Shown here: in pieces, positions 1-64,000 of the stretch
How the letters are laid out: the number at the start of each line of letters is the position of its first letter
Position numbering within the stretch: position 1 is the first letter of the stretch
Assembly: GCA_000002445.1 (NCBI GenBank)
Contig: CP000068.1
Span: 672,001 to 736,000, forward strand
Reading direction: 5' to 3'
DNA from: Trypanosoma brucei
Taxonomy: Eukaryota
Length of the DNA: 64,000 nucleotides
Notes under the pieces: generated by a model
What the model saw: only the letters and a program-made list of their open reading frames with translations
Told to the model about the DNA's origin: nothing
Database searches by the model: none
Made by a program: the position numbers and the translations under genes

Positions 1-1407
1 GCCCGTCACCGGACGATGATGTCCAGAACCCCCCCCTGCTACGACCGCAATTGTTGACTGTGGTTGGGCCTGCTGGATTGGAGAGGGTGGGAGTCCTAGC
101 GATTGCAGTAACTGTTTTGTGCTATGGGCTGGTATCGAGACTTCGGTACTTATCGGCTCCTCCTCGGAACTTTGTAGGAAGTTGCACGTTTCAGACGACC
201 AACTATCGTCGTTTGCTGATAAGTAGTTGTGTGATTCCCTCAACACCCTCAACCACAGAGGATGGTGAACAACTCGATCCACATCACTTTTCCGCCCCAC
301 AGCACCGCGTTCCCCTGGAACATCAATAAAGTCGATAAACCCCTTACCCTTAGCAGGTTTGTCCAGTGCGAGAAATTTCGTTTTCTGCTGGGTCGCCACC
401 GGGGAAGTGGTACCTGCAGTGGTGCATTTGCCGCTCGTGTTCTCATGTGGGACGGTAGCCTCAAATCGGCAGTGTAAATGGGCAGCTATCCAGTACCGCG
501 GTTTTATATCCTGCAGCAGCTTCACAGTGTGCGGATTGCCCAGGACACCGTGTCGTATATCTTCCCTGAAGTACGGCTTATATCGGAGTAATTGTTCTTC
601 ATCACCGTATTTTGTTACACCAGTAGGCCAGTCGTGGGAAACAAATATGTCAACAGGAGGGAGGGTAATATGGGAGTTGGTAGTGTCATTTCCCCCATCC
701 TGAGATACTTTCTGTGCCGGATTCGCGATGTTCGCAGCTGTAGCCAACGGTGATACTGACTGTGCACCCCATTTCCGGCCCCACTGCTGCATGTGCCGAA
801 GGGCACGCACAAAAGCCCTTAATTTTTCTACCTCAATGCGGCGCACGTGGTAGGCGGAGCGCTTTGAGGCCTCAGAGACATGAAACGGCCGGTTGGGATA
901 AGGCCGCACGTAGTCATGGGCCTTGAAAATCCCACTTATGCCTGCAACCGTAATGCAACCATCAACAACAACAACTCCTGAGTGACCTAAATAATAAATG
1001 TTGGGTGCGAGGAAGCCACCGTACGACTCTTCGGCGAGCCAATCGGAGCACTCGTGGTTTCCGCCAACGAACAATGTAAGGTACGGTGCCCGCTTTTCGC
1101 CCTGATAGTACTTTACAAAGTCGCCGAGAGAGCGATACTTCTCCGGCACAGCCATACACTTCAAGTCCTCCTCTCTGCGGAGGGCTTGGAAATCGCCAGC
1201 ACAGATGACAAAATCAATCTTTTTCCCCGATGAAACCTCGTGGTCGGAGCACGCTAGATATATTTTATCGAGTTCTCCGTGGCAACACCCCACCACGGCC
1301 ACGTGCAAATTAGCAAATGTCTCGGTTGCTCCACCACTGCTTGAGGGAGCCGTCCTCTCGGTTACGCCCCCCTTTACATTAAAAAAGTGATGCACCAGAC
1401 TCGACAT
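1..1407 (-). CDS. DBR1: Lariat debranching enzyme (metallophosphoesterase, DBR1 family), partial. The ORF runs off the window start and is not in the supplied ORF track.
   Basis: Hand translation of the minus strand from the ATG at 1407 gives MSSLVHHFFNVKGG...LHVAVVGCCHGELDKI...IDFVICAGDFQALRRE...LTLFVGGNHECSDWLAEESYGGFLAPNIYYLGHSGVVVVDG...SHDWPTG. It stays open to position 1. GCCHG (Cys replacing Asp), GDF and GGNHE motifs are the DBR1-type calcineurin-like phosphoesterase signature. Confidence 0.8.
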   Translation of the reverse strand, partial: MSSLVHHFFNVKGGVTERTAPSSSGGATETFANLHVAVVGCCHGELDKIYLACSDHEVSSGKKIDFVICAGDFQALRREEDLKCMAVPEKYRSLGDFVKYYQGEKRAPYLTLFVGGNHECSDWLAEESYGGFLAPNIYYLGHSGVVVVDGCITVAGISGIFKAHDYVRPYPNRPFHVSEASKRSAYHVRRIEVEKLRAFVRALRHMQQWGRKWGAQSVSPLATAANIANPAQKVSQDGGNDTTNSHITLPPVDIFVSHDWPTGVTKYGDEEQLLRYKPYFREDIRHGVLGNPHTVKLLQDIKPRYWIAAHLHCRFEATVPHENTSGKCTTAGTTSPVATQQKTKFLALDKPAKGKGFIDFIDVPGERGAVGRKSDVDRVVHHPLWLRVLRESHNYLSANDDSWSSETCNFLQSSEEEPISTEVSIPAHSTKQLLQSLGLPPSPIQQAQPQSTIAVVAGGGSGHHRPVTG

Positions 1408-2981
1408 TTTGAATAAACAAAGAGAGCAGACGAATATATCTGCACCTTCCCACCCCTTGGTCTCTCTCCTGTTGTCTCCCTTTGCCTGATTCCCCTCCCA
1501 GTCATACGGAACAAAGGGACAAAGAACAATACATTGCCAACCGAGAAAATAGACAAAAATGCAAGGCCAACATAAAACGAATGGGGAACAAACGGCAACC
1601 GCTGCTGCCACAAACATCGTCAGCAAGGAAGGATGAAACATCAGGGCTCCGTTCACAACATCTGCTATTTGATGCAAATTATTTATCCACAGTCGCTTTA
1701 TTATCATTATTATTGTTATTTAGTCATAGGTATTTACAACAAACCACTTTGCTGCCGGTGCGATTCCCCGCTACCTTCCTCACCACCGTCCCACTCGGTG
1801 CGCCTTTCCCCCTTTTCCACCCCGCGGCCCGTTCGATGGCGGTTATACATGTAGTTCAAACAAACAAAGACAAGCGAAGCTACTCCTTTTGTCCGCCACA
1901 GCAAAGCAAGCCATTTGGCGATCAAACAAGAGTCAGATGCAAGAAGGTGGACCCCACTGACCGTCACTAATCCCCGTCACTTCCAACCACACGAAAAAAA
2001 GCGTCAGGGGAGGGCACGCAACATCACCAAATTTACGTTTACTTCGCGTGTTAGTGGACGTCACGCAGCACCGAAAATAACGAAGAGAATGAGAGCAGAA
2101 CGGCAGCATGCTCCTATGGGATCAGCCACCGCACACACAACGCAATAGACCCCGTCAAGTGCACTCTTTCTAAACTTCCTTCCTGTGGTGTAGTGTTGCT
2201 AATTATAGCGTCGCTGCCATGGCCCTTTTGTGCTTCATGACTCATTTACACAACAACCAAACCCCCCATTTCCCCGTTCATCGCGCTCCATGACGGTGGC
2301 ACTCCTTGTATGCCAAACAAAACAAAGCCATCGGAAGCAACCCCTCTTGCGTCTGCCCTCCCCCTCCACTGTCGCGGGCGCTACCAATATTTGAATGCGG
2401 GCACGGGAATCGGCACCTGGAATACACACAAAACCCCAGGGAAATCACAGGGCTAATGCGGTTTTCGGAAAACAAAGAAAAGCAGCACTCCGCAAGACAT
2501 ACGGGCACTGCGGTTCGCGGTTCTCTGAAAACCACGAGGGGTAACAAAGCAACAGATCAACCCCCTCCCCTCACCAATGACGCGTCACCTCATTACCGTT
2601 CCGACACAGCGACAAGAAAACGTATGCCGCCACTTTACCCGGATGCCCAACCATCGTCGAGACCCTGAGTGTCTTCCTATCCCATGTCCACGGTTCCCCC
2701 TAGTGATCTGTAGACCAAAAGAGACCGACCATTGGGCGGCAACACGGCACCCCAGCAGCCCTCAAATATTTTTGGTAAATCATGGTTACAGGGAAGCGCC
2801 ACCGGTAGCTCAGATCCTTGGGGGTTAGCTCGTCAAGGTACTCTTTTAGACTGTTGATATCAACGCCGTCTTGCAGTAGAGCGTTGTTGGTGCGTCTCTT
2901 TCCGCATCAGACAAAGATTTTGAATTACGACTTCGCACCCCAGCACGAAGAACGCGATTCAAGTCAAGAGAAAAGAAGGCA

Positions 2982-5516
2982 TCAAGACTCACCAGGCAAG
3001 AACAATGGCGAGTCGGATTCTTCCCCTTTCAATTTACCACCTCTTTTCCGTGGTTTCTGCAGCACCACCGCCGAGGGAACGAGGTCGTCAATAGGGCCTT
3101 CCACGATCAACGACAAAGAATTCATATGCACAAGGAGTTCGTGCCAGCCCGGGTACCGTGAGAAAAGCTGCACATTGCCCATTATAATTAGCCCACGCTT
3201 CGCCCGGGTTAGCGAAACATTAAGCCTCCTCCCGTCCGTCACAAACCCCGCACCCTGACGGTGATTGCTCCGAACGCACGACAAAATTATGAATTCCTTT
3301 TCTCTTCCCTGAAACGCATCAACAGACGAAATTTCGACGCGATCATACACTTCCATAGGAAGACGACCACTACGTGAAAGATAGCTTCTCAAATATCGAC
3401 ATTGTGACCTATACGGAGTTATGACACCGATATCCCCGGGTTCCACTCCCCCCTGTATAAGCTTCGTTACAATCTGCTCAGTCAATGCAGCCTCCGCTCG
3501 ATTCAGATATGATCTTCCGTTTGACCCAAGTTCCTCATTCCCGGTTGCATTGTAGAAAAAAATGGGCTTCGTTACGTCCGGCCAGGGGAAGACTTCCGAC
3601 GCATCGCGTTGCTCAGCGGTAACGCCATTCTGAAGGGTCCCCTCATAATAATGATGAGAGGGGAAGAAAGAGAGAGAAGGATTCATCCGGTATTGCACGT
3701 CCAACCGCACTGGTCGGTGTCCCATCAACACTAGTCGTTCAAACAAACTTCGTTGGTATCCAGCTTTCTCTGCTGCGGTAGAGAAAACCAACGGACGTAA
3801 TTGACAGTGGTCCCCAACCAAAATAACTTGCTTCGCCCCTCGGACCAATGGAATCAACACTTCCGGCTCAGTTCCTTGGGTTGCCTCGTCTATAAGGACA
3901 TGTTTGAACTTCATAGTTTTCAATCTATAGTCGCCCGCTCCAATGCATGTGCAGCATACGACGTCTGCATTCCGAAGGATTAACCGCTCAATTTTCTCCA
4001 CACCATCTTTGTAAGTGCCGTAGTCTTTGTCATTTAAACTCTTACCTGTTTGCATCGAGTCCAGAAGTTCTTTCAATCTCTCGAGACCTGAACTCGCGTT
4101 AATGTAATCTCCTACCTGTCTTTCAAGCCCAATACTTTCCACAGAGCAAGGAATGTCGTTGCGGTACTTAGCTTGCAATCGAACAACTTTTAATCCAGTT
4201 CCACTAACTCTTTGTGCTAGGTGGTCGACTGCAACATTACTTGGAGCGCAAACCAAAATCCTCGACTTTACGTGACTGTGCAACTCCCGAATAATTGCCA
4301 CACTTGTTGACGTTTTCCCTGTGCCGGGCGGTCCTTGAATAAGGGTCAATGGATTTCTGAGGGCCACTCTCAAGGCCTGTTCTTGGGAATAATTCAAATT
4401 GTGGTGCCCCCTCGGCTCAGGTTCGGTATCAAACCCAGAATTCCTGTGCGCAGCACGTTCCTTCTGCCCAAGAATGGTGAAGTACAAATAAGCGGAGACC
4501 GAGCCTTCAGACCGTGCAAACTGCTGCAGTGCTTCCATCTTCCGTTTATCAGCAACCCCGTTGTACTCTGGAGAAATAGTTACAGTGGTTGCAGCAAGAA
4601 TCTCATTCACAGCCTTCTTATCCACCGAACGTGCTGTGGTATCAGTTACGAAAACAGCGTGTTCGTTGTCGACTGAAGTTGCACTAACTTCAGTGATAGT
4701 GCCAGATAGACTGCTTTCACTTCCCTTAACGCGGATTGATACGTTATCACCGCGATTTACACCTACGTCGAAGAGGGGGAACGGTTTCAACACGAAAAAA
4801 TGCCTACCGCCGATCTTCTTCTGTTGTGTGCACTGGATACCCTCAAAAGAAGTATCCTTTGAATCTCTTGCCCCTTGGGAATCAAGAGCAATTAAACTCG
4901 AAAATACTTCCACGTATTTCGTTCCACTCTCAAAATATAATGGAACCTCTGGGACACTCTCAACAGGATCAACAAATTCTTTGACCTTCTGTTCCCAACT
5001 CATTTCAAGTGCCTTAATGTCATGCAACGTCAGTGGTCGGCGCAGGGTACTGGGAATACTGCAAATCCATGGAAGCAACCTCCGCTCTTCTATCAGGGGT
5101 AGCCAAGTAGAAGAGTCCCAGTTTAGGTCACGTAGCGTCTTCGAATGAAGACACGGTTCGCGACAGACAAGTACAACGACAGCTTCCTCCTTTGAAGGCA
5201 TAAATCCCAAGGAAAAAATATTCGAAGATCGACATATGTAGCACTCTAAAGTGGAATCACCAAGCGAATTCTCTGCGTGCAGTTTCAGTGAATTATGCCC
5301 ACTTTTTACGAGGTGAAGAATAATGTGAGAACCGCTGGTACCATTTGACCCATTACAAAACCATTTTGAGCATCCATTGCAAAAGGCTAAGCAGGTCGGG
5401 CTCTCTTCGCTACAGTACGAGCAGCTGGGTTTCTTGTTCGTCTCCCCACTTGCAACCGGTGTGGTAGCAACACCGAGCGCTCGTTCATCACTAGCATGCT
5501 CACTGAACATAAACAA
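2982..5516 (-). CDS. UPF1: UPF1-like superfamily-1 RNA helicase (regulator of nonsense transcripts 1)
   Basis: 844-aa ORF. The N-terminal Cys/His-rich CH domain (CSYCSEESPTCLAFCNGCSKWFCNGSNGTSGSHIILHLVKSGH...LECYICRSSNIFSLGFMP...VVLVCREPC) matches the UPF1 zinc-knuckle pattern. Helicase motifs present: GPPGTGKT (Walker A), DEATQ (motif II) and VILVGDHCQL. Confidence 0.9.
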   Translation of the reverse strand: MFMFSEHASDERALGVATTPVASGETNKKPSCSYCSEESPTCLAFCNGCSKWFCNGSNGTSGSHIILHLVKSGHNSLKLHAENSLGDSTLECYICRSSNIFSLGFMPSKEEAVVVLVCREPCLHSKTLRDLNWDSSTWLPLIEERRLLPWICSIPSTLRRPLTLHDIKALEMSWEQKVKEFVDPVESVPEVPLYFESGTKYVEVFSSLIALDSQGARDSKDTSFEGIQCTQQKKIGGRHFFVLKPFPLFDVGVNRGDNVSIRVKGSESSLSGTITEVSATSVDNEHAVFVTDTTARSVDKKAVNEILAATTVTISPEYNGVADKRKMEALQQFARSEGSVSAYLYFTILGQKERAAHRNSGFDTEPEPRGHHNLNYSQEQALRVALRNPLTLIQGPPGTGKTSTSVAIIRELHSHVKSRILVCAPSNVAVDHLAQRVSGTGLKVVRLQAKYRNDIPCSVESIGLERQVGDYINASSGLERLKELLDSMQTGKSLNDKDYGTYKDGVEKIERLILRNADVVCCTCIGAGDYRLKTMKFKHVLIDEATQGTEPEVLIPLVRGAKQVILVGDHCQLRPLVFSTAAEKAGYQRSLFERLVLMGHRPVRLDVQYRMNPSLSFFPSHHYYEGTLQNGVTAEQRDASEVFPWPDVTKPIFFYNATGNEELGSNGRSYLNRAEAALTEQIVTKLIQGGVEPGDIGVITPYRSQCRYLRSYLSRSGRLPMEVYDRVEISSVDAFQGREKEFIILSCVRSNHRQGAGFVTDGRRLNVSLTRAKRGLIIMGNVQLFSRYPGWHELLVHMNSLSLIVEGPIDDLVPSAVVLQKPRKRGGKLKGEESDSPLFLPGES

Positions 5517-6504
5517 CTTTTCAGAAACACGGATTCAGCTTGGACTCAGAACGCTAACCAAAATAATTTTGATAAGGAAAGGACAAAAAATAATGAGAGT
5601 TTGACGTAACAACTCATTTTTTTTTTTGGAGGGGTGCGTATCATGGATGGAACAGTATTAACAAAAAAGGGAGTCGCAAAGCTTCAAAAAAAAAAAATGA
5701 GTGCATGTTCGAAAAGAGGATAGTAAAAAGAACAGTGATCACACGAGTTCAAACCTACATCGTGCACGCACATCTCTCCGGGATCCGTCATGATGTATTT
5801 ACTTGAAGTATCTAGTGAACTTCTGTAAAGATGGACAGGGACAAACCACAGACTTATGATATAGTATCGATTCCTCTAAACAAACATACGGCCGGTCGCC
5901 TTACGTGAGAGACCGCCACATGATCGCTGTGTAGTCCGTCTCAAAAAGGTAAAAACAGTTTGGTGCGCCAAGTGACACTAACAGTGATGATGATGCTATG
6001 GGTTTACAGACGCATTCGAACATGATTCTGTATGTTAACCAGCTGTAGTTGAAATGCCTCTCTACCGAAAGAAACCGACTGAAGTGTGAGAAAACGGACG
6101 AGGAGTTTCAAAATAAAAACTGATTTTCTGGATACCACTTAAACGGTGATAGCACGTTCATCAATAAATACGCTACACTTCAACACAAATATGTTCGCAG
6201 GTGAAGAGACCACTTTTCACATCCTGATAAGGCGAAATAATCAGAGGCGACGTAAAACATAAGTAAAACCAATGACAACAACAACTTCTCAGGAACAGCA
6301 CTGTATCTGGAAAAAAAAACCGATTATGGCACCACCTCGATGGGATAGGGCGCACCAAGTATGTTCCCTTGCGTTCATTTTATTAAATTGTAGACAGTTA
6401 CCACATGATTCGCGTAGTTTTATAAGAATTACAAAAGTAATAATAATTTTACCCTACCTGTTATGTGCTAGAATGAGAGACATAAAACAGCTCACCGTAC
6501 ATTA

Positions 6505-8100
6505 CTACCTGGCCGCGAGGCGGTACTCGTCCTCGAGTTGCCTCAGGAGAGTTGGGAAACTCTCCTTCTCGTAGTCGTCAGGACAACCTCCGCTCACCCA
6601 CCGAATAACACCCTCGTGGTCTACAAGTATCACATGGGGCGAAAGGTAATTGCGTAGGCCCACCGATTTGTAAAACGGTACAAGCAACTTACTTCCAACA
6701 AACGTGGACGACGAGGTTATGAATCCATTGAGAAGGGACCTATCGTCAGAGCTTTCAGCACCTGTCGCCGTGGGAAACAAGGATCCTGCAAACCGCCGCA
6801 CATAAAGTTTGTGCACCCATCGATACTTGTAGACATCCATGCTCCGAAGTGAAAGCACACTAATTGGCATGTTACGGTCAACGGGGCATGCTAAGGTTTC
6901 ATTTCGGCAACGTCTCAACCCCCTTCCATGTTGGGCCTCTTCTGAGTTTACATGTCCCTCACCTTTTGCATTTTCTTTCGGAAGATAAGAGAGAAGTTTG
7001 GGGTTCAACACCGAATATGCAAGACGCCGCCACTCCAAATCGGCCTGTGCGCCTAGTTTCTGACCCAATTGTGAATAAATAACTACAGCAGGTCGCCGAA
7101 ACATCACCCTAGAGATCTCAGTAAGTTGTTGAGTGTCCGTTTCATCAAAAGAACGATTCAAATATAGCTTGCCAAGTGATTCCTCTGTAAGTTCAGCAGT
7201 GTTGTTGAAAAACGTCTTTTGCTTCATCAAGATACACAGCCTCTTCTCTGCCTCTTCATTGAGGGAACAGTATTGACTTACCCTTGCCGCTTTTAGGGTT
7301 GGAAAGAAGGGTACTGTATCGAACCCCAAAGATTCACACACAGTGCGGACCTTCTTTTGGCTAAGGGCAGCAGGGCCCCTCATAAGTTTACTGTTCTGGA
7401 TTATCTTCAACTCATTAAGGGCATGTTCGTTAAAGTAACGTAGCATCCGCTCCAGCTCATTGTCAACCGCGTATTCAATACCATACCTAAAATACTTGAG
7501 GACGAGGAAAACATCCCTTGACAGTATCGGTTTGTCTAGATCCATACCAACATCGCGGAAAACAAGCATCTTCTTTCTTTCACCTAGAACTTTTTGCTCC
7601 GCAGCACGGTTGTGGCGTCGTGCTACTTGTGACGTGGCTGACGGTCGACTTAAGCCAGCCGTTTCCAGATCCGTGAGCTTGCGCAGAAATTTATTTCCCA
7701 TGTGGTTTCTATCCAAACTATAGCTAACACGGGAGGTAGCCTTTGCAGTACCATTAACACCAAACGCCGTGGAACTCTCCTTCCTCGACATAACCCTCTT
7801 GTCCGCGCCTTGGTGGTGGCTGTACTGGACCCTCGCATCGTAGCTTTCCCTGGTAGCAGCATCCTTGTCTCCGCGTTGGATCCCCAAAGTTGCAGAAGCG
7901 TTTGCAGTATCATCACCTGCAGTAATTCTTATGTCCCTCGTGCCACTGGTTGTGTTAGAACGTGAGCGTGTACTGCACAATCGTTTCGGTGTCACAAAAC
8001 ATTGAATTACACACCGACCGAGATCTGACCGCCTGCAACACAAATCCGCCTGGATGTGTACGTTTGCATTCATCAGCGCACGCCTCTCCAGCATGTTCAC
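6505..8100 (-). CDS. Conserved hypothetical protein. The N-terminal ~200 aa are low-complexity, so the true start may be an internal Met. The C-terminus (VILVDHEGVIRWVSGGCPDDYEKESF) weakly resembles the thioredoxin-like ATP10 assembly-factor family.
   Basis: 531-aa ORF in the same transcription direction as UPF1 and DBR1, with codon usage like its neighbours. No firm motif. Confidence 0.45.
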   Translation of the reverse strand: MNMLERRALMNANVHIQADLCCRRSDLGRCVIQCFVTPKRLCSTRSRSNTTSGTRDIRITAGDDTANASATLGIQRGDKDAATRESYDARVQYSHHQGADKRVMSRKESSTAFGVNGTAKATSRVSYSLDRNHMGNKFLRKLTDLETAGLSRPSATSQVARRHNRAAEQKVLGERKKMLVFRDVGMDLDKPILSRDVFLVLKYFRYGIEYAVDNELERMLRYFNEHALNELKIIQNSKLMRGPAALSQKKVRTVCESLGFDTVPFFPTLKAARVSQYCSLNEEAEKRLCILMKQKTFFNNTAELTEESLGKLYLNRSFDETDTQQLTEISRVMFRRPAVVIYSQLGQKLGAQADLEWRRLAYSVLNPKLLSYLPKENAKGEGHVNSEEAQHGRGLRRCRNETLACPVDRNMPISVLSLRSMDVYKYRWVHKLYVRRFAGSLFPTATGAESSDDRSLLNGFITSSSTFVGSKLLVPFYKSVGLRNYLSPHVILVDHEGVIRWVSGGCPDDYEKESFPTLLRQLEDEYRLAAR

Positions 8101-11100
8101 TTTCTCTATATGTGTTTGTTTGTGTGTTTGAGGATGACAAGTGGTAGTGTTTTCAATGCGTGACCATGTTAACGAATTACAGTTAAAGTGCTATCAACGA
8201 GGGCACTTCCAGCGATGTAACACGCACATCTTCTACGATAGATTGCTAAAAGGATTTTATTTTTAAGGGCACGACAATGATCATATAAAACGAGAAACAG
8301 CATGCTCTTTCAGATGATACTGACAGAATAAGTGGAGAGGAGTACCAAAAAAGTCACAGAAAGAGCGCTGACCAGCAAAGGATGACGAAAAAAATCAATA
8401 CAAACGACTAAGTACCGGAGAGATTCACAAATACACACGCAAAACGCGCTTTGTATCACTTATACGCTTTCATGCGTGCTTTGCTCGTGAGGTCCAGAAA
8501 TAAAGCAAAAATTATACGCGGTGACATCACTCAATAGGAAACAATCTGAAACGGCTGCTAATAGTGTTCACGACAGCGATAGCGAAGCAATGGCGTAACA
8601 ACCTTCACAAAGAGCGGTTGGGATCATTTAAAAATGCGCACAGACACACCAAATCATGGTGGTGAGGACCAGTGTAAAACCACCCACTCTGGTAATCACA
8701 CCAAGGAAATTTAGTTCCATGGGTAAAATACAATAACAGAACCATCACACCCCTCACGGTCACACTTCAAGGGGGTTACGTGGAGGAAACCATACTAGAA
8801 ACCGTGGTATGCGCAGAATGATGCTAATGAACAGTAGAACCAAAAAAAAAGTAGCACTCATGACCCGCCTCGAGGGTACACACCTTCTCGAAAACTCACG
8901 TGCCACGTTAGAATGACAGTGCAACTACCCACGGGGGCAGAACGGCAAACATAAATAAGTACAAGGAGTTCTATCGCAAAAAATTCCGAAATAACCCCTA
9001 ATGCACTATTTGACAAAAATAAACAATGATGCAGTAATTACAAAAAAAAACAGCAACACTCCCCATACACACTAGCTTAAGGAGCATTCGATTATAAACA
9101 CAGCGGTACAGTGGTCAAAAGGAACAAAAAGTGAAATACTACTTAGGGTCCGTTATAAGGAATAGTGGAAACGCACCGATATTTTAACCAATATACCAGA
9201 ACAAAAAACTTCAAAATAAAGAAAAAATACATCCAACAAACGCTTGGCACACCAAATGGAGAAATTGGAGATCGCAAGCAACCCTCTCATGCTTTTCTAA
9301 ATACGGCTAATCAATCAAAAAAGCAAACACCCCATAGTCCGTTTCTGGTCCCCTTACGTCTTGCAGAAGGAAATTATGAAGATCATCAAAATATTTACGA
9401 GGGTTGTCGGAAACCCCACGGTAATGACATCTTTAGGCACCAAAAACTCCTGGGAGCAGCACGCACTTGCCCCAAGAAATAACGAAAACGCAAAAAACAC
9501 AAAAGATTCTCAGACAACTACTCCCACAATTTTATAAGCCTTAAAACCTGCGATACGGAGAGGAAGGTCCTGGTCCACCCGCTCCCTGTCCCTTGAAAAA
9601 GCTGTTTACGTGACCACTTTCTTTGTACGCTCATATGCATAAGCTAACATTGCCCTTACTAACTCCATTAATCCACAGGCAATCGCCTCAGACCACACGG
9701 CCGCGAAAAGGAAAATGGTCGCAAGAACGGCAAAGCCAATAGGTACGCGGTGTATCTTGGGGGTTCAGCCACCGCGTAACCGCGGCTGATGCCCACATTC
9801 ACTACAGACGTGTGCCCAACCCTCCGAGCAATATGATAAGGAGACTACCTCTAACACGTCAGCCTGTTCGAACGGATCACCTTCAACTTCGCCAGCAACG
9901 AGACACAATGACCCTGGCGGAAAACAGCTGCCTTTTCATTTAAAGGGGTGCATCGGCCATAGCGCAGCACACCACCGCCTGTTCTCCCACTACTGCCCGC
10001 CTACTGAAGGACAGTCGCGTCCCGAGGCCACGCTCAGTCGACGATAATACCTCTGCGAAGAGAGCAAATCCACAGCCGGGCGGAGACCATCACACATCCC
10101 GTGCCCCCAGAGGGGCGGTCCTGCGACCAGCAACATCGAACCTGACCCCTGCACCGACCCCTGTTCCATTTCTCTCTGCCTTTCCACCCACACCCGTACC
10201 TCATGCGCGATACCTCGGTTTCCTAAAGGGGATCGCCCCGACCCCCAGGAACATCCGACTCCAAATGTGGCCCTAGGGCCCGGCACCTCCAGTTTTAGAG
10301 GAAGCGGATCATCGCAACGTTCAGAGGGCGAAAATAAAAAAAAAGTCACCAGCCTCGTCCCCCGGAAGATGTGGCCTTGAGCTCACGCTGAAAAAGACCC
10401 GCTACCTACGATAACTCAGCGCTTTCTTCGAACCCCACTAGCACACACCCGTTTCGCTCGGCAATCCTCACTGCTGATGTATCGAAAAGGAGTGCCTCCT
10501 CCAAAGAAAACACCACCACACCCTACTCTTTAAGACTTCGCCTTCCGGAGACATGATTTTTCCTGGATGGCGGACGCCGATTTGCCCACTGCATCGGCGC
10601 TATGGGGACGCGTGCTGGGGGCCCTAAGGCGGGTGAAAGTTCTGGGGAAACGGAAAGTTTGGCCTTCCGAAAAATGAAAGACGGCGGCGCCGGCACCCCG
10701 GGTTTGCCATAAGAAAACATCGAACCTTTATTTTTCTTTTAACCCCCGCATCATTGAGGGCGTTTCGCCGCACGACACCACCGGGGCGGCGCCGTGTCGG
10801 TGGTGAAATGTTAGTGGGGCGTTTAGCGCGTGCCAAGTGGGGTGAGGTTATCCAATTTGGAAAGGTGCATACCTGGTGGGGTGGGGTTGTCGATAGGCAG
10901 TCCTCGGAGGGTCTCGTTGTCCGCATCAGTCATGGCGTAGCATTGTGAGAATTTTTTTTTTTGAATTTTCTTCGTGCCTTCGTGAGAGTTTCCCCCCACT
11001 GGCGCGGCCATCAGCCACCACCGTAGAGCCCTGAGATGCTATCGGTCTGGCGACTGTGGCAGAGTCTCCCTTTTTTATTCATCCTAACACACCCTCTATA

Positions 11101-11222
11101 ATTTTTGTTGTATTTCCGCATTTGAACGGAATACAGCAGATGGGGCGAGAAGCCTCCCACCCCGGACTCTCCAAAAGATGTCAATTGGCAATCCTTTTTT
11201 TTTGATTTTTGTTATTCGTTTA

Positions 11223-12143
11223 TTATTCTCTCTCCCTCTTTCTGTTTCTGTTGCTTGTTGATTGCATACCTCCTCTGTCTCTGAGGGTGTCTGGACTATT
11301 CCTGCGTCCGGTGCTTTTCCTGCTAGCTCCACATTCGGCAATAAGGGGGAAAGTTGCAGAAGGGAGAGTGGGTTGTATGACTGTTACATTGAATGAGGAC
11401 TTCACCTGCGGCCGGCCCCGTTCAACCGCAATGAGAAACTGCGCCAGCCTTTTGGAGAAGCATATATCCTGCACACACTCACCTTCTACCGCAAACCTGA
11501 CACGTAACTCCTTCAAACCTAGACAGCTCATCGGGTGCAGCGACGTTTCTTCGCAGTCGCCGCGTTGGCTGGTAACAGCGCACTCTACCTTCATACCGTG
11601 CATCTTCTTTTGATGTAGGGTGAGGCCAGTTTTGCTAGCACACTGCCTTCCGCATGTCGTGCACACCAACATGGATGCGTTTGTATGTGAGGAATTAGTG
11701 GCACACAATTTTGTGCTTTTGCTGCATTTAAGCTCGACTCCCTCACCTTTGTGGAAAGCCTTACAGTGTCGGATGAAGGAGTCCCTGCAACTGAGCACTT
11801 TTTGGCACACACCACACCGCACCTCGCCTTTCCCCGGGACGTCAACATTTCCCTCACTGGCACGCTTACGAGGGAATTGCACCACCACCACGGTACCGTC
11901 TTCCGTCACTATGCTCTTATGTTTGAATTTCTGGTGTAGTGACAGGGAAGAGCGTGTACCGAAGCTCGCCTCGCACAGGTCACATTGAAACGGCAGCTTC
12001 CGTGTATCCTGAGGGGCTGGCGCTGCTGGGGCTCTACCATCTCCTTGTACTGAGTCCTCGTTCTCTCGCCCCCTTTTCACGCGGCAACTACCGCTGCCTA
12101 TGCCATGTATTGTTCTAAGGTGGTGTAATAGTCGGCCTGGCAC
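11223..12143 (-). CDS. Retroelement ORF fragment: C-terminal C2H2 zinc-finger nucleic-acid-binding domain (3 fingers)
   Basis: Three C-x2-C...H-x3/4-H fingers, ending 26 nt before the poly-A/T run. This matches the C-terminal C2H2 domain of the L1Tc/ingi polyprotein. Confidence 0.65.
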   Translation of the reverse strand: MPGRLLHHLRTIHGIGSGSCRVKRGRENEDSVQGDGRAPAAPAPQDTRKLPFQCDLCEASFGTRSSLSLHQKFKHKSIVTEDGTVVVVQFPRKRASEGNVDVPGKGEVRCGVCQKVLSCRDSFIRHCKAFHKGEGVELKCSKSTKLCATNSSHTNASMLVCTTCGRQCASKTGLTLHQKKMHGMKVECAVTSQRGDCEETSLHPMSCLGLKELRVRFAVEGECVQDICFSKRLAQFLIAVERGRPQVKSSFNVTVIQPTLPSATFPLIAECGASRKSTGRRNSPDTLRDRGGMQSTSNRNRKRERE

Positions 12144-13636
12144 ATTCTAATTTGGAGGCACAGAGGGTACAATGAAGCACCTGCGGTCTCATCAAAACTC
12201 GTGTGCTTCGATGGTAAAGGAACGATCGCCACCACTGGAGGGGGCTCCGGGGGGATGTCCACTGCAGGTGTTGCATCGCCGTATTTGATCCTCCGGATGG
12301 CATCAGCTCGCACAAAGCCATGTTTGTTTACCATATGCGTTACAGCACTCGAGCGGCATTGGTATGTGGCATCATATTCCGTACATTTGGTCGGTTCGGA
12401 GGTTCTCTGAAGAGTGCGTGTCGCAACAGATGGGGTTGTTTGTGTTTGTATTGTTGTTCCTATCACTGCATGTTGCGGATTGCACCATCGGCACTGTGGA
12501 GGCACACTCGGGTTGATCTTTCGCAACATCCATCCATAGTGTCTTGAAGACCCAACCCGAAAGCGTGCCAATACCGTTTCTTCTTCCCTCGTTAGTTCTT
12601 CCTTATGTTTTGTTGGAAAGTGATTGCCCGTGATACCAAACCTATGAGTGTTCTCATGGACTTCTTCCGACCTAAGCACTCGCTTCGCATAAGCAATGAT
12701 GTCGGGGATCCATGTGTCTCGCAACTGTGGTAAATCTGCGGCCTTTTTGGCCATGTCATCACAAACCTCATTCCGTTTCACGCCACAATGGCCAAACACA
12801 AATTGCAGTCGGATACGTATCTTCCTTCTCTGAACTTGAAGCAGAAGCCTCCATAGTCGTCTTAGAATTGGGTCCGTTACGGCTAGGGGGCCTGTCTGCA
12901 GTGCTGTTAACATTGACAGCGAGTCAGAGAAGATGGACAACCTGCTCGGTGTGCTTCTGTGTGCCGGAAGCCATTTCAGCAGCCGTTGCAGTCCTATCTC
13001 TAATGCTACGCATTCCGCTCTGTAACTGCATGAGAGTTCCCCTGCTCCGGTCTTGGGTGCGCAAATCAGCGTGTTGTTTCTATAGAGCAGGGCAGCTGCT
13101 CCGGACTTCTCACCGAGGGACACGGATCCATCAGTCCACAATTCGTAGTGCTCTCGCCGCGGTGGCTCCTTCCCCCTCCGTGCAAAATGCCGTGCAATCC
13201 ACTTTTCGGAAGCTTCCCTTTTGACATCGTCAGGGTCATCAGCGCACACAGGCCTAATCTGCGTGTGAAATATCGGTCGGCAGCTGTGGCGGAGCGTCGA
13301 TGTCTCTAGTTGGTGCTCGCGTGGCTCAATGCGGAGGTGGGGGTAGGACCGCATGATGCGGGAATGTAGGGCTCTGAGTGGATGTTTGCTGTGGTATACT
13401 TCCTCAGCACTGCGCCGCAAACATCCGCCTCGTGACTCACACATCAGCATGAACTTCATGCTGCGCACAAGAGTGGTCGTCTTGAGTGGGAGGAGGTTTG
13501 CTTCCAGCAGAGAGTCCTCTTCGCGCGTCCCATGCGGTATGCAAGCTATGATGCAACTACCCTTGTGTTGTGCTGCTGCAAGGAGGTCGCGACTTCGTTC
13601 CGAAGCGTCCCAGTACCATACCTCAATGCCATACAT
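12098..13636 (-). CDS. Retroelement ORF fragment: RNase H domain plus linker
   Basis: TDGSVSLGEKSGAAALLY...CSYRAECVALEIGLQ...HCGVKRNEVCDDMAKKAA is an RNase H-like catalytic pattern. Its end overlaps the next fragment in another frame. Confidence 0.7.
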   Translation of the reverse strand: MYGIEVWYWDASERSRDLLAAAQHKGSCIIACIPHGTREEDSLLEANLLPLKTTTLVRSMKFMLMCESRGGCLRRSAEEVYHSKHPLRALHSRIMRSYPHLRIEPREHQLETSTLRHSCRPIFHTQIRPVCADDPDDVKREASEKWIARHFARRGKEPPRREHYELWTDGSVSLGEKSGAAALLYRNNTLICAPKTGAGELSCSYRAECVALEIGLQRLLKWLPAHRSTPSRLSIFSDSLSMLTALQTGPLAVTDPILRRLWRLLLQVQRRKIRIRLQFVFGHCGVKRNEVCDDMAKKAADLPQLRDTWIPDIIAYAKRVLRSEEVHENTHRFGITGNHFPTKHKEELTREEETVLARFRVGSSRHYGWMLRKINPSVPPQCRWCNPQHAVIGTTIQTQTTPSVATRTLQRTSEPTKCTEYDATYQCRSSAVTHMVNKHGFVRADAIRRIKYGDATPAVDIPPEPPPVVAIVPLPSKHTSFDETAGASLYPLCLQIRMCQADYYTTLEQYMA

Positions 13637-13720
13637 GGTGTGTGCCTGTACGAGTGCTAGATAAAAAGCTCTCAGTACTTGTCGTCTTGGCCCCCATGTA
13701 TAAACTGAGATGGCTGTTAT

Positions 13721-15394
13721 CTACAGTAGTCGGAAGTCCATCTTGCGTCTCGTCTCGGCCGCATGTGTTGCCATCCCTTGCAGACACTGGAATGTTACTC
13801 CTAGAAGCTTCGGTGTCCTGTCAGCTCCTATTCTTTCGCCGTCCAGTCGTAATGTAAGGGGGTGGCGCTCTGTACACCCGAAGAGTGTGCACTTTGTTTT
13901 CGCTACATTGATAGACATGAAGTACTCTTTTGACCACTGTAACACCACGTTGAGGCCGCATTGTAGTGTGTGGTTGATGACATCCCTCTCTGTGTGCCTC
14001 GCAAGTAGCGTCAGGTCGTCTGCAAAGAATCCGTGCTGCAGTAACGGCACTTCTGCAAGGCGTTGGCTCAACGAGTTCATGACAATAATGAACATGATTG
14101 GGCCAAGGACAGTTCCTTGTGGCACTCCTCGCTCAAATGTTCTGCTTCTGGAAAGCCTTTCCCTGAGTCTCACTCTGCCAGTTCGGTTACTCAGAAATGA
14201 TACGCACCACTTCACAATGTGGGGTGATACCTTCATTTTGTGCATTTCCCTCGCAATTTTGTCGTGGTCTACTGTATCGAATGCCTTCTCGTAGTCGACG
14301 AATACAGCACCCGTACGATATTGGTGCGTGGGACGGCAGAGGGCAGCGCGGACGTGCAGCAGCTGTTCGAGCGTTGAGCATCCGGGGCGAAAGCCTGATT
14401 GCTGCGGCGTCAGCTGGGACTCAACAGTGTCTCTAAGTCTCGCGGCAATTATGCGCTCCATGACTTTGCAGAGACAGCTCGTGAGCGTCACAGGCCTGTA
14501 AGAATCGAGGTCCTCCGCCTTTTTTCCGGCCTTCAGGATGGGGATGATAACACCGGTCTTCCATGCAGGCGGCACGACTCCCGTTCGTAGGCTCTCACTG
14601 AATAGCCTCAGAACAACATTCAGCGCTGTTCTACCGAGATGTTGTATTGCCTCGTTGTATAAGCAATCAGGTCCGGCTGCGGATCCACTCGGTAGCAGTT
14701 TGATCGATCTCCGTAGTTCAGCCATCGTGATGGGACTGAACTCACTCGCTATCGTCTTTATGTGTGCTGGTGGGTGTGAGTTGGGGTGCCTTCTTGCGCG
14801 GGACGAGTACAGTTTAATGAACCTCTCAGCTTGACAGTAGTCCGTGATGGCCGCGTTATCAACAAGTACAGTCGGTGTGGTTAGTGGTCGTGGCGCATAT
14901 ACCTTCTTGACAATGTGCCAACTGCAGCGGTCTGACACCGCAAGTCTGGAGCATAGCGTGCTCCATCTCTTCTTTGTGGTACGGTCCAGAATCTGCTTAC
15001 GCGTGGCTACCAACTTTTCCCTTCGGTGGGAGGGTCCGCATCCAGCAATCTCTTCATCGAGTTTCGCGAGCGCAGGTATCCAATGTGGTGGCGTTGCTCT
15101 GCAGCCACGGGGGACGGATGCCTTCGTCGCAATGCGGATGGCGGAGCTCAATATCTGTTCCAGGGTGTTGACTTTCTTCTCTCTACCAATTTTCCTGCAG
15201 ACCTCGTCAACCTTGAGACGGAAATTCCTCCAGTCAGCTTTTAGCCATGCGTACATGGGCTTTTGAAGCCGCGGGCAACTCAGTGCATCTGTGTCGTCTC
15301 CAACGATAACGTCGAAAAATATGTGATGGTGATCGCTATCGGGAGAATACAGCGATGTCCACGTGTACACTGTGCAATTCCTTGACAGTGTCAC
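13721..15394 (-). CDS. Retroelement ORF fragment: reverse transcriptase (LINE RT, palm motifs 1-7)
   Basis: AVFVDYEKAFDTVDH, GVPQGTVLGPIMFIIVMNSL and FADDLTLLARH (YXDD-equivalent). Confidence 0.85.
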   Translation of the reverse strand: MTLSRNCTVYTWTSLYSPDSDHHHIFFDVIVGDDTDALSCPRLQKPMYAWLKADWRNFRLKVDEVCRKIGREKKVNTLEQILSSAIRIATKASVPRGCRATPPHWIPALAKLDEEIAGCGPSHRREKLVATRKQILDRTTKKRWSTLCSRLAVSDRCSWHIVKKVYAPRPLTTPTVLVDNAAITDYCQAERFIKLYSSRARRHPNSHPPAHIKTIASEFSPITMAELRRSIKLLPSGSAAGPDCLYNEAIQHLGRTALNVVLRLFSESLRTGVVPPAWKTGVIIPILKAGKKAEDLDSYRPVTLTSCLCKVMERIIAARLRDTVESQLTPQQSGFRPGCSTLEQLLHVRAALCRPTHQYRTGAVFVDYEKAFDTVDHDKIAREMHKMKVSPHIVKWCVSFLSNRTGRVRLRERLSRSRTFERGVPQGTVLGPIMFIIVMNSLSQRLAEVPLLQHGFFADDLTLLARHTERDVINHTLQCGLNVVLQWSKEYFMSINVAKTKCTLFGCTERHPLTLRLDGERIGADRTPKLLGVTFQCLQGMATHAAETRRKMDFRLL

Positions 15395-15460
15395 ATCAGG
15401 GGTGGACTCCCCGTGGTGGCGCGCGTACCTGGTGCACTCACCAGTGTTGCAGACCAGAAC

Positions 15461-16066
15461 CTAGTTGTCAATGCACCACTGTGTGAGGGTTTCATCCTTG
15501 GTATTTGATGGGCTCGCGCGATCCCATGCCAACGCGTGTGCGTTAGCGTCTGCACCGATGAGCTGGGCACTGTCAGTCGTCAGAAGCGTATCTAGGTCAG
15601 TTGCCGTGAAGGTGCGTTTTGGTGGGATGTATGCTGACGTGACGGTCAGCGCCGTTCCACGTGCAAGGTGAATTGTTGCATGCACTTGTTCAATGCGACC
15701 AACAACGGCCATACCGGTCTCGACTAGTAGGTCCTCCTTTACTAGTATTGGTACACCACCTTCTTTGCAGTTACGAGCTATTCCGTGATGTTGATAGCCA
15801 GCAACGCTAAAGCAAGCCGCCTCTCCAGGCGTCATCCTTGTCTCGCTCAACAGACAAAAGGCGATCCGCTCATCAACAAGGGTTTTGTGGAGTGCTAATC
15901 TCTTTCCTTGAGATAGCCCCGGCGCAGTTCCACTGCATCCCGCGCAACGACGGGCCGGGATTCTCTTCCACATCACCGGACAGCAGCATCTTACTGCGGA
16001 TGATACTGCTGATGGCACGCTGGCACGTGCCCAGGGGCCGACAAATGAAAAACGGTGTCCCAGCAA
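15461..16066 (-). CDS. Retroelement ORF fragment: apurinic/apyrimidinic endonuclease (EEP) domain
   Basis: LLSETRMTPGEA, GYQHHGIARNCKEGGVPILV and IGADANAHALAWD are APE-type motifs of LINE ORFs. Confidence 0.65.
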   Translation of the reverse strand: MLGHRFSFVGPWARASVPSAVSSAVRCCCPVMWKRIPARRCAGCSGTAPGLSQGKRLALHKTLVDERIAFCLLSETRMTPGEAACFSVAGYQHHGIARNCKEGGVPILVKEDLLVETGMAVVGRIEQVHATIHLARGTALTVTSAYIPPKRTFTATDLDTLLTTDSAQLIGADANAHALAWDRASPSNTKDETLTQWCIDN

Positions 16067-16235
16067 GACGCTGCTGATCCCTGTGCTGTATGATGCCGTA
16101 GCCGGAGCAAAGCAGTGTTCCCCATGAAAGGAACGCCGCTGGCTCTTGGCTTCCCCCGATGATACGGGGTACTGGACCCTGGCACCACGTGGAGGTGGCC
16201 GGCATCGCCAGGGGCATTGTGAGAATTAATCCCAC
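15873..16235 (-). CDS. Retroelement ORF fragment: N-terminal leader with 2A-like self-processing motif DVEENPGP
   Basis: Translation ...ISSIIRSKMLLSGDVEENPGPSLRG. A D-x-E-x-NPGP 2A-like motif is what I recall from the N-terminus of trypanosomatid L1Tc/ingi elements. Confidence 0.6.
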   Translation of the reverse strand: MGLILTMPLAMPATSTWCQGPVPRIIGGSQEPAAFLSWGTLLCSGYGIIQHRDQQRLAGTPFFICRPLGTCQRAISSIIRSKMLLSGDVEENPGPSLRGMQWNCAGAISRKEISTPQNPC

Positions 16236-16620
16236 GCCACCACCCCTTGCTTGGAATGCGTCTCTTCAGGGTCCCTCGGCACGTTTTTTTTTTGTGGCGC
16301 CCCATTCCGTCGCGTTACTCAGTAAGTGGTGATATAACTGTAGTCACTTCAGATGCTTCCATGTAGCTGCGCGTTTTTCTTCGGTACTTTTTGGTTGGCA
16401 CGCTTATCTTCTGCCTGTTTCACTGCACTGCGAGAATCTGCGTGCTTTGTTGTAATTTTTGTACGCCACCCTCTGTCAATGCGATTGTTCCTAAAGTGTG
16501 GAGAGGCTTCGTTGCACGTGTGTCGTGCGAACGCTCAGTGCAACCACGCGCCTGAAAAGTCTTTCATGCTTCTAGACTTTGGTGATCCTATGCAGGGGGT
16601 TTGCTCCAGTTCTGCTTCCG

Positions 16621-16641
16621 TATTATTATTATTATTATTAT
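16621..16641. repeat. (TTA)7 microsatellite
   Basis: tattattattattattattat. Confidence 0.9.
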
Positions 16642-17460
16642 GATCATTTGTTATGCCCTCTCTTTTGAATGTCGTTTCTTCATCATCTTGTCCTCGTTTC
16701 CTCGTTGCTCACAGTGTCTGCGGGCAGTTTCTGTCGACTCAAACGGCTACGTTGGAACTGACGTGCGTTCCGCACGCATTTAAGGTTCATGTAAGTCATT
16801 GGCACTTGTGCCATAGTCTCCTTCTCGTCGGTGAGGAAATTGAATGCTGTGCCCGTCTAGTGTGGCAGCCGTAGGGGGGCCCTGTTGTGACGTCGTATGT
16901 TGTTTACAACTGCTCTTTATGAGCCGCAACTGGAGTTCTTGAACCTCCGAGGGCTTGTGCGCTGTGGTGGCGACATAAAGAGGAGACCAAATTTCGCTCG
17001 GGGTTCAGTGTAGTTACCGTGTTCCAATGTAGCATCTCTGCTTGCGAATGGGGGAAAAGAACATGCGCCTCGTTTTCTCTCTCGCTCCGCACTAAAGCAT
17101 GAGGTGCTCTGACACCGGTGCCGTGCTATCCCTCTGTGCTTCTGCTTCCCTGAGCTATGCCCAGCTGCCTTTCCGTCTCGAGTTTTGGCACTGAAGCAGA
17201 CTTTCGCAAACCCTACAGCGTGCATGGCTTCCGCGCACCCATGCATAGCTATGCATTTTCTAGGGCTAGCGTTTCACTGTTCCTAGCTTGTCACCCCAAC
17301 TCCTTTTCCAGGGTCTAAACTAGGACGCGGGCGCGTGTTTGTTTTGATTTATGTGAGTGTTCGGGAGTGTCTGACGGAGGTTGCGTTGACGCGACGTGAC
17401 ATACTCCAAGTCAATGCTTTCAGGTTTTGATTCCCATTATTATCTAACCATGGAACCCGG

Positions 17461-17480
17461 GGAGGGAGGGGGGGGGGGCG
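17461..17480. promoter_or_regulatory. G10 homopolymer tract inside an ORF-poor divergent strand-switch region (16312..18550). Candidate Pol II start-region element.
   Basis: ggagggagggggggggggcg. The flanking minus-strand block (DBR1, UPF1, hypothetical, retroelement) and plus-strand block (array onward) diverge here. G-runs are reported at trypanosome divergent strand-switch regions. Confidence 0.3.
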
Positions 17481-18856
17481 TTTTGTCCCGCAACGATCGT
17501 GGAGCGGTAAAAAGCAAGGCGCTGCCATGGCGCCGCTGCGGGAGTGCGCCGTTGCGCGCTGTCTGGCACGCTCGTGGTGAATAGCGCGCGCTCATGAGCG
17601 CGTGAGGCCTTCTATTGTTCCGGCACCCCGCTACGCTGATACCAGCTGAATTCAGGGTTAGGAGCACCCATCAGCATGTCAAATGCTGCGGCGAGGTGGT
17701 GGGGAAAGTCTCTCCAGTTGGGGCTCCATCAGTTACAAGCTACCCGCTTACAGCGGCTGACTCCGTATAGAAAATTATCACTGCGTTTCCGCGCCGCGTT
17801 GGAAGCGTTGCCAACAGACATGGAGACGTCAAGTCTCTCCCAGATTCAGACAAAAAATCGAAAAAAAGAACAGCCAGGCTAAAAAAAAAAAAATTGGCAC
17901 ATTAATAGATAGGAGATAGGAGATAAATGCTGTCAACAATACACTCCATGTTAAACATTTCCTTCTCCACCCAGAAGAGGTGGGTAAAATACCAACGTTG
18001 CCCCTAACGACCCTATATGGGGGTGGCACCAACCGTGCAGTTGAAACCAATATCAACTTGATGGGAAGAGCCTTCCCTGAAATCGATATCTTAAAGAGTA
18101 AAAGGCTGTCGAGGCCGTACACGAGACTTACCAACGCAGCTAGTGTTGTCTCGTTTTATTCCGTGTCTCCCATCAATGCGAGATGTTCACATATGACATT
18201 CGATGCCACACTATTGACCGGTGGACGGTGCGAGATTGCATCACCACAGCCCTTCCCTCAATAAGTACACCAAGTCCAATACAAACAAGATAATGAAGCA
18301 CACCTTGCCTTTCCACATCACGGCCGATAGCGTTTGGTACCCAGTTTTCTTTCGATATAGCGAATTAAAGAAAGTAGCACCATCGTTGACCAGCACAAAA
18401 CGATCAGGAAGTTACAAAGACAGAATCAACTAAACAGCCCAAAAACGACAAAGTTCCTTATTTTCACATACAGCACAACCCAAAGAAAAGCACCCCTACT
18501 ACGTTTCCAGGAGCAGCAGAGGTTTGTTGCCGCCTACCGCTGTCAAAAGCATTCCATGTTATAATTTGTTTGCCGCGCTTGGTCTCGTGATGCTGAGTGA
18601 TTGTGCCTGTGTTTGTGGTTTCACCCCCTCTTGTCACGCCTTCCGCGGTTGGTGTGATTCCATTTGTGTTTGTTTCATGTGTTTTGTTTCCCTCACTACA
18701 TTGTGTGGTGAGGTTTGCTACTCTTATGATGAGTGCGCCTTGTGCCGCGTGCGTGTGTAGTGCTCATTTACCACTTGCTGCTTTCCCTTAACCTATTTCT
18801 GGATGAAAGAGACTTTACTCTTGTTTTTACCCACGTTCAAGCCGACACGGATAACA

Positions 18857-19207
18857 ATGGCCACCTGCCCTAAACACCTGTTCGGGAAGTACCATCTAAA
18901 GAGTTTTAATGGCAAAAGCGCCTTGGAGGGCGAACTGGCCGGTGTGACACTGGAGCTTGGTGAAGAAGACGGTCGTGTCACAGTACGCGCGAAGGCGGGA
19001 AATGCGATGAGTGGTGTGTTGAAGTATGAAGGTGGGATGCTCACCGGTCCCTTGATGTCTACAATGATGATGCCTCCCCCTGCTGTCTTGAAAGTAGAAC
19101 GAACCCTCGTGTCCGGTTTTTCCAGCGGTATGCATGCGCTCCGTGAAGGCTCTTCTCTTACGCTTTCGCATAAGACAGACACGATGGTGTTTGAGGCCGT
19201 GGAGTAA
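18857..19207 (+). CDS. Array gene C, copy 0 (diverged edge copy): 117-aa soluble protein with FABP/calycin-like N-terminal motif
   Basis: MATCPKHLFGKYHLKSFNGKSALEGELAGVTLELGEEDGRVTVRAKAGNAMSGVLKYEGGMLTG... A polypyrimidine tract and AG lie immediately upstream of this ATG. The listed 134-aa ORF starts 54 nt further upstream, inside the acceptor region. Confidence 0.6.
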   Translation: MATCPKHLFGKYHLKSFNGKSALEGELAGVTLELGEEDGRVTVRAKAGNAMSGVLKYEGGMLTGPLMSTMMMPPPAVLKVERTLVSGFSSGMHALREGSSLTLSHKTDTMVFEAVE

Positions 19208-20333
19208 ACTTGTTTCTCGACATGCAGTTACCCTTTTATTTTCTACTTGTGTTGCCACTACACTTTCGTGTTTGTGGTCGGTGTTAGCGAACACTACCTT
19301 TGTTTACCACTTAGTGTTATGTTATTTATTTTTGAAATCGGGTTATTATTTTTATTTTTTTTTTCCAGGGTGTAGATATTTGAACCCTAATAAACGTCAA
19401 CGTTTTGTTAATTTATACGGGGGTACGTGTTTTTTTATTTGTTATCGAGGTATAGGCCTTCTGTCATGGTGACTACTGGACATTTTCGCTTCCTCTTTGC
19501 TGGATGCTCCCTGAATACTCAACGTAATAGTATGAAGAAAAGTGAGATGGTAGGCGGGGAATAAGTGTATGTAAGGAGTATATATTGTACGGACATCGGT
19601 AGTGGTGATGATGTTGAGATTCTCTCTCTTAAAGGTTATATCTTTGTATCAACTGATTCGGTACATAAGATCAGATTTTAAATACTATCTTCTATTTATT
19701 ATTTATTATGGAGTGTGATAATTAAAATGTAAGGGCAAATTATCTAACTGCTTATGATCAGTTGATTAGGTAGCGAGTAGTTTAGATAGTATCTTATATT
19801 TAGGAGGTGAGGTGTCCATCTGTAGTAATGGAAGAAATTGTTTGTAAGGATCGACGGCAGTGCAGATAAAACAAATATCGAAGTATATATATATGTATAG
19901 AAGTTTGGCTCAGCGACAGAGATACAATATTCTGCAAAAATAAGATATAAATATTTCATCATTACCCTACCATGCACAGATTATCGATGTGTATCCAACA
20001 AGGTGGGCGCGTGCGACTCCTTCAAGCATTCCATGTTATAATTTGTTTGCCGCGCTTGGTCTCGTGATGCTGAGCGATTGTGCCTGTGTTTGTGGTTTCA
20101 CCCCCTCTTGTCACGCCTTCCGCGGTTGGTGTGATTCCATTTGTGTTTGTTTCATGTGTTTTGTTTCCCTCACTACATTGTGTGGTGAGGTTTGCTACTC
20201 TTATGATGAGTGCGCCTTGTGCCGCGTGCGTGTGTAGTGCTCATTTACCACTTGCTGCTTTCCCTTAACCTATTTCTGGATGAAAGAGACTTTACTCTTG
20301 TTTTTACCCACGTTCAAGCCGACACGGATAACA

Positions 20334-20684
20334 ATGGCCACCTGCCCTAAACACCTGTTCGGGAAGTACCATCTAAAGAGTTTTAATGGCAAAAGCGCCT
20401 TGGAGGGCGAACTGGCCGGTGTGACACTGGAGCTTGGTGAAGAAGACGGTCGTGTCACAGTACGCGCGAAGGCGGGAAATGCGATGAATGGTGTGTTGAA
20501 GTATGAAGGTGGGATGCTCACCGGTCCCTTGATATCCACTATTATGCTCTCGCCCCCTGCTTTGATGGAGGTGGAGAGTGCTTTCAGTTCTGGATTTTCC
20601 AGCGGTATGCATGCGCTCCGTGAAGGCTCTTCTCTTACGCTTTCGCATAAGACAGACACGATGGTGTTTGAGGCCGTGGAGTAA
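20334..20684 (+). CDS. Array gene C, copy 1: 117-aa FABP/calycin-like protein
   Basis: Same as 18857..19207 except for the variable patch GPLISTIMLSPPALMEVESAFSSG. Confidence 0.6.
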   Translation: MATCPKHLFGKYHLKSFNGKSALEGELAGVTLELGEEDGRVTVRAKAGNAMNGVLKYEGGMLTGPLISTIMLSPPALMEVESAFSSGFSSGMHALREGSSLTLSHKTDTMVFEAVE

Positions 20685-20984
20685 AGGTGACGGGCATACG
20701 TTAGTGTGTGTTTTGTTTATACGGTGATGTAAAAAATGACTTAAATTTTCATCTGTTTTTCGGTTATATTGTAGGTGCATATTCAACTTTCTCAATACCT
20801 AATGGCGGTACTATTAGTATTATTTTTTTTAAATACTTTCCTTGTTCACGAATATGTGATATCTACTGATTCGTATGAGCACTTTTGTTTTTTTATGCGT
20901 CTTCCTGTCTTCGCTAGCGTTTTGTTGTTGATGTATTTCTTGATTTGCTTTTCGTTTCTTTCTTTATGCTCTATACCTTTTTTT

Positions 20985-21042
20985 GCCTTTCCCTTGTATC
21001 CGCATATTCTCGTCCTCTGGTCTCTACTCCGCCATATTTATT
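20985..21042 (+). promoter_or_regulatory. Polypyrimidine tract / probable trans-splice acceptor region upstream of array gene A (recurs every 4182 bp)
   Basis: cctttttttgcctttcccttgtatccgcatattctcgtcctctggtctctactccgcc, then AG dinucleotides before the ATG at 21111. Confidence 0.4.
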
Positions 21043-21110
21043 CATGTAGTGCATGTAGTACTGGTTTGCATCCCGTGGAAACCTCTGCTTTTGTGTAGCA
21101 CCCGCGATTT

Positions 21111-22541
21111 ATGGCATCAGACAATGAGTCCACTGTCGAGGTGAGGGAGGCTCGTGACACCGAGGAGTACGATGCGCAGGCTGCTGCTCGTGGGCTGTGT
21201 GACAAGGCATGTGACATAAAGAGCCTTCTACATGGGCACGTTGAGTCGACGCGTGCCCTCGAAAGGGTTGTTGGGGAATTTTGCACTCGCGACATCGCTG
21301 AAGAGGATGCCTTCCGGAAAATCTCTCTCGACGTTATGCATGCCGAAATGCGGGCGCTACGGGACCTTCACTACGTTGCATTTTCCCAGCGGTGGGCAGA
21401 GGTAGAAAAGGGCTCCGCTGCAGAGGAGGTCACCAGCCTACCTTCAGCGGATAGGAGTGTTGGAAGTTGCGTGTCCCACCTTCTGACCTCGCTTTGTGAG
21501 GGAAAGCCTGATGCAACTTTTAGCCTTTCAGAGTATTTTGGTGTCGCTGACGTGCTTATGGAATGGCGCTCGTTAACTCCAGCATCACAGGAACAGTTGG
21601 ATATTCTTCTTCTGTCAATAACCAGGAGCGTGGAGGACATTTCATCATGTGTCCTGCTGCTGAATGGGGTTTTATATACACCATCTGATTCATTTGATTG
21701 TTGTGAACTCACTCGACGGGAGCTCACCGCGATAATTGGAAGTGGGGGACCCGCTTCCGCGGAAGAGGCACTTGTTGGATGGCTTAATTTTATTGTGAGA
21801 CGCTCGTTACTCAACCAGACCCTTCTCCAGAGGCTGATGAGTTCGACCATCGAGTTTCGGAGAAGTGATCTTTGCCTACAGGGCGACGGCGCAGACGTGC
21901 TGGTTGTAGTCGACCACAGGCGGTTGTTGAACTCCGCTGTCTTTCGTGGGTTTTTCTTTTCTGGGGAGTTGCGTGGTGTAGAGGCTATTGGGGCGCAGGT
22001 GAACTTGATGTCAGTATTATTTGCAGGCAACGGCAGCGGAGATCAGCTTGACATAGAGAAGTGTATCGCCGACATTTTCCGCGCTTTATGGGAGCAGCAG
22101 GAACTGCTTTCATGTAAGTGGAAGAACGTTACTGTGACCCTCGCTGTTCAAGCCAGGAAGGACGTCGGAGCCGGCGCTCAAACCAAGTTGATGGACTTCG
22201 TTGTGCTCGATCTTCGCCCCCTGTCGCCGAACATTCCTTTTCAGTGGCACTTTACATGGGGCGAGGTCTGTGCACTAGGCCAGCTCAGTACGAATGACGG
22301 AGATAGAGCACGACCCCTGGACATTCCTGTTTTCAAGACGACTCGTGTAGCTGTAGCCTCTCTGGGGCCTTATGATAAACTTTCACGCATAATGTTCCCT
22401 TCGATTAACGAGTATTTACGTCTTACGCGGAAAGAGCCACCATCTGTAGCCCCAGTCGCCTACGCTGCCGTCGCGGCGGCGCTTGTCGTCGGGGGATTTA
22501 TTGTTGGAAGCTGCATACTCGGTTCCCGGCGAAGACGATGA
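21111..22541 (+). CDS. Array gene A, copy 1: 476-aa tail-anchored membrane protein, no recognisable domain
   Basis: No N-terminal signal peptide (MASDNESTVEVREARD...). A single C-terminal hydrophobic helix (VAPVAYAAVAAALVVGGFIVGSCILG) is followed only by SRRRR-stop. A strong polypyrimidine tract lies upstream (20985..21042). Confidence 0.75.
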   Translation: MASDNESTVEVREARDTEEYDAQAAARGLCDKACDIKSLLHGHVESTRALERVVGEFCTRDIAEEDAFRKISLDVMHAEMRALRDLHYVAFSQRWAEVEKGSAAEEVTSLPSADRSVGSCVSHLLTSLCEGKPDATFSLSEYFGVADVLMEWRSLTPASQEQLDILLLSITRSVEDISSCVLLLNGVLYTPSDSFDCCELTRRELTAIIGSGGPASAEEALVGWLNFIVRRSLLNQTLLQRLMSSTIEFRRSDLCLQGDGADVLVVVDHRRLLNSAVFRGFFFSGELRGVEAIGAQVNLMSVLFAGNGSGDQLDIEKCIADIFRALWEQQELLSCKWKNVTVTLAVQARKDVGAGAQTKLMDFVVLDLRPLSPNIPFQWHFTWGEVCALGQLSTNDGDRARPLDIPVFKTTRVAVASLGPYDKLSRIMFPSINEYLRLTRKEPPSVAPVAYAAVAAALVVGGFIVGSCILGSRRRR

Positions 22542-22789
22542 GCAGTATCCGCCTCTGCTTTTTTCTGTTCATCTTGTTTTATTGACTTTAGAGCCATATT
22601 TAGGCTCCGCTATGCGTCCTTGTTGGTTAGAGGTTTAGTATTGTTGTACCTGACTCTGTGACTGATGGTGGGTGCCGCACCGTATCTGCGGCATGGGGTG
22701 CTTGCGTGAGTGAGGATCCACACTTATTTGACCGCTGTTTGCTATGAAATGTTTCCCTCCTTTCCTACTTGTAGCCAAGTTAATATTGC

Positions 22790-24130
22790 ATGATGGATAT
22801 TACTGCGTTGTGCGGAAACTATCGGTTGTGTGAGATTGACGGAAAGACGTGCTCCGAGGAAGTGTTTATTGCTCTAGAGGCGTCTGGTGGTGGTGTTGAG
22901 GTTGTTGCCATGGTGGGCAACACCCTGTGCGGGCGCGCTTGTGTGAATGGGGACAGGATTAGTGCGAACCTTACTAGCACTATGAGGCAGGTGGAAGAAG
23001 AGATGATGAGGATTGAAAGCCTGCTGACATGCGGGTTCAAGGCCGGGTTTACCTGTGAGCAGAGTGACATCATACTGACGCTGACTGGAGAGCAGAGTGT
23101 CTTCACATTGGAGCGTGATGTATTATGTGATATAAAGTTTGGTGAGTATACCCTCTGTGAGTTCAATGGGGAACCCGTGGCTTCGGACGAGATGGTGCTC
23201 ACCCTGCTCCCCGCTGTGGTAGATGGTGCCCTTGTGATTGCACAGTTCAAAAACTCTCTCCGCGGGGAGCTGGAGCTTCGCAATGGTCGTCTCCGCGGCG
23301 TTATTGCGTCGACGATGTGCGAGGTGGATGGTTCTTTGAAGTGCGCGGAGGAAGCGTTTTTGTCAGCTACCAGGGGTGATGGCATAAAAGTGTGCTCTGA
23401 CGACCACCGGCTTGTGCTTAAGGACGACCACAATGCGTTCGTTTATGTGCTGCGTCCAGCAATTCCAGAGAACCTTGTGAGCGAGTACTTACTGAAGAGC
23501 TTCAATGGCGAGTCTGTAGAGGCTGAGAGGCGTGTGATGTTCCGCTTTTCCCAATCAGCTGACGGTGTCGGTACGGATGTTGTGGCGAGTGTTGCCAATA
23601 CGATCAGGGGGAAGGTAAGAGTGGATGACGGAAAGTTAAAATCGAAGGTGATGTCATCACGAAGGAAAGGGAATGAGTCGGAGATGCGATTTGAGAATGC
23701 TCTGAAGGAAGGGTTCAAGGCTGGGTTTTCGTGGTCTCTGGACGACACGGTGCTGACTCTTGAGTGCGACGGGAACCGCCTCATCTTCGTGAAAGTTGCC
23801 GCTGTGCCGTGCGAAAATGGTAGGCCGGGGTATATTGGTGATAAGGTTTCAAGATGCTTTAAGGCCCACGACGATGCTCGAGTGTACCGTATCATCAACA
23901 CTGTGGAATCGAAGTGGGCATTTTACAATGACACGACCGAATACAATTTTAATGTGTCAGTGACTTTTGGGCGGAAATCAAAGGTACGCGGTCTGGCCAA
24001 CACGTCAATTGAGACAAATGAGGAAGGCTTGACGGTTGCCAGCGTGTCAGTCGCCCCTGGTGCGACGGAGATGTTCGTTGCTGGGGATGTAAACGGGTAC
24101 AAGTGCTCCTATGACGCAGTGCACCAGTAG
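22790..24130 (+). CDS. Array gene B, copy 1: 446-aa protein built of ~4 tandem FABP/calycin-like domains (~110 aa each)
   Basis: The internal repeats start CGNYRLCEIDGK, FGEYTLCEFNGE, SEYLLKSFNGE, plus a diverged fourth. The first and third repeats end with the motifs RIESLLTCGFKAGFTCEQSDIILTLTGEQ and RFENALKEGFKAGFSWSLDDTVLTLECDG. The start motifs are the same G-x-Y-x-L-x-S/E-F/I-N-G signature as gene C. Confidence 0.75.
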   Translation: MMDITALCGNYRLCEIDGKTCSEEVFIALEASGGGVEVVAMVGNTLCGRACVNGDRISANLTSTMRQVEEEMMRIESLLTCGFKAGFTCEQSDIILTLTGEQSVFTLERDVLCDIKFGEYTLCEFNGEPVASDEMVLTLLPAVVDGALVIAQFKNSLRGELELRNGRLRGVIASTMCEVDGSLKCAEEAFLSATRGDGIKVCSDDHRLVLKDDHNAFVYVLRPAIPENLVSEYLLKSFNGESVEAERRVMFRFSQSADGVGTDVVASVANTIRGKVRVDDGKLKSKVMSSRRKGNESEMRFENALKEGFKAGFSWSLDDTVLTLECDGNRLIFVKVAAVPCENGRPGYIGDKVSRCFKAHDDARVYRIINTVESKWAFYNDTTEYNFNVSVTFGRKSKVRGLANTSIETNEEGLTVASVSVAPGATEMFVAGDVNGYKCSYDAVHQ

Positions 24131-24515
24131 CCGACATTGCGTTGAGTGTTGATCCGGATGTAAGATACACATATGTATGCGGAGGTGGGCGCGTGCGACT
24201 CCTTCAAGCATTCCATGTTATAATTTGTTTGCCGCGCTTGGTCTCGTGATGCTGAGCGATTGTGCCTGTGTTTGTGGTTTCACCCCCTCTTGTCACGCCT
24301 TCCGCGGTTGGTGTGATTCCATTTGTGTTTGTTTCATGTGTTTTGTTTCCCTCACTACATTGTGTGGTGAGGTTTGCTACTCTTATGATGAGTGCGCCTT
24401 GTGCCGCGTGCGTGTGTAGTGCTCATTTACCACTTGCTGCTTTCCCTTAACCTATTTCTGGATGAAAGAGACTTTACTCTTGTTTTTACCCACGTTCAAG
24501 CCGACACGGATAACA

Positions 24516-24866
24516 ATGGCCACCTGCCCTAAACACCTGTTCGGGAAGTACCATCTAGAGAGTTTTAATGGCAAAAGCGCCTTGGAGGGCGAACTGGCCG
24601 GTGTGACACTGGAGCTTGGTGAAGAAGACGGTCGTGTCACAGTACGCGCGAAGGCGGGAAATGCGATGAATGGTGTGTTGAAGTATGAAGGTGGGATGCT
24701 CACCGGCGTCTTGATATCCACTATTATGCTCTCGCCCCCTGCTTTGATGGAGGTGGAGAGTGCTTTCAGTTCTGGATTTTCCAGCGGTATGCATGCGCTC
24801 CGTGAAGGCTCTTCTCTTACGCTTTCGCATAAGACAGACACGATGGTGTTTGAGGCCGTGGAGTAA
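24516..24866 (+). CDS. Array gene C, copy 2: 117-aa FABP/calycin-like protein
   Basis: Identical to copy 3. Differs from copy 1 at K->E (HLESFNG) and P->V (TGVLIST). Confidence 0.6.
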   Translation: MATCPKHLFGKYHLESFNGKSALEGELAGVTLELGEEDGRVTVRAKAGNAMNGVLKYEGGMLTGVLISTIMLSPPALMEVESAFSSGFSSGMHALREGSSLTLSHKTDTMVFEAVE

Positions 24867-25292
24867 AGGTGACGGGCATACGTTAGTGTGTGTTTTGTTT
24901 ATACGGTGATGTAAAAAATGACTTAAATTTTCATCTGTTTTTCGGTAATATTGTAGGTGCATATTCAACTCTTTGAATTTCTAATGGCGGTACTATTAGT
25001 ATTATTTTTTTTAAATACTTTCCTTGTTCACGAATATGTGATATCTACTGATTCGTATGAGCACTTTTGTTTTTTTATGCGTCTTCCTGTCTTCGCTAGC
25101 GTTTTGTTGTTGATGTATTTCTTGATTTGCTTTTCGTTTCTTTCTTTATGCTCTATACCTTTTTTTGCCTTTCCCTTGTATCCGCATATTCTCGTCCTCT
25201 GGTCTCTACTCCGCCATATTTATTCATGTAGTGCATGTAGTACTGGTTTGCATCCCGTGGAAACCTCTGCTTTTGTGTAGCACCCGCGATTT

Positions 25293-26723
25293 ATGGCATC
25301 AGACAATGAGTCCACTGTCGAGGTGAGGGAGGCTCGTGACACCGAGGAGTACGATGCGCAGGCTGCTGCTCGTGGGCTGTGTGACAAGGCATGTGACATA
25401 AAGAGCCTTCTACATGGGCACGTTGAGTCGACGCGTGCCCTCGAAAGGGTTGTTGGGGAATTTTGCACTCGCGACATCGCTGAAGAGGATGCCTTCCGGA
25501 AAATCTCTCTCGACGTTATGCATGCCGAAATGCGGGCGCTACGGGACCTTCACTACGTTGCATTTTCCCAGCGGTGGGCAGAGGTAGAAAAGGGCTCCGC
25601 TGCAGAGGAGGTCACCAGCCTACCTTCAGCGGATAGGAGTGTTGGAAGTTGCGTGTCCCACCTTCTGGCCTCGCTTTGTGAGGGAAAGCCTGATGCAACT
25701 TTTAGCCTTTCAGAGTATTTTGGTGTCGCTGACGTGCTTATGGAATGGCGCTCGTTAACTCCAGCATCACAGGAACAGTTGGATATTCTTCTTCTGTCAA
25801 TAACCAGGAGCGTGGAGGACATTTCATCATGTGTCCTGCTGCTGAATGGGGTTTTATATACACCATCTGATTCATTTGATTGTTGTGAACTCACTCGACG
25901 GGAGCTCACCGCGATAATTGGAAGTGGGGGACCCGCTTCCGCGGAAGAGGCACTTGTTGGATGGCTTAATTTTATTGTGAGACGCTCGTTACTCAACCAG
26001 ACCCTTCTCCAGAGGCTGATGAGTTCGACCATCGAGTTTCGGAGAAGTGATCTTTGCCTACAGGGCGACGGCGCAGACGTGCTGGTTGTAGTCGACCACA
26101 GGCGGTTGTTGAACTCCGCTGTCTTTCGTGGGTTTTTCTTTTCTGGGGAGTTGCGTGGTGTAGAGGCTATTGGGGCGCAGGTGAACTTGATGTCAGTATT
26201 ATTTGCAGGCAACGGCAGCGGAGATCAGCTTGACATAGAGAAGTGTATCGCCGACATTTTCCGCGCTTTATGGGAGCAGCAGGAACTGCTTTCATGTAAG
26301 TGGAAGAACGTTACTGTGACCCTCGCTGTTCAAGCCAGGAAGGACGTCGGAGCCGGCGCTCAAACCAAGTTGATGGACTTCGTTGTGCTCGATCTTCGCC
26401 CCCTGTCGCCGAACATTCCTTTTCAGTGGCACTTTACATGGGGCGAGGTCTGTGCACTAGGCCAGCTCAGTACGAATGACGGAGATAGAGCACGACCCCT
26501 GGACATTCCTGTTTTCAAGACGACTCGTGTAGCTGTAGCCTCTCTGGGGCCTTATGATAAACTTTCACGCATAATGTTCCCTTCGATTAACGAGTATTTA
26601 CGTCTTACGCGGAAAGAGCCACCATCTGTAGCCCCAGTCGCCTACGCTGCCGTCGCGGCGGCGCTTGTCGTCGGGGGATTTATTGTTGGAAGCTGCATAC
26701 TCGGTTCCCGGCGAAGACGATGA
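25293..26723 (+). CDS. Array gene A, copy 2 (T->A at HLLASLCEG relative to copy 1)
   Basis: Exact 4182-bp periodic copy. Confidence 0.75.
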   Translation: MASDNESTVEVREARDTEEYDAQAAARGLCDKACDIKSLLHGHVESTRALERVVGEFCTRDIAEEDAFRKISLDVMHAEMRALRDLHYVAFSQRWAEVEKGSAAEEVTSLPSADRSVGSCVSHLLASLCEGKPDATFSLSEYFGVADVLMEWRSLTPASQEQLDILLLSITRSVEDISSCVLLLNGVLYTPSDSFDCCELTRRELTAIIGSGGPASAEEALVGWLNFIVRRSLLNQTLLQRLMSSTIEFRRSDLCLQGDGADVLVVVDHRRLLNSAVFRGFFFSGELRGVEAIGAQVNLMSVLFAGNGSGDQLDIEKCIADIFRALWEQQELLSCKWKNVTVTLAVQARKDVGAGAQTKLMDFVVLDLRPLSPNIPFQWHFTWGEVCALGQLSTNDGDRARPLDIPVFKTTRVAVASLGPYDKLSRIMFPSINEYLRLTRKEPPSVAPVAYAAVAAALVVGGFIVGSCILGSRRRR

Positions 26724-26971
26724 GCAGTATCCGCCTCTGCTTTTTTCTGTTCATCTTGTTTTATTGACTTTAGAGCCATATTTAGGCTCCGCTATGCGTC
26801 CTTGTTGGTTAGAGGTTTAGTATTGTTGTACCTGACTCTGTGACTGATGGTGGGTGCCGCACCGTATCTGCGGCATGGGGTGCTTGCGTGAGTGAGGATC
26901 CACACTTATTTGACCGCTGTTTGCTATGAAATGTTTCCCTCCTTTCCTACTTGTAGCCAAGTTAATATTGC

Positions 26972-28312
26972 ATGATGGATATTACTGCGTTGTGCGGAAA
27001 CTATCGGTTGTGTGAGATTGACGGAAAGACGTGCTCCGAGGAAGTGTTTATTGCTCTAGAGGCGTCTGGTGGTGGTGTTGAGGTTGTTGCCATGGTGGGC
27101 AACACCCTGTGCGGGCGCGCTTGTGTGAATGGGGACAGGATTAGTGCGAACCTTACTAGCACTATGAGGCAGGTGGAAGAAGAGATGATGAGGATTGAAA
27201 GCCTGCTGACATGCGGGTTCAAGGCCGGGTTTACCTGTGAGCAGAGTGACATCATACTGACGCTGACTGGAGAGCAGAGTGTCTTCACATTGGAGCGTGA
27301 TGTATTATGTGATATAAAGTTTGGTGAGTATACCCTCTGTGAGTTCAATGGGGAACCCGTGGCTTCGGACGAGATGGTGCTCACCCTGCTCCCCGCTGTG
27401 GTAGATGGTGCCCTTGTGATTGCACAGTTCAAAAACTCTCTCCGCGGGGAGCTGGAGCTTCGCAATGGTCGTCTCCGCGGCGTTATTGCGTCGACGATGT
27501 GCGAGGTGGATGGTTCTTTGAAGTGCGCGGAGGAAGCGTTTTTGTCAGCTACCAGGGGTGATGGCATAAAAGTGTGCTCTGACGACCACCGGCTTGTGCT
27601 TAAGGACGACCACAATGCGTTCGTTTATGTGCTGCGTCCAGCAATTCCAGAGAACCTTGTGAGCGAGTACTTACTGAAGAGCTTCAATGGCGAGTCTGTA
27701 GAGGCTGAGAGGCGTGTGATGTTCCGCTTTTCCCAATCAGCTGACGGTGTCGGTACGGATGTTGTGGCGAGTGTTGCCAATACGATCAGGGGGAAGGTAA
27801 GAGTGGATGACGGAAAGTTAAAATCGAAGGTGATGTCATCACGAAGGAAAGGGAATGAGTCGGAGATGCGATTTGAGAATGCTCTGAAGGAAGGGTTCAA
27901 GGCTGGGTTTTCGTGGTCTCTGGACGACACGGTGCTGACTCTTGAGTGCGACGGGAACCGCCTCATCTTCGTGAAAGTTGCCGCTGTGCCGTGCGAAAAT
28001 GGTAGGCCGGGGTATATTGGTGATAAGGTTTCAAGATGCTTTAAGGCCCACGACGATGCTCGAGTGTACCGTATCATCAACACTGTGGAATCGAAGTGGG
28101 CATTTTACAATGACACGACCGAATACAATTTTAATGTGTCAGTGACTTTTGGGCGGAAATCAAAGGTACGCGGTCTGGCCAACACGTCAATTGAGACAAA
28201 TGAGGAAGGCTTGACGGTTGCCAGCGTGTCAGTCGCCCCTGGTGCGACGGAGATGTTCGTTGCTGGGGATGTAAACGGGTACAAGTGCTCCTATGACGCA
28301 GTGCACCAGTAG
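26972..28312 (+). CDS. Array gene B, copy 2
   Basis: Identical protein, 4182-bp period. Confidence 0.75.
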   Translation: MMDITALCGNYRLCEIDGKTCSEEVFIALEASGGGVEVVAMVGNTLCGRACVNGDRISANLTSTMRQVEEEMMRIESLLTCGFKAGFTCEQSDIILTLTGEQSVFTLERDVLCDIKFGEYTLCEFNGEPVASDEMVLTLLPAVVDGALVIAQFKNSLRGELELRNGRLRGVIASTMCEVDGSLKCAEEAFLSATRGDGIKVCSDDHRLVLKDDHNAFVYVLRPAIPENLVSEYLLKSFNGESVEAERRVMFRFSQSADGVGTDVVASVANTIRGKVRVDDGKLKSKVMSSRRKGNESEMRFENALKEGFKAGFSWSLDDTVLTLECDGNRLIFVKVAAVPCENGRPGYIGDKVSRCFKAHDDARVYRIINTVESKWAFYNDTTEYNFNVSVTFGRKSKVRGLANTSIETNEEGLTVASVSVAPGATEMFVAGDVNGYKCSYDAVHQ

Positions 28313-28697
28313 CCGACATTGCGTTGAGTGTTGATCCGGATGTAAGATACACATATGTATGCGGAGGTGGGCGCGTGCGACTCCTTCAAGCATTCCATGT
28401 TATAATTTGTTTGCCGCGCTTGGTCTCGTGATGCTGAGCGATTGTGCCTGTGTTTGTGGTTTCACCCCCTCTTGTCACGCCTTCCGCGGTTGGTGTGATT
28501 CCATTTGTGTTTGTTTCATGTGTTTTGTTTCCCTCACTACATTGTGTGGTGAGGTTTGCTACTCTTATGATGAGTGCGCCTTGTGCCGCGTGCGTGTGTA
28601 GTGCTCATTTACCACTTGCTGCTTTCCCTTAACCTATTTCTGGATGAAAGAGACTTTACTCTTGTTTTTACCCACGTTCAAGCCGACACGGATAACA

Positions 28698-29048
28698 ATG
28701 GCCACCTGCCCTAAACACCTGTTCGGGAAGTACCATCTAGAGAGTTTTAATGGCAAAAGCGCCTTGGAGGGCGAACTGGCCGGTGTGACACTGGAGCTTG
28801 GTGAAGAAGACGGTCGTGTCACAGTACGCGCGAAGGCGGGAAATGCGATGAATGGTGTGTTGAAGTATGAAGGTGGGATGCTCACCGGCGTCTTGATATC
28901 CACTATTATGCTCTCGCCCCCTGCTTTGATGGAGGTGGAGAGTGCTTTCAGTTCTGGATTTTCCAGCGGTATGCATGCGCTCCGTGAAGGCTCTTCTCTT
29001 ACGCTTTCGCATAAGACAGACACGATGGTGTTTGAGGCCGTGGAGTAA
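28698..29048 (+). CDS. Array gene C, copy 3: 117-aa FABP/calycin-like protein
   Basis: Identical to copy 2. Confidence 0.6.
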   Translation: MATCPKHLFGKYHLESFNGKSALEGELAGVTLELGEEDGRVTVRAKAGNAMNGVLKYEGGMLTGVLISTIMLSPPALMEVESAFSSGFSSGMHALREGSSLTLSHKTDTMVFEAVE

Positions 29049-29474
29049 AGGTGACGGGCATACGTTAGTGTGTGTTTTGTTTATACGGTGATGTAAAAAA
29101 TGACTTAAATTTTCATCTGTTTTTCGGTAATATTGTAGGTGCATATTCAACTCTTTGAATTTCTAATGGCGGTACTATTAGTATTATTTTTTTTAAATAC
29201 TTTCCTTGTTCACGAATATGTGATATCTACTGATTCGTATGAGCACTTTTGTTTTTTTATGCGTCTTCCTGTCTTCGCTAGCGTTTTGTTGTTGATGTAT
29301 TTCTTGATTTGCTTTTCGTTTCTTTCTTTATGCTCTATACCTTTTTTTGCCTTTCCCTTGTATCCGCATATTCTCGTCCTCTGGTCTCTACTCCGCCATA
29401 TTTATTCATGTAGTGCATGTAGTACTGGTTTGCATCCCGTGGAAACCTCTGCTTTTGTGTAGCACCCGCGATTT

Positions 29475-30905
29475 ATGGCATCAGACAATGAGTCCACTGT
29501 CGAGGTGAGGGAGGCTCGTGACACCGAGGAGTACGATGCGCAGGCTGCTGCTCGTGGGCTGTGTGACAAGGCATGTGACATAAAGAGCCTTCTACATGGG
29601 CACGTTGAGTCGACGCGTGCCCTCGAAAGGGTTGTTGGGGAATTTTGCACTCGCGACATCGCTGAAGAGGATGCCTTCCGGAAAATCTCTCTCGACGTTA
29701 TGCATGCCGAAATGCGGGCGCTACGGGACCTTCACTACGTTGCATTTTCCCAGCGGTGGGCAGAGGTAGAAAAGGGCTCCGCTGCAGAGGAGGTCACCAG
29801 CCTACCTTCAGCGGATAGGAGTGTTGGAAGTTGCGTGTCCCACCTTCTGGCCTCGCTTTGTGAGGGAAAGCCTGATGCAACTTTTAGCCTTTCAGAGTAT
29901 TTTGGTGTCGCTGACGTGCTTATGGAATGGCGCTCGTTAACTCCAGCATCACAGGAACAGTTGGATATTCTTCTTCTGTCAATAACCAGGAGCGTGGAGG
30001 ACATTTCATCATGTGTCCTGCTGCTGAATGGGGTTTTATATACACCATCTGATTCATTTGATTGTTGTGAACTCACTCGACGGGAGCTCACCGCGATAAT
30101 TGGAAGTGGGGGACCCGCTTCCGCGGAAGAGGCACTTGTTGGATGGCTTAATTTTATTGTGAGACGCTCGTTACTCAACCAGACCCTTCTCCAGAGGCTG
30201 ATGAGTTCGACCATCGAGTTTCGGAGAAGTGATCTTTGCCTACAGGGCGACGGCGCAGACGTGCTGGTTGTAGTCGACCACAGGCGGTTGTTGAACTCCG
30301 CTGTCTTTCGTGGGTTTTTCTTTTCTGGGGAGTTGCGTGGTGTAGAGGCTATTGGGGCGCAGGTGAACTTGATGTCAGTATTATTTGCAGGCAACGGCAG
30401 CGGAGATCAGCTTGACATAGAGAAGTGTATCGCCGACATTTTCCGCGCTTTATGGGAGCAGCAGGAACTGCTTTCATGTAAGTGGAAGAACGTTACTGTG
30501 ACCCTCGCTGTTCAAGCCAGGAAGGACGTCGGAGCCGGCGCTCAAACCAAGTTGATGGACTTCGTTGTGCTCGATCTTCGCCCCCTGTCGCCGAACATTC
30601 CTTTTCAGTGGCACTTTACATGGGGCGAGGTCTGTGCACTAGGCCAGCTCAGTACGAATGACGGAGATAGAGCACGACCCCTGGACATTCCTGTTTTCAA
30701 GACGACTCGTGTAGCTGTAGCCTCTCTGGGGCCTTATGATAAACTTTCACGCATAATGTTCCCTTCGATTAACGAGTATTTACGTCTTACGCGGAAAGAG
30801 CCACCATCTGTAGCCCCAGTCGCCTACGCTGCCGTCGCGGCGGCGCTTGTCGTCGGGGGATTTATTGTTGGAAGCTGCATACTCGGTTCCCGGCGAAGAC
30901 GATGA
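29475..30905 (+). CDS. Array gene A, copy 3
   Basis: Identical to copy 2. Confidence 0.75.
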   Translation: MASDNESTVEVREARDTEEYDAQAAARGLCDKACDIKSLLHGHVESTRALERVVGEFCTRDIAEEDAFRKISLDVMHAEMRALRDLHYVAFSQRWAEVEKGSAAEEVTSLPSADRSVGSCVSHLLASLCEGKPDATFSLSEYFGVADVLMEWRSLTPASQEQLDILLLSITRSVEDISSCVLLLNGVLYTPSDSFDCCELTRRELTAIIGSGGPASAEEALVGWLNFIVRRSLLNQTLLQRLMSSTIEFRRSDLCLQGDGADVLVVVDHRRLLNSAVFRGFFFSGELRGVEAIGAQVNLMSVLFAGNGSGDQLDIEKCIADIFRALWEQQELLSCKWKNVTVTLAVQARKDVGAGAQTKLMDFVVLDLRPLSPNIPFQWHFTWGEVCALGQLSTNDGDRARPLDIPVFKTTRVAVASLGPYDKLSRIMFPSINEYLRLTRKEPPSVAPVAYAAVAAALVVGGFIVGSCILGSRRRR

Positions 30906-31153
30906 GCAGTATCCGCCTCTGCTTTTTTCTGTTCATCTTGTTTTATTGACTTTAGAGCCATATTTAGGCTCCGCTATGCGTCCTTGTTGGTTAGAGGTTT
31001 AGTATTGTTGTACCTGACTCTGTGACTGATGGTGGGTGCCGCACCGTATCTGCGGCATGGGGTGCTTGCGTGAGTGAGGATCCACACTTATTTGACCGCT
31101 GTTTGCTATGAAATGTTTCCCTCCTTTCCTACTTGTAGCCAAGTTAATATTGC

Positions 31154-32494
31154 ATGATGGATATTACTGCGTTGTGCGGAAACTATCGGTTGTGTGAGAT
31201 TGACGGAAAGACGTGCTCCGAGGAAGTGTTTATTGCTCTAGAGGCGTCTGGTGGTGGTGTTGAGGTTGTTGCCATGGTGGGCAACACCCTGTGCGGGCGC
31301 GCTTGTGTGAATGGGGACAGGATTAGTGCGAACCTTACTAGCACTATGAGGCAGGTGGAAGAAGAGATGATGAGGATTGAAAGCCTGCTGACATGCGGGT
31401 TCAAGGCCGGGTTTACCTGTGAGCAGAGTGACATCATACTGACGCTGACTGGAGAGCAGAGTGTCTTCACATTGGAGCGTGATGTATTATGTGATATAAA
31501 GTTTGGTGAGTATACCCTCTGTGAGTTCAATGGGGAACCCGTGGCTTCGGACGAGATGGTGCTCACCCTGCTCCCCGCTGTGGTAGATGGTGCCCTTGTG
31601 ATTGCACAGTTCAAAAACTCTCTCCGCGGGGAGCTGGAGCTTCGCAATGGTCGTCTCCGCGGCGTTATTGCGTCGACGATGTGCGAGGTGGATGGTTCTT
31701 TGAAGTGCGCGGAGGAAGCGTTTTTGTCAGCTACCAGGGGTGATGGCATAAAAGTGTGCTCTGACGACCACCGGCTTGTGCTTAAGGACGACCACAATGC
31801 GTTCGTTTATGTGCTGCGTCCAGCAATTCCAGAGAACCTTGTGAGCGAGTACTTACTGAAGAGCTTCAATGGCGAGTCTGTAGAGGCTGAGAGGCGTGTG
31901 ATGTTCCGCTTTTCCCAATCAGCTGACGGTGTCGGTACGGATGTTGTGGCGAGTGTTGCCAATACGATCAGGGGGAAGGTAAGAGTGGATGACGGAAAGT
32001 TAAAATCGAAGGTGATGTCATCACGAAGGAAAGGGAATGAGTCGGAGATGCGATTTGAGAATGCTCTGAAGGAAGGGTTCAAGGCTGGGTTTTCGTGGTC
32101 TCTGGACGACACGGTGCTGACTCTTGAGTGCGACGGGAACCGCCTCATCTTCGTGAAAGTTGCCGCTGTGCCGTGCGAAAATGGTAGGCCGGGGTATATT
32201 GGTGATAAGGTTTCAAGATGCTTTAAGGCCCACGACGATGCTCGAGTGTACCGTATCATCAACACTGTGGAATCGAAGTGGGCATTTTACAATGACACGA
32301 CCGAATACAATTTTAATGTGTCAGTGACTTTTGGGCGGAAATCAAAGGTACGCGGTCTGGCCAACACGTCAATTGAGACAAATGAGGAAGGCTTGACGGT
32401 TGCCAGCGTGTCAGTCGCCCCTGGTGCGACGGAGATGTTCGTTGCTGGGGATGTAAACGGGTACAAGTGCTCCTATGACGCAGTGCACCAGTAG
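31154..32494 (+). CDS. Array gene B, copy 3
   Basis: Identical protein, 4182-bp period. Confidence 0.75.
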   Translation: MMDITALCGNYRLCEIDGKTCSEEVFIALEASGGGVEVVAMVGNTLCGRACVNGDRISANLTSTMRQVEEEMMRIESLLTCGFKAGFTCEQSDIILTLTGEQSVFTLERDVLCDIKFGEYTLCEFNGEPVASDEMVLTLLPAVVDGALVIAQFKNSLRGELELRNGRLRGVIASTMCEVDGSLKCAEEAFLSATRGDGIKVCSDDHRLVLKDDHNAFVYVLRPAIPENLVSEYLLKSFNGESVEAERRVMFRFSQSADGVGTDVVASVANTIRGKVRVDDGKLKSKVMSSRRKGNESEMRFENALKEGFKAGFSWSLDDTVLTLECDGNRLIFVKVAAVPCENGRPGYIGDKVSRCFKAHDDARVYRIINTVESKWAFYNDTTEYNFNVSVTFGRKSKVRGLANTSIETNEEGLTVASVSVAPGATEMFVAGDVNGYKCSYDAVHQ

Positions 32495-32879
32495 CCGACA
32501 TTGCGTTGAGTGTTGATCCGGATGTAAGATACACATATGTATGCGGAGGTGGGCGCGTGCGACTCCTTCAAGCATTCCATGTTATAATTTGTTTGCCGCG
32601 CTTGGTCTCGTGATGCTGAGCGATTGTGCCTGTGTTTGTGGTTTCACCCCCTCTTGTCACGCCTTCCGCGGTTGGTGTGATTCCATTTGTGTTTGTTTCA
32701 TGTGTTTTGTTTCCCTCACTACATTGTGTGGTGAGGTTTGCTACTCTTATGATGAGTGCGCCTTGTGCCGCGTGCGTGTGTAGTGCTCATTTACCACTTG
32801 CTGCTTTCCCTTAACCTATTTCTGGATGAAAGAGACTTTACTCTTGTTTTTACCCACGTTCAAGCCGACACGGATAACA

Positions 32880-33230
32880 ATGGCCACCTGCCCTAAACAC
32901 CTGTTCGGGAAGTACCATCTAAAGAGTTTTAATGGCAAAAGCGCCTTGGAGGGCGAACTGGCCGGTGTGACACTGGAGCTTGGTGAAGAAGACGGTCGTG
33001 TCACAGTACGCGCGAAGGCGGGAAATGCGATGAATGGTGTGTTGAAGTATGAAGGTGGGATGCTCACCGGTCCCTTGATGTCCACAAGAATGATGCCGCC
33101 CCCTGCTTTGATGGAGGTGGAGAGTGCTTTCAGTTCTGGATTTTCCAGCGGTATGCATGCGCTCCGTGAAGGCTCTTCTCTTACGCTTTCGCATAAGACA
33201 GACACGATGGTGTTTGAGGCCGTGGAGTAA
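32880..33230 (+). CDS. Array gene C, copy 4 (edge copy, mosaic variable patch): 117-aa FABP/calycin-like protein
   Basis: GPLMSTRMMPPPALMEVESAFSSG. The left part resembles copy 0 and the right part the internal copies. It is followed by the same tail sequence as copy 0. Confidence 0.6.
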   Translation: MATCPKHLFGKYHLKSFNGKSALEGELAGVTLELGEEDGRVTVRAKAGNAMNGVLKYEGGMLTGPLMSTRMMPPPALMEVESAFSSGFSSGMHALREGSSLTLSHKTDTMVFEAVE

Positions 33231-33751
33231 ACTTGTTTCTCGACATGCAGTTACCCTTTTATTTTCTACTTGTGTTGCCACTACACTTTCGTGTTTGTGG
33301 TCGGTGTTAGCGAACACTACCTTTGTTTACCACTTAGTGTTATGTTATTTATTTTTGAAATCGGGTTATTATTTTTATTTTTTTTTCCAGGGTGTAGATA
33401 TTTGAACCCTAATAAACGTAAACGTTTTGTTAATTTATACGGGGGTACGTGTTTTTTTATTTGTTATCGAGGTATAGGCCTTCTGTCATGGTGACTACTG
33501 GACATTTTCGCTTCCTCTTTGCTGGATGCTCCCTGAATACTCAACGTAATAGTATGAAGAAAAGTGAGATGGTAGGCGGGGAATAAGTATGAGCGAAAAC
33601 CATTAGTTATTGTGGTTATATATATATATATTTATTGTTTTTGTCTGTGTCTACCTTTTTTTTCCACAAAGAAATAATATATATTTTTTCGCCTCTTGTT
33701 TTTGGTAATTTGTAAGTTGCTACTTTATTATATATTTGGGAAGTAAATATT

Positions 33752-35191
33752 TTGATGAACACCGCGTCAACTGTTCCGAGGAAGGGGGCGCAGCGTAGCC
33801 AGTTCCATCGAGTGCGAGCTCAGGAACACGTTCGCTATGTTGAAAAGACATGCGAGTTGCTTGATTCGAAAAAGCAAGGAACTGAGTCGAGGGTGCCGTG
33901 TATTTCTTTTTTTGTTCCGAGCTTAGTTTCTTTGTGTGCTGACACAATCGCAGCTAACTTCGAGGTGATTCCTGAAGTGGATGCTTTGGCTGATAGCTAT
34001 CCTGAGTTGTACGAAATGGTTATTGAGAGGCTGTCGACGGAGTTACCACTGAAGGTAAGCGTTCAGCGCGTTCATTGTGAGAAGTTTTGGCGTCGGTGCA
34101 GCGAGTCTCGGTGGTCGTTTGGGCAGTTAAGTGAAGGAACTCGGGGAAAACTTGTGGGCGGCACCTACCGTGGGTGGAAGCAGTTCTTCCTGGAGCGTCT
34201 TCTCAGAGATTTTTTGATGGGTTTAAAGACTGCAAAACCTTCAGAAAATGATGAGCAGCAGCTTTTAGAACTTTGTAACATTGGCAGAGACTATATTTAC
34301 TCACTGGAGCTGCCCTGCCAAACTGCTCACCTAGACGTGTATGGAATGATTTTATCGCGCCTGCCCCATGTTTTGAACTTAAGCCTCACTTACAGCGTGA
34401 ATAATGTTGAGGTAGGCTTCGAATGGGATATGATCGGTTTTACAGAGGATGATGCTCTCTCTATACGTTATGTTCTCCGAAGGTACACACCCCTTGTTTC
34501 CTTGCGATTACCGAACAACCGCATTGACAGTTCCCTATTAAAGGGTATAATCAGCGGTATCGTGCAAAATACGTCGATTAAGGTGCTTGACTTCTCATTC
34601 AACCGTATTGATGATGAGGGCGCTAAGAGCCTTGCGCTGCTTCTGTGTAAGGAGGATCTTCCTCTTGAGGAGCTCTATTTGAATGACAACGGTATCCGTG
34701 GGGAAGGCGCTGCCGCCATCGCTGATGCTTTGACTCTAAACAAGAGGTTACGTTTGTTGAACCTGCGTCTTAACCGTATTCCTGATGATGTTGGTGGTGT
34801 AGCCCTTGTCGCCGGCCTTGCGTCACATAGTGCACTGGAGGCGCTCGACATTTCACATAATCTTTTAGGTGAGGCCACCGCAAGGGCGTTGGCGGAAATC
34901 CTGCCGAGTCAGAACTCTCTTCTATCATTGAACATCGCTGGTAACAGGGATCTTGGCGTCAACACAGGCGAATTGCTGCTGAAGGGACTGAAGGAGAACA
35001 AATCGCTCCGTTTTTTTGACTCGCGAGGCAGCGGATTATCACTAGAACACGTTGCTGCGATGGAAAGACAAATTCGGTCGGTGGTACAATCAGACAAAAT
35101 GAACGATATTCAAGCAAGAGACAAAAAGAGTCGTGAAATAATACACCGAGAGGTGGAGGAGAAATTATCAAAGATTGTCAGTGTTCGGTAG
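33752..35191 (+). CDS. Leucine-rich-repeat protein, ribonuclease-inhibitor (RNI)-like LRRs
   Basis: Repeating L-x-x-L-x-L-x-x-N-x-I units: LDFSFNRIDDEGAKSLALLL, LYLNDNGIRGEGAAAIADAL, LNLRLNRIPDDVGGVALVAGL, LDISHNLLGEATARALAEIL, LNIAGNRDLGVNTGELLLKGL. Confidence 0.65.
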   Translation: MMNTASTVPRKGAQRSQFHRVRAQEHVRYVEKTCELLDSKKQGTESRVPCISFFVPSLVSLCADTIAANFEVIPEVDALADSYPELYEMVIERLSTELPLKVSVQRVHCEKFWRRCSESRWSFGQLSEGTRGKLVGGTYRGWKQFFLERLLRDFLMGLKTAKPSENDEQQLLELCNIGRDYIYSLELPCQTAHLDVYGMILSRLPHVLNLSLTYSVNNVEVGFEWDMIGFTEDDALSIRYVLRRYTPLVSLRLPNNRIDSSLLKGIISGIVQNTSIKVLDFSFNRIDDEGAKSLALLLCKEDLPLEELYLNDNGIRGEGAAAIADALTLNKRLRLLNLRLNRIPDDVGGVALVAGLASHSALEALDISHNLLGEATARALAEILPSQNSLLSLNIAGNRDLGVNTGELLLKGLKENKSLRFFDSRGSGLSLEHVAAMERQIRSVVQSDKMNDIQARDKKSREIIHREVEEKLSKIVSVR

Positions 35192-35499
35192 GATTCATTT
35201 TTCATTATGTGATCCCCTCATGTCGCGGTGTTTTCAGGTTGTCTTGGTAAGTGTGATTGCAAGCAGCGGAAGGCATGTGATCTTTTCGTCCAGGGCGAGG
35301 GAAAACCTACTGAACTTAGTCGAATTTTTCATTGATGTAAACTAGAGCGGCCCGGCACGTTCTTTCCCACTTCTTAGAGAGATTCATGCATTAGTTTTTG
35401 AAGGAGGTGGTTTTGTGCATGCCTGTGGGTGCATTGCGTAACCATTCCTTTTAGCAAAACTAGAATGGGAAACATTATTTCTTCTTATCATCTACTTGT

Positions 35500-36867
35500 G
35501 TGCTTCCCCTTCCTTTCTACCAGTTTATAGGGTTTCGGTCGATCTTGGTGTTTTCGGTTGCGATGGCACTCACTGCACGTGGCCTATTTTTCGTTTGTGC
35601 CTTGGTCACAACATCGTCTACTTCGTTTTTCCTCTTTGCATGTTGGCCTGTGTTAATCGTTGCCGCTTTGCGGTTATGTACGGGATCAGCGCCGAAACGA
35701 GTGATATCGCTTGCAAACACGTACTACGACTTCGTTCAGCAGCTTTGGATATATATGATGGTACTTCTGCTAGAGGGAGTCCTGCGTGTACGTATTGCGT
35801 ACCACCTTGTGTCCAAGGGGGAAATGGCACGTGAGCAGAAGCTTGCTGATTTCTTTGCCCGACCCCCCCCGGGTAGGGTAAAGTTGATCATACTCAATCA
35901 CCGTTGTCACCTTGACTGGTTAGTGATGTTCCCCTTTCTTGCGCGAGCCGGAATCGCGAAGTCGCTTCGTATCGTACTTAAGGTTGGGCTGAGCCGCGTC
36001 CCCATATTCGGGTGGTCGATGCAGCTGTTTCGTTACCTATTTTTAACTCGCAAGTGGGCGTCCGATCGGAGCCATGTGGTACGCATGATGGATTACTACA
36101 AGAACAGTGACGGGACAGTTGTGTTTTTGTTTCCTGAGGGAACGGATTTGACCGAAAGTAGTGTGAAGAAGTCCAATGCCTATGCTCTTCGTAACAACCT
36201 GCCACAATTTTACCAGGTGCTGAATCCTCGCTCGACGGGCATGATAGAAATGAAGAATATGATAGGAGCGGAGAACATTGATGAAATTGTCGACGTGACA
36301 ATGGGGTATACGGACTTTGTGCGTGGGGAGCGCCCCAATGAGGCATCGCTGCTTAACGGTCGGACACCTTCAAAAATACATATAGTATGCACCCGGCACT
36401 GTTTTTCCAATGACCAACAAGATGGCTGGGAGGTGGGTGACCGCGTAAAGGGGTTAAGAGGCAAAGGATTATTCTCAGTTCCAGCGGATGATGAAGCGCT
36501 GAAGAACTGGTTAACAGACCGGTTCGCCAAAAAAGAGCTTTTGCTCTCCCGATTTTATACACGAAATCCCGTAGGATTCGATGAGGAGCATATTCGAAGC
36601 GTGTTTGGTCAGGACTGTGATATTGTTTCCTATGATGAAGATGAGGAAGCGGCGCGGTACCCTGAGATCACAAAATTTTCTCGCATTGCGAGGGATTTGG
36701 GAATGTGGTACGGTGTTGTATTTGTCATTTTGTACTGGACAGTACCGGTGGTACTAGTTCTACTTTTTGCTGGGTACTGGGTGTTGTTTTGGTTCGTCTT
36801 GTGCAGTATATTGTGCGTTTCGGCTGTACGTAAAGTAGGTAACTTGAGCTACTATTTAATACCCTAA
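35500..36867 (+). CDS. Lysophospholipid / 1-acylglycerol-3-phosphate acyltransferase (LPLAT/AGPAT family) with C-terminal transmembrane segments
   Basis: H-x4-D acyltransferase motif NHRCHLDW, motif III FPEGTDLTE, and hydrophobic helices at both ends. Confidence 0.7.
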   Translation: MLPLPFYQFIGFRSILVFSVAMALTARGLFFVCALVTTSSTSFFLFACWPVLIVAALRLCTGSAPKRVISLANTYYDFVQQLWIYMMVLLLEGVLRVRIAYHLVSKGEMAREQKLADFFARPPPGRVKLIILNHRCHLDWLVMFPFLARAGIAKSLRIVLKVGLSRVPIFGWSMQLFRYLFLTRKWASDRSHVVRMMDYYKNSDGTVVFLFPEGTDLTESSVKKSNAYALRNNLPQFYQVLNPRSTGMIEMKNMIGAENIDEIVDVTMGYTDFVRGERPNEASLLNGRTPSKIHIVCTRHCFSNDQQDGWEVGDRVKGLRGKGLFSVPADDEALKNWLTDRFAKKELLLSRFYTRNPVGFDEEHIRSVFGQDCDIVSYDEDEEAARYPEITKFSRIARDLGMWYGVVFVILYWTVPVVLVLLFAGYWVLFWFVLCSILCVSAVRKVGNLSYYLIP

Positions 36868-37339
36868 TGTAAATAGTTTTCAAGTTAATGATGGAACAAT
36901 GTTTCGGGGGGCACGGAGAACTGGTTGAGGGACCGACGCGATATTTATTGTGTCTTCTTTTATCCCGTAACGGTAAGCGTATGGCCGCGCACCTTTATTT
37001 TTACATTCCTCTTTTTTTTGTGTATTTTTACGTCAGCATGCTTTTGGACCAAAGCAAAAGCAGCTGAGTTGGTGCCGTGTAAGCGTAATTTTACTTTACT
37101 ACTCTTTTACCTGTTTATTTTATTTTTTTTCACATGTGGAACTTTTGTTATACGCTCTATTTTTTTTGCGTTTTTAAAAATAAAAATCATCCTAAAAATT
37201 TCCCCTTCACCTCTTTTAACTGTATGCCATATCAGTTTCATTTGAAAGAGGTAGCACCCACACCTGCCTTTCCAAGTACGCAAAAAAAAATAATCAGAAA
37301 GCGGCTGCGATCGCTTGGTACGGGGCGGGTGAAGAGGCT

Positions 37340-40300
37340 GTGACATACGGGTCCATGATGGCGGCCATCACACGCTATTCACCCCATTCAGAGCGGACAA
37401 GGGTTCATTACGAGCGCTTCCTACGTGATATTCGCCGTTGGTTGCCTCCAGGACTTGATGACAGCATAGGTGAAGTTGCAGAGGAGACTCTGTCCATTGT
37501 TTGCCGTGCAGGTAGTGGTGGTTTCAGTGGCTCTGGGGCAGCGACACAACTGCAGAATGTTCGTAAGCAACTCGAAACACTTTTTGATAGTCCACTGAGT
37601 GCGGAGACCCTTAACGAGGTGCTTCAGTACGGCCGGCTGATAGATGACTTCGTTTCGACAGAGGATGAACCTGGTGCTCACACCAACAACGTTGTCGCTG
37701 AAGATGGACTGAGTGATCTTTTGCTAATGCAGGAAGGCAAAGGCCAGCGGAAGCCGTCTGATATGTCGTCATCCGATTCAGATGGCGATACCCAAAAGGC
37801 CGACTATGGTAAGGGACGTGACCTGATGAAGTTTGCCGCAGATGTTGACAGTATCAACGATGGTTTCGATGATCAGAACGACGACGATGATGCAAACTGC
37901 ACGAACGCCATCCGTGTCACCTTCGAAGAGGTTGCGTGCAATCCGAACTATATTCGTGATTCTTTGCGTCGTCTGTTTCCCACGCAAACGATCGAGGAGT
38001 GCGATTTACAGGCAGAGCGCGTATTGCAGTACTGTGGAAAGCGGTCCGTGGATCAGCTAACACTGGAAACCCAGCTTACTGCATTTCTTGGCGGTTATGA
38101 CGACGAGGCGGTGACCGACTGGATCGCTACAGTGGCTGCATCTCGCTGGGATATCGTTTACGGCATGTCTTTCGCGTCGAAACAAACCCAGAAGGAAAAG
38201 TCTCTTGTGATGGATGCAGTAAAGGAGCATGCGCGTACTGACCGGGTTGTGGAGCGACTTTACCAAAGTATCACAGGGAAGGAGTTAGACAACAAGCCCC
38301 ATTCTGGTGAGCGGGGAAATGATGCCGATGGATCCAAACCACTGCGACGTGTTGATCTCCAGGCCTATGCATTTAAGGACGAACGCACACCGCATCAGTA
38401 CACGCACGCTGTTGTTCCCCAGGGGACAAAACGTGCGGTGTTTGAAACCCACGATGAAGTTATTCTCCCACCAACGGCTTCGGCGACAGAAAATCTTCCC
38501 TGCACGCCATTGGCCGTGTTCCCAGAGTGGGCACGACCCGCTTTTCCTGGAGTCACGCAACTGAATCCGATGCAGTCAAAGATTTTTGAGTGCGCTTTTA
38601 GGAGCGATGAAAATATGCTCGTTTGTGCGCCAACAGGGGCAGGAAAAACAAATGTTGCGATGATGGCAATACTGCGGGCCATATCAAACAACATGTCACG
38701 GACCGGTCTCGTTAACCTTCGAGAGTTGAAGGTGGTATATGTGGCTCCTATGAAGGCACTGGTCCAGGAGGTGGTGCGCACGTTCTCTGCGCGGTTGGAG
38801 CCGCTGGGACTTGCCGTCATTGAATTAACCGGAGATTCTGGTGCTAATCAGGCACAGGTGGGCGGTGCGCAACTCATCGTCACCACACCTGAGAAGTGGG
38901 ACGTTGTGACTCGAAAATCCGTCGAACTTGGTGTCGCGTCTCTGCTAAAGTTGCTTATTATCGATGAGGTCCACTTGCTGCATAACGAACGAGGACCTGT
39001 GCTAGAAGCTATCGTTGCCAGGACGCTACTGCAACAGCAACACCGATGTGAAGCGGGAATTCGCCTAGTAGGACTCAGTGCCACGCTGCCTAACTTTCAT
39101 GACGTGGCTAGTTTTTTGCAGGTCGATCGTCAGCGCGGGTTGTTTGTTTTTGATAGTTCTTACCGGCCAATACCTTTACAGCAAACATTCTGCGCTGTTA
39201 AAAAGGTTCGCGGAACGAACCAGGCGGCGGTGATGAACCTTGTGGTCTACGATAAAGTGTTAGAGGCGGCAACGGAGGGGGCTCAGTCGTTAGTATTTGT
39301 TCATTCTCGAAAAGATACAGATTACACCGCCCTATACATCGTGAGGCGCGTTGTCGATGACAAGCGGACGCATTACTTCGTGCGACCTGGAAGTGACTCG
39401 GAGCAGGTTCTGAGAGAGGCTGTGAGTGACCCATCAAATTCGCTGCGTCCGAGCATACAACAGATGCTTCCTTTTGGGTTTGCGGTCCACCACGCCGGCA
39501 TGAGCCGTGAGGAGCGCAGCCTCGTGGAATCATTATTTGCGGGTGGACATGTGCGAGTGCTCGTCTGTACATCAACACTTGCATGGGGCGTTAATTTACC
39601 AGCACACCAGGTGATTATCAAAGGAACACGGGTATTTAATGCTGCAAAGGGTGAAACTGAACTGCTCAATGCACTTGATGTTCTTCAGATGTTTGGCCGT
39701 GCGGGACGTGTCGGTTTCGGTTCTACGCTTGGAAGGGCAGCTGTGATAACGAGTGCCGAAGATCTACAGTATTACCTGAGTGTCCTCAACAATCAACTTC
39801 CAATTGAGTCGCAAATGATGCGCCGAGTTGTTGACATGTTAAATGCGGAGGTTGTCCTTGGACATATCACCAACTTGGATGAAGGCGTTCGGTGGCTCCA
39901 GCGCACGTACCTCTATATTCGTATGCGACGGGCTCCAGAGATTTATGGGGCACGTGCAAGTAGTAACGATCCTCTTCTTTTGCGTCACCTCGGGAATATT
40001 GTTCATACTGCGGCAGATGATTTGCGACGCTCACAAATGGTGGAGTACGACTCCAACACCCATCGCATTGCAACAACCTCACTGGGGCGCATTGCATCCC
40101 ATTATTACCTCACCACTACTTCTATGGCAACGTACCTTACCTACTTGTGTAACACTATGCACGATGTGGATCTGTTTCGCCTATTTTCAATGTCGAAGGA
40201 GTTTTCTCACATTATTGTTCGGCCGGAGGAGCAGTCCCAGCTACAGTATTTACTCGAGAACGCCCCCATTGCCGTTCGTGAGAGCCGCTACACTCCGTTA

Positions 40301-43300
40301 GCGAAAATCAATGTACTACTACAATGCTACATTAGTAATATGAACCTCCAGGGGTTGCCTTTGATGAGTGAAATGTCCTATGTGAAAGATTCCGCTCAGC
40401 GAATCCTTCGTGCTCTTTATGAGATTTCTTTGGTACGTGAGTATGGTCGTACAGCTCAGCAGATGTTGCAACTTTATCTCATGACTGTGCACCAACAATG
40501 GGCAGTACAGTCACCAGCGCGTCAACTTCGACACACGGTCCCACCTAAAGTTTTTGCTTCATTCATCCATGCTTTGGAGAGTCGTCGTGTTTCGTGGGAG
40601 GAGGTTCGTTCGTGGTCGTTGGAGGATTTGGTTGAGAAACTAAGCGATGAACGGCGAGCAGAAGCTGCTTATGCATGCATTCGTCGGGTGCCACACTTTA
40701 TTGTGGAAGCTGCGGTGCGCCCCCTTACACGTCGCATGTTGTATGTGGACGTAGACATAACCCCGGATTTTATGTTTGATGAAACGGTACACACTGGTAC
40801 ATCGGGTGAATTGGTCATTACAGTGGAACACACCAATGGACGCATTCTTCATTGTGAACGTATTAATCTTAGGGCAGCAGCTTTGCGTGGTTGTGAAACG
40901 GTCTCATCGCCGACTATTGTAGTGCCTGTAGTCGATCCCAAGCCCACACACTATTTTGTGCGATGTCACTCCATGAACTGGCTTGGTGTGGAGAGCAGCG
41001 TTGCGATATCCCTCATGAATGTTTTACTTCCGGATATTGCCCCACCTTTGCTGGAAGTGCACCACCGACCACCATCCGTGCGAAGTGAAGACGAGCGAGA
41101 TGTTTCCACTGCCATGCAACCTTACGGGATGGAAGCTGCGGCATCAAAGGTTTTCCCCTTCACAGAGTTTTTTCAAATACAGCACGACCTGGTTGCACCA
41201 ATAATGGAGAACAGGGGTGAAAGCTTCTTTGTCGCGTTCCCTCCTGGAAGCGGGAAAACGGCTGTTGCCGAGATTTTCATTTTGAAGTTCCTTCTGGAAT
41301 GCGCTCATTCACGGAGTGCCAATGGGGTTAGTTCCCCTGTTGGCGGGGGGAATGAAGAGGAAAACAATGACGGAGGGGAATCCATATTGAGAACCGAGCA
41401 AAAACTTCTGTATCTCACAGCCACCGAGGCGTGTGCTATGCGCCGCTATAACGAGTGGAGATACAAGTTTGGTGAGGAGCTCAACCAACGGGTGGCGAAG
41501 CTGGAGCCATACGGGGAAGAACTAGCGATCAAGGCTGAAAAAGTGAGAGGAGCAACAATAATCATTAGTTGTGGAAGTAGCTTTGCTCCTCTTCTCCGGC
41601 ACGGTGCCATGGATTTTCTTTCTGCAATCACGCATGTAATCGTTGATCATGTACACCTCCTACGTGCGCCGGAAGGTCGGTGGATGGAGGAATGCGTAGC
41701 GCGTTTGCAGTCGAAGCCCTATATAGTGAATAGGGGCCAAGGGCCGGCGCGTCTTCTTGCGCTGTCATACCCGTTGATCAGCTGCACTGAGGTATCGCGC
41801 TGGATGAAAGTGCCAACAGCGAGGCAGTACAACTACGGCAACTCCTACAGACAGCTTCGCGTTCGGCTTGAGGCTGTAGAGCAATTTAGCGCTCGCAGTC
41901 GCTATGCGGCGGCCACTATTTCAGTGTTGAAGCTACTGCAAAATGATCGGTATGCTGTATCACCCTGTGTGATTTTTGTTCCCACCGCACAAGATGCAGA
42001 GGAGCTTGCCCGCCGTATTGTTCTTCGCTGTCGTGATTTTGTTCCTACTGATGCCTGTGAAGATGTTGAGGACCGTCAACTCGCTCTTTTGTTGGCGTCA
42101 GGTGTTGCGTACATGCACCGCGGAAGCAGTTTGTTGGATGAACTTAACATAACGGAGAAGGTGGAACGACCCGCGCGACACCCTAAAACTGACGAGCCAC
42201 TACCTTTGTACCTTGTCTGCAGTTTTGAAGCCGCATGGAGGCTTCCCGCTGCATTGTTTGCCACTGCATTTGTGTGTGCTGCTGAGCGTATTGGTAATGT
42301 TTGTGAAGAAGATAAGGAGTCTGAGGTTGGTGATTTCGCTACCGACTGCTCCGTCTCGGAGTTGCTGCAAATGACGTCGCGGGCGCTCAATGAGGCTGTC
42401 GTGTACTGTCGGGCCGCCCGGCGTTGGGTGTGGAGCCGTCTCCTTAACGATCCGTTGCCGATAGAGTCACACCTTAGGTATCCTGAAGACTTCCGCGATA
42501 CGATCAACACCGCCGTTGCCCAGGGCCGGGCAAGAGATATGCCTGACGTACTGCGCATTCTTCAAAGCCACTACTTTTTGCACCACCTTCGCACAAACTT
42601 GCACTTCTACGGTGTACCCTCCAAGGAAGACATACCCGCTTACGCATCGGAGTTCGCGCGATCTGTCATAGCATCATTACAGCGGACTGGATGTGTCACT
42701 TCAAGTTCCAACTCAGCCTCATCAACAGGTTGTGACGGTGATGAACTGACTGCTCTTCAACCCACACCACGTGGTGTAGCGGCTATGCGCCACGGGATTT
42801 CCATCGAGTCTCTTGAGGCGATTGACGAAGCTGTGTCTGCTAACAGCAGATGTGGGGACTCAGTGACACGCATGTGGAGGGTGATAGCGTCATGCTGTGT
42901 GGAACTGACGCCGCAACATGTTGGAGATGCCGCGCGGATTGTAGACATCGCTGAGTTGAGTGCCCTTCACGTTGTGGCACGAGCTTTTCCCCATACCTAC
43001 GATGTCCAATATCTGGACATGGATTTCAGCAAAGGTTGGACGAAGGTGCATTTACTGGTTCTTGCACACTGTGCCCGGATGTTTGTACTGCCAGTCAGTT
43101 GTGACGATGGAGGTGTTGAGGCGGAGCGTGGGGAGATAGATGCACTTCATCCATTCGCATCGCGGTCTTCTTTGGCTGTCGAACCTCAACTGCTGCTGCA
43201 GATACCTCACAGTGTGGCCGAACGGCTTCTTGAAGACTTAAACGTCTTACTCCCCGTGGTGTTGGATTTAGTTCGTGGCGTGAGCGAAATTTTTGATGGG

Positions 43301-44068
43301 AGAACGCAATGGAGGCATGCCCGCTGTTTGATGCGGCTTCTTTCCCAAATCGAGCGTCGCGTGTGGGGGTTTGAGAACCCGATTATGGTGGTGCCTTGTG
43401 TGCAGGAGACTCCTGCACTCCAGCGACTGCTGCTGTCGGAGGACCCCAACTGTGTTTCATACTCGCTCGAACGTCTCCAAGAGCTGTGCGATGCTGGAGT
43501 CAAAGCCAGCAAAGAGTGGTGCGATCTAGCTAAGCGCTTGTGCGAAGAAGTTCCAGTGGTAAGTGATACCGCTGCCAGTGAAGCGTTGGTTCGTCGGTTG
43601 CGCTCCGAGGTCGCAGCTGTTCCCCGTGTCGTATCCCTTTCGTCCCGTGGAACGATCGAGTTAACTAAGGGCGGACAGGCCTTTGTTATCCGCGTAACAG
43701 GACGCGTTTTATGCGCGTGCTCAACAGTCGGCGGCTCATTGGGACCGTGGTGGATAGCTTGTGTCGTCCGGCACAGCGGTCGGGAACATGTCACAGAAAG
43801 GCTTATGGCGCTTCGCACTGTAGCGGCGGTAGTGGAGCCAACAACAAGGGACACTCAGGGCGGCAATACGCGTGATAAAGACGCCACTGGAAAGGACCTC
43901 ACAACTCCACCACCACTGCTCTCAGCCTGGAGTATAGAAGAAACACTTTCATTTCCTCTACACGCTGTGGATGGCGAGGATCTTGATACAATTACGATGG
44001 TTGCTATCGTGATTTCGGCGAGGTATCGTGCCGATGCGGAGGTGGACGTAACCTTTGCAGCGGGATAA
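37340..44068 (+). CDS. BRR2: Brr2 / U5 snRNP 200-kDa-type Ski2-like helicase with two helicase-Sec63 cassettes (ASCC3-like alternative not excluded)
   Basis: 2242 aa. Cassette 1: VCAPTGAGKTNVAMMAIL, IIDEVHLL, SATLPN, FHHAGMSREER. Cassette 2: VAFPPGSGKTAVAEIFIL, VIVDHVHLL (DHVH instead of DEVH, i.e. a degenerate second cassette as in Brr2). Confidence 0.7.
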   Translation: MTYGSMMAAITRYSPHSERTRVHYERFLRDIRRWLPPGLDDSIGEVAEETLSIVCRAGSGGFSGSGAATQLQNVRKQLETLFDSPLSAETLNEVLQYGRLIDDFVSTEDEPGAHTNNVVAEDGLSDLLLMQEGKGQRKPSDMSSSDSDGDTQKADYGKGRDLMKFAADVDSINDGFDDQNDDDDANCTNAIRVTFEEVACNPNYIRDSLRRLFPTQTIEECDLQAERVLQYCGKRSVDQLTLETQLTAFLGGYDDEAVTDWIATVAASRWDIVYGMSFASKQTQKEKSLVMDAVKEHARTDRVVERLYQSITGKELDNKPHSGERGNDADGSKPLRRVDLQAYAFKDERTPHQYTHAVVPQGTKRAVFETHDEVILPPTASATENLPCTPLAVFPEWARPAFPGVTQLNPMQSKIFECAFRSDENMLVCAPTGAGKTNVAMMAILRAISNNMSRTGLVNLRELKVVYVAPMKALVQEVVRTFSARLEPLGLAVIELTGDSGANQAQVGGAQLIVTTPEKWDVVTRKSVELGVASLLKLLIIDEVHLLHNERGPVLEAIVARTLLQQQHRCEAGIRLVGLSATLPNFHDVASFLQVDRQRGLFVFDSSYRPIPLQQTFCAVKKVRGTNQAAVMNLVVYDKVLEAATEGAQSLVFVHSRKDTDYTALYIVRRVVDDKRTHYFVRPGSDSEQVLREAVSDPSNSLRPSIQQMLPFGFAVHHAGMSREERSLVESLFAGGHVRVLVCTSTLAWGVNLPAHQVIIKGTRVFNAAKGETELLNALDVLQMFGRAGRVGFGSTLGRAAVITSAEDLQYYLSVLNNQLPIESQMMRRVVDMLNAEVVLGHITNLDEGVRWLQRTYLYIRMRRAPEIYGARASSNDPLLLRHLGNIVHTAADDLRRSQMVEYDSNTHRIATTSLGRIASHYYLTTTSMATYLTYLCNTMHDVDLFRLFSMSKEFSHIIVRPEEQSQLQYLLENAPIAVRESRYTPLAKINVLLQCYISNMNLQGLPLMSEMSYVKDSAQRILRALYEISLVREYGRTAQQMLQLYLMTVHQQWAVQSPARQLRHTVPPKVFASFIHALESRRVSWEEVRSWSLEDLVEKLSDERRAEAAYACIRRVPHFIVEAAVRPLTRRMLYVDVDITPDFMFDETVHTGTSGELVITVEHTNGRILHCERINLRAAALRGCETVSSPTIVVPVVDPKPTHYFVRCHSMNWLGVESSVAISLMNVLLPDIAPPLLEVHHRPPSVRSEDERDVSTAMQPYGMEAAASKVFPFTEFFQIQHDLVAPIMENRGESFFVAFPPGSGKTAVAEIFILKFLLECAHSRSANGVSSPVGGGNEEENNDGGESILRTEQKLLYLTATEACAMRRYNEWRYKFGEELNQRVAKLEPYGEELAIKAEKVRGATIIISCGSSFAPLLRHGAMDFLSAITHVIVDHVHLLRAPEGRWMEECVARLQSKPYIVNRGQGPARLLALSYPLISCTEVSRWMKVPTARQYNYGNSYRQLRVRLEAVEQFSARSRYAAATISVLKLLQNDRYAVSPCVIFVPTAQDAEELARRIVLRCRDFVPTDACEDVEDRQLALLLASGVAYMHRGSSLLDELNITEKVERPARHPKTDEPLPLYLVCSFEAAWRLPAALFATAFVCAAERIGNVCEEDKESEVGDFATDCSVSELLQMTSRALNEAVVYCRAARRWVWSRLLNDPLPIESHLRYPEDFRDTINTAVAQGRARDMPDVLRILQSHYFLHHLRTNLHFYGVPSKEDIPAYASEFARSVIASLQRTGCVTSSSNSASSTGCDGDELTALQPTPRGVAAMRHGISIESLEAIDEAVSANSRCGDSVTRMWRVIASCCVELTPQHVGDAARIVDIAELSALHVVARAFPHTYDVQYLDMDFSKGWTKVHLLVLAHCARMFVLPVSCDDGGVEAERGEIDALHPFASRSSLAVEPQLLLQIPHSVAERLLEDLNVLLPVVLDLVRGVSEIFDGRTQWRHARCLMRLLSQIERRVWGFENPIMVVPCVQETPALQRLLLSEDPNCVSYSLERLQELCDAGVKASKEWCDLAKRLCEEVPVVSDTAASEALVRRLRSEVAAVPRVVSLSSRGTIELTKGGQAFVIRVTGRVLCACSTVGGSLGPWWIACVVRHSGREHVTERLMALRTVAAVVEPTTRDTQGGNTRDKDATGKDLTTPPPLLSAWSIEETLSFPLHAVDGEDLDTITMVAIVISARYRADAEVDVTFAAG

Positions 44069-44968
44069 GGTCAACTGGAGGGACCAGTTGAGGGGCGTTT
44101 GGGCGAGGGAGGGTGGTGACGACGAAGATAAATAAATCGATAAACATTTTCTATGGGGGAGGAGATAATACATGTGGGTGTGAGCGTGTGTGTCAGTTTG
44201 TCATTTGAGGGGTGCTGACACGTATGAAACCTAGGAAATTCAGCAGGAGCGAAATTTGAATGTGTGCACTGACAGTGGTAAGTGGAGTCTCTCTAAACTG
44301 ATCCTCCTTTCGAAAGATAATGCTGAAAACACACTAACAGTTTCAACGGACTAATACTCCACTTGTGCTGCCCGTGCAATTTTTGAAAAAAACTCTCCCG
44401 GCGGCGCCCGGTGCTGCCCCCAGAGATACGAGGGGTTGTAGCCGTTTATTTTACAAGTCAATTGTGTTCCGACTGCTTTCTCTCACGGTTTTCTCTTTCC
44501 TTCCTGCTGCTTGGCTGGATCGTAAGATGTAGGACGAAGGGAAAGAAAGTGATAACCTATCCGACCTTTCGATTTCTTGTTGCGCGTGGCATATAAAAGG
44601 GGGTTGCATTCATATACCGACAGCGAAGCAGACGCGCGAGCAGACTTAGAGGTGGTTGTAAGTGTGCACGTGAACGCCCGCTGCTACCTTTGCAAACTAC
44701 AGCCACGGTATCTGATCTTTTTTTTGGCGTGTTGATTGATTAGATTCCCCGTTTATCGGTCGCGACGTTAGGCGCGCGGGCTTACGTTAGCGACTTAATC
44801 TCATATTCTTTGATCTTACCCCTTCCACTTCAGTAGGCTGGAAGGAAGAGGAGTTGAGAATAGGGTCGAGAAGGAAAGTGCTTAAGAGCTGTAAAACGCA
44901 AGGCGTCTGAAGGCTTTGCCTCTCTAGGGAGTATTTTGAACCTTGTTTAGCCGTGGCACCAAAATACC

Positions 44969-44984
44969 GTGTGTGTGTGTGTGC
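44969..44984. repeat. (GT)8 microsatellite
   Basis: gtgtgtgtgtgtgtgc. Confidence 0.85.
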
Positions 44985-45125
44985 ACGCGTCGTCATCATC
45001 ATCAGTTCATCGGTACACATCATTACTGCAGGCACGTGCCCCGACTGGGTGGCGTCATTTCCGTTACACACGACAACTCGTTCCCACTGTAGACCAACGC
45101 TCACCTGCGAGAGTGCAGGAGAGAG

Positions 45126-47957
45126 ATGCAACGTGCCCAGATTCTCAAAGCGGGCGCAGTTTGCGCCGGTCGTCGAGAGAAATGCTCGGCAACCTCCTCC
45201 GCATCCTCGGGCTCTTCACCGAAAACAAACAGTTCAGGTACTTTACAGGTTTGTCGAGGGCGGCAACGGACTGTTAGTGAAGCACCATCCACCCCAGGAA
45301 GCGAGGGTATACGGTTCGGGGTTCAAGGATCCCTTCGAAGATTTTGGAATAGTCGTTCACAGTCAGGGAAGCCCATTGCTACCGATGCTTCCGTTGATGG
45401 GAAGTGCACAAGCATAACGACCGATGAGGTGAAAGTGCCGTCTTCCGTCTCCGTTTCCTCGCCTATCCACGTGTGTGACGATGTGGTTACCACGAAGGGT
45501 GACTGTGGGTTAGTGTGCACTGGGACTCAAACTAGCGTGGAGTTTTGTCGACATCTCAGTTTGCAGCAATGCGGTGTGGCCGTTGAGCACGGCGTTGATT
45601 CAAGTCTTCACAGCGAGGGATTGCTCCCAAAGCTGCGGTACGGCTCGAGGCGAATGGTTAAGCGACTGATGAGACGTCTTCGGTTGCCAAGTACCTGGGA
45701 GGCAACACTCATTCACTCACTTAACGAGGCCAGAGGGAATCCACACACTGTCGCTGCCGCATTAACCAAGCAGCTGGATAGCAGTTGCGGGAAGTTAGTG
45801 TTACTTCCGCCTATAACGGCTGTGGGTGGGGAGAATCTGGAGTGTTGTAGAACACAATATAACACACAACGTACTGATGAAGTACCTCGTGTGCAGGGTG
45901 GGGAAGGTGTTTCGGATGAAATCACGCATAGTCCCGTGCGGCGTATGGATGGTGCCCCGCCATTGACTGTCGGAGAGGTAAGTGGTGCGCAGCCCAACAA
46001 GCAGAGGGCTTTCCCCTTGCAAACCACGAATGCATCGGCAGAGGACTCAAATTTATCGGCATGTGTATCCGGGAATACACCCGAAGGTCCGGCGCGTCCG
46101 TCGTTCGGTGGTCTTGACCTGGACACCGGCGTGGGTGCCGTGGGCAGGAAGGGTTCCATTGTGGGAACACCGTCGGGATCTAGCGAGAATCAGCCAGGGG
46201 ACGCGAACAAAACCTCGACCCTAAGGACGAAAGGTGCCTCCACCGCCGCCTCCGGGGGATTGCCGTTGAGAGCACCACGGGTAGGGGAAGACTTTCAGTT
46301 ACAGGAGGTGTGTAAAGTAAACGCACCGTTTGCGGATGGTTCGTTGCGGACTGACTCCATTTTTCAGTTGCCGGGCCTGTCGTGCAGGGAAACACCATCA
46401 TGTGAGCAGAGTTTGCCAAAGGCGGGCCTGGAGTTGTCGTTGTCAACTGACAATAAGGAAGCGAGTCGTATGGAGGGCGTCGGCGGCGCATACTTCTCCG
46501 GGGGGAAGGGGGGCGCATGTCCTTCAGAGAAGTTCTGGACATCGAGTCGCTCAGTTGATGAAGCAAACCCGGTGGACCCATTTGCAACGGACGGGACATT
46601 AAACCGTGCTGTTCTTCAGAAGACTGCGTTTGCTACACCCTTAACTCCTCCATTGATCAGTGCAGCAGCTACCGAAGAAGGATGTGTGCCTCCGCCACCC
46701 ACGCTCAGCGTAGGAACCACCGAGGACAAAGGCATTCCCTCATTACCGCCACCACCACCGCCGCCACCACCGCCTGTTCGAGGGAAAGTACCGGAAAACC
46801 GCCGGTGTTGTAAAACGCGCAGTGTTCCCATAGATAAAACACAATACATCGCGGGGAGCTCGGCGTTTTGCGCGAGTGAGCCTGTTAACCTGCCTGGAGA
46901 TTTTTTTCAAATTCTCGCGGAGGAATTCAAGCTTGCCGAATCCTCCTCCACAAGGAAAGCGCCGGGTTTGGTAGCAGAGACCATTGTCAGTACAGATCGC
47001 GAGAAAAACGTTGGCGTGGTGCTGCGTGTTCTTCGGCTTCCTGTGAGTACCATCGAAGAGTGCGTACGCAGTTTCGACGATGATACGCTATCGGAGGAGT
47101 GTGTAGCTAGTTTGGCCAAAGTAATTCCCACAAAGGAAGAGAGGCGTTTGGTTGAATCGTGGATTAATCAAGACCCTGCTGTTGAGGCATGTAAGTTGCA
47201 TCGATTGAGTACGGTGTCCCAGTTTTTCGTTATGTGCGTCTCAGTTGACTTGTACGCTGAGCGTATAGAATGCTGGAACATGCGAAACGAATTTAATTGC
47301 CGCGTTGAGGATCTTGAACAGAAACTGAAGCGTGCTCATGACGGCATTCGGGCGGCCCTGGACACTAAACGTCTGCCAAGGGTTCTTCAGTATATTTTAG
47401 CGATCGGCAACTTTCTAAACGCTGGTAGCAGGTATGAAGATGCAAAAGGATTTTCGATCTCCCAGCTTGACCAGATAATACAGTTCCCGACTACGGACAG
47501 AAAGCGTACTTTACTGGAGCATGCTGTGATGGTCATTGAGCGATGCGAACCAGACTTGCACCGATTTACACAAGAGTTGCTACCGAAGGTGGAGTACGCA
47601 GGTGGCTTTGACACGGTCGGCGTCACCAGTGAAATTCAGTACCTTCGAGAACGATTGGAAAAATGCGTGACGCTGGTTCATACTATTGCAGAAGATAATC
47701 CCTGGACTTCAAAACTTGACCCTTTTTTACGTAGTGCCCTACCTGCAATGGAACGTATCGAGCAGCATCACAGTGACTTAGAGGCTGTTAGCGAAGAATT
47801 GGCGATCTTCTTTTGCGAGGACCCAAAGACGTTCCCCATGAACAAAGTCATGCGATGCCTCTCGAGTTTTGCGAAAAGGTACGATGGGAAGAGGGCCCTA
47901 TTGCAGGGGAGGAAAATGAACCCTTCTAAGAACCCCCGTCGTGCAATTAGAAGTTAA
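45126..47957 (+). CDS. Formin (FH1 poly-proline tract + FH2 domain)
   Basis: FH1: SLPPPPPPPPPPPVRG (about 46740..46790). FH2: LAKVIPTKEERRLVESW...RLPRVLQYILAIGNFLNAGSRYEDAKGFSISQLDQI (GN-x-L/M-N formin motif). The true start may be a downstream Met. Confidence 0.7.
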   Translation: MQRAQILKAGAVCAGRREKCSATSSASSGSSPKTNSSGTLQVCRGRQRTVSEAPSTPGSEGIRFGVQGSLRRFWNSRSQSGKPIATDASVDGKCTSITTDEVKVPSSVSVSSPIHVCDDVVTTKGDCGLVCTGTQTSVEFCRHLSLQQCGVAVEHGVDSSLHSEGLLPKLRYGSRRMVKRLMRRLRLPSTWEATLIHSLNEARGNPHTVAAALTKQLDSSCGKLVLLPPITAVGGENLECCRTQYNTQRTDEVPRVQGGEGVSDEITHSPVRRMDGAPPLTVGEVSGAQPNKQRAFPLQTTNASAEDSNLSACVSGNTPEGPARPSFGGLDLDTGVGAVGRKGSIVGTPSGSSENQPGDANKTSTLRTKGASTAASGGLPLRAPRVGEDFQLQEVCKVNAPFADGSLRTDSIFQLPGLSCRETPSCEQSLPKAGLELSLSTDNKEASRMEGVGGAYFSGGKGGACPSEKFWTSSRSVDEANPVDPFATDGTLNRAVLQKTAFATPLTPPLISAAATEEGCVPPPPTLSVGTTEDKGIPSLPPPPPPPPPPVRGKVPENRRCCKTRSVPIDKTQYIAGSSAFCASEPVNLPGDFFQILAEEFKLAESSSTRKAPGLVAETIVSTDREKNVGVVLRVLRLPVSTIEECVRSFDDDTLSEECVASLAKVIPTKEERRLVESWINQDPAVEACKLHRLSTVSQFFVMCVSVDLYAERIECWNMRNEFNCRVEDLEQKLKRAHDGIRAALDTKRLPRVLQYILAIGNFLNAGSRYEDAKGFSISQLDQIIQFPTTDRKRTLLEHAVMVIERCEPDLHRFTQELLPKVEYAGGFDTVGVTSEIQYLRERLEKCVTLVHTIAEDNPWTSKLDPFLRSALPAMERIEQHHSDLEAVSEELAIFFCEDPKTFPMNKVMRCLSSFAKRYDGKRALLQGRKMNPSKNPRRAIRS

Positions 47958-49237
47958 AATGGGTGTGGAGAAGTGAAGGTTGAATTGGCCCCATGCCGCC
48001 GCCCGGAGAGACGTGAGTAAATGCTCTCTGTCACTTGCAGCGGAAGCGGACCGTCGCATATGTTCAGCTAGCGGTCGCGGTTTAGTGATATGACGTTTAC
48101 CAGGGTACGCGGAGTGCAACGTGAGCATGAGCATTTTTCGTTTCCGTGTCGACAACTATGGTTTGTAGAGGTCCTCATCCACATACACCACTGTTTTTTT
48201 TAAATTCTATATGTCTTTGTGGATGTTGTGGAGATGCTTACGTAGCGAGATAATTCGCCGCGAGGAACAGGGATGGATCCCGCAAGGAGTACATCACTCT
48301 TGAAGTTTGACAACAGTGTTTCATATTTGCTGCTAAGTGTGTGTGTGCATGTGTGGTAGTTGGAAAAATATGCAATGAAGGGAGAGGCGAGTGCCCAGAT
48401 TTTCAAATCAACTAGAAAAAGAGATAAAAAGCAAGAAACAACGTGAAAAGTTAAAAGTGGTCTTGTTGTAAATCCAAAAGTGTTGCAACCTTCGTATTTA
48501 CGCCTAAAGTGCATTTGTATTTCTATATTTGTTTCAACAGCGCAGCACTTGCTGCTGTTTTTTTTATTACTCCCCACTGGGTTTGGGACCCTTAAAGTCA
48601 TTGTCCACGTGTTCGCCATTTATTTTCATTCACTTTTCGCTTTGGTTATTTTCGTTCATACAAATGCAATTATTAATGTTGTTACATTGAGTGTCACCCT
48701 AACAACTTTTTCCATTATACATTCTCTTGTTATTCCGTGCATAATTTTTTTTTTTTGCGTATGGTTCGTGTGTGTGTAACCGCGTTATTTATACCGTTCT
48801 GTTTAAAGATCTATTAGCTCAGATTTCCGGTGACCAGTTGGACTCTAGGTTGTGCTGAAGGGTTAAACTTGCTTGTTTCACGGAGAAAAGAGCCCTTCCA
48901 TCCAGTTCCAACGAACACCCCATTTTCACAGAAACTTGATTTTTCTTTCACTTCACCGTGTACGTCAGTCTTGTTTTCATTTTAACTTTACTGACTTGCT
49001 TTGTCATGCATAGTTTCCCTTTGAGTGTAGAGTGCGCGCTAGGAAGAGTGGAGGTGGTGAACATGATACCTGTGGTTTCGAAATGTTGTCCTGCCATCAT
49101 GTTATTGAGGTAATGTTACGCTGTTACCCCAATTGGTGTACATTTGCGATAACACTGACTCATTGTGAAACTGCTTCCCCTTGCTTTATTTTCTTGTTCT
49201 TGTTCATCCTTTTTTTTTCTACTAATTTTTCTCGATT

Positions 49238-51478
49238 TTGCGAGGCAGTGGTTGGGTCGCCTGCGGGAAATACCGTTTAAGGGCCCAGGAGAGAAGGCAG
49301 GTTGTCCTCGGTTTACCTCTGTGCTTCATAAATCAGCAACTCATGCGCGTGCGAACAAAGCGAGAAGGCGTTAGCAACAACTTTGGAAGCGCTTATGTCA
49401 ACTGTGAAATCATCAGTGCCTTCATCAAGCAAAAAAGGGAGGAAAACTCCTCCTCTGGACTTTGTCCGTCCGCGCACACCGCTGTAGAGTGGAGTATCCG
49501 AGCTGGTTCCCGAACAGCATTTTTGCTTCACGAGGTTCCCATATCCTGTGGACCGTCATCTCCCGTTGGTAAGGAGTGTGGTGCACCTGAAAACAATGAC
49601 AATTCCGTCGAGAATGGCGACACCGGGACATATAAGTTGGTAATAGGTGACGAAGTTGTGTCTGCCATAATGAGTGCAGACGATGAGTTGGATCGGTCCG
49701 ATGCTTTGCGTCTCCTTTCGCAAAAGCTTTGTGAAGTCTTTCGCATACCTGTGGGGATCACCACGGGCGACAACAGCCACGGTAATTGCCTGTGGAGTGA
49801 GGAGGGTTCGTGTTCAGTGTTGACACCACAAGAATTACGGGAGCTACCCTCACGCTGGATAATGCAGAGCCTAAACGAAGCCACCGTGGCGAGTTCACAC
49901 CGTAACGGCGTTACACTTCTTGATTGTGGCGCAACAGTGTGTTTGAAGTCAGAGGTTCTCAATGACGAGCCAAAACGCGAACTCAGTAGCGAGCCTGTGC
50001 GTAAAAGGAACTATAAACCTGGTAATGCGCCACAGTATCGGGTGTGTGACGTCGCTGACATGGCTAACGGGCAATATTGGGTTGAGGTGGAGCCGTTAAT
50101 AACTGGTCCAGAATCAACAGGATCTGTAGCCCGAAGGCGGTTTGATCGGGATGAGTTGCTGTTAAGTCCACCCCAACCCGTATACTTTGATCCACTTCTT
50201 CCAGTTGATGAGATAAATAATTCTCGTGGGACGTCGGCATGTCTTTTTCTTTCGGCAGTGTTAGCAGTTGGTCGGATACGTTCTGAACGTGCGGCAATCG
50301 GTGATCTGTCGATGTGGGACATGTATCCGAAAAATGTTACGTTGCAAATGGGTTACGCTTCGCGAGATATAAGGCGCAAAGTGCACGAACTGTGTGCGGC
50401 ACGTCGCGACGCTCTCCACGTGGAGGGTGGCACTGAAGGTACAGACGTGAAAAAAGAGGAGTTGGAGTTGCGGTTAGTTACTGACTACGTAACTTTGCGC
50501 TACAAGGGGAAAACAATTGAAGTCCTGCAACGAACGGTGGAACGTCTGTCGTTGCTATGGGACGCGCGGTTGGCAGTGAGAAGAGTGAGGGGGGCTAGGA
50601 GGGCACACGAATTATGGCTTGACGCTGTAGAAACACAGGCCGCATCAGATTTTTCTGAGAAGATACACGTTTTCAGCACCGTTGAGCCGTTCTTTATGCG
50701 CCTGTTTACTTTGTTGCTGCGGTATAGTTCACTGTTCGGTGATTTAGGTTATAATCAAGGGCCGCATGCCGCTGTTCCACCGGCAATCATGCAACAGTTG
50801 TGTCAGGTATTTGATATTCAGTGTGAGGCATTTGCAAGCCCACTCAATGCTCAGTTGCCGCTATTTTGCTCCCTGTTCCCCGACACTGATTACTTTTTTG
50901 GGTCACTGGGTTCCTTTTTCGACATCGCGCTGACAGCAGGACATTTTGAGGTAAATCCACCTTTTGTAACTGCGGTGTTACAGCGGCTGGAAAAATTACT
51001 GCTGAAAGACACCCTACCTATTAACGACAGTGATGGTGCTGCATCTATGTTATTTGTTGTAGTGCTTCCGTCCCACGACCTAGATGAAACTGAGAGGAGT
51101 GATGGCCTGGAAGGGGGAGCGCCGGTTGCAGGGAACACCACTCTGAGGCAGAATAATAACTGCGATAGGAAGAGGGGCCGCTTTGAAAACGATGGGAGAG
51201 ATAAAGGTGGCGGAAATGCTGTAAGCACCGACCGGGCACTACGGGAGAGTCCGTACTGTCTTGCTCACGTTCTTTGTTCTGCCCATGAGTCCGTGTACGT
51301 TGACGGACATCAGCACATGCTTCGTGCACCCCTTTTTTGTATTGGGTCTCCAACACGACTTATTGTGCTGGGAAATCGAACGGCCCGCCTTCGTTACAGC
51401 GACGCCGCAACGCGGTTACAATCTGTGCGAGAGGCATGGCGGGGCTACACCTTGGAGAACAGAGTTGATAGCCCGTAG
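49238..51478 (+). CDS. Candidate PCIF1/CAPAM-like N6-adenosine methyltransferase (NPPF motif). N-terminal extent uncertain.
   Basis: NPPF tetrapeptide at 50954..50965 within ...CEAFASPLNAQLPLFCSLFPDTDYFFGSLGSFFDIALTAGHFEVNPPFVTAVLQRLEKLL. The FASPLN / FPDTD / (F)E(A/V)NPPF / EKLL arrangement matches my recollection of the PCIF1 catalytic region. No WW domain seen. Confidence 0.5.
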   Translation: MRGSGWVACGKYRLRAQERRQVVLGLPLCFINQQLMRVRTKREGVSNNFGSAYVNCEIISAFIKQKREENSSSGLCPSAHTAVEWSIRAGSRTAFLLHEVPISCGPSSPVGKECGAPENNDNSVENGDTGTYKLVIGDEVVSAIMSADDELDRSDALRLLSQKLCEVFRIPVGITTGDNSHGNCLWSEEGSCSVLTPQELRELPSRWIMQSLNEATVASSHRNGVTLLDCGATVCLKSEVLNDEPKRELSSEPVRKRNYKPGNAPQYRVCDVADMANGQYWVEVEPLITGPESTGSVARRRFDRDELLLSPPQPVYFDPLLPVDEINNSRGTSACLFLSAVLAVGRIRSERAAIGDLSMWDMYPKNVTLQMGYASRDIRRKVHELCAARRDALHVEGGTEGTDVKKEELELRLVTDYVTLRYKGKTIEVLQRTVERLSLLWDARLAVRRVRGARRAHELWLDAVETQAASDFSEKIHVFSTVEPFFMRLFTLLLRYSSLFGDLGYNQGPHAAVPPAIMQQLCQVFDIQCEAFASPLNAQLPLFCSLFPDTDYFFGSLGSFFDIALTAGHFEVNPPFVTAVLQRLEKLLLKDTLPINDSDGAASMLFVVVLPSHDLDETERSDGLEGGAPVAGNTTLRQNNNCDRKRGRFENDGRDKGGGNAVSTDRALRESPYCLAHVLCSAHESVYVDGHQHMLRAPLFCIGSPTRLIVLGNRTARLRYSDAATRLQSVREAWRGYTLENRVDSP

Positions 51479-52865
51479 TCTGCCCGTGCATACGTTTATT
51501 TGGAAAACATTTTTGCTTTTCCCTCCCAGACTGCTAGGCGAGTTTTCTTTCTTCTAGCGTTATTTCAAGTGCACTACCGACGCTCTGGTGCCAGGCTTCT
51601 CACTTATTCCAGTAGAAGCTCCACTTCTGTCCAACATCGCGGGTGGAGCCCCTGCTTTATCTAATTTTTTTTCTCCTCCCCTTTTCGCATGTTTGTTTTT
51701 GTGGCTCTCGGAGCCCCTCCTCCCGACTACTTTTTCATTGAGTTGATGCACCTGCGGGGATTTGTGTGCTGTCGGTGCAGGATGGTTGGTGAAAGTTATA
51801 ACCACAACTCGCTGATTTCAAGTGCTCCTCATCCCCACGTTAAAAAAAATATTTATACTGTGTTTTTTTTTTGAGCGCAGAGGCACATTTGGAATGAAAT
51901 CATCCATCAATGTTGGCCAACCCGTCCTTAAAACGCTTCGAACCCCCTCTGCAGTTCATACCCAGTTTAAGAGGTGCCAGCGACTCTGGAAATTTTATAA
52001 AGGGGTGGTGATGTGGCGGCGAGCAGTTTAATATATTTATTTCTTCTTTGGCTGCTTTACGTTGAGCTTGTCTCGTGAGGCGTAGCGACACACTTACGGG
52101 GGGAAGGGGGAGGGGGACAGATTAAACCGGTTAATATTTCCTTCCGCTCTACCAACATCTCGGGGGGGGGGGAGGTTGTGATGCATGTGCATGTGCTTGT
52201 GTGTGTGGAAATACTCCAGTTATGCAGCATGAGATGCATATAGAAGTAGGAGAATCCCTTTATTCCTGACGTTTGTACAGATCCACGCCTGCGTACAATC
52301 AATGGAGCCTGAGCCTCTCTTTAACCTCGAGGTGCCATATGTCCCGTTGTTGGTTTAATTTTATATGAGGCATGAAGAAGGTGCTTGTATGCATGGAAGT
52401 TCTTGCTGCTGTGGGCTGTTCGACGTAGGGGACACACACACAAAAAAAAGTAGCGACAACGAAAATATTAACCGAAACGGTGGCTAGTTGTGCTTAGTCC
52501 CTTGTTTTTTTTCTGTGATTTCTGTTGCAAACTACATCCTTTTACTCCTTCATTATCTTGCACCGTCAAAATGTCGAGGTTGGCAATTTTTGATCCTAGT
52601 ACTGCACCGCAACAGGCGGGGAAGGAGGTGTCATCGAAATAAAGAGGGAACGACACCAGGGCAATTCACAAAACAAGCGGTGGCAAAAATATTTATCCCT
52701 TAACATCTTAGCGGCATTTGAACTTTGGCAGTTGATATTGGGAGTAAGAGTTTAAAAGAAGGTAAGACCAAACCTCGATCCCACAATCTCTTTTACCTTG
52801 TAGTGTCAGCTGCTTATACTCGGCACTTCTCATCACCTACGGCATTCGTTCGAGGAAACTCGTAG

Positions 52866-55076
52866 ATGTTGTGCGCGTTGGATGACACTTGGGCAGATTG
52901 TCTTGATGAGTTTAAATTGGCCCTTTCCTCCACGGGAAATACGTGGAAATGTGAATCATTAGCGGGTGTCGATAAGGAGGCGATGCTCAGCGCTCCAGAG
53001 GTGATGGATGCCAAGACGGACCCAGGATGCGGATATGCTCAAATCCGCTCGCTCAACGACCTCCTCGCGAAAGGGGACATTCCTTCGGCTGCAACACTGC
53101 AGGGACAGGAATTACTGGACGTCATGGACCTCATTCTTGCTAAGGAACTACAATATCTTCAGGGATTTTCCCTTACTTCGGGTTGTCTTGCCTTCCCGTA
53201 TTTTTTCAAGATGGATTTACTAAAGGAGCAGAATCCTGTGTTGCATGCGTATTGCCGAGGTGTTGTGAGGACCGTAGAGATTGTGCTGCGTGCGGTCATG
53301 ACGACTGGGATCCGCAGCGATGAGGAGTTTGTGCCATGGATAAGGGAGATGGAAAGCGAGGAAAACGTGCCCGATGAGCAGATTCTTTGTCAACTTGAGG
53401 AGGCTGCATGCAAGGCAGACTCACCTGCCGTTGCGACGCGGTTGCGTTGGCGCATGGACTTTCTTTCTGCGCTCCGGTTGTTTGTTGTTGTTGAGGGAAA
53501 AGCGGCTGTTGAGGAGGCATGCGGTATATGCAGCGCGGCGCAGGAGCTGTTGAATTCAGATGACTATGCGCGTACTTTTGAGCCCGTGCAGGATGGCCGT
53601 TTTTTCCGCGAGACTGAGGTTGCGTATTGGGCGAGTGGTTTCACTCCAACAAAACCAATGCCCGTTGCTCCCTTTTGTGAGGTGGTGCAGTCGTACACGA
53701 CAACGCTGCAGCAGTTGGCTTCACTCAAAGATTTGTTCAGTTTACCGTCTATTCAAGCCATCTTGGAATATATCGAGTCTATCGGGGCGCAGAAGCCGCT
53801 GCTTCCAGTGCGAGCAATTGCAGTAATCGCACTATTTCGCAGTAATCCAAGTGAGTCTTTTCTTTATGGTCCTTCCTTGAGCCATCGCGTTCTTGAAGAC
53901 TTGTCAACAAGTTACGGCGCCCCCCTTTATCTTGGAATAATGGAGGGAAAGGAGGAATTACTCGAGGGTGTGGTGAAGTATCGCCTTCACAAGGGAATGG
54001 ACCACCGCAAAGTAACACCTCAACAAACCGAGTTCCTCCGCCAGCACACCGTAGATGCTGTACGTAGTTGGGCAAGAGAAATGGAAAAGGTATATCTTAT
54101 TCATATGGAGTGTATGCTCTGCAACCGGGGTCTTGCCCACCGCCGGCTTATGAATGTGCTGCCCCAACTAGGGGGACTGCAGGAAATGTCGTACAGCACT
54201 GACATTAACATTTTTCTTTCTCAGACCCCGGGGTTGGCTGCGGACTTGCAGAACGAAGCTATCAAGCGAACATCAATACTTACAATGTACGCTAACCAAC
54301 ATGTTTTGCATGTGATGGAGCTTATTTTCTCCCTTACGGTTGAACTTGATCTCTTTACGCAGGGAGAGCTTGTACCCGCACTTTGGTATATGAATTTTAT
54401 ACAGCGGCTGCAGGTGGAGAACCTCTTAAATTTATCTCCGCCATATGGCGCTTTAATTCCTGAAACCCGTATAAACCGGGTAACGAAGGTACCACTGTAT
54501 AATCTGGCCCTAAGCACTCGTACCTCAGGGAATGTGGACACACTTCGTGTTGCCATTTTGGAGACGGGTCGGCAGATTACTGATGCTCTTTTCCGTGCCG
54601 CATGCGTGATGGAGGCCAAGGGGCTTATCGACTTCAAAACTCAGGGAAAGTACTCACTTACTACGGTGGAGAGAGTGTTTAACAACCGCATGAAATGCTT
54701 GGGCCACATCCGCAGCCCAACCTTTGTGCCATACGGCTACTGTGTGTCTGCCAAACCTAACTTTTCCTCAACTAATGACGGGGATCCACCGAAAATTTCA
54801 CATTACGCTCACGAAGCAGGCGTGCAGGCGCTTAATGCGGCAGAGCGATTGAAACATCTGCTAGCGATGAAGGGCCTCGATGGGGCGCGCGGGAGAGCTT
54901 TGTACGAACACATCAAGGCAATGGAAAAGACAGCGCGGGCGATAAATGCGTCTTTGGCATCATTTGTTGGTGTGTGTGACGATGAGGAGGCATTGAAGGG
55001 GTATGCCGTGGAGGTTTGTCGACCCTTCCATTCCTGTATGATATGCCTCACCTTAAGGAAGAGGACAACCGCTTGA
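52866..55076 (+). CDS. Conserved hypothetical protein, possibly Mak10/NAA35-like (NatC auxiliary subunit)
   Basis: 736 aa, close to the size of human NAA35. The N-terminal stretch EAMLSAPEVMDAKTDPGCGYAQI resembles the recalled NAA35 N-terminus (EAMSAIEMMDPKMDAGM). Otherwise unassigned. Confidence 0.5.
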   Translation: MLCALDDTWADCLDEFKLALSSTGNTWKCESLAGVDKEAMLSAPEVMDAKTDPGCGYAQIRSLNDLLAKGDIPSAATLQGQELLDVMDLILAKELQYLQGFSLTSGCLAFPYFFKMDLLKEQNPVLHAYCRGVVRTVEIVLRAVMTTGIRSDEEFVPWIREMESEENVPDEQILCQLEEAACKADSPAVATRLRWRMDFLSALRLFVVVEGKAAVEEACGICSAAQELLNSDDYARTFEPVQDGRFFRETEVAYWASGFTPTKPMPVAPFCEVVQSYTTTLQQLASLKDLFSLPSIQAILEYIESIGAQKPLLPVRAIAVIALFRSNPSESFLYGPSLSHRVLEDLSTSYGAPLYLGIMEGKEELLEGVVKYRLHKGMDHRKVTPQQTEFLRQHTVDAVRSWAREMEKVYLIHMECMLCNRGLAHRRLMNVLPQLGGLQEMSYSTDINIFLSQTPGLAADLQNEAIKRTSILTMYANQHVLHVMELIFSLTVELDLFTQGELVPALWYMNFIQRLQVENLLNLSPPYGALIPETRINRVTKVPLYNLALSTRTSGNVDTLRVAILETGRQITDALFRAACVMEAKGLIDFKTQGKYSLTTVERVFNNRMKCLGHIRSPTFVPYGYCVSAKPNFSSTNDGDPPKISHYAHEAGVQALNAAERLKHLLAMKGLDGARGRALYEHIKAMEKTARAINASLASFVGVCDDEEALKGYAVEVCRPFHSCMICLTLRKRTTA

Positions 55077-56342
55077 CCTATACACGCAAAGAAAAAAAAT
55101 CCAGTTGGAATGGTATGCGACTTCCCACCGTTTTCATGCTATTCTTTGTTTTCCCCTATTTTTTTAAAAAAGTTTTCTTTTAATTTTTTTTTCTCTTCGC
55201 GTGCGAAACCAACGTTATGCTTTTTGTGGTTCTTTTCACTCACTGTCGGCACCGCCAGCGGATGGCGTCCGCTTTCTGTGGTTGTTTCTACAGTGTTTCG
55301 ACTCCCAGTTCTGGGGTGTACTTTTTGAGTGAGGTACTGAAAGGTTATTTATTAATTTATTTTTTGCACGTGAGAAGAAAAAATAAGAAAAGGAAATGAA
55401 AGGAAAAAGGGAGAAGATGTTTGGCGGTGTGAGCGTTGGTGTGATATGAATTTGAAAAAGGAACAGGAATGTTGTGGAGGAGCATATGGGATAAGGCACG
55501 TGGGAACTGTGGAGTTGTTTTATTCTCTTTTATGATCCTTCCTATCTTGAGGAACACTGGCAGGGATGCATAAACATTGTTTTACCTGTTTCTTCTTCTT
55601 CTTCTTTTTTTCTTTTTGTGGAGGACGCCACACTGTTATCGCTGCTAAAGTATGTTGTCACCACCGAGCGGCATTTGCGTTTAATGTGTGTGACCGCGGG
55701 ATATTTAATAGGGGGTGGATGCTCGAAGACCGAGTTAGTTAGGAACTGGGGATTAATATACGTACACATTAAAAGAATGATACAAAACGGAAGGGAGAAG
55801 TGGAGGAAAGGGATATTTAAGAAGAAAAGAAGAAAGAAGAAATATTTTCTCTCTTTTTTCTTGTTTTACATAGCGGCAGGACGTAACTCATTTTCTTAGT
55901 TTTCAAGTTATCACTGTCCTTTCAATACTTTTATTGATTTTTTGTATATTTTAGTTTTATATCACTGGCTGCACGTACAACTCTACCTCAAAAGAACCCT
56001 TCTTCTGTTTTCCCCCTTTCTTCTGAACGGTAAATATTCTTGTTTATAATTATATTCACACGCATGTTAGCAGTTGACGTTGACGGTACCACAGTCTTAG
56101 AAAATCGGGTCACGCTTTTTCCCACTTTTGCACAAGAGCGCTGGTGGAGAGAAGGGTAAGCGGACATATTCGTACGGTAATCGCGTAGCAAACTCAAATC
56201 AAAACAAAAAAAAAATAAAAAAAAGAGGAAAAGACAACACCAAACCGAAAAAGGTTGTAAAGGATACGGCTTTGAAGTCAACAGAAAGGGGGTGTATAGG
56301 TGTGAAGGAGGTAGAAATATACGTTTTATTGATCAGTTAACG

Positions 56343-56564
56343 ATGAGTGGCATTCGAGTGGCGATCTTCTCCAAATATTTTGCGGCGGGTGTCACAGTGG
56401 GGGCGCTGTTATGCTCACGGCACTGCTCATGGATGTTAGCAACACATCATGCGGATATTCAACAACACTACGGCAATATTATGAGGTACGCTGAGCAGGT
56501 CACATCACTGGAGGAGATGTTGGGCATACATGAAAAGACAACGGGGGATGCCAGGAACGGATGA
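56343..56564 (+). CDS. Possible small (73-aa) single-pass membrane protein in a long intergenic region
   Basis: MSGIRVAIFSKYFAAGVTVGALLCSRHCSWMLATHHADIQQHYGNIMRYAEQVTSLEEMLGIHEKTTGDARNG. One hydrophobic segment. Isolated, so could be spurious. Confidence 0.25.
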   Translation: MSGIRVAIFSKYFAAGVTVGALLCSRHCSWMLATHHADIQQHYGNIMRYAEQVTSLEEMLGIHEKTTGDARNG

Positions 56565-57073
56565 TGCGCGCCGTCAGTTTCCTCGGCGAAAAAAACAAAC
56601 GAAATTACACGTGAGATGGTTTCATGAATGTTCTTTTTCTCTTTTGTTGTTTTTTTTTTTTCCCTCCTATTACTTGTTTCCTTTCAATGCATACATGAGT
56701 ATATAGGTGGTAACCTTTTTTTTTGGTGGGGGGGGGGGTAAGAGGGGACACTGTTTTCATTTGATAGAGGAACTAATGTTTCTTGGTTCGTGCCGGGTAT
56801 TTGCGTGACTGTCTTTAGTTTTTATTGTTCTTATTTATTTTTTAAAAAAAAGGTACTGGTCATTTTGCTAGTGACAACAGCCAAGGAGGTGTGTGCGAGA
56901 GTTACTTTTTTTTTTTAGAAAAAAAGGGAGGAGGGGATGTTTCGAAAAGAGAATAATATGGACTGAAGAGTTCCGTTTACAAGGACGATTACGTTTTTAC
57001 GGGCGTTGTGGGGTTTAATAGATATACCACGAGTCGAAATCAAGGCTAGCGAGATATGCATAGTACTCACCCA

Positions 57074-57093
57074 CCTCTCTCTCTCTCTCTAAA
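57074..57093. repeat. (CT)9 microsatellite
   Basis: cctctctctctctctctcta. Confidence 0.9.
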
Positions 57094-57845
57094 AAGAAAT
57101 AATAATAAAAAAGCAGAAGCCTTTGTTGTTTTTGACACGTAGAGTATTTTCCATTTTTTTTACTTAATATTCTGCTATTCCTGTGCTATTTTTGTTTTTT
57201 TTGTCATTCCGCACTCAGTGCGTTTAACCAGCTTCTCCATTGTTCAGTAACTTCACTGGTTTTAAAGTATATAGTTATATAGAAAAGTGAAACGGTTCGC
57301 GCGACTATGAAAGGATCGTATAATATTTTCTGTTTCTCTCCATTGTTTTTTGTTTTTTTCTGCAGTCTGTGATTTCTTAAGTGCGCCCCTCTCCATTTCC
57401 CTTTATTTTGTTTTTAATGTTTGCTCGTCTTTCCTTTTCTATTTTTTCTCTTGTCTTTTTGGTGTTTTTCCCTCCGGGATCAGTTCCCCGACTACTCACG
57501 GTGAATAGGTGGAGCGAGTCGAAGGAAAGAGAAGGGGGAATACAAACGAAAAGCAACTTCAAACCAAACGGAAGGACAACAACAACAGAAAACAAATCAA
57601 AAGTTCAACATCCAGCACGTCGCTGTCGTTACCTCCTCAGCGGTGCACGAGAGTGAAGGTGGAAAGGTGGCGGTGGCGGTGGGACAAAACAAAAAGGAAA
57701 GGAAAGAAAAGTGAAACAAAAAGTGAATAATAATCGATAGTTTACTCCCCTCCGGGGAGAAAAAGGAGGGAAACAAAACAAAAACAAAAAACAAAAGTGA
57801 AAAGGAAAGGAAAAGGGAGAAGGGAAAACAAGAGAAAAAAGGTAG

Positions 57846-60800
57846 ATGGCTGCTCGGTTGGAGGCAATTGCAGCAGAATACTTTCTGCCTGCAAAACCTG
57901 AGAACCGTACGAGGGAAGGAGACAGCGTTAGCAGCAAGGGTGGTAAGATAACACACACCTCTGCTGAAGCAGCGGCAGGAAATAGCGGTCAATACCCACC
58001 AACTTCTTCACAGGAATCCGAAACGGATAAGAAGCGCGGTGGTGTTAGCGAAGATGACTGTGGAAAGTCTTCAACACCTTTAGCATTGCTTGACAGCGCA
58101 CATATTCTTCCCCCTCTCATGCTCTATTTTGAATGCCTACCAACGGAATGGGAAACAACGCCTGCTGTATCCGCAAATCAACCAGCGGTTCCAGGTTTAG
58201 TGCGGACATCGGCGTCAGGTGGCGTGCCAACAGGGTGTGAAGTTGCGTGGCAACGCCCAAGGCAATTCGGATCGGATCCTAGTGATAAATCTTTTTGTGC
58301 AAAGTGGTATGGAAAGCGTAGGAGGCAGGGCACTCAGAAAGAAATGGGAGCCGCGGTCTCATGTGAAGATAGGTATAGGGGAAGGCAGCGAGTACAATCG
58401 GACAATGGCCTCTGGAGGTGGTGTGATGACATGGATGTGTTTGCAAACTTTGCACAGCCCCCGTTGAGTGTTGTTTGCGCTTCGTATGAGATGCTGGACG
58501 AAAGGCACCAACGTGGTCTTAACGCGGTCACCACACTAGTAGAAAAGTGCAACGACTCTTTTCATCGCGAGCAGTGGGTCACGGCGACCTCGTTGTCCAT
58601 GCAGCGCCCACCATTTGGGTTCGGAAGCACTGAGGCAGGCACTTCTACTAATGCTGGTTCCATGCCTGCTTGTGCCTCAACCCCGACACCGACTCTTACA
58701 GACTATCGTAGTTCCATTGTAAACTCTCTTAACAGTTTTTTGCGTAGCTTGAGCAAGCGCGGTGACCAAGTTCTCGTGTTGCATATAATTATACGAGTGG
58801 CCACGTGGCGGTTTTGTAGTAGGAACGAGAGGGTTACTCTTTTATTTAATCACATCCACGCATGTTTGCCGACTGTTCACCCATCAACGGCAACTCTAGC
58901 AATGGAAGCGTGGGCGCAACTTCACGCGATAGGGGCAAGCTCCACGGTATACTTGAAAATTGCGACCGAGATGTTGCGACTGGCATGCACTTTTATAAGT
59001 GATGTGAGTGTGCCTGCGGGCCAAGTTAGTGGGTTTATTATGATCCACCACATAGCGCAGTGGCCTTACTTGCTATATCGTACTTTACTGCGTGACGAAA
59101 GAGATCGGCTCTTGCTCGTGATATGGAAATCATTGATGAGCACTCACCAGCCACACGTGCGCGAGTTGGCGGCAGTGGCGCTGCGAAGCTTGTTTATTCT
59201 GGATATCGTACGGGGAAGTTATTCTTGTATGCGCGAGTTGTTGGACCGAGCTGCTTTACTTGTACTATCACCCGGTGACCACCAAAAGGCACCTTTATCT
59301 TCTCCACGTACTGCACCAGTCACCAAAGGTGCCGCCCATAAGTCACAGCGTGCAACACCGTTAGGCACTTCGTTAAAACAGTTGGAAGCACCCCTTTTAG
59401 TGGGCGAAACCGCTTGTACTCCGAGGGCTGTTGTTGGCACTGAATCTGTCGGTACTGGACAATGTTGTCGAGAGGGCACCTCATGTACAATTACACTCCC
59501 GAGTATCCCTTTTTTTGGGTGCACGATAGCCCGTCAATATTGTTTGAACTGGAATTCATCATCTGGTGACGGTGGTGCGACTTTAGTTGCCACGGAAAGC
59601 GGTAGTAGTGGAGGGGACTTGCTGAGGCCGGCTGCAGAAGAGGCTGTTGTTGTCGCGAAGGGTGAACTGGGGAATGTAGAGGGGCGTTGTTTTGTACCGC
59701 GGTTATCCCCTCCTGCTAATGACGAACCATTTTTGTGCGGGTATATTAAACAAGTTGATCCGGCCAATAAGCGCTTTAAGAACCGGTTGGCAACGATCGC
59801 CCCGTCTCACAACGCGGATACCAACTTGCATGCTAGCACCCTCGTGATTGGAGCGTTCGTGAGTGCCCTGCGTTCCTGTGCTGCCTTCCTTGAAATTCCT
59901 CCCTTAGTTGGTGCAGAAGATACACAACCTGGTGTGGCCACAGGTCTACGAGGTGCTAACGGAGGCGAAACCGTGTCTGTCAGTGAAGCACAGGGAGGTC
60001 CTCCGTGTTCGTCTGAGAGTAGCGAGGAAACCGATTCATGCAGGAGATCAACCAGTCTTGCCGGTAGCAGCCCTTTGTATGACACTGCTGGCGGTGCCAA
60101 AACCACTTTGTCGATTGCAGCCGTGATGGAGCACCTTGACGAAACTTCACTAGGGCGGTCACCACCAAAAGGGGGAAAATATCACGCGGCGCCAAATACT
60201 GGGGATCGGCGATCGCTCGGTTATCCTTCTCGGAGTCAGGAGGGGCAGGGCTCTGCACCAGCGGTCCCTGATGATACCAGAAAGGTCAAAGAATTGGTGT
60301 TGTGGAGGTTATTCCCAGTGCAACCACTTCTCCAATGCTTAGCGCGTGAACGACAGGATAAATCAAGCTCTTTATGGCATGTCGAGCGACTGGTTGCTGT
60401 TTTGGCACTTTATGGTCTTCATACTCTGAAGGAGGGTGAAATTCGTGGAGCTTTAGACATGCTTTTAAGAAGGGCTAAGGTGGCGCATAGGAAGGCTGCG
60501 GCTGGTAAACAGCAGCAGGAGGCGTGTGTTCTACACGTAGCCCTTCCTGCATCTGCCGCTTTTGGTAACTCCACAGTTGGTGGTGGAGTCGGCAGTATTG
60601 CTGGAGACACAGTTGGGACCAGTGAGAAAGACATGTACACACTGTCTCTCGTCAACTTGTCTCTTTTTCTTTCAGCTATTGCAGTGAAGTATCCGCAACT
60701 GTTTGAGGTTACGTTTGTAAGCCATATTTACCCGATGCTTTTCTACGCTCTTCAGCAGGCAACACCAGCTTACTGTCCCGCCGCCAGTGCAGTTCTCGCT

Positions 60801-63800
60801 TTACTGGTACACAACTTTCCCGTATCAAGTCGTGACCGGTTGCAACCCATCGTAGAGCGACTCACTGGTATCGCTACTTCAATGCCTTTCAGCACACATA
60901 CACTGGGGGCTACCGCAAAAATTTGTGGTGTTTACAGAGAAATGCGGCTTCATTGCTGCCTCGCTTTGTTGCAGCGTATTGCTGAAGTATTGAACGATAA
61001 TGGGCCGGTGATCGTGCGGGGCGCCAGGGACACGGCGGTAAGCGATATGGAGAGGGAGTCCGTCTGCACCGATTTCCCCCTGAAGAGCGCATCCGACACC
61101 AGGAGGAAGATTGTTTGCTTTCGTGTGCTTCACACTGTATGCATGGAGTGGGAGGGCACCGCTCTATTTTTCCTTGAGGTGTGTGCTCCATATTTACATC
61201 ATCAGAACACCGTCCTCAGGCGTGCGTGCGTGCAATCATGTGTACGTCTGCTACTGTCGGATTGTTTCCTTTCAAGAGCCGAGAGAGTGGGCGGTTCACC
61301 ACTGAGTGATGCGCTGGATGGTGAAGTGGAGCAGATGGCAGCGTGCGCCGTGAAGTGCCTGTGGGATGGAGACTTGAAAATCGGGTCTCTCTGCGCTCCG
61401 TGCAATCCGACACTATACAGGAGCGAGAGAAACGGGATTATCACCTCCGAGACCCGAGCGTACCCCTTCCTTGCACATGCGTTTGATAACGTTAATTTGT
61501 GCGACGTAGGGAACGTCCGTCGTGGTTTCGGTGACGATGGCGACACCAACAGCGAAGATGAAAACAACCTTAATCTTGACCGAGCGCTAGAGTGCTCACC
61601 GCTTGAGTCGTCAAACCATGACGCAACCTTCACGTGCGAGCGCCACACAGGGCGGTCCCATAACAATATTTTGCGCGAAGTGTTGCATCGCCTCGTTGTG
61701 GTTGCGTTGTGCGACCCCGATGAAACCATACGTCACTCGGCACTCAATAGTCTTACCAAGGAGACGGATCAGTTTCTTTACACCCACAAGGAGATAGTTG
61801 ACCTAATTTTCTCAGCCCTCAACGATGAGTACCCACCTAATCGATTGCAGGCAGTAAGGATACTACGACGACTTGGACACTACATTCCGATGGTTGTGTA
61901 CCCACGGCTGCGAAAAGTATTTTCGCTAGTGATCCAAGATTTCCACAGCACAATGACCAGCTCGGTGAAAAAATCAAAGGTTGTTCAAAAAGGGGATGAG
62001 TGGGCGGGAGCTCGCGGTAACTGTGAGCTTTCTTATGGTAGTAGTCAGAGCCATAGAGTCAACGCAGATACCCCTACGAACGCATTTACCTCTAACAGCA
62101 CCAGTAATGTCGTGAAGTATAGTGCCGATGAGATGATGCTTCTTTTCGAACTTGTGCAGTCGGTACCAAACTTCATTCCAATTTACATCGATACTATGCT
62201 ACAACTCTTGCAGCAAGTGCTTGTACCCCACGATATGCTGGAACGCGGAACTGTCATTACCGCTCTTCACATTGTTTCTTTCCTCATGGACGAAACCACT
62301 CGGGTGGAATGGCCAAAATTTGAGGTATTACTTAGGCCACTTTCGCAGCAGTTACTGCTGCGTGACAATGACACCAATAGGCTACACGTGGCTATTGGCA
62401 CTTTGCAGAAGCTCATACAATATGTTGTCATTGGAAATCCTTTCGATCAAAGGGATGATTTGAAACTTACTGTTGAGAGCCTTTACTCACTTCTCTACCG
62501 TAGGCCACCTATTGACACTGAGCTTTCCCTCTCGGTGGTTAAGCTCCTGGGGACAATTAGTGCCATTTGCACTGACCGTAAGTTTGACGACCCACAGAGT
62601 ACCCCTCTTCTTACCCTTGCTACACTCAGCGGAAGTCGTGGAAATTTTGGAACCTTCGCTAGCACGTACCAGCTATCCATTCGACCAACTCCGGGCTACG
62701 CGATGTTTCTCAGGGCGGCTCGACCAGAAGCTCCTTTTTATGGTAATGAGGCAAAAAGTGGGCGCAGTTCGCAACTCACCGATTATTTGTGGCCTGATGT
62801 TATGTTGCGTGTGTTGCTCCGAACCCTTTCCGATGCACTTGACGATATTATTGCCTTTACTGACGAGGAACTACAAGCCTGCCTGCAGGCAGCAGTGGCG
62901 GTCCTGCGCAGCTCCGACGCACCTTCAAAGTTGCAACTGTACCTTCCTCCACTATTGAGTGTTCTTGCAGGCTTGCTGGAACGCACAGATGAGGATGCTC
63001 CCCTCCGTGTATATGTCACAGAAAGTATCGTTGAACTAGTAAAGCCGGCCGGACGAACTATTGCTCCGATGTTTGAGCTTCTTGTTGTCTTCCTGAGTGA
63101 GCACCTAATGTCTTCAATTTACACACTTCCAAGTTGTTGCAAGCTTCTGATCGGCCTTTGCGAGGCATCTCCAGATTTGGTTCAAGAGCACTGTGAATGG
63201 TTTGTTTTGCTACTGTTGGGAAAGCTAATGCACCACGTTGAAATGGCGACATCAGCTACAGCCTCCGCGACTATGCAGAGACAGAGACGTAATCAAAAAC
63301 AAGGAGCCCCGCAGCAGATTCCTAATGACTTCGATCCATCACCACAAGACACTATAGCAAGGTCTTATGTACCGGGTTCAGTTATAGGTGTTGTCCTCCA
63401 AGCCGTTCTGGCATTGCTTCCCATTGCCGATGGGTCGACGGTTCATTACGCATGCCTCATGTTTTCACAAATATTGAGGCGTGCGGGCGGCATATCGGAG
63501 CCGCTCATGGTGGGTGAGGAGACTGTAGAGGGTCACACATCGAACGTTACCGTTCCTACGGGACTTAGTGTTGAAGTTATAAGGGGCATTGTGCAAGCCT
63601 TGGTGGACCTTCTTGAAAATTTTGACCTGACAGCAATTTCTATGTTCGTGGTCGAGACGGCACTGCTGCTACTTCGAATCTACGCAAAAGCCGCCCATGG
63701 AGTGACCAACCAGCCTTCTACCAGATGCTCAGAAGAAGAATCGACACGGAGAAACATCTTGTTGGTACCCGCTGGTAACACTCCTAAGATACAGGAGACA

Positions 63801-63944
63801 CCTAAAATAACTTTGGGGAGCTTGCCTTACGGGCACCAAGAACCACCTAAAACATGGTTTAGTCAATCTCCGTTGTCTCGCTTGGTAGTGGAGGAAATTG
63901 TGAACAAGAACACAAGCATCACTTACCGTTTTCCCTTCGATGAA
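57846..63944 (+). CDS. Large (2032-aa) alpha-helical / HEAT-ARM-like repeat protein. Not present in the supplied ORF track.
   Basis: Codon-by-codon hand translation is stop-free from the ATG at 57846 (preceded by an in-frame TAG) to the TGA at 63942. The N-terminal ~600 aa are Ser/Pro/Gly-rich. The C-terminal ~1400 aa are Leu-rich with helical-repeat character (...LALLVHNFPVSSRDRLQPIVERLTGIA..., ...LQAVRILRRLGHYIPMVVYPRLRKVFSLVIQDF..., ...LPPLLSVLAGLLERTDEDAPLRVYVTESIVELVK...). Confidence 0.65.
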
Positions 63945-64000
63945 GTGACCACCTCGTGGGAGGCACAAGTGGAAATGGATCTCCTCGCATGCGTGTTCCT

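What the first reader, a model, noticed from the sequence alone, without database searches (positions are those of the whole stretch)
11197..16312. Degenerate ingi/L1Tc-type LINE with 2A-like N-terminal peptide sitting at the boundary of the divergent transcription units
All canonical domains are present in order (2A, APE, RT with FADD box, RNase H, 3x C2H2) but in at least four different frames. The copy is therefore inactive, although recently enough inserted to be fully recognisable. Its poly-A end faces the minus-strand gene block. It lies between the two divergent polycistrons, the region where Pol II initiates in trypanosomes. The conserved ~77-nt 5' leader of these elements has reported promoter activity.
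Basis: partly seen in the sequence, partly recalled or inferred. Interest (0 to 1): 0.5.

Follow-up and report, generated by a model that had tools for sequence, protein, structure and literature searches.

The report
Known, dead ingi retrotransposon copy
This is a full-length but mutationally dead copy of ingi, the common LINE-type retrotransposon of Trypanosoma brucei, lying between two divergent gene clusters on chromosome 5; a published catalogue already lists it, and it is ordinary.

Summary
The element is real, but its coordinates and several details need correcting. It is a complete T. brucei ingi on the minus strand at window 10952-16213 (5,262 bp), flanked by a perfect 12-nt target-site duplication, TTCTCACAATGC. 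Its 5' end (16312) overshoots by 99 nt.

A published catalogue of T. b. brucei TREU927 lists the same element as "Complete INGI", chr5 682952-688213, minus strand.

The copy is 95.0-96.7% identical in DNA to other T. brucei ingi copies. Removing three 1-nt insertions and reading through two CAG>TAG stops gives a 1,659-aa product. This product is colinear with an intact 1,656-aa ingi ORF at 93.4% identity: leader-2A, APE, RT (FADD), RNase H, four C2H2 fingers. That is five lesions in three frames, not "four frames".

T. b. gambiense and T. b. equiperdum carry the same insertion with the same duplication and one shared frameshift, so it predates their split.

It does sit in a divergent strand-switch region. 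The promoter idea is weak: promoter activity was shown for L1Tc, assays on T. brucei ingi/RIME were negative, and the core promoter motif is destroyed in the orthologous copies.

Verdict: already known, low interest.

The parts
16214..16225 (-). 5' copy of the 12-nt target-site duplication, TTCTCACAATGC
   Evidence: Only two exact copies occur in the 64-kb window, against 0.02 expected by chance. The same pair flanks the orthologous ingi in T. b. gambiense and T. b. equiperdum.
10952..16213 (-). Complete ingi non-LTR retrotransposon (5,262 bp); a pseudogene
   Evidence: Its DNA is 95.0-96.7% identical end to end to five paralogous T. brucei ingi copies. A published catalogue lists it as 'Complete INGI', NC_007278:682952-688213, minus strand, with an identical 100-nt upstream sequence.
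16137..16213 (-). Pr77 / '79-bp signature' 5' leader, starting CCCTGGCGATGCC
   Evidence: It has 2 differences from the consensus of the copies over 77 nt. The CCACC box (+16 to +20, window 16194-16198) and the CGTG downstream promoter element (+25 to +28, window 16186-16189) are both intact (motif defined in PMC4748587). No Rfam family matched.
15951..16205 (-). ORF start (ATG at 16203-16205), 77-aa leader, and the 2A-like motif DVEENPGP (15951-15974)
   Evidence: Shown by translation. The N-terminus MPATSTWCQGPVPRIIGGSQEP is identical to that of the intact ingi ORF P0129. The ingi 2A is reported to be active in ribosome skipping (PMC3708506).
15917..15920 (-). Frameshift 1: G4 run where all other copies have G3 (+1 nt, codon 95), just after 2A
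   Evidence: Alignments A1 and the 8-copy alignment. Specific to the window copy.
15320..15944 (-). AP-endonuclease domain region, interrupted by the in-frame stop CAG>TAG at 15461-15463 (codon 248)
   Evidence: Pfam Exo_endo_phos_2 matches aa 187-295 of the repaired translation, E 3.5e-11. The stop is specific to the window copy.
13790..14518 (-). Reverse-transcriptase domain with the FADD box at 14015-14026
   Evidence: Pfam RVT_1, E 1.5e-45, aa 563-805. FADD is at aa 727-730.
13721..13723 (-). In-frame stop CAG>TAG (codon 828) between RT and RNase H
   Evidence: All seven other copies have CAG here.
12737..13150 (-). RNase H domain
   Evidence: Pfam RNase_H, E 4.3e-9, aa 1019-1156.
12144..12208 (-). 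Frameshifts 2 and 3: +A at about 12208 (codon 1329) and +T at 12144 (codon 1350)
   Evidence: The +A is shared with the T. b. gambiense and T. b. equiperdum orthologues and is absent from all five paralogues. The +T is specific to the window copy.
11598..12171 (-). Four C2H2 zinc fingers (aa 1345-1535 of the repaired product). A fifth, upstream finger is mutated C>Y.
   Evidence: Regex search on the repaired translation. Weak Pfam zf-C2H2 hits.
11223..11225 (-). Stop codon of the ingi ORF
   Evidence: The C-terminus ...NRNRKRERE is identical to that of the intact ORF P0129.
10952..11222 (-). 3' untranslated tail ending in an A11 run (10952-10962).
   Evidence: Homology to all paralogues continues to the A-run at 10952-10962.
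10940..10951 (-). 3' copy of the 12-nt target-site duplication

Best explanation
**What it is.** Window 10952-16213 (minus strand) is one full-length copy of ingi, the autonomous LINE of Trypanosoma brucei. The window matches T. b. brucei TREU927 chromosome 5, where the element occupies 682952-688213.

**How it arrived (inferred from the anatomy and established non-LTR biology).** It inserted once by target-primed reverse transcription into the middle of a roughly 5.4-kb divergent strand-switch region. The signs are a 12-nt target-site duplication, an intact 5' end and an A-tail. The insertion predates the separation of the T. b. brucei, T. b. gambiense and T. b. equiperdum lineages.

**What has happened since (shown).**
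- It has decayed by ordinary point mutation, mostly transitions with many C>T and G>A changes.
- It is now 2.7% from the family consensus.
- It carries five ORF-breaking lesions: three +1 insertions and two CAG>TAG stops. It cannot make its own APE/RT/RNase H protein.
- One frameshift is shared by all three orthologues, so the copy was dead at or soon after insertion.

**What it does today (inferred).**
- It is a passive passenger. It points the same way as the left-hand (minus) gene cluster, so it is probably read by Pol II from the strand-switch region.
- Like ingi in general, it probably feeds the Dicer/AGO1 siRNA pathway.
- It shows no sign of selection. It diverges 3-4 times faster than its flanks.
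- The core motif of its 5' leader is lost in the orthologous copies.
For: **Identity**
- The best protein hit is a T. b. equiperdum 'reverse transcriptase' at 95% identity.
- End-to-end DNA identity to five paralogous ingi copies is 95.0-96.7%.
- The repaired 1,659-aa translation is colinear with an intact 1,656-aa ingi ORF at 93.4% identity, with only 3 gap positions.
- Pfam finds APE, RT and RNase H in order.
- The length of 5,262 bp fits the published 5.25 kb, and the roughly 1,657-codon ORF fits the published ORF (PMC3447711; PMC2323293).

**Boundaries and mechanism**
- The perfect 12-nt target-site duplication has two copies in the window against 0.02 expected. 12 bp is the published ingi duplication size.
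- Paralogue homology starts and ends exactly at these points.

**Already catalogued**
- The catalogue entry is 'Complete INGI', NC_007278:682952-688213, minus strand, with a 100-nt upstream sequence identical to window 16214-16313.

**Age**
- The orthologous insertion with the same duplication is present in T. b. gambiense chr5 and T. b. equiperdum chr5.
- Ten derived variants, including the +A frameshift, are shared only by the three orthologues.

**Decay**
- 95 of 121 window-only changes are private to this copy, and 80 of 109 are transitions.

**No constraint**
- The element differs from its T. b. gambiense orthologue at 4.40% of sites, against 1.47% in 4.7 kb of flanks (Fisher p = 2e-18).
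- The genome-wide non-coding identity between T. b. brucei and T. b. gambiense is 95.4% (PMC2854126).

**Context**
- ingi/RHS elements are the largest siRNA source in T. brucei (PMC3447711).
Against: - Nothing contradicts the identification.
- The statements about present-day transcription and siRNA production at this particular copy are inferred from family-level literature. No expression, small-RNA or chromatin data could be examined here.
- The +1 G in a G-run at 15917-15920 could in principle be a homopolymer sequencing error. The other four lesions would still kill the ORF.
- The consensus used for dating rests on only eight copies.
Confidence: 0.93

Rival explanations
1. The element has been co-opted. 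Its Pr77 leader acts as an internal Pol II promoter that starts, or boosts, transcription of the minus-strand polycistron (the 529-aa gene, UPF1 and beyond) from inside the strand-switch region.
For: - The window copy keeps a near-consensus Pr77: 2 differences in 77 nt, with CCACC and the CGTG downstream promoter element at +25 to +28 intact.
- The element points towards the minus-strand genes and lies 2.86 kb upstream of the first one.
- Pr77 of L1Tc is a strong Pol II promoter in T. cruzi, and retroelements are reported to accumulate in strand-switch regions (PMC1874656, PMC4748587).
Against: - Reporter assays with the first 55, 250 and 500 bp of T. brucei ingi/RIME gave no expression (Garcia-Salcedo 2003, as summarised in PMC1874656).
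- In the orthologous copies of T. b. gambiense and T. b. equiperdum the leader has 4 changes, including CGTG>TGTT. The motif reported as essential in L1Tc is therefore not conserved at this locus.
- The whole element evolves 3-4 times faster than its flanks.
- Transcripts started at +1 would have to cross 5.3 kb of ingi, a major siRNA target, before reaching a gene.
Confidence: 0.05
2. The copy cannot code for its own proteins but is still mobile. With intact 5' and 3' ends, it is retrotransposed in trans by protein from intact ingi copies, as RIME is.
For: - Both termini are complete and close to consensus.
- Intact ingi ORFs exist in the species: a 1,656-aa ORF in T. b. equiperdum.
- RIME, which shares the ingi ends, is considered to be mobilised in trans (PMC2323293).
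Against: - No daughter copy carrying this copy's private variants was seen among the seven other copies examined. 95 window-only variants are private to it.
- Only a handful of the genome's copies were sampled, so this is weak evidence either way.
Confidence: 0.07
3. The window copy is not the orthologue of the T. b. gambiense and T. b. equiperdum copies by descent. It was overwritten by gene conversion from another ingi, or inserted independently at the same site. This would explain why it is no closer to them (95.4-95.6%) than to paralogues (95.0-96.7%).
For: - The pairwise distance matrix is star-like.
- 26 of 121 window-only variants also occur in some paralogue.
- The T. b. gambiense genome paper notes that ingi/RIME recombine (PMC2854126).
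Against: - Ten derived variants, spread from 16110 to 11847 and including a frameshifting +A, are shared only by the three orthologous copies and by none of five paralogues.
- The target-site duplications are identical.
- Most window-only variants are private and transition-biased, as expected for point mutation.
- The 4.4% divergence equals the genome-wide non-coding divergence between the subspecies.
Confidence: 0.03
4. It is an L1Tc (T. cruzi type) element or a DIRE (degenerate ingi-related element), rather than ingi proper.
For: The domain architecture, the 2A motif and the 5' signature are common to the whole clade.
Against: - Flanking genes and the element itself match T. brucei assemblies at 95-99%.
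- The length is 5,262 bp, not 4.9 kb.
- It has only five lesions and 93.4% amino-acid identity to an intact ingi ORF. That is far from the heavy degeneration that defines DIREs.
- 'Tbingi' proteins of other trypanosomes (T. theileri, T. grayi) are only 59% identical.
Confidence: 0.01

Closest known systems
Tbingi (ingi / TRS-1), the autonomous non-LTR retrotransposon of Trypanosoma brucei
   Same: - Length of 5,262 bp against the published 5.25 kb.
- 79-nt 5' signature and A-rich 3' end.
- 12-nt target-site duplication.
- A single ORF plan of about 1,657 codons: leader-2A, APE, RT, RNase H, C2H2 fingers.
- 95.0-96.7% DNA identity to other copies.
- This very copy is listed as 'Complete INGI' on TREU927 chr5.
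   Different: The ORF is broken by three frameshifts and two stop codons. This copy is one of the family's many non-coding members, not one of the few potentially active ones.
L1Tc of Trypanosoma cruzi
   Same: - Same clade and the same domain order.
- N-terminal 2A.
- Conserved first 77 nt (Pr77), including the CGTG element at +25 to +28.
- 12-bp target-site duplications.
   Different: - Different host, and 4.9 kb long.
- Outside the first 77-79 nt the two families are reported to be poorly conserved at the nucleotide level.
- Promoter and HDV-like ribozyme activities were demonstrated for L1Tc. They were not demonstrated for T. brucei ingi, where promoter assays were negative.
RIME (0.5-kb non-autonomous partner of ingi)
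   Same: It shares the two ends of ingi. The catalogue labels the first 294 nt of this element as a 'RIME A' match.
   Different: RIME lacks the central 4.7 kb. This element has all of it.
DIRE (degenerate ingi/L1Tc-related elements)
   Same: Both are non-functional, ingi-related and carry the 5' signature.
   Different: DIREs are ancient and heavily degenerate. This copy is 2.7% from consensus and can be restored to a full ORF by five edits.

Membership tests
Tbingi (T. brucei ingi) | Conserved 77-79-nt signature at the extreme 5' end | tested here: met
   Window 16213-16137 reads CCCTGGCGATGCCGGCCACC.... It has 2 differences in 77 nt from the consensus of the other copies, and paralogue homology begins exactly at nt 1.
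Tbingi (T. brucei ingi) | Total length about 5.25 kb with an A-rich 3' end | tested here: met
   The element is 5,262 bp and ends in A11 at 10952-10962. The published size is 5.25 kb.
Tbingi (T. brucei ingi) | 12-bp target-site duplication | tested here: met
   TTCTCACAATGC occurs at 16214-16225 and 10940-10951. These are the only two copies in the window, with 0.02 expected by chance.
Tbingi (T. brucei ingi) | High nucleotide identity to other T. brucei ingi copies over the full length | tested here: met
   95.0-96.7% identity over 5.26 kb to four full-length paralogues, and 93.0% to a 5'-truncated one.
Tbingi (T. brucei ingi) | Single long ORF of about 1,657 aa encoding APE, RT, RNase H and C2H2 fingers | tested here: inconclusive
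   Colinear homology is met: the 1,659-aa repaired product is 93.4% identical to an intact 1,656-aa ORF, and the Pfam domains are in order. Intactness is not met: three frameshifts and two stops. It is therefore a member of the family, but a pseudogene.
Tbingi (T. brucei ingi) | 2A-like D(V/I)ExNPGP peptide about 40-80 aa from the N-terminus, just upstream of APE | tested here: met
   DVEENPGP is at aa 78-85 (window 15951-15974). The position matches the published description. Skipping activity of this exact variant was not tested.
Tbingi (T. brucei ingi) | Conserved sequence pattern upstream of the insertion site (endonuclease recognition) | not tested
   The published consensus for ingi target sites was not available in the papers I could read. 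Only a general statement of site preference was found.
L1Tc (T. cruzi) | Length about 4.9 kb, resident in T. cruzi | tested here: not met
   The element is 5,262 bp. The flanks and the element match T. brucei assemblies at 95-99%.
L1Tc (T. cruzi) | Nucleotide similarity to the L1Tc consensus beyond the first 77 nt | not tested
   No L1Tc sequence was available to the tools. The literature reports low nucleotide conservation between L1Tc and ingi outside Pr77.
DIRE | Heavy degeneration with numerous stops and frameshifts throughout, and no recoverable ORF | tested here: not met
   Only five lesions, and 2.7% divergence from consensus.
Pr77 internal promoter (as defined for L1Tc) | Downstream promoter element CGTG at +25 to +28, with the upstream CCACC box | tested here: met
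   CCACC is at +16 to +20 and CGTG at +25 to +28 in the window copy. In the T. b. gambiense and T. b. equiperdum orthologues, CGTG has become TGTT (definition).
Pr77 internal promoter (as defined for L1Tc) | Drives Pol II transcription from +1 | not testable with these tools
   This needs reporter or TSS data. Published assays on T. brucei ingi/RIME 5' ends were negative.
HDV-like ribozyme (L1TcRz type) | Nested double-pseudoknot fold of the first 77 nt, with cleavage at +1 | tested here: inconclusive
   No Rfam family matched at E<=1 across 8000-21500. The nested MFE fold of nt 1-79 is not unusual (z = -1.42). The published pseudoknotted fold was not scored.

The most novel reading that the evidence does not exclude
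In strain TREU927 specifically, this copy keeps an intact Pr77 core that its T. b. gambiense and T. b. equiperdum orthologues have lost. It might therefore fire Pol II from its +1 or nucleate siRNA- or H3.V-linked chromatin. That would shift where the minus-strand polycistron starts, or how strongly it is expressed. It would be a strain-specific regulatory polymorphism created by differential decay of one retroelement in a strand-switch region.
Probability: 0.04. Interest if true: 0.45.

Novelty: already known. Interest (0 to 1): 0.08.

Why it matters
It matters little beyond correct annotation. The element belongs to one of the best-described repeat families of T. brucei, and this exact copy is already in a published genome-wide list.

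The modest value is as a clean worked example:
- The insertion can be dated. It has a perfect target-site duplication, is shared by three subspecies, and has one ancestral and several lineage-specific lesions.
- It gives a local yardstick of neutral decay (about 4.4% between T. b. brucei and T. b. gambiense). Against that yardstick, the surrounding strand-switch DNA (about 1.5%) looks constrained.
- It also cautions against carrying the L1Tc promoter story over to ingi copies in T. brucei strand-switch regions.

Tried and rejected
1. From the ORF sizes I first assumed the tandem array to the right was tubulin on chromosome 1. Pfam showed META/DUF1935 genes, and UPF1 on the left. The locus is on chromosome 5.
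2. I first took CCCTGAAGAGACGC... (16272) for the element's 5' end, from a faulty memory of Pr77. Alignment to paralogues and the target-site duplication moved the end to 16213.
3. An Rfam scan at E<=1 across 8000-21500 found nothing, so there is no support from curated HDV-ribozyme models.
4. The MFE fold of the first 79 nt is not distinguishable from shuffled sequence (z = -1.42).
5. Self-BLASTN and TBLASTN of the ingi pieces against the whole window found no second ingi, RIME or DIRE remnant.
6. An exact look-up of the 512-aa ORF fragment found no record. The T. equiperdum OVI contigs were either not colinear with the window or were a collapsed repeat.
7. Gene conversion or an independent insertion was considered as the reason the orthologous copies are as distant as paralogues. 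Shared derived variants and the private, transition-biased changes rejected it.
8. Element-specific hypermutation was considered as the reason for the 3-4 fold excess divergence over the flanks. It is not needed, because the element's divergence equals the published genome-wide non-coding value, so conserved flanks are the simpler reading. It was not formally excluded.
9. No tRNA genes are present. The bacterial-type promoter/terminator scan is irrelevant to this organism and was empty.

Full report
**What is in the sequence**

The finding points to window 11197-16312. ORF listing shows a chain of minus-strand ORFs:
- 15873-16235, containing LLSGDVEENPGPS
- 15461-16066
- 13721-15394
- 12098-13636
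- 11223-12143

Pfam assigns these to Exo_endo_phos_2, RVT_1 (E 5.6e-46), RNase_H and weak C2H2 hits, in that order. The observation of a minus-strand LINE with 2A-APE-RT-RNase H-zinc fingers is therefore real.

- The APE, RT and RNase H pieces share one frame and are separated by in-frame TAG codons.
- The 2A leader and the C-terminal finger region lie in another frame.
- A short 68-aa piece lies in the third frame.

**Which family, and which organism**

The RT piece finds a 'reverse transcriptase [Trypanosoma brucei equiperdum]' at 95% identity. 'Tbingi' proteins of T. theileri and T. grayi are only 59% identical.

BLASTN against the genomic copy behind that hit gives 94.9% identity over window 16232-10954. 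Four further paralogous copies give 93.0-96.7%.

Flanking genes are found verbatim in T. b. gambiense DAL972 chr5 and T. b. equiperdum chr5.

A published genome-wide table for T. b. brucei TREU927 lists a 'Complete INGI' at NC_007278:682952-688213, minus strand, 5,262 bp. Its 100-nt upstream sequence occurs once in the window, at 16214-16313 (minus), with no mismatch, and does not occur exactly in the other subspecies' loci. The window is therefore TREU927 chr5 from about 672,001. The element is ingi, not L1Tc, and is already catalogued.

**True boundaries**

Homology to paralogues begins exactly at CCCTGGCGATGCC (16213) and runs to an A11 tract at 10952-10962.

Immediately outside both ends lies TTCTCACAATGC, at 16214-16225 and 10940-10951. 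These are the only two copies in 64 kb, with 0.02 expected by chance. Twelve base pairs is the published target-site duplication size for ingi/RIME, and 5.25 kb the published length (PMC2323293; PMC3447711). The element is 5,262 bp.

**State of the coding capacity**

An intact 1,656-aa ingi ORF from T. b. equiperdum (P0129) served as reference. An eight-copy alignment gives the lesions of the window copy:
- +G in a G-run at 15917-15920 (codon 95, ten codons after 2A)
- CAG>TAG at 15461-15463 (codon 248, inside APE)
- CAG>TAG at 13721-13723 (codon 828)
- +A at about 12208 (codon 1329)
- +T at 12144 (codon 1350)
- a harmless in-frame ACAAAC insertion at 12444-12449

Deleting the three single bases and reading through the two stops yields 1,659 aa. 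This product is colinear with P0129 from Met1 (MPATSTWCQG...) to the last residue (...NRNRKRERE), at 93.4% identity with three gap positions.

| Feature | Position in repaired product |
|---|---|
| 2A motif | aa 78-85 |
| APE (Pfam) | aa 187-295 |
| RT (Pfam) | aa 563-805 |
| FADD box | aa 727-730 |
| RNase H (Pfam) | aa 1019-1156 |
| Four C2H2 fingers | aa 1345-1535 |

A fifth finger present in intact copies is mutated C>Y. The copy is dead but only lightly damaged.

**Age and mode of decay**

The T. b. gambiense and T. b. equiperdum chr5 loci carry an ingi at the same place with the same target-site duplication.

The three orthologous copies are no closer to each other than to paralogues: window to T. 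b. gambiense 95.6%, to T. b. equiperdum 95.4%, to paralogues 95.0-96.7%. This raised the possibility of gene conversion. Three observations argue against it:
- Ten derived variants, spread from 16110 to 11847 and including the +A frameshift, are shared only by the three orthologues and are absent from all five paralogues.
- 95 of 121 window-only changes are private to this copy.
- 80 of 109 window-specific substitutions are transitions, with C>T (26) and G>A (27) dominant.

This fits one insertion shortly before the subspecies split, followed by independent point-mutational decay. Each orthologue has its own set of stops and frameshifts, and only the +A is common to all. The window copy is 2.70% from the small-sample consensus.

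**Element versus flanks**

| Comparison | Element | 4.7 kb of flanking strand-switch DNA | Fisher p |
|---|---|---|---|
| Window vs T. b. gambiense | 4.40% | 1.47% | 2e-18 |
| Window vs T. b. equiperdum | 4.58% | 1.43% | 1e-20 |
| T. b. gambiense vs T. b. equiperdum | 1.39% | 0.34% | 1e-8 |

(All.)

The T. b. gambiense genome paper gives 95.4% as the mean non-coding identity to T. b. brucei. The element therefore looks neutral and the flanks look more conserved than average. I did not exclude a raised mutation rate in the element.

**Genomic setting**

- To the left, on the minus strand, are UPF1 (2982-5516) and a 529-aa gene (6505-8094).
- To the right, on the plus strand, the first coding sequences are two small META-domain ORFs at 18803-19207 and 20280-20684.
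- These are followed by three 4,182-bp repeats, each with a 476-aa gene and a 446-aa META/DUF1935 gene. Then come LRR, acyltransferase, Brr2-like helicase, formin, PCIF1-like and NAA35-like genes.

The element thus sits almost centrally in a divergent strand-switch region that was about 5.4 kb before insertion. Its 3' end is 2.86 kb from the first minus-strand gene. Its 5' end is about 2.6 kb from the first plus-strand gene. A G11 run on the plus strand lies at 17468-17478. There are no tRNA genes and no other ingi, RIME or DIRE remnants in the window.

**How it most likely works now**

Shown:
- The copy cannot encode its proteins.
- It is not under detectable constraint.

Inferred from the literature:
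- ingi elements are transcribed on both strands and are the largest source of AGO1-bound siRNAs in T. brucei (PMC3447711).
- Their transcripts are kept low by RNAi, and H3.V is enriched on them (PMC4721609).
- This copy is co-oriented with the left-hand cluster in a region where Pol II initiates. It is most simply a transcribed passenger.

**The promoter idea**

The window copy keeps the Pr77 features reported as essential in L1Tc: CCACC at +16 to +20 and CGTG at +25 to +28 (PMC4748587). Three points weaken the idea:
- Promoter activity was demonstrated for L1Tc in T. cruzi, whereas the first 55, 250 or 500 bp of T. brucei ingi/RIME gave no reporter expression (as summarised in PMC1874656).
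- The orthologous copies in two other subspecies have four changes in the 77 nt, including CGTG>TGTT.
- The element as a whole decays faster than its surroundings.

I give co-option about 5%.

The HDV-like ribozyme reported for this clade (PMC4035085) could not be confirmed or refuted here. There was no Rfam hit, and the nested fold was uninformative.

**Comparison with known families, and verdict**

All defining features of Tbingi that I could test are met, except ORF intactness. The L1Tc and DIRE assignments fail on length, host, identity and degree of degeneration. The 2A peptide of ingi, and its activity, are long published (PMC3708506). Accumulation of such elements in strand-switch regions has been noted repeatedly. 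The exact copy is in a public table.

The finding is a correct recognition of an ordinary, already-known element. Its ends and lesion count were imprecise, and its functional hint does not hold up. Interest is low.

Noticed in passing
window 8095-10939 and 16226-18095, compared with 10952-16213: The orthologous ingi copies diverge 3.0-4.1 times faster than 4.7 kb of adjacent non-coding strand-switch DNA. For T. b. brucei vs T. b. gambiense the figures are 4.40% vs 1.47% (p = 2e-18). The same pattern holds for the other two pairs. The element matches the published genome-wide non-coding divergence, so the strand-switch flanks look unusually conserved.
   Followed up: partly
window 16186-16189; L004 and L005, element positions 20-28: The Pr77 core motif CGTG (+25 to +28) is intact in the TREU927 copy. 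It is TGTT in the orthologous copies of T. b. gambiense and T. b. equiperdum, which carry 4 changes in the 77-nt leader.
   Followed up: yes
window 18803-19207 and 20280-20684 (+): Two small ORFs (134 aa from the first ATG) carry a META domain (Pfam E 1.3e-14 for the first). They lie in a duplicated unit of about 1,477 bp. They are the first plus-strand coding sequences, so the strand-switch region is narrower than the large-ORF map suggests.
   Followed up: partly
window 21111-32494 (+): Three head-to-tail repeats of 4,182 bp each hold a 476-aa gene with no Pfam match and a 446-aa META + DUF1935 gene. The T. equiperdum OVI draft assembly collapses this array into a single 4,195-bp contig (L003).
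   Followed up: no
window 17468-17478 (+): A run of 11 G lies on the plus strand, 1.25 kb from the ingi 5' end and about 1.3 kb upstream of the first plus-strand ORF. From memory, G-runs have been described at T. brucei divergent start regions, but I did not verify this in the papers read. The run length varies among the three subspecies.
   Followed up: no
window 16620-16640: An (ATA)n microsatellite in the 5' flank is one unit longer in the window than in T. b. gambiense and T. b. equiperdum.
   Followed up: no
L006 1493-6744 (T. b. equiperdum CM010672.1): This ingi copy has an uninterrupted 1,656-aa ORF and a consensus Pr77. It is a candidate retrotransposition-competent element, and it served here as the reference for calling lesions.
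   Followed up: partly
L002 4513-9767 (T. b. equiperdum CM010675.1): This full-length paralogous ingi lies next to a VSG gene. Its flanking 12-mers (TTTTCCAGTGCA / TTTTACTGTGTC) match at only about 8 of 12 positions, which suggests an older or decayed target-site duplication.
   Followed up: no

What the first reader, a model, noticed from the sequence alone, without database searches (positions are those of the whole stretch)
18551..33590. Near-identical 4182-bp tandem array carrying a three-gene module (C-A-B) of uncharacterised proteins
Three complete units differ by only one or two nucleotides over more than 4 kb. That level of identity implies ongoing homogenisation (concerted evolution) or very recent amplification. 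Each unit carries three different genes in the same order: a small FABP-like protein, a tail-anchored membrane protein and a four-domain FABP-like protein. In trypanosomatids, tandem amplification is the usual way to raise expression of abundant proteins such as tubulins and HSP70. A co-amplified three-gene cassette therefore suggests the products are needed together and at high dose. I do not recognise this as a known family.
Basis: seen in the sequence. Interest (0 to 1): 0.8.

Follow-up and report, generated by a model that had tools for sequence, protein, structure and literature searches.

The report
Trypanosoma brucei META gene array
The repeat is real, but it is the already annotated META1/META2 gene cluster on Trypanosoma brucei chromosome 5, amplified by recombination between flanking META1 copies; the one fresh lead is that the uncharacterised middle gene is predicted to have a Cdc123-like ATP-grasp fold.

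Summary
A 4182-bp tandem array runs from 20001 to 33231: three full units plus a 685-bp partial fourth. Units 2 and 3 are identical; unit 1 differs from them at 11 positions. A solo copy of the small gene lies upstream at 18547-19566.

The window is T. brucei brucei TREU927 chromosome 5, genes Tb927.5.2160-2260, and the locus is already published (Toh et al. 2021).
- Gene C is a META1 homologue (Pfam META).
- Gene B is a META2 homologue (three META domains plus DUF1935).
- Neither shows a sequence link to FABPs.
- Gene A has no Pfam match. It lies between META2 and META1 in Leishmania major, Novymonas and every Trypanosoma species examined.

The likely ancestral layout is C-A-B-C, seen as a single unit in T. 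theileri (T. grayi's contig shows A-B-C). Unit counts are 1 in the T. b. gambiense assembly, 2 in T. b. equiperdum, 3 here, and at least 4 in T. vivax. That pattern fits unequal recombination between the flanking C copies, with dosage as the payoff: Tb927.5.2260 ranked tenth in a table of peak transcript abundance.

Two details may be new. A is predicted to have a Cdc123-like ATP-grasp fold with a tail anchor. The META1 copies keep a position-specific divergent 24-codon segment.

Verdict: already known, low interest.

The parts
18547..19566 (+). Solo upstream META1-like copy (C-alpha, Tb927.5.2160 by order) with its own 3' flank. The 116-aa CDS is 18857-19207; the mechanical ORF starts at 18803.
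   Evidence: Self-BLAST; Pfam META E 1.3e-14; translation; gene numbering from PMC7952579.
19567..20000 (.). Unique AT-rich spacer between the solo C copy and the array. Also present in T. b. gambiense; absent from the T. b. equiperdum assembly.
20001..24182 (+). Array unit 1: C-beta CDS 20334-20684, A CDS 21111-22541, B CDS 22790-24130.
   Evidence: Differs from units 2 and 3 at 11 positions.
24183..28364 (+). Array unit 2: C-beta CDS 24516-24866, A CDS 25293-26723, B CDS 26972-28312.
   Evidence: Identical to unit 3 over 4182 bp.
28365..32546 (+). Array unit 3: C-beta CDS 28698-29048, A CDS 29475-30905, B CDS 31154-32494.
32547..33588 (+). Partial fourth unit (32547-33231) carrying the terminal META1-like copy (C-gamma, CDS 32880-33230), followed by a 3' flank shared with the solo copy (33231-33588).
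25293..26723 (+). Representative A gene (Tb927.5.2210 by order). 476 aa: long N-terminal helix, predicted Cdc123-like ATP-grasp core, C-terminal tail anchor.
26972..28312 (+). Representative B gene (META2 homologue, Tb927.5.2220). Three META domains plus a C-terminal DUF1935 (SMP-1-like) domain.
   Evidence: Pfam. PDB 2fe0 SMP-1 E 1e-23. 33% identity to L. major META2, E 1.6e-64.
33752..35191 (+). Leucine-rich-repeat protein immediately downstream. It occupies the same position as the LRR gene that follows META1 on L. major chromosome 17; Leishmania LRR17 is described as lying near META1.
   Evidence: Pfam LRR_6; synteny; PMC10577668.
11223..16305 (-). Degenerate ingi-type non-LTR retroposon in the divergent strand-switch region upstream of the cluster.
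   Evidence: Pfam Exo_endo_phos_2, RVT_1, RNase_H and zf-C2H2 on successive interrupted ORFs. The same element lies upstream in gambiense and equiperdum.

Best explanation
This is the T. brucei version of the trypanosomatid META cluster. It sits at the head of a polycistronic transcription unit, just after a divergent strand switch. The ancestral Trypanosoma layout was META1 - A - META2 - META1 (C-A-B-C).

The two C copies are direct repeats of about 0.5-0.7 kb. Unequal homologous recombination between them adds or removes whole C-A-B units. That fixes the period at the C-to-C distance (4182 bp) and explains why the array ends in a lone C. Continued unequal exchange and gene conversion keep the units nearly identical.

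Trypanosomes have little gene-specific transcriptional control, so extra copies raise mRNA dose. That is the likely benefit, at least for the very abundant procyclic META1-like mRNA.

Shown: the repeat structure, the gene identities, the synteny, and the differences in unit number between assemblies. Inferred: the recombination mechanism and selection for dose.
For: - Structure.
- Identity: exact matches to TREU927 proteins AAZ11333/36/39 (A) and AAZ11334/37/40 (B); Pfam META and DUF1935; C is 42.7% identical to L. major META1 (E 6e-20) and B 33% identical to META2 (E 1.6e-64).
- Literature: PMC7952579 lists Tb927.5.2160/2170/2200/2230/2260 (116 aa) and Tb927.5.2190/2220/2250 (446 aa) at the start of a transcription unit on chromosome 5, syntenic with Leishmania meta-1.
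- Ancestral single unit: T. theileri has C-A-B-C with the flanking C copies 95% identical over 460 bp. T. grayi has A-B-C-LRR, with the contig starting 286 bp before A, so an upstream C was not visible.
- Variable unit number: gambiense DAL972 has 1 A-B unit, equiperdum 2, TREU927 3. T. vivax has at least 4 units of about 4025 bp at 99.97% identity.
- Recombination between C copies: in equiperdum, C-alpha is joined directly to the internal C-to-A flank, and the equivalent of window 19209-20685 is missing.
- Dose: Tb927.5.2260 ranked tenth in a table of peak transcript abundance, maximum in log-phase procyclics. Tb927.5.2160 rises during differentiation to procyclic forms.
Against: - Unit counts come from assemblies, not long reads spanning the array. 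DAL972 may be collapsed, and the perfect identity of units 2 and 3 could owe something to assembly.
- No expression or dosage data were examined here for A or B.
- The ancestral order is inferred from a few species. Leishmaniinae have B-A-C instead.
Confidence: 0.85

Rival explanations
1. Co-amplification reflects selection for joint, stoichiometric high expression of three proteins that work together.
For: - META2, A and META1 are neighbours in Trypanosoma (C-A-B-C), L. major, Novymonas and a metagenomic relative (B-A-C), with A always in the middle despite the reordering.
- One EukProt gene model fuses a META2-like region to an A-like region.
- Copies of C, A and B fall together after ZC3H45 RNAi.
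Against: - Gene order is broadly conserved in trypanosomatids whatever the function. The downstream LRR, acyltransferase and Brr2-like helicase genes are equally syntenic.
- Phytomonas keeps A at this position with no META gene within 10 kb. Two distant A homologues also show no META gene in the flanks examined: L017 by called-gene Pfam only, and L012 also by tblastn, with only ~430 bp of downstream sequence.
- Copy numbers are not stoichiometric: five C against three A and three B.
- A and B must ride along when the flanking C copies recombine.
- The fused gene model may be a gene-calling artefact.
Confidence: 0.25
2. The array, or its unit count, is an assembly artefact.
For: Units 2 and 3 are 100% identical over 4182 bp. 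The gambiense assembly shows only one unit. Short-read Logan contigs break inside the repeat.
Against: - Unit 1 carries 11 private differences, and both ends of the array have unique flanks.
- Independent assemblies of equiperdum and T. vivax also show multi-unit arrays.
- The three C types sit in the same relative positions in three T. brucei subspecies.
Confidence: 0.07
3. C and B are FABP/lipocalin-like lipid carriers.
For: Puri et al. modelled META1 on HslJ and reported a fold shared with HslJ and MxiM and a predicted hydrophobic cavity. Mutating cavity residues altered secretion of acid phosphatase (PMC3270026).
Against: No FABP or lipocalin family was matched. The sequence matches are to META/HslJ and DUF1935/SMP-1. 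The structures of C and B were not modelled here.
Confidence: 0.05

Closest known systems
Leishmania META cluster on chromosome 17 (META1, META2, LRR17; Uliana, Ramos and colleagues)
   Same: Same families in the same genomic position: strand switch, then META2, A and META1, then an LRR protein, an acyltransferase and a Brr2-like helicase. C is 42.7% identical to L. major META1 and B 33% identical to META2, with the same three-META-plus-DUF1935 architecture.
   Different: In Leishmania each gene is single-copy and the order is B-A-C. T. brucei has C-A-B units repeated three times plus two extra C copies. Leishmania META1 and META2 are more highly expressed in metacyclic than in procyclic promastigotes. 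The T. brucei transcripts did not change during metacyclogenesis, and C copies rise on differentiation to, or peak in, procyclic forms.
Tandem gene arrays of trypanosomatids (tubulin, HSP70, histones) used for gene dosage
   Same: Head-to-tail, near-identical units inside a polycistronic unit, with unit number differing between assemblies. The abundance table lists alpha and beta tubulin and histones H2B and H3 as multi-copy genes with very abundant transcripts.
   Different: The unit carries three unrelated genes, and it is bracketed by copies of one of them. That bracketing is enough to explain why the other two are co-amplified.
Cdc123 (D123 family, R2K clade of ATP-grasp proteins; eIF2 assembly factor)
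   Different: None of 28 family members matches Pfam D123, and the family profile finds no PDB sequence. There is no invariant lysine. A also has a long N-terminal helix and a C-terminal membrane anchor. Classical Cdc123 orthologues were reported in kinetoplastids (PMC4431377), which suggests A is a separate family.
Bacterial HslJ / META domain proteins
   Same: C matches Pfam META over its full length, and HslJ (2kts) is its best, though weak, PDB sequence match.
   Different: C is a eukaryotic cytosolic-type protein with no signal peptide evident. The proposed bacterial origin by gene transfer is disputed (PMC3270026 against PMC4413820).

Membership tests
META domain family (Pfam PF03724; Leishmania META1 type) | Full-length match to the META profile above the curated cut-off, in a protein of about 110-120 aa | tested here: met
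   54.9 bits against a cut-off of 24, profile positions 5-108 of 109. 42.7% identity to L. major META1, E 6e-20.
META domain family (Pfam PF03724; Leishmania META1 type) | Syntenic position next to META2 and upstream of the LRR17-type gene | tested here: met
   Compare (L. major) (window). PMC7952579 also calls it syntenic.
META domain family (Pfam PF03724; Leishmania META1 type) | Metacyclic-stage up-regulation and localisation at the flagellar pocket | not testable with these tools
   In the literature, the T. brucei transcripts do not change during metacyclogenesis, and C copies rise on differentiation to, or peak in, procyclic forms. Localisation is unknown to me.
META2 type (three META domains plus calpain-like DUF1935) | Three META repeats followed by a C-terminal DUF1935/SMP-1-like domain, about 445 aa | tested here: met
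   Three META stretches (95.1 bits) and DUF1935 at residues 342-444 (117.4 bits). SMP-1 2fe0 E 1e-23. 33% identity to L. major META2 over 440 aa.
   META and DUF1935 were the only Pfam families at E <= 0.01. PDB sequence searches returned HslJ as the top, weak hit for C (E 0.19) and SMP-1 plus a second DUF1935-type protein (1r75) for B.
Cdc123 / R2K ATP-grasp clade (for protein A) | ATP-grasp fold closest to Cdc123 | tested here: met
   [not shown]
Cdc123 / R2K ATP-grasp clade (for protein A) | Sequence-level membership (Pfam D123, or a profile hit to Cdc123) | tested here: not met
   None of 28 members matches D123 at E <= 1. The family profile finds no Cdc123 chain in the PDB at E <= 10.
Cdc123 / R2K ATP-grasp clade (for protein A) | Two conserved lysines in the RAGNYA domain and the Mg/ATP-binding acidic residues and Asn (PMC4431377) | tested here: inconclusive
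   The 28-sequence alignment has no invariant Lys. The invariant residues are L39, E64, G186, R279, E291, P373, W383, C387 and D422. I could not map them residue by residue onto Cdc123.
Trypanosomatid tandem dosage array | Head-to-tail near-identical units on one strand within a polycistronic unit, with unit number differing between strains | tested here: met

The most novel reading that the evidence does not exclude
Protein A (Tb927.5.2180/2210/2240; the L. major chromosome 17 orthologue lies between META2 and META1) belongs to a previously unrecognised trypanosomatid family. It would be a membrane tail-anchored, highly diverged Cdc123-like ATP-grasp protein, either an assembly chaperone or a peptide ligase, possibly a pseudoenzyme. 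It would act on or with the META1 and META2 proteins. That would explain why the three genes have stayed adjacent since Trypanosoma and Leishmania split, and it would give the long-unexplained META 'virulence' proteins a biochemical partner.
Probability: 0.15. Interest if true: 0.6.

Novelty: already known. Interest (0 to 1): 0.22.

Why it matters
The array itself adds nothing new. It is an annotated reference locus from a named family, and it behaves like other trypanosome dosage arrays.

Three points are of modest use:
- It gives a clear example of how two flanking paralogues turn the genes between them into passengers of amplification. This cautions against reading co-amplification as evidence of shared function.
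- The middle gene, unannotated across trypanosomatids, now has a testable structural assignment: a tail-anchored, Cdc123-like ATP-grasp fold.
- The META1 copies carry stable, position-specific variants of one segment (codons 82-105), and two kinds of 3' flank. Together these suggest functionally and regulatorily distinct isoforms rather than simple redundancy.

Tried and rejected
- TRF found nothing because its longest period is 500. Self-BLAST was used instead.
- The paper that tops a META1/META2 search (PMC7007551) uses 'Meta1' and 'Meta2' as names for cell clusters, so it is irrelevant.
- Word-indexed protein searches with A, B and the A-family alignment returned only Trypanosoma relatives, plus one unnamed distant Logan protein, P0061. 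Leishmania, Novymonas and Phytomonas members came only from the exhaustive HMM search, with names from exact look-ups.
- Ramos et al. 2004, the paper that describes the META cluster, is not held in the library. What it says about T. brucei could not be checked.
- The afdb50 fold library was unavailable.
- The first A model, built from 8 sequences, was weak (pLDDT 62). I did not rely on it until the 28-sequence model reproduced the Cdc123 hit with a higher score.
- No literature was found on A under Tb927.5.2180/2210/2240 beyond table entries, or under LmjF.17.0880, an identifier I guessed for the L. major orthologue.
- I considered whether the divergent META1 segment reflects purely positive selection. 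I rejected that because 7 of its 19 variable codons differ only synonymously. It looks like an old island of divergence inside flanks that have been homogenised.
- From memory, the A motif 'VVLDxRPLSP..PFxWHFTWxEV' resembles the Cdc123 motif around its Mg-binding Asp/Asn. I could not obtain a Cdc123 sequence to test this, so it is not used as evidence.
Full report
**1. The observation**

Self-BLAST of the window and a base-by-base comparison at an offset of 4182 show a perfect-register tandem array from 20001 to 33231. Full units start at 20001, 24183 and 28365. A 685-bp partial fourth unit (32547-33231) ends one base past the stop codon of the last small gene.

Units 2 and 3 are identical over all 4182 bp. 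Unit 1 differs from each at 11 positions, at offsets 375, 524-526, 764, 788-797 and 1485. Periodicity stops abruptly to the left of 20001.

It is a solo copy of the small gene with its own 3' flank. It is 95-96% identical to the array copies and 97.6% identical to the terminal copy plus flank (32570-33588). A unique AT-rich spacer follows at 19567-20000. TRF missed the array only because its longest period is 500.

Each unit carries C (116-aa CDS inside a 134-aa ORF), A (476 aa) and B (446 aa) on the + strand. C occurs five times; A and B three times each.

**2. What the genes are**

- C matches Pfam META over the full profile (54.9 bits, cut-off 24).
- B has three META stretches plus a C-terminal DUF1935 domain (117.4 bits).
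- A matches no Pfam family.
- In the PDB by sequence, C's best, weak match is HslJ (2kts). B's C-terminus matches Leishmania SMP-1 (2fe0, E 1e-23).
- No FABP or lipocalin family appears.

The A and B proteins are exact matches to T. brucei brucei TREU927 accessions: AAZ11333/36/39 for A and AAZ11334/37/40 for B, on a 1,608,198-bp contig. The window is therefore TREU927 chromosome 5.

Toh et al. 2021 (PMC7952579) describe this locus explicitly. [quoted passage not shown] These are 446-aa proteins (Tb927.5.2190, 2220, 2250) and 116-aa proteins (Tb927.5.2160, 2170, 2200, 2230, 2260), syntenic with L. major meta-1. Several copies were down-regulated after ZC3H45 RNAi. Tb927.5.2180 and Tb927.5.2240 are listed as 'hypothetical protein, conserved', which is gene A.

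Kabani et al. 2009 call Tb927.5.2160 a Meta1 homologue that is induced on differentiation to procyclic forms. In Jensen et al. 2009, Tb927.5.2260 ranked tenth in a table of peak transcript abundance, with its maximum in log-phase procyclics.

By tblastn, C is 42.7% identical to L. major META1 (E 6e-20). B is 33% identical to L. major META2 over 440 residues (E 1.6e-64).

**3. Surroundings**

Upstream, all large genes are on the minus strand:
- UPF1 at 2982-5516.
- A degenerate ingi-type retroposon at about 11.2-16.3 kb, with endonuclease, reverse transcriptase, RNase H and zinc-finger ORFs.

The array therefore heads a + strand transcription unit after a divergent strand switch, in agreement with the skew change.

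Downstream come a leucine-rich-repeat protein (33752-35191), an acyltransferase (35500-36867) and a Brr2-like helicase. Leishmania LRR17 is described as an ORF near META1 (PMC10577668). An LRR gene sits directly downstream of META1 on L. major chromosome 17, in the position matching the window's LRR gene.

**4. Comparative anatomy**

| Genome | Layout at this position |
|---|---|
| T. theileri | single C-A-B-C, flanking C copies 95% identical over 460 bp |
| T. grayi | A-B-C-LRR (contig starts 286 bp before A) |
| T. b. gambiense DAL972 | C, spacer, C-A-B-C (one unit) |
| T. b. equiperdum | C-A-B-C-A-B-C (two units) |
| T. b. brucei TREU927 (this window) | solo C, spacer, three C-A-B units, terminal C |
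| T. vivax | at least four units of about 4025 bp, 99.97% identical, running off the fetched locus |
| L. major chromosome 17 | META2 - A - META1 - LRR - acyltransferase - helicase, single-copy |
| Novymonas, and a metagenomic relative | same B-A-C order, with an extra META gene |
| Phytomonas Hart1 | A - LRR - acyltransferase - helicase; no META homologue within 10 kb by tblastn |
| Two distant A homologues | no META gene in the flanks examined (L017: called-gene Pfam only; L012: also tblastn, ~430 bp downstream) |

In equiperdum the first C is joined directly to the internal C-to-A flank. The equivalent of window 19209-20685 is missing.

**5. Mechanism**

The period equals the distance between the two C copies that bracket A-B in the single-unit layout, and the array ends in a lone C. 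Unit number differs between closely related assemblies, and one assembly shows a deletion whose ends lie in C copies.

Together these point to unequal homologous recombination between C copies as the engine of expansion and contraction. Gene conversion and repeated unequal exchange would keep the units near-identical. The same process has run separately in T. vivax: units are near-identical within that species, while its A protein is only about 50% identical to T. brucei A.

Higher dose is the plausible payoff for C, given its transcript abundance. For A and B, co-amplification follows from geometry, so by itself it is not evidence that the three products are needed together.

These steps are inferred from assemblies. 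No spanning reads were available. The exact unit number, and the perfect identity of units 2 and 3, remain open to assembly effects.

**6. Details that may be new**

*(a) Mosaic META1 copies.* Of the 31 variable nucleotides among the five C ORFs, 29 fall in codons 82-105. C1 and C2 differ at 26 positions, 25 of them within nucleotides 255-315. Seven of the 19 variable codons in this segment differ only synonymously. The segment is therefore an old island of divergence inside flanks that have been homogenised.

Three types exist:
- alpha, in the solo copy;
- beta, in the array-internal copies;
- gamma, in the terminal copy, which resembles alpha in its first half and beta in its second half.

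The same types occupy the same relative positions in gambiense and equiperdum. Alpha and gamma also share a 3' flank that differs from the beta copies' C-to-A intergenic region. This may allow differential regulation.

*(b) Protein A.* An exhaustive profile search found 47 relatives, 24 of them at E <= 1e-30. They include Leishmania (LdCL_170015800 and orthologues), Novymonas and Phytomonas. None of the 28 aligned members matches any Pfam family convincingly, and the family profile finds nothing in PDB sequences.

A also has a long N-terminal helix and a C-terminal hydrophobic anchor that is conserved in most members. The alignment has no invariant lysine, whereas two conserved lysines define the R2K/Cdc123 clade (PMC4431377). 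The invariant residues are L39, E64, G186, R279, E291, P373, W383, C387 and D422. Whether A is catalytic is therefore open. Classical Cdc123 orthologues are reported in kinetoplastids, which suggests A is a separate, very divergent family.

One EukProt gene model fuses a META2-like region to an A-like region. This may be a gene-calling artefact.

**7. Verdict**

The repeat is real and correctly delimited in substance. It is the annotated and published T. brucei META1/META2 array, homologous to the Leishmania META cluster. 'FABP-like' and 'unknown family' are wrong. 'Homogenised dosage array' is right. 'Needed together' is unproven and is not required by the data.

Novelty: already known. Interest is low. 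One modest lead is worth following: the predicted Cdc123-like, tail-anchored nature of the conserved middle gene.

Noticed in passing
[not shown]
   Followed up: partly
window codons 82-105 of the C ORFs (e.g. 19046-19117, 20523-20594, 33069-33140): 29 of the 31 variable nucleotides among the five META1-like copies cluster in one 24-codon segment. They define three types (solo, internal, terminal). The same types sit in the same relative positions in T. b. gambiense and T. b. equiperdum.
   Followed up: partly
window 19208-19566 and 33231-33588: The solo and terminal META1-like copies share a 3' flank (about 97% identical) that differs from the flank after the internal copies. The copies may therefore have different 3' UTRs and regulation.
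   Followed up: no
window about 11223-16305, minus strand: A degenerate ingi-type non-LTR retroposon (endonuclease, reverse transcriptase, RNase H and zinc-finger ORFs, frame-interrupted) lies in the strand-switch region upstream of the cluster. It is also present in gambiense and equiperdum.
   Followed up: partly
L015 (Phytomonas sp. Hart1) 1-21596: Phytomonas keeps the A gene, followed by the LRR, acyltransferase and helicase genes, but has no META1 or META2 homologue within 10 kb. This suggests loss of the META genes in this plant parasite.
   Followed up: partly
L009 (T. vivax) 1-13747: T. vivax has its own C-A-B array of at least four units of about 4025 bp at 99.97% identity. It runs off the upstream end of the fetched locus, so the total unit number is unknown.
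   Followed up: partly
L008 (T. b. equiperdum) 8914-9574 compared with window 19209-20685: The equiperdum assembly lacks the solo-copy 3' flank, the spacer and the first internal C. The alpha-type C is fused directly to the internal C-to-A flank, as expected from recombination between C copies.
   Followed up: yes
P0028 (EukProt gene model, 984 aa): A single predicted protein combines META and DUF1935 domains (N-terminal half) with an A-family domain (residues 492-948). It is either a real fusion or two adjacent genes merged by the gene caller.
   Followed up: no
window 2982-5516 (-), 37340-44068 (+), 45126-47957 (+), 49238-51478 (+), 52866-55076 (+): The flanking genes are ordinary conserved housekeeping genes: UPF1 helicase, Brr2-like DEAD/Sec63 helicase, a formin (FH2), a PCIF1_WW-domain protein and a NatC Mak10-like subunit.
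   Followed up: no

What the first reader, a model, noticed from the sequence alone, without database searches (positions are those of the whole stretch)
18857..33230. Mosaic variable patch in the five gene-C copies suggests gene-conversion tracts
Residues ~80-103 differ between copies in a patchwork. C0 is GPLMSTMMMPPPAVLKVERTLVSG. C4 is GPLMSTRMMPPPALMEVESAFSSG, with a left half like C0 and a right half like the internal copies. C1 is GPLISTIMLSPPALMEVESAFSSG. C2 and C3 are GVLISTIMLSPPALMEVESAFSSG. The rest of the protein is invariant. The edge copies, which sit next to unique tail sequence, are the most diverged. This is the expected pattern when conversion homogenises the interior of an array. 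The patch may also be a ligand- or partner-specificity loop under diversifying selection.
Basis: seen in the sequence. Interest (0 to 1): 0.5.

Follow-up and report, generated by a model that had tools for sequence, protein, structure and literature searches.

The report
Conversion-resistant island in trypanosome META1 genes
Five near-identical copies of a small Trypanosoma brucei gene (META1-like) are kept alike by copy-correction, except for a 70-base island that has stayed different, in the same three forms, across subspecies; this is a clean example of a known kind of array evolution, not a new mechanism.

Summary
The window is T. brucei TREU927 chromosome 5. Gene C is the META-domain family Tb927.5.2160/2170/2200/2230/2260.

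- **Clustering:** 29 of 31 variable CDS sites lie in nt 246-315 of 405 (0 of 200,000 permutations match this).
- **Not an assembly error:** the same three island types occupy the first, internal and last positions in T. b. gambiense and T. b. equiperdum.
- **Concerted evolution outside the island:** strain-specific changes are shared by the paralogues on both sides of it. Inside, every fixed difference is paralogue-specific (Fisher p about 2e-6).
- **Mosaics:** C4 is a significant mosaic (p = 5e-4). C1 of strain 927 is probably one too.
- **Not diversifying selection:** dN/dS is about 0.2. In C0's right half (33 nt) all 8 synonymous sites differ, and it is more diverged from every Trypanosoma META1 examined than those species are from each other.
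- **Not just a loop:** in an AlphaFold model the island is a strand, a loop and the start of the only helix of the HslJ-like fold. It includes the counterpart of Leishmania cavity residue L80.

Best reading: gene conversion homogenises the array around an old island that resists it. Selection for distinct isoforms is the likelier cause; mismatch-driven heteroduplex rejection is the alternative. It is a new example of a known kind, of moderate-to-low interest.

The parts
18803..19207 (+). C0 = Tb927.5.2160 / XP_844890, META-domain gene, island type alpha. The likely real start is the ATG at 18857, giving 116 aa.
   Evidence: ORF; exact protein match to T. brucei TREU927; Pfam META E=1.7e-15, scored on the C1 copy; 116-aa annotation (PMC7952579); the N-terminal extension is not conserved in T. 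congolense or T. vivax.
19048..19117 (+). Island in C0 (CDS nt 246-315). The right half, 19085-19117, encodes AVLKVERTLVS and is the deeply diverged segment.
   Evidence: Variable-site table; pS = 1.0 in the right half; 14-19 of 33 nt identical to every other Trypanosoma META1 examined.
20280..20684 (+). C1 = XP_844891, island type beta with P83; island at 20525-20594.
   Evidence: It differs from C2/C3 at nt 97 and 246-248, where it matches C0 and C4.
24462..24866 (+). C2, island type beta (V83, E33); island at 24707-24776.
28644..29048 (+). C3, identical to C2; island at 28889-28958.
   Evidence: units 2 and 3 are 100% identical over 4182 nt.
32826..33230 (+). C4 = XP_844900, island type gamma (left half C0-like, right half identical to the internal copies); island at 33071-33140.
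   Evidence: Among the three types, the gamma left half is equal closest (with C0's) to T. vivax and the gamma/beta right half is closest to T. vivax and T. congolense.
20001..32546 (+). Three tandem 4182-bp units, each holding gene C, a 476-aa predicted transmembrane protein and a 446-aa META2-like protein (three matched META stretches plus DUF1935). A partial fourth unit follows at 32547-33231.
18547..18802 (+). Upstream block of 256 nt shared by all five copies, apart from one C0-private base at -205. It carries 927-specific bases at -187 and -57 in every copy.
19208..19566 (+). 'A' 3' flank of C0, near-identical to the 3' flank of C4.
   Evidence: 927-specific variants (nt 442, a 5-nt indel at 513-517, nt 617, nt 657) are shared by both A flanks.
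33231..33588 (+). 'A' 3' flank of C4.

Best explanation
The five genes are the T. brucei META1-like family, a single META/HslJ-like domain of probably 116 aa. They sit in and around a tandem array that evolves in concert by gene conversion and unequal crossing-over. Conversion keeps about 950 nt of each module identical between paralogues within a genome: the upstream block, the first 245 nt and last 90 nt of the CDS, and for C0 and C4 the shared 3' flank.

A 70-nt island is not overwritten. It exists in three forms: alpha in C0, beta in the internal copies, gamma in C4. These forms are positionally orthologous across T. brucei subspecies. The island has strata of different age. The left half (nt 246-273) differs by 10-28% between types (10-21% among C0, C1 and C4). 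The right half of C0 (nt 283-315) differs at 17 of 33 nt and is older than, or at least more diverged than, any between-species difference seen in the genus.

The island encodes the strand, loop and helix start that form one wall of the 'cracked barrel' cavity. That includes the counterpart of Leishmania L80 (L in alpha, F in beta and gamma) and a charge swap on the helix (K and R in alpha, E and S in the others).

Inferred: the island persists because the isoforms are functionally distinct and conversion products that erase it are selected against. Dense mismatches probably also block heteroduplex extension through it. C0 and C4 additionally carry a different 3' flank from the internal copies, so isoform and regulation may be coupled.
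For: **Shown**
- Identity and family: exact matches to TREU927 chromosome 5 proteins; Pfam META above threshold; AlphaFold model with pLDDT 89 whose best PDB match is HslJ 2KTS (TM 0.75), then MxiM.
- Clustering of the differences.
- The three island types are conserved by position in 927, gambiense and equiperdum. The gamma type is also present in three Logan assemblies.
- Concerted evolution on both sides of the island. Positions -187, -57 and -26 upstream are strain-specific in all copies. Position 442, the 5-nt indel at 513-517, and positions 617 and 657 are strain-specific in both A flanks. Within the homologous module all 20 paralogue-specific sites lie in the island and every strain-specific site lies outside it. 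Fisher p = 2.4e-6 on a table that also counts a few sites past the end of the flank homology.
- Ongoing exchange: nt 209 (S70N) is distributed crosswise between strains. 927 C1 carries the C0/C4 state at nt 246-248, whereas the gambiense and equiperdum internal copies carry V83. The first equiperdum copy joins an alpha island to the internal-type 3' flank, with the 1477-bp C0-C1 interval absent.
- T. vivax, with the same array layout, has at least 7 copies with identical CDS and no island.
- Age: pS is 1.0 (8 of 8) in C0's right half against 0 of 77 elsewhere, and dN/dS is about 0.2. C0's right half is 14-19 of 33 nt identical to every species, whereas C1-4 match T. congolense at 25 of 33 and T. 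vivax at 21 of 33.
- Structure mapping and the cavity mutagenesis in Leishmania (PMC3270026).
Against: - Selection for distinct isoforms is not demonstrated. No isoform-specific functional or expression data were found.
- In Leishmania the L80F mutant behaved like wild type in the secretion assay, so the L/F difference may be neutral.
- The age argument rests on 33 nt.
- Only three subspecies genomes were compared. Two are older or collapsed assemblies (gambiense shows 1 full unit, equiperdum 2), so part of the 'shared strain-specific variant' signal could be consensus bleed between repeats.
- Units 2 and 3 of 927 are 100% identical, which could be recent duplication or an assembly artefact.
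- An unannotated donor elsewhere in the genome was not excluded.
Confidence: 0.7

Rival explanations
1. Edge-effect model: conversion homogenises the interior copies, and the edge copies simply drift because they have a partner on one side only and abut unique sequence.
For: The internal copies C1-C3 are the most alike and U2 equals U3. The two most distinct island types are in the first and last copies.
Against: The edge copies are identical to the internal copies over the upstream 256 nt (apart from one C0-private base), CDS nt 1-245 (apart from nt 97 and 209) and CDS nt 316-405. They are near-identical to each other in the 3' flank. Strain-specific changes have spread to them. Divergence does not rise toward the flanks; it is an internal island. 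Synonymous saturation in 33 nt cannot arise by drift while the adjacent 90 nt stay identical.
Confidence: 0.1
2. Diversifying (positive) selection on a specificity loop in young duplicates.
For: The island overlaps the cavity-forming strand and helix. The replacements include charge changes (K/E, R/S). In the left half, C1 against C4 has 5 non-synonymous and 2 synonymous differences.
Against: dN/dS is 0.17-0.21 for C0 against the others and 0.6-0.7 (not above 1) for the remaining pairs. Synonymous sites in the island are saturated while the flanks have none. Each type is almost unchanged between subspecies: per type there are 1-2 single-base changes, plus the 927 C1 P/V83 mosaic in the beta type. 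That indicates conservation, not ongoing diversification.
Confidence: 0.08
3. Recent import: the C0 module is a young duplicate of the C4 module, and its right-half island was pasted in by ectopic conversion from a diverged donor elsewhere, such as a pseudogene or subtelomeric copy.
For: The C0 and C4 modules are near-identical outside the island over about 1 kb. The alpha right half is an outlier to all species, as an imported segment could be.
Against: - No donor is in the window. There are no 12-mer matches beyond chance, and the META2 domains are unlike it.
- No other META1-like T. brucei protein turned up in three database searches.
- The alpha island is already fixed in three subspecies.
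Confidence: 0.12
4. Sequencing or assembly error in repeats.
For: Repeat arrays are error-prone. U2 and U3 are suspiciously identical. The second equiperdum copy has a 2-nt deletion (aligned CDS columns 390-391) that looks like an assembly error.
Against: The same three island sequences occur in three independently sequenced subspecies and in short-read assemblies. All copies keep the reading frame and the family-invariant residues.
Confidence: 0.01

Closest known systems
Leishmania META1 (and the META1/META2 cluster)
   Same: - Single META domain of about 112-116 aa.
- Adjacent to a META2-like gene (three matched META stretches plus DUF1935).
- The same neighbourhood (LRR protein, acyltransferase) is seen in T. 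vivax and T. grayi.
- The literature calls the T. brucei genes syntenic homologues of meta-1 (PMC7952579, PMC2753553).
   Different: - In T. brucei the gene is multicopy in a 4.2-kb three-gene repeat and exists as three isoforms.
- Its mRNA rises in procyclic forms, and one copy's tagged product localised to the flagellum tip (PMC2753553, PMC9981465). That contrasts with metacyclic up-regulation and flagellar-pocket localisation in Leishmania.
- No function has been tested in T. brucei.
E. coli HslJ (PDB 2KTS) and Shigella MxiM pilotin fold
   Same: Cracked-barrel fold with one helix. Foldseek gives TM 0.75 to 2KTS and 0.56 to 1Y9L. The island aligns to HslJ's 'TRMMC' strand and the following helix.
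   Different: Sequence identity is about 22%. The conserved Cys of TRMMC is absent (Pro or Ser in T. brucei). No lipoprotein signal was examined. The ligand is unknown.
Concerted evolution with gene conversion in T. brucei tandem arrays (Jackson 2007, BMC Evol Biol 7:54, PMC1855330)
   Same: Tandem duplicates homogenised within a genome, conversion tracts that span CDS and UTR boundaries, atypical copies at array ends, and UTR types that do not follow CDS relationships.
   Different: That paper's main text does not mention this array (supplements not checked). Here the notable feature is a very short internal island, 70 nt, of which 33 nt show beyond-genus divergence. It is flanked on both sides by actively homogenised sequence.
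Selection-protected sites within converting paralogues, for example primate red/green opsin genes and RHD/RHCE (from general knowledge, not tested here)
   Same: Conversion homogenises most of the paralogues, while a few functionally critical segments stay distinct.
   Different: Different organisms and proteins. In those cases the functional role of the protected sites is established experimentally; here it is not.

Membership tests
META domain family (Pfam PF03724; META1/HslJ) | Sequence match to the META profile above the curated threshold | tested here: met
   57.4 bits against a cut-off of 24, E=1.7e-15, covering residues 27-130.
META domain family (Pfam PF03724; META1/HslJ) | HslJ-like cracked beta-barrel with a single helix | tested here: met
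   AlphaFold model with pLDDT 89.4 and pTM 0.82, showing 9 strands and 1 helix. The top PDB match is 2KTS with TM 0.75, E=3e-5.
META domain family (Pfam PF03724; META1/HslJ) | Family-conserved residues in the strand-helix motif (L-x-S/T-T-x-M ... V-E ... G-F) | tested here: met
   L66, T69, M71, P75, V80, E81, G87 and F88 (116-aa numbering) are kept in all three island types.
Trypanosomatid META1 orthologue (syntenic) | Adjacent to META2 (three matched META stretches plus DUF1935) and upstream of the LRR and acyltransferase genes | tested here: met
   Window; T. vivax, gambiense and equiperdum loci; T. grayi.
Trypanosomatid META1 orthologue (syntenic) | Role in secretion or virulence, as reported for Leishmania META1 | not testable with these tools
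   Only literature on Leishmania is available (PMC3270026).
Concerted evolution by gene conversion / unequal crossing-over | Paralogues within a genome are more alike than positional orthologues between genomes | tested here: met
   Met outside the island: about 8 strain-specific events are shared by the paralogues and there are 0 paralogue-specific sites in about 950 nt. The reverse holds inside the island.
Concerted evolution by gene conversion / unequal crossing-over | Statistically supported mosaic copies with breakpoints | tested here: met
   C4 has a breakpoint between nt 273 and 283, Fisher p = 5e-4. 927 C1 has a breakpoint between nt 248 and 255. The first equiperdum copy joins an alpha island to the B flank.
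Concerted evolution by gene conversion / unequal crossing-over | Direct observation of conversion events (pedigree or experimental) | not testable with these tools
   Needs experimental lines or population long reads.
Diversifying selection hotspot | dN/dS above 1 in the patch | tested here: not met
   0.17-0.21 for C0 against the others; 0.6-0.7 for C1/C2 against C4 and C1 against C2, with 3-10 differences each.

The most novel reading that the evidence does not exclude
The alpha helix segment of C0 (33 nt) is the last remnant of a META1 paralogue lineage older than the radiation of the salivarian trypanosomes. It has been kept for that long by selection as a functional cassette, while everything around it was repeatedly overwritten. 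On this reading T. brucei deliberately maintains three META1 isoforms with different cavity or helix surfaces. These are coupled to two different 3' flanks, for stage- or site-specific ligand or partner binding at the flagellum.
Probability: 0.25. Interest if true: 0.5.

Novelty: new member of a known kind. Interest (0 to 1): 0.33.

Why it matters
- It gives a compact, well-controlled natural example of how short a segment can be and still resist homogenisation in a trypanosome tandem array. Conversion is demonstrated within about 130-270 nt on either side of it.
- It flags that the 'identical' META1 copies of T. brucei, usually treated as one gene in transcriptomic, proteomic and tagging studies, encode three proteins. 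They differ exactly in the structural element that Leishmania work ties to function.
- It also suggests a simple assay locus for the role of mismatch repair in limiting conversion tracts.
- It does not reveal a new mechanism.

Tried and rejected
- **Donor for the C0 island inside the window.** Self-BLAST and 12-mer scans found only chance hits at 42949 and 12063. The three META domains of the 446-aa gene have unrelated helices.
- **Donor or paralogue in protein databases.** The word-index search found only the T. brucei cluster and T. theileri. The exhaustive HMMER search and the profile search found no additional T. brucei META1-like protein.
- **T. congolense META1.** It was not in the protein databases. 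It was recovered by finding T. congolense META2 and reading the contig, where it is an unannotated ORF.
- **Logan contig L009 (P0022).** It turned out to be a distant kinetoplastid with 30% META2 identity and was uninformative.
- **PMC7007551.** Its 'Meta1' refers to cell clusters, not the gene.
- **The C0-C1 interval 19567-20000.** It has no similarity to anything else in the window.
- **A multi-nucleotide mutation burst as the origin of the C0 right half.** Rejected because the family-invariant V, E and G codons, and the Ser kept in all T. brucei types, changed only synonymously.


Full report
**What the region is**

The window matches Trypanosoma brucei brucei TREU927 chromosome 5. All the ORF products queried are exact matches to TREU927 proteins on a 1,608,198-bp contig. 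'Gene C' is a 134-aa ORF present five times:

| Copy | Window coordinates |
|---|---|
| C0 | 18803-19207 |
| C1 | 20280-20684 |
| C2 | 24462-24866 |
| C3 | 28644-29048 |
| C4 | 32826-33230 |

Its product matches the Pfam META domain at E = 1.7e-15. The literature knows these genes as Tb927.5.2160, 2170, 2200, 2230 and 2260, a 116-aa single-META-domain family at the start of a polycistronic unit (PMC7952579). The 18-residue N-terminal extension of the 134-aa ORF is not conserved in T. vivax or T. congolense.

**Layout of the array**

- From 20001 there are three 4182-bp units. Each holds C, a 476-aa predicted membrane protein and a 446-aa META2-like protein (three matched META stretches plus DUF1935).
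- A partial fourth unit of 685 nt follows and ends with C4.
- Units 2 and 3 are 100% identical. Unit 1 differs from them at 11 sites.
- C0 lies 1477 bp upstream of C1, in a roughly 1020-bp module (18547-19566) that is a copy of the C4 module (32570-33588), including about 360 nt of 3' flank ('A' flank).
- C1-C3 have a different 3' flank ('B' flank).

**Checking the observation**

At nucleotide level, 29 of 31 variable CDS sites fall in nt 246-315. None of 200,000 random placements reached that clustering. Outside the patch only K33E (C2 and C3) and S70N (C0) vary. The site patterns are:

| CDS nt | Pattern |
|---|---|
| 246-248 | distinguish C2 and C3 |
| 255-273 | separate C0 and C4 from C1-3, with private states in C0 (258, 273) and C4 (263-264) |
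| 283-315 | 17 substitutions, all private to C0 |

C4 is a significant mosaic with a breakpoint between nt 273 and 283 (Fisher p = 5e-4).

**Not an artefact**

T. b. gambiense DAL972 (locus L002) and T. b. equiperdum (L003 and L001) carry the same three island types. I call them alpha (first copy), beta (internal copies) and gamma (last copy, next to the LRR gene). Each type carries one or two single-base changes among strains, and the beta type also shows the P/V83 state at nt 246-248 described below. Three short-read Logan assemblies also carry the gamma type downstream of META2.

**Concerted evolution around the island**

- Strain-specific bases at -187, -57 and -26 upstream are shared by every copy within a genome.
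- In the A flank, nt 442, a 5-nt indel at 513-517, nt 617 and nt 657 are strain-specific and shared by both the C0 and C4 modules.
- I classified the variable columns of the C0 and C4 modules of 927 and gambiense. Within the homologous module (up to about nt 765) all 20 paralogue-specific columns lie in the island. All strain-specific columns lie outside it. Fisher p = 2.4e-6, on a table that also counted a few columns just past the end of the A-flank homology.
- nt 209 is distributed crosswise between strains.
- C1 of 927 carries the C0/C4 state at nt 246-248, whereas the internal copies of gambiense and equiperdum carry V83.
- The first equiperdum copy joins an alpha island to the B flank, and the C0-C1 interval is missing. 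This is what an unequal crossover in the 90-nt identical 3' end of the CDS would produce, unless it is an assembly collapse.
- T. vivax has the same array layout with at least 7 copies. Their full-length CDSs are 100% identical at the nucleotide level, and the first copy is 5'-truncated. Complete homogenisation is therefore the default outcome in a relative.

**Age and selection**

- Nei-Gojobori counts give dN/dS of 0.17-0.21 for C0 against the others in the island.
- The rest of the CDS has 0 synonymous differences in 77 synonymous sites.
- The right half of the island has 8 of 8 synonymous sites changed, with pN = 0.36.
- I recovered an unannotated T. congolense META1 (L010:1317-1667) and the coding DNA of T. 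vivax, T. theileri, T. conorhini, T. grayi and T. rangeli.
- In the 33-nt right half, the beta/gamma sequence is 25 of 33 identical to T. congolense and 21 of 33 to T. vivax. The alpha sequence is only 14-19 of 33 identical to every sequence, including beta/gamma at 16 of 33.
- At protein level, beta/gamma, T. congolense and T. vivax share the derived E of 'EVE-x-A' where non-salivarian species have D. Beta/gamma and T. vivax also share the derived 'VES'. Alpha shares neither of these derived states, keeping the non-salivarian 'VER-x-L' but with K at the D/E position.
- In the left half, differences between the types (4-11 of 39 nt) are smaller than or comparable to the T. brucei to T. congolense distance (9-13 of 39).

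The island is therefore old divergence under purifying selection, not a site of recent adaptive change. Its strata differ in age.

No donor for the alpha segment was found in the window or in any protein database searched.

**What the island encodes**

An AlphaFold model (pLDDT 89.4) places island residues 64-87 (116-aa numbering) as follows:

- strand 66-68
- loop 69-74
- the first 13 residues of the only helix, 75-90

The best structural matches are HslJ 2KTS (TM 0.75) and MxiM 1Y9L. In the alignment with HslJ, the island corresponds to the 'TRMMC' strand and the following helix.

All family-conserved positions are kept in all three types. The differences include K79/R82 in alpha against E79/S82 in beta and gamma, and L84 against F84.

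Position 84 (102 in 134-aa numbering) aligns with Leishmania META1 L80. Puri et al. placed L80 inside the putative hydrophobic cavity and mutated it to F. That mutant behaved like wild type in their secretion assay (PMC3270026).

A role of the island in ligand or partner specificity is therefore plausible but unproven.

**Context from the literature**

- Tb927.5.2160 mRNA rises during differentiation to procyclic forms (PMC2753553).
- Tb927.5.2260 is among the most abundant procyclic transcripts (PMC2771046).
- Tagged Tb927.5.2230 localised to the flagellum tip (PMC9981465).
- Array-internal genes fall on ZC3H45 knock-down.
- The two A-flank copies appear in the table of mRNAs differentially co-precipitated with the EIF4E3 and EIF4E4 complexes.

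These results hint, but do not show, that A-flank and B-flank copies are regulated differently.

**Comparison with what is known**

Gene conversion, concerted evolution and atypical end copies in T. brucei tandem arrays were described in general by Jackson 2007 (PMC1855330). I found no paper describing this island. It is thus a new, unusually clean example of a known phenomenon.

**Verdict**

- The conversion and mosaic interpretation is supported.
- The edge-effect explanation is insufficient.
- Diversifying selection is not supported.
- The open question is why the island persists: selection for isoforms, or mismatch-driven rejection of heteroduplex.

Interest is moderate-to-low.

Noticed in passing
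window 20765-20798 (3' flank of C1, unit 1): A private cluster of 6 substitutions within 34 nt distinguishes the 3' flank of 927 C1 from the B flanks of C2, C3 and all gambiense and equiperdum copies. It looks like a second small patch, in untranslated sequence.
   Followed up: partly
window 13721-15394 (-): A 557-aa ORF with a reverse-transcriptase domain (RVT_1, E=5.6e-46) lies about 3.4 kb upstream of C0. Retroelement ORFs (RVT_1, Exo_endo_phos_2, RNase_H) sit at the equivalent place in gambiense and equiperdum. The GC skew changes sign at about 12-16 kb, consistent with a strand-switch region and the start of a transcription unit.
   Followed up: partly
L003 10001-10833 (T. b. equiperdum GCA_003543875.1): The first META1 copy has the alpha island but is followed directly by the 476-aa gene (B flank). 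The 1477-bp C0-C1 interval seen in 927 and gambiense is absent. This is either an unequal crossover in the last 90 nt of the CDS or an assembly collapse. The second copy has a 2-nt deletion (aligned CDS columns 390-391) that changes the C-terminus (122-aa product).
   Followed up: partly
L010 1317-1667 (T. congolense IL3000, CAEQ01001785.1): An intact but unannotated META1 ORF (116 aa, 66% identical to C4) lies between two META2 copies. No 476-aa gene lies between them, so the repeat unit appears to differ from that of T. brucei and T. vivax.
   Followed up: no
window 24183-32546: Repeat units 2 and 3 are 100% identical over 4182 nt. Copy number differs between assemblies: 3 full units in 927, 1 in gambiense, 2 in equiperdum and at least 5 in T. 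vivax. It may be a very recent duplication or assembly modelling of the repeat.
   Followed up: no
window 18803-18856 and equivalents: The 18-codon N-terminal extension (MKETLLLFLPTFKPTRIT) of the 134-aa GenBank models is not conserved in T. congolense, which has an in-frame stop about 22 codons upstream of its first ATG, or in T. vivax. The 116-aa model is more likely correct.
   Followed up: partly
window 19208-19566 and 33231-33588: A 5-nt insertion (TGTTA, flank position 513-517) is present in both A flanks of strain 927 and absent from both in gambiense and from the equiperdum copy. The indel has evidently been copied between two loci 14 kb apart.
   Followed up: yes

What the first reader, a model, noticed from the sequence alone, without database searches (positions are those of the whole stretch)
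21111..22541. 476-aa tail-anchored protein co-amplified with the FABP-like genes
The N-terminus is acidic and clearly cytosolic. The only hydrophobic segment is the last ~25 residues, followed by RRRR and the stop codon. This is the classic tail-anchored (GET/TRC40-inserted) architecture. No catalytic motif is recognisable. Its fixed position between genes C and B in every unit suggests functional coupling, for example as a membrane receptor or anchor for the soluble FABP-like proteins.
Basis: seen in the sequence. Interest (0 to 1): 0.5.

Follow-up and report, generated by a model that had tools for sequence, protein, structure and literature searches.

The report
Mitochondrial tail-anchored Cdc123-like protein
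The 476-residue gene repeated three times in this Trypanosoma brucei window encodes a protein anchored by its tail in the mitochondrial outer membrane, and its cytosolic part is an unrecognised, probably non-catalytic relative of the translation-factor assembly chaperone Cdc123.

Summary
ORF 21111-22541 (476 aa) is real and present in three near-identical copies. It has an acidic N-terminus, one hydrophobic stretch (aa ~446-470) and a GSRRRR end.

The window is T. brucei chromosome 5, and the gene is Tb927.5.2180/2210/2240. The neighbouring "FABP-like" genes are META1-like and META2-like META-domain genes.

- **Tail anchor:** supported, and conserved in 35 of 41 family members.
- **Destination:** the mitochondrion, not the ER/GET route. 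N-terminal tagging gives a genuine mitochondrial signal, while C-terminal tagging gives only background. The T. congolense orthologue fractionates with mitochondrial outer or inner membrane.
- **Separate gene:** T. brucei also has a classical CDC123, so this is a paralogue family found across kinetoplastids.
- **Coupling to META proteins:** not supported. The amplification is specific to T. brucei, distant homologues are unlinked to META genes, and META1 localises elsewhere.

I call it a new variant of a known kind, of moderate interest.

The parts
21111..22541 (+). Copy 1 of the 476-aa gene (Tb927.5.2180/2210/2240 type), stop codon included
   Evidence: ORF list. It is 99% identical to a T. 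brucei gambiense hypothetical protein. TrypTag primers match both ends exactly.
25293..26723 (+). Copy 2 of the same gene
   Evidence: It differs from copy 1 by 1 nt (T126A).
29475..30905 (+). Copy 3 of the same gene
   Evidence: It is identical to copy 2.
21111..21173 (+). Acidic, poorly conserved, disordered N-terminus (aa 1-21). It shows no signal peptide and no basic amphipathic presequence.
   Evidence: Composition, pLDDT below 50 for aa 1-16, and alignment A1.
21174..21422 (+). Family-specific pair of long helices (aa 22-104). It carries F57, R60 and D61, which are near-invariant, and E64, which is invariant.
   Evidence: AF2 secondary structure H22-84 and H86-104 with pLDDT 85-95. Column counts. 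This region has no counterpart in the Cdc123 alignment.
21462..22433 (+). Divergent Cdc123-like (R2K.1) ATP-grasp-fold domain (aa ~118-441). Its motifs are NG (185-186), FRGFFF (278-283), E291, VVLDLRPLSP (364-373), FTWGEVC (381-387) and PVFKTTRVAVASLGPYD (406-422).
22446..22520 (+). C-terminal transmembrane segment (aa ~446-470, VAPVAYAAVAAALVVGGFIVGSCIL): the tail anchor
   Evidence: Hydropathy peak of 2.41. A segment at the same position is present in 35 of 41 family members.
22521..22538 (+). Short basic tail GSRRRR (net +4), followed by the stop codon at 22539-22541
   Evidence: Basic tails of net +2 to +5 occur in most family members.
20024..32569 (+). Three tandem 4182-bp units. Each carries a META1-like gene, the 476-aa gene and a META2-like gene.
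   Evidence: the repeat finder spacing of 4182. Unit comparison. Pfam hits for the META genes.
22790..24130 (+). META2-like neighbour (446 aa: three META stretches plus DUF1935). It is context, not part of the protein.
   Evidence: Pfam PF03724 and PF09149. Gene IDs Tb927.5.2190/2220/2250.
20280..20684 (+). META1-like neighbour. The ORF is 134 aa, but the published protein is 116 aa, so the likely start is the second ATG at 20334. It is context.
   Evidence: Pfam PF03724. The 116-aa length comes from PMC7952579.

Best explanation
The gene encodes a tail-anchored protein of the mitochondrial outer membrane. A single C-terminal helix followed by a short basic tail (GSRRRR) inserts post-translationally. 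The remaining ~445 residues face the cytosol.

That cytosolic part has two elements. The first is a family-specific pair of long helices. The second is a strongly diverged Cdc123-type (R2K.1) ATP-grasp-fold domain. The protein is a kinetoplastid paralogue of the eIF2-assembly factor Cdc123, distinct from the classical T. brucei CDC123 (Tb11.01.0660).

Most canonical nucleotide/Mg-binding residues of Cdc123 are replaced, while the structural core motifs are kept. It therefore most likely acts as a non-catalytic, or at least non-canonical, binding or assembly platform at the mitochondrial surface, not as a classical ATP-dependent ligase.

The three copies in this window result from a recent T. 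brucei-specific tandem duplication of a 4.18-kb block that also carries the META1-like and META2-like genes.

**Shown:** ORF structure, conservation of the tail-anchor architecture, fold similarity, motif alignment, loss of catalytic residues, and mitochondrial localisation (from published data sets).
**Inferred:** outer-membrane topology with the N-terminus facing the cytosol, lack of enzymatic activity, and the adaptor/chaperone role.
For: **Architecture**
- There is one hydrophobic segment at aa ~446-470 followed by GSRRRR.
- The N-terminus is acidic and an in-frame stop lies 4 codons upstream.
- The TMD plus basic tail is conserved in 35 of 41 homologues, from Trypanosoma and Leishmania to distant unnamed relatives.

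**Localisation**
- TrypTag Table S3: N-tagged Tb927.5.2180 is 'mitochondrion' and not faint.
- C-tagged Tb927.5.2180 and Tb927.5.2240 give only 'endocytic/cytoplasm reticulated' and are flagged fainter than parental. This is what is expected if the free C-terminus is the targeting signal.
- hyperLOPIT lists the T. congolense orthologue TcIL3000.A.H_000414300 as 'mitochondrion - OM' in one data set and 'mitochondrion - IM' in another.
- The protein was detected by mass spectrometry at 18.9% coverage.

**Fold**
- The AF2 model has pLDDT 83.8.
- The Foldseek top 10 hits are all Cdc123, with E 1.4e-6 to 7.5e-5.
- hhalign of the family against a Cdc123 alignment gives E=5e-5. It aligns FRGFFF with EFRCFV, VVLDLRPLSP with WLIDFNPFGE, FTWGEVC with FTWEEL, and PVFKTTRVAVASLGPY with PAFRCTNSEVTVQPSPY.

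**Paralogy:** the classical T. brucei CDC123 (Tb11.01.0660) is listed in the alignment of Burroughs et al..

**Catalytic residues** (human CDC123 numbering from PMC4431377; counts)
- D233 corresponds to T343; no acidic residue is common at this column.
- N248 corresponds to R369; N is not among the six commonest residues there.
- D246 corresponds to D367, kept in 29 of 41.
- R179 corresponds to R279, kept in 39 of 41.
- The K104 strand reads V-L-L-L-N-G, and no lysine is among the commonest residues at positions 181-184.
Against: - No experiment shows membrane integration or topology.
- hyperLOPIT gave IM in one data set, and the TAGM probability there was low (0.026, 'unknown').
- Mapping K104 and R111 onto this protein rests on the order of secondary-structure elements and a low-confidence part of the profile alignment. 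It does not rest on a coordinate superposition.
- Several charged residues are very strongly conserved: R60, E64, R153, R279, E291, K/R409 and D422. They could form a rebuilt active or nucleotide-binding site, so loss of activity is not proven.
- The hhalign probability is only 67%, and no family member hits Pfam D123.
- A small syntenic clade lacks the TMD altogether, so membrane anchoring is not obligatory for the family.
Confidence: 0.72

Rival explanations
1. One reading: an ER-directed, GET/TRC40-inserted tail-anchored protein that serves as membrane receptor or anchor for the soluble META ('FABP-like') proteins encoded next to it.
For: - The tail-anchored architecture is real.
- The gene sits between META genes throughout Trypanosomatidae: T. 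theileri L001, Novymonas L002, and unnamed L004/L006.
- Tb927.5.2240 was down-regulated together with META1 and META2 transcripts in ZC3H45 RNAi.
- C-terminally tagged protein was annotated 'cytoplasm[reticulated], endocytic'.
Against: - That C-tag signal is flagged fainter than the parental line, so it is background, and a C-terminal tag masks a tail anchor. The N-tag is mitochondrial, and LOPIT places the orthologue in mitochondrial membranes.
- META1 (Tb927.5.2230) localises to cytoplasm, flagellar tip and nucleus, not to mitochondria.
- Distant homologues are not next to META genes.
- From established knowledge, gene order in trypanosomatid polycistronic units is broadly syntenic regardless of function.
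- The identical order within units is a by-product of a duplication specific to T. brucei.
- The apparent META2 fusion protein P0016 contains translated T-rich intergenic sequence, which I read as a read-through gene model.
Confidence: 0.07
2. An active, membrane-tethered ATP-grasp enzyme: a peptide/amide ligase or ATPase that modifies or remodels substrates at the mitochondrial surface through a rebuilt active site.
For: - It has a Cdc123/ATP-grasp fold.
- The ExR arginine (R279, 39/41) and the first Asp of DxN (D367, 29/41) are retained.
- Further charged residues are near-invariant: R60, E64, R153, E291, K/R409 and D422. These could compensate, as Burroughs et al. propose for the second lysine of the R2K clade.
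- Classical CDC123 has been reported to be an ATPase (PMC12860950).
Against: - There is no lysine in the strand equivalent to K104 and no conserved basic residue in the loop after it.
- D233 and N248 are replaced by T and R, and are variable across the family.
- D367 itself is H, N, G, S or Y in about 30% of members.
- The KLNWSAPRDA ATP-pocket motif, reported as fully conserved in eukaryotic CDC123, is absent.
Confidence: 0.2
3. A tail-anchored protein of another organelle, glycosome or dual glycosome/mitochondrion, because a strongly basic tail (+4) favours peroxisomal targeting in other eukaryotes. Alternatively, an inner-membrane protein.
For: - The tail is GSRRRR. The rule that a highly charged tail favours peroxisomes comes from my own knowledge of mammalian tail-anchored proteins.
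- One LOPIT data set lists 'mitochondrion - IM'.
Against: - The gene IDs are absent from the held supplementary files of the glycosomal membrane inventory.
- TrypTag annotates only 'mitochondrion' for the N-tag.
- The acidic N-terminus is not a presequence, and an N-terminal mNeonGreen tag would block one, yet localisation is still mitochondrial.
Confidence: 0.06

Closest known systems
Classical Cdc123 / D123 (R2K.1 ATP-grasp; human CDC123 PDB 8PHD, S. pombe 4ZGN-4ZGQ; T. brucei Tb11.01.0660)
   Same: - Profile alignment covers the core motifs: FR.F., L.D..P, FTW.E., and the C-terminal .F+.T...V....P motif.
- The order of secondary-structure elements is the same, including the variable loop after RAGNYA strand 2.
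   Different: - No family member hits the Pfam D123 model.
- It lacks K104, R111 (the KLNWSAPRDA pocket), D233 and N248.
- It has an extra N-terminal pair of long helices and a C-terminal tail anchor.
- It is mitochondrial, not cytosolic.
- It coexists with the classical orthologue.
- Binding to eIF2-gamma is untested.
Rapidly evolving second set of CDC123-family proteins in amoeboid eukaryotes, Legionella and giant viruses (Burroughs et al. 2015)
   Same: They are lineage-specific, divergent extra copies of the Cdc123 family that exist beside the classical orthologue.
   Different: - Those are described as multi-copy, HGT-linked, predicted active ligases or effectors.
- This family is kinetoplastid-wide and single-copy except in T. 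brucei.
- It retains the eukaryote-type C-terminal motif and is membrane-anchored.
- No phylogeny was done here.
Mitochondrial outer-membrane tail-anchored proteins (class definition; in trypanosomes the biogenesis of alpha-helically anchored OM proteins involves pATOM36, PMC6010339 and PMC10432679)
   Same: - It has a single C-terminal TMD of moderate hydrophobicity rich in A/G/V, a short basic tail and no N-terminal signal.
- Localisation is mitochondrial only when the C-terminus is free.
   Different: - Dependence on pATOM36 or any insertase is untested.
- I did not find it in the main text of any outer-membrane proteome paper held in the library.
Catalytically degenerate ATP-grasp-fold proteins (for example apicomplexan CDC123, which Burroughs et al. 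say has lost activity; synapsin C-domain as a membrane-associated ATP-grasp fold)
   Different: This is resemblance by analogy only and no specific relationship is implied. Synapsin still binds ATP.

Membership tests
Tail-anchored membrane protein (architectural class) | A single TMD within roughly the last 30-40 residues, too close to the C-terminus for co-translational recognition | tested here: met
   The hydropathy peak of 2.41 lies at aa 452-470 of 476, and 6 residues follow the TMD.
Tail-anchored membrane protein (architectural class) | No N-terminal signal peptide, no other TMD, and no upstream coding sequence | tested here: met
   The N-terminus is acidic, and the next-best hydrophobic window scores 1.47. 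An in-frame TAG lies 4 codons upstream. Orthologues start at the same position.
Tail-anchored membrane protein (architectural class) | Post-translational membrane insertion with the N-terminal domain in the cytosol | not testable with these tools
   Only indirect evidence exists. The N-terminal tag is tolerated and is mitochondrial, whereas the C-terminal tag yields background only.
GET/TRC40-dependent ER tail-anchored proteins | Steady-state localisation in the ER or secretory pathway | tested here: not met
   Published data sets give mitochondrion for the N-tag and mitochondrial OM/IM by LOPIT in T. congolense. The 'reticulated/endocytic' C-tag signal is flagged as fainter than parental.
GET/TRC40-dependent ER tail-anchored proteins | Dependence on Get3/TRC40 for insertion | not testable with these tools
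   No data are available.
Mitochondrial outer-membrane tail-anchored proteins | A moderately hydrophobic TMD flanked by basic residues at the extreme C-terminus | tested here: met
   The TMD is rich in A/G/V/S/C and the tail has net charge +4. Similar features occur in 35 of 41 homologues.
Mitochondrial outer-membrane tail-anchored proteins | Outer-membrane localisation | tested here: inconclusive
   Mitochondrion by microscopy. OM in one LOPIT data set and IM in another, with low TAGM probability. No sub-mitochondrial biochemistry is available.
Cdc123 / R2K.1 ATP-grasp family | ATP-grasp fold (RAGNYA domain plus protein-kinase-like domain) closest to Cdc123 | tested here: met
   [not shown]
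Cdc123 / R2K.1 ATP-grasp family | Sequence membership (Pfam D123, PF07065) | tested here: not met
   None of the 41 family members matches PF07065 even at E<=1, and there is no PDB sequence hit. Only profile-profile comparison detects the relationship (E 5e-5, probability 67%).
Cdc123 / R2K.1 ATP-grasp family | Absolutely conserved lysine in RAGNYA strand 2 (human K104), plus a second K/R in the following loop (R111) | tested here: not met
   The equivalent strand reads C-V-L-L-L-N-G. Lysine is not among the commonest residues at positions 181-184, and no conserved basic residue follows. The mapping is by secondary-structure order and is low-confidence in hhalign.
Cdc123 / R2K.1 ATP-grasp family | [quoted passage not shown] | tested here: inconclusive
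   R279 is conserved in 39 of 41. The E position is hydrophobic (L, V, T, P or M).
Cdc123 / R2K.1 ATP-grasp family | Acidic residue in strand 4 (D233) and the DxN Mg-binding motif (D246, N248) | tested here: not met
   D233 corresponds to T343 (T, L, I, S or V). D246 corresponds to D367 in only 29 of 41. N248 corresponds to R369 (R, H, Q, A, S or C).
Cdc123 / R2K.1 ATP-grasp family | Binds eIF2-gamma domain III and promotes eIF2 assembly | not testable with these tools
   No interaction data are available. A classical CDC123 exists separately in T. brucei.
   The 134-aa ORF hits at E 1.7e-15. The 446-aa ORF has three META stretches plus DUF1935 at E 4e-34. The 476-aa protein itself has no META domain.

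The most novel reading that the evidence does not exclude
Kinetoplastids carry a second, mitochondrion-anchored Cdc123 paralogue that has kept the client-binding chaperone function of Cdc123. It would capture a translational GTPase-type or other beta-barrel client at the outer membrane, for example to couple cytosolic translation or factor assembly to the mitochondrial surface. Alternatively it works as an atypical ATP-dependent protein modifier of outer-membrane or import substrates.
Probability: 0.15. Interest if true: 0.8.

Novelty: new variant of a known kind. Interest (0 to 1): 0.55.

Why it matters
- **A fold for an unannotated family.** Databases label this gene 'hypothetical protein, conserved' or 'transmembrane protein'. 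It is conserved across Trypanosoma, Leishmania, Phytomonas, Leptomonas, Novymonas and more distant unnamed relatives. It now has a fold assignment and a testable location.
- **New for Cdc123 biology.** The literature I could search describes Cdc123 relatives only as cytosolic eIF2 assembly factors or as bacterial/amoebal effectors. I found no membrane-tethered, organelle-bound paralogue with a remodelled nucleotide pocket.
- **An addition to the trypanosome mitochondrial outer membrane.** That membrane has a highly unusual protein set. The domain suggests concrete experiments: nucleotide binding, partner identification, and pATOM36 dependence.
- **A correction.** It removes a misleading reading of the locus. 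The neighbours are META genes, and co-amplification is not evidence of a receptor-ligand pair.

Tried and rejected
- **Pfam scan** of the protein and of all 41 family members: only chance-level hits, and no D123.
- **Sequence and profile searches against PDB:** nothing meaningful; the profile's best hit was an IgG Fc chance match, and no Cdc123 hit at E<=10.
- **First AF2 run** with 9 Trypanosoma sequences gave pLDDT 61, too poor to use. It was replaced by the 41-sequence run.
- **Third word-index homology search** with the profile added nothing new.
- **afdb50 fold library** was not available.
- **Global hhalign and an N-domain-only hhalign** could not place the K104 strand with confidence.
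- **Literature look-ups that failed:** the Niemann 2013 outer-membrane proteome is not held, and guessed Leishmania gene IDs gave nothing useful.
- **Glycosomal membrane inventory supplements:** the gene is absent.
- **Msp1 pull-down supplement:** the protein is detected, but I could not interpret enrichment because the sheet header was not read.
- **Rfam scan of the window:** no hits.
- **GPI-anchor signal rejected.** There is no signal peptide, and the polybasic end is incompatible with one.
- **Fusion protein P0016 rejected** as evidence of functional linkage. Its linker looks like translated T-rich intergenic sequence, which I read as a read-through gene model.
- **Stop-codon reassignment rejected** as the reason for the TMD-less clade. 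No TMD follows in frame.
Full report
**1. What is in the sequence**

ORF 21111-22541 (+) encodes 476 aa. An in-frame TAG lies four codons upstream of the ATG (sequence), so no longer reading frame is possible. Trypanosomatid genes are almost never spliced in cis (established knowledge).

The ORF recurs at 25293-26723 and 29475-30905. One nucleotide differs between copy 1 and the other two (T126A). The copies lie in a 4182-bp unit repeated three times from 20024. Units 2 and 3 are identical and unit 1 differs at 11 positions.

The first 60 residues are acidic (13 D/E against 8 K/R). The only strongly hydrophobic stretch is aa ~446-470, with a Kyte-Doolittle 19-mer maximum of 2.41. The next best stretch elsewhere scores 1.47. 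The protein ends GSRRRR.

**2. Identity of the locus**

The protein is 99% identical to a 'hypothetical protein, conserved' of T. brucei gambiense. Orthologues at 44-54% identity exist in T. congolense, T. vivax, T. grayi, T. rangeli, T. theileri and T. melophagium.

- a 134-aa ORF with one META domain (published as 116 aa);
- a 446-aa ORF with three META stretches plus DUF1935.

Toh et al. (PMC7952579) describe this cluster at the start of a polycistronic unit on chromosome 5:
- META1-like: Tb927.5.2160/2170/2200/2230/2260;
- META2-like: Tb927.5.2190/2220/2250;
- by elimination, and from their tables, the 'hypothetical protein, conserved' genes Tb927.5.2180/2210/2240 are the 476-aa gene.

TrypTag tagging primers listed for Tb927.5.2180 and Tb927.5.2240 match the window exactly. 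They end at 21110 (just before the ATG) and at 22538 (the last sense codon), in all three copies.

The wider window fits a divergent strand-switch region:
- on the minus strand: UPF1, a 531-aa ORF, and an ingi-like retrotransposon;
- on the plus strand, downstream of the META array: an LRR protein, an acyltransferase, a Brr2-type helicase, a formin, a PCIF1-like protein and a Mak10 homologue.

**3. Where the protein goes**

TrypTag Table S3 has the columns 'localisation / fainter than parental / classified as faint' for each terminus.
- **Tb927.5.2180, N-terminal tag:** 'mitochondrion', not faint.
- **Tb927.5.2180, C-terminal tag:** 'endocytic[weak], cytoplasm[weak,reticulated]', flagged fainter than parental and faint.
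- **Tb927.5.2240, C-terminal tag:** the same background-type annotation.

This asymmetry is what is expected when the extreme C-terminus is the targeting and anchoring signal.

In hyperLOPIT spatial proteomics (PMC10361982), the single T. congolense orthologue is listed as 'mitochondrion - OM' in one data set and 'mitochondrion - IM' in another. One TAGM call was low-probability.

Peptides covering 18.9% of the protein were detected in a T. brucei proteomic data set. The gene IDs are absent from the held supplements of a glycosomal membrane inventory.

The acidic N-terminus is not a presequence, and an N-terminal fluorescent protein would block one. The best reading is a tail-anchored protein of the mitochondrial outer membrane, not an ER/GET client. 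Outer-membrane topology itself remains inferred.

**4. The family**

An exhaustive profile search found 46 relatives. Named ones come from Leishmania (chromosome 17, 'conserved hypothetical'), Phytomonas, Leptomonas and Novymonas. The more distant ones come from unnamed assemblies whose contigs carry dense, unidirectional genes.

Thirty-five of 41 full-length members have a C-terminal hydrophobic segment followed by a short tail of net +2 to +5. The tail anchor is therefore old and under selection.

One small clade in a syntenic context lacks the TMD, and no TMD follows in frame.

**5. What the cytosolic domain is**

Sequence-level methods see nothing:
- Pfam finds nothing in any of the 41 members;
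- PDB sequence and profile searches find nothing.

With the 41-sequence alignment, AlphaFold2 gives a confident model: pLDDT 83.8, and above 90 for most of aa 120-440.
- **Foldseek against PDB:** Cdc123 from S. pombe and human fills ranks 1-10 (E 1.4e-6 to 7.5e-5). Generic ATP-grasp ligases follow.

I built a Cdc123 alignment from the human sequence (verified 100% identical to PDB 8PHD), the S. pombe chain and vertebrate orthologues. hhalign against the family gives E=5e-5 and probability 67%. It aligns these motifs:

| This protein | Human Cdc123 |
|---|---|
| FRGFFF | EFRCFV |
| VVLDLRPLSP | WLIDFNPFGE |
| FTWGEVC | FTWEEL |
| PVFKTTRVAVASLGPY | PAFRCTNSEVTVQPSPY |

The supplementary alignment of Burroughs et al. 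lists a separate classical T. brucei CDC123, Tb11.01.0660. The 476-aa protein is therefore a paralogue.

**6. Is it an enzyme?**

Burroughs et al. (PMC4431377) define the catalytic constellation of the clade in human numbering. PMC12860950 describes the conserved pocket residues A109 and R111, which lie in the KLNWSAPRDA stretch. Family-wide column counts on the hhalign registration give:

| Human CDC123 | This protein | Conservation in the family (41 sequences) |
|---|---|---|
| K104 (RAGNYA strand 2) | strand C-V-L-L-L-N-G | Lysine not among the commonest residues at 181-184; N185 in 40 and G186 in 41 |
| R111 (following loop) | no equivalent | No conserved basic residue |
| E177 (of ExR) | V277 | Hydrophobic |
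| R179 (of ExR) | R279 | 39 of 41 |
| D233 | T343 | No acidic residue among the commonest |
| D246 | D367 | 29 of 41 |
| N248 | R369 | N not among the commonest |

The K104 and R111 rows rest on the order of secondary-structure elements. That part of the alignment is low-confidence.

About two of six defining residues survive. I therefore favour a non-catalytic or non-canonical role as a binding or assembly platform.

Several other charged residues are almost invariant: R60, E64, R153, E291, K/R409 and D422. A rebuilt site cannot be excluded. The N-terminal pair of long helices (aa 22-104) is specific to this family.

**7. Coupling to the META genes**

*For coupling*
- The gene lies among META genes in T. 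theileri (META1-X-META2-META1), in Novymonas (META2-X-META1) and in unnamed relatives.
- Tb927.5.2240 fell together with META transcripts in ZC3H45 RNAi.

*Against coupling*
- The triplication is specific to T. brucei. T. congolense, T. vivax and T. cruzi each have one copy.
- Fixed order within units follows trivially from block duplication.
- Distant homologues have unrelated neighbours.
- Trypanosomatid polycistronic units are syntenic without being operons (established knowledge).
- META1 localises to cytoplasm and flagellar tip, not to mitochondria.
- The one 'fusion' protein, P0016, contains what looks like translated intergenic sequence.

I regard the receptor idea as unsupported but not formally excluded.

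**8. Novelty and verdict**

Full-text searches found no paper linking Cdc123 to a second, membrane-bound trypanosome protein. The gene itself is catalogued and has a localisation record. What is new is the fold assignment, the family-wide tail-anchor conservation and the degenerate active site.

I class it as a new variant of a known kind and give it moderate interest (0.55).

Noticed in passing
window 11223-15394 (- strand): An ingi-type non-LTR retrotransposon sits in the divergent strand-switch region just upstream of the META array. It shows as separate ORFs with a reverse transcriptase (13721-15394, RVT_1 E 5.6e-46), an RNase H (12098-13636) and a Cys/His-rich ORF (11223-12143). The split into separate frames suggests a degenerate copy.
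   Followed up: partly
window 18803-19207 and 32826-33230, compared with 20280-20684, 24462-24866 and 28644-29048: There are two META1-like isoforms. The first copy differs from the three internal copies in the C-terminal third (STMMMPPPAVLKVERTLVSGFS against STIMLSPPALMEVESAFSSGFS). The last copy probably differs in the same way, judged from its antisense-ORF length and from the divergence of the fourth repeat after about 500 nt. The array is therefore flanked by a variant META1.
   Followed up: partly
window 24206-28387 compared with 28388-32569: Repeat units 2 and 3 are 100% identical over all 4182 bp. This could mean very recent duplication or gene conversion, or a collapsed or copied repeat in the assembly. 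True copy number in the strain could differ.
   Followed up: no
loci L004 (3176-4531), L006 (7001-8335), L007 (1841-3175); proteins P0011, P0014, P0020, P0022: A clade of the family in unnamed assemblies keeps the synteny META2-X-small ORF-LRR-acyltransferase-Brr2. It ends right after the FP..N motif with no transmembrane segment, and none follows in frame. This looks like a naturally soluble version of the protein.
   Followed up: partly
protein P0016 (EukProt, 984 aa): This gene model fuses a META2-like protein to a member of this family through about 150 residues that look like translated T-rich intergenic sequence. It is probably a read-through or polycistronic-transcript artefact, not a real fusion.
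   Followed up: partly
window 6505-8100 (- strand): A 531-aa ORF with no Pfam match lies between UPF1 and the strand switch. A 531-aa gene occupies the same position in T. theileri (L001 2720-4315), so it is likely a conserved gene of unknown function.
   Followed up: no
window 8001-10000: There is a pronounced AT skew (+0.24) and low GC (0.44) in the gene-poor stretch next to the strand-switch region. The cause was not examined.
   Followed up: no
window 20280-20684 and the other META1-like ORFs: The mechanical ORF is 134 aa, but the published protein is 116 aa. Translation probably starts at the second ATG (MATCPKHLFGKY...), 54 nt downstream.
   Followed up: no
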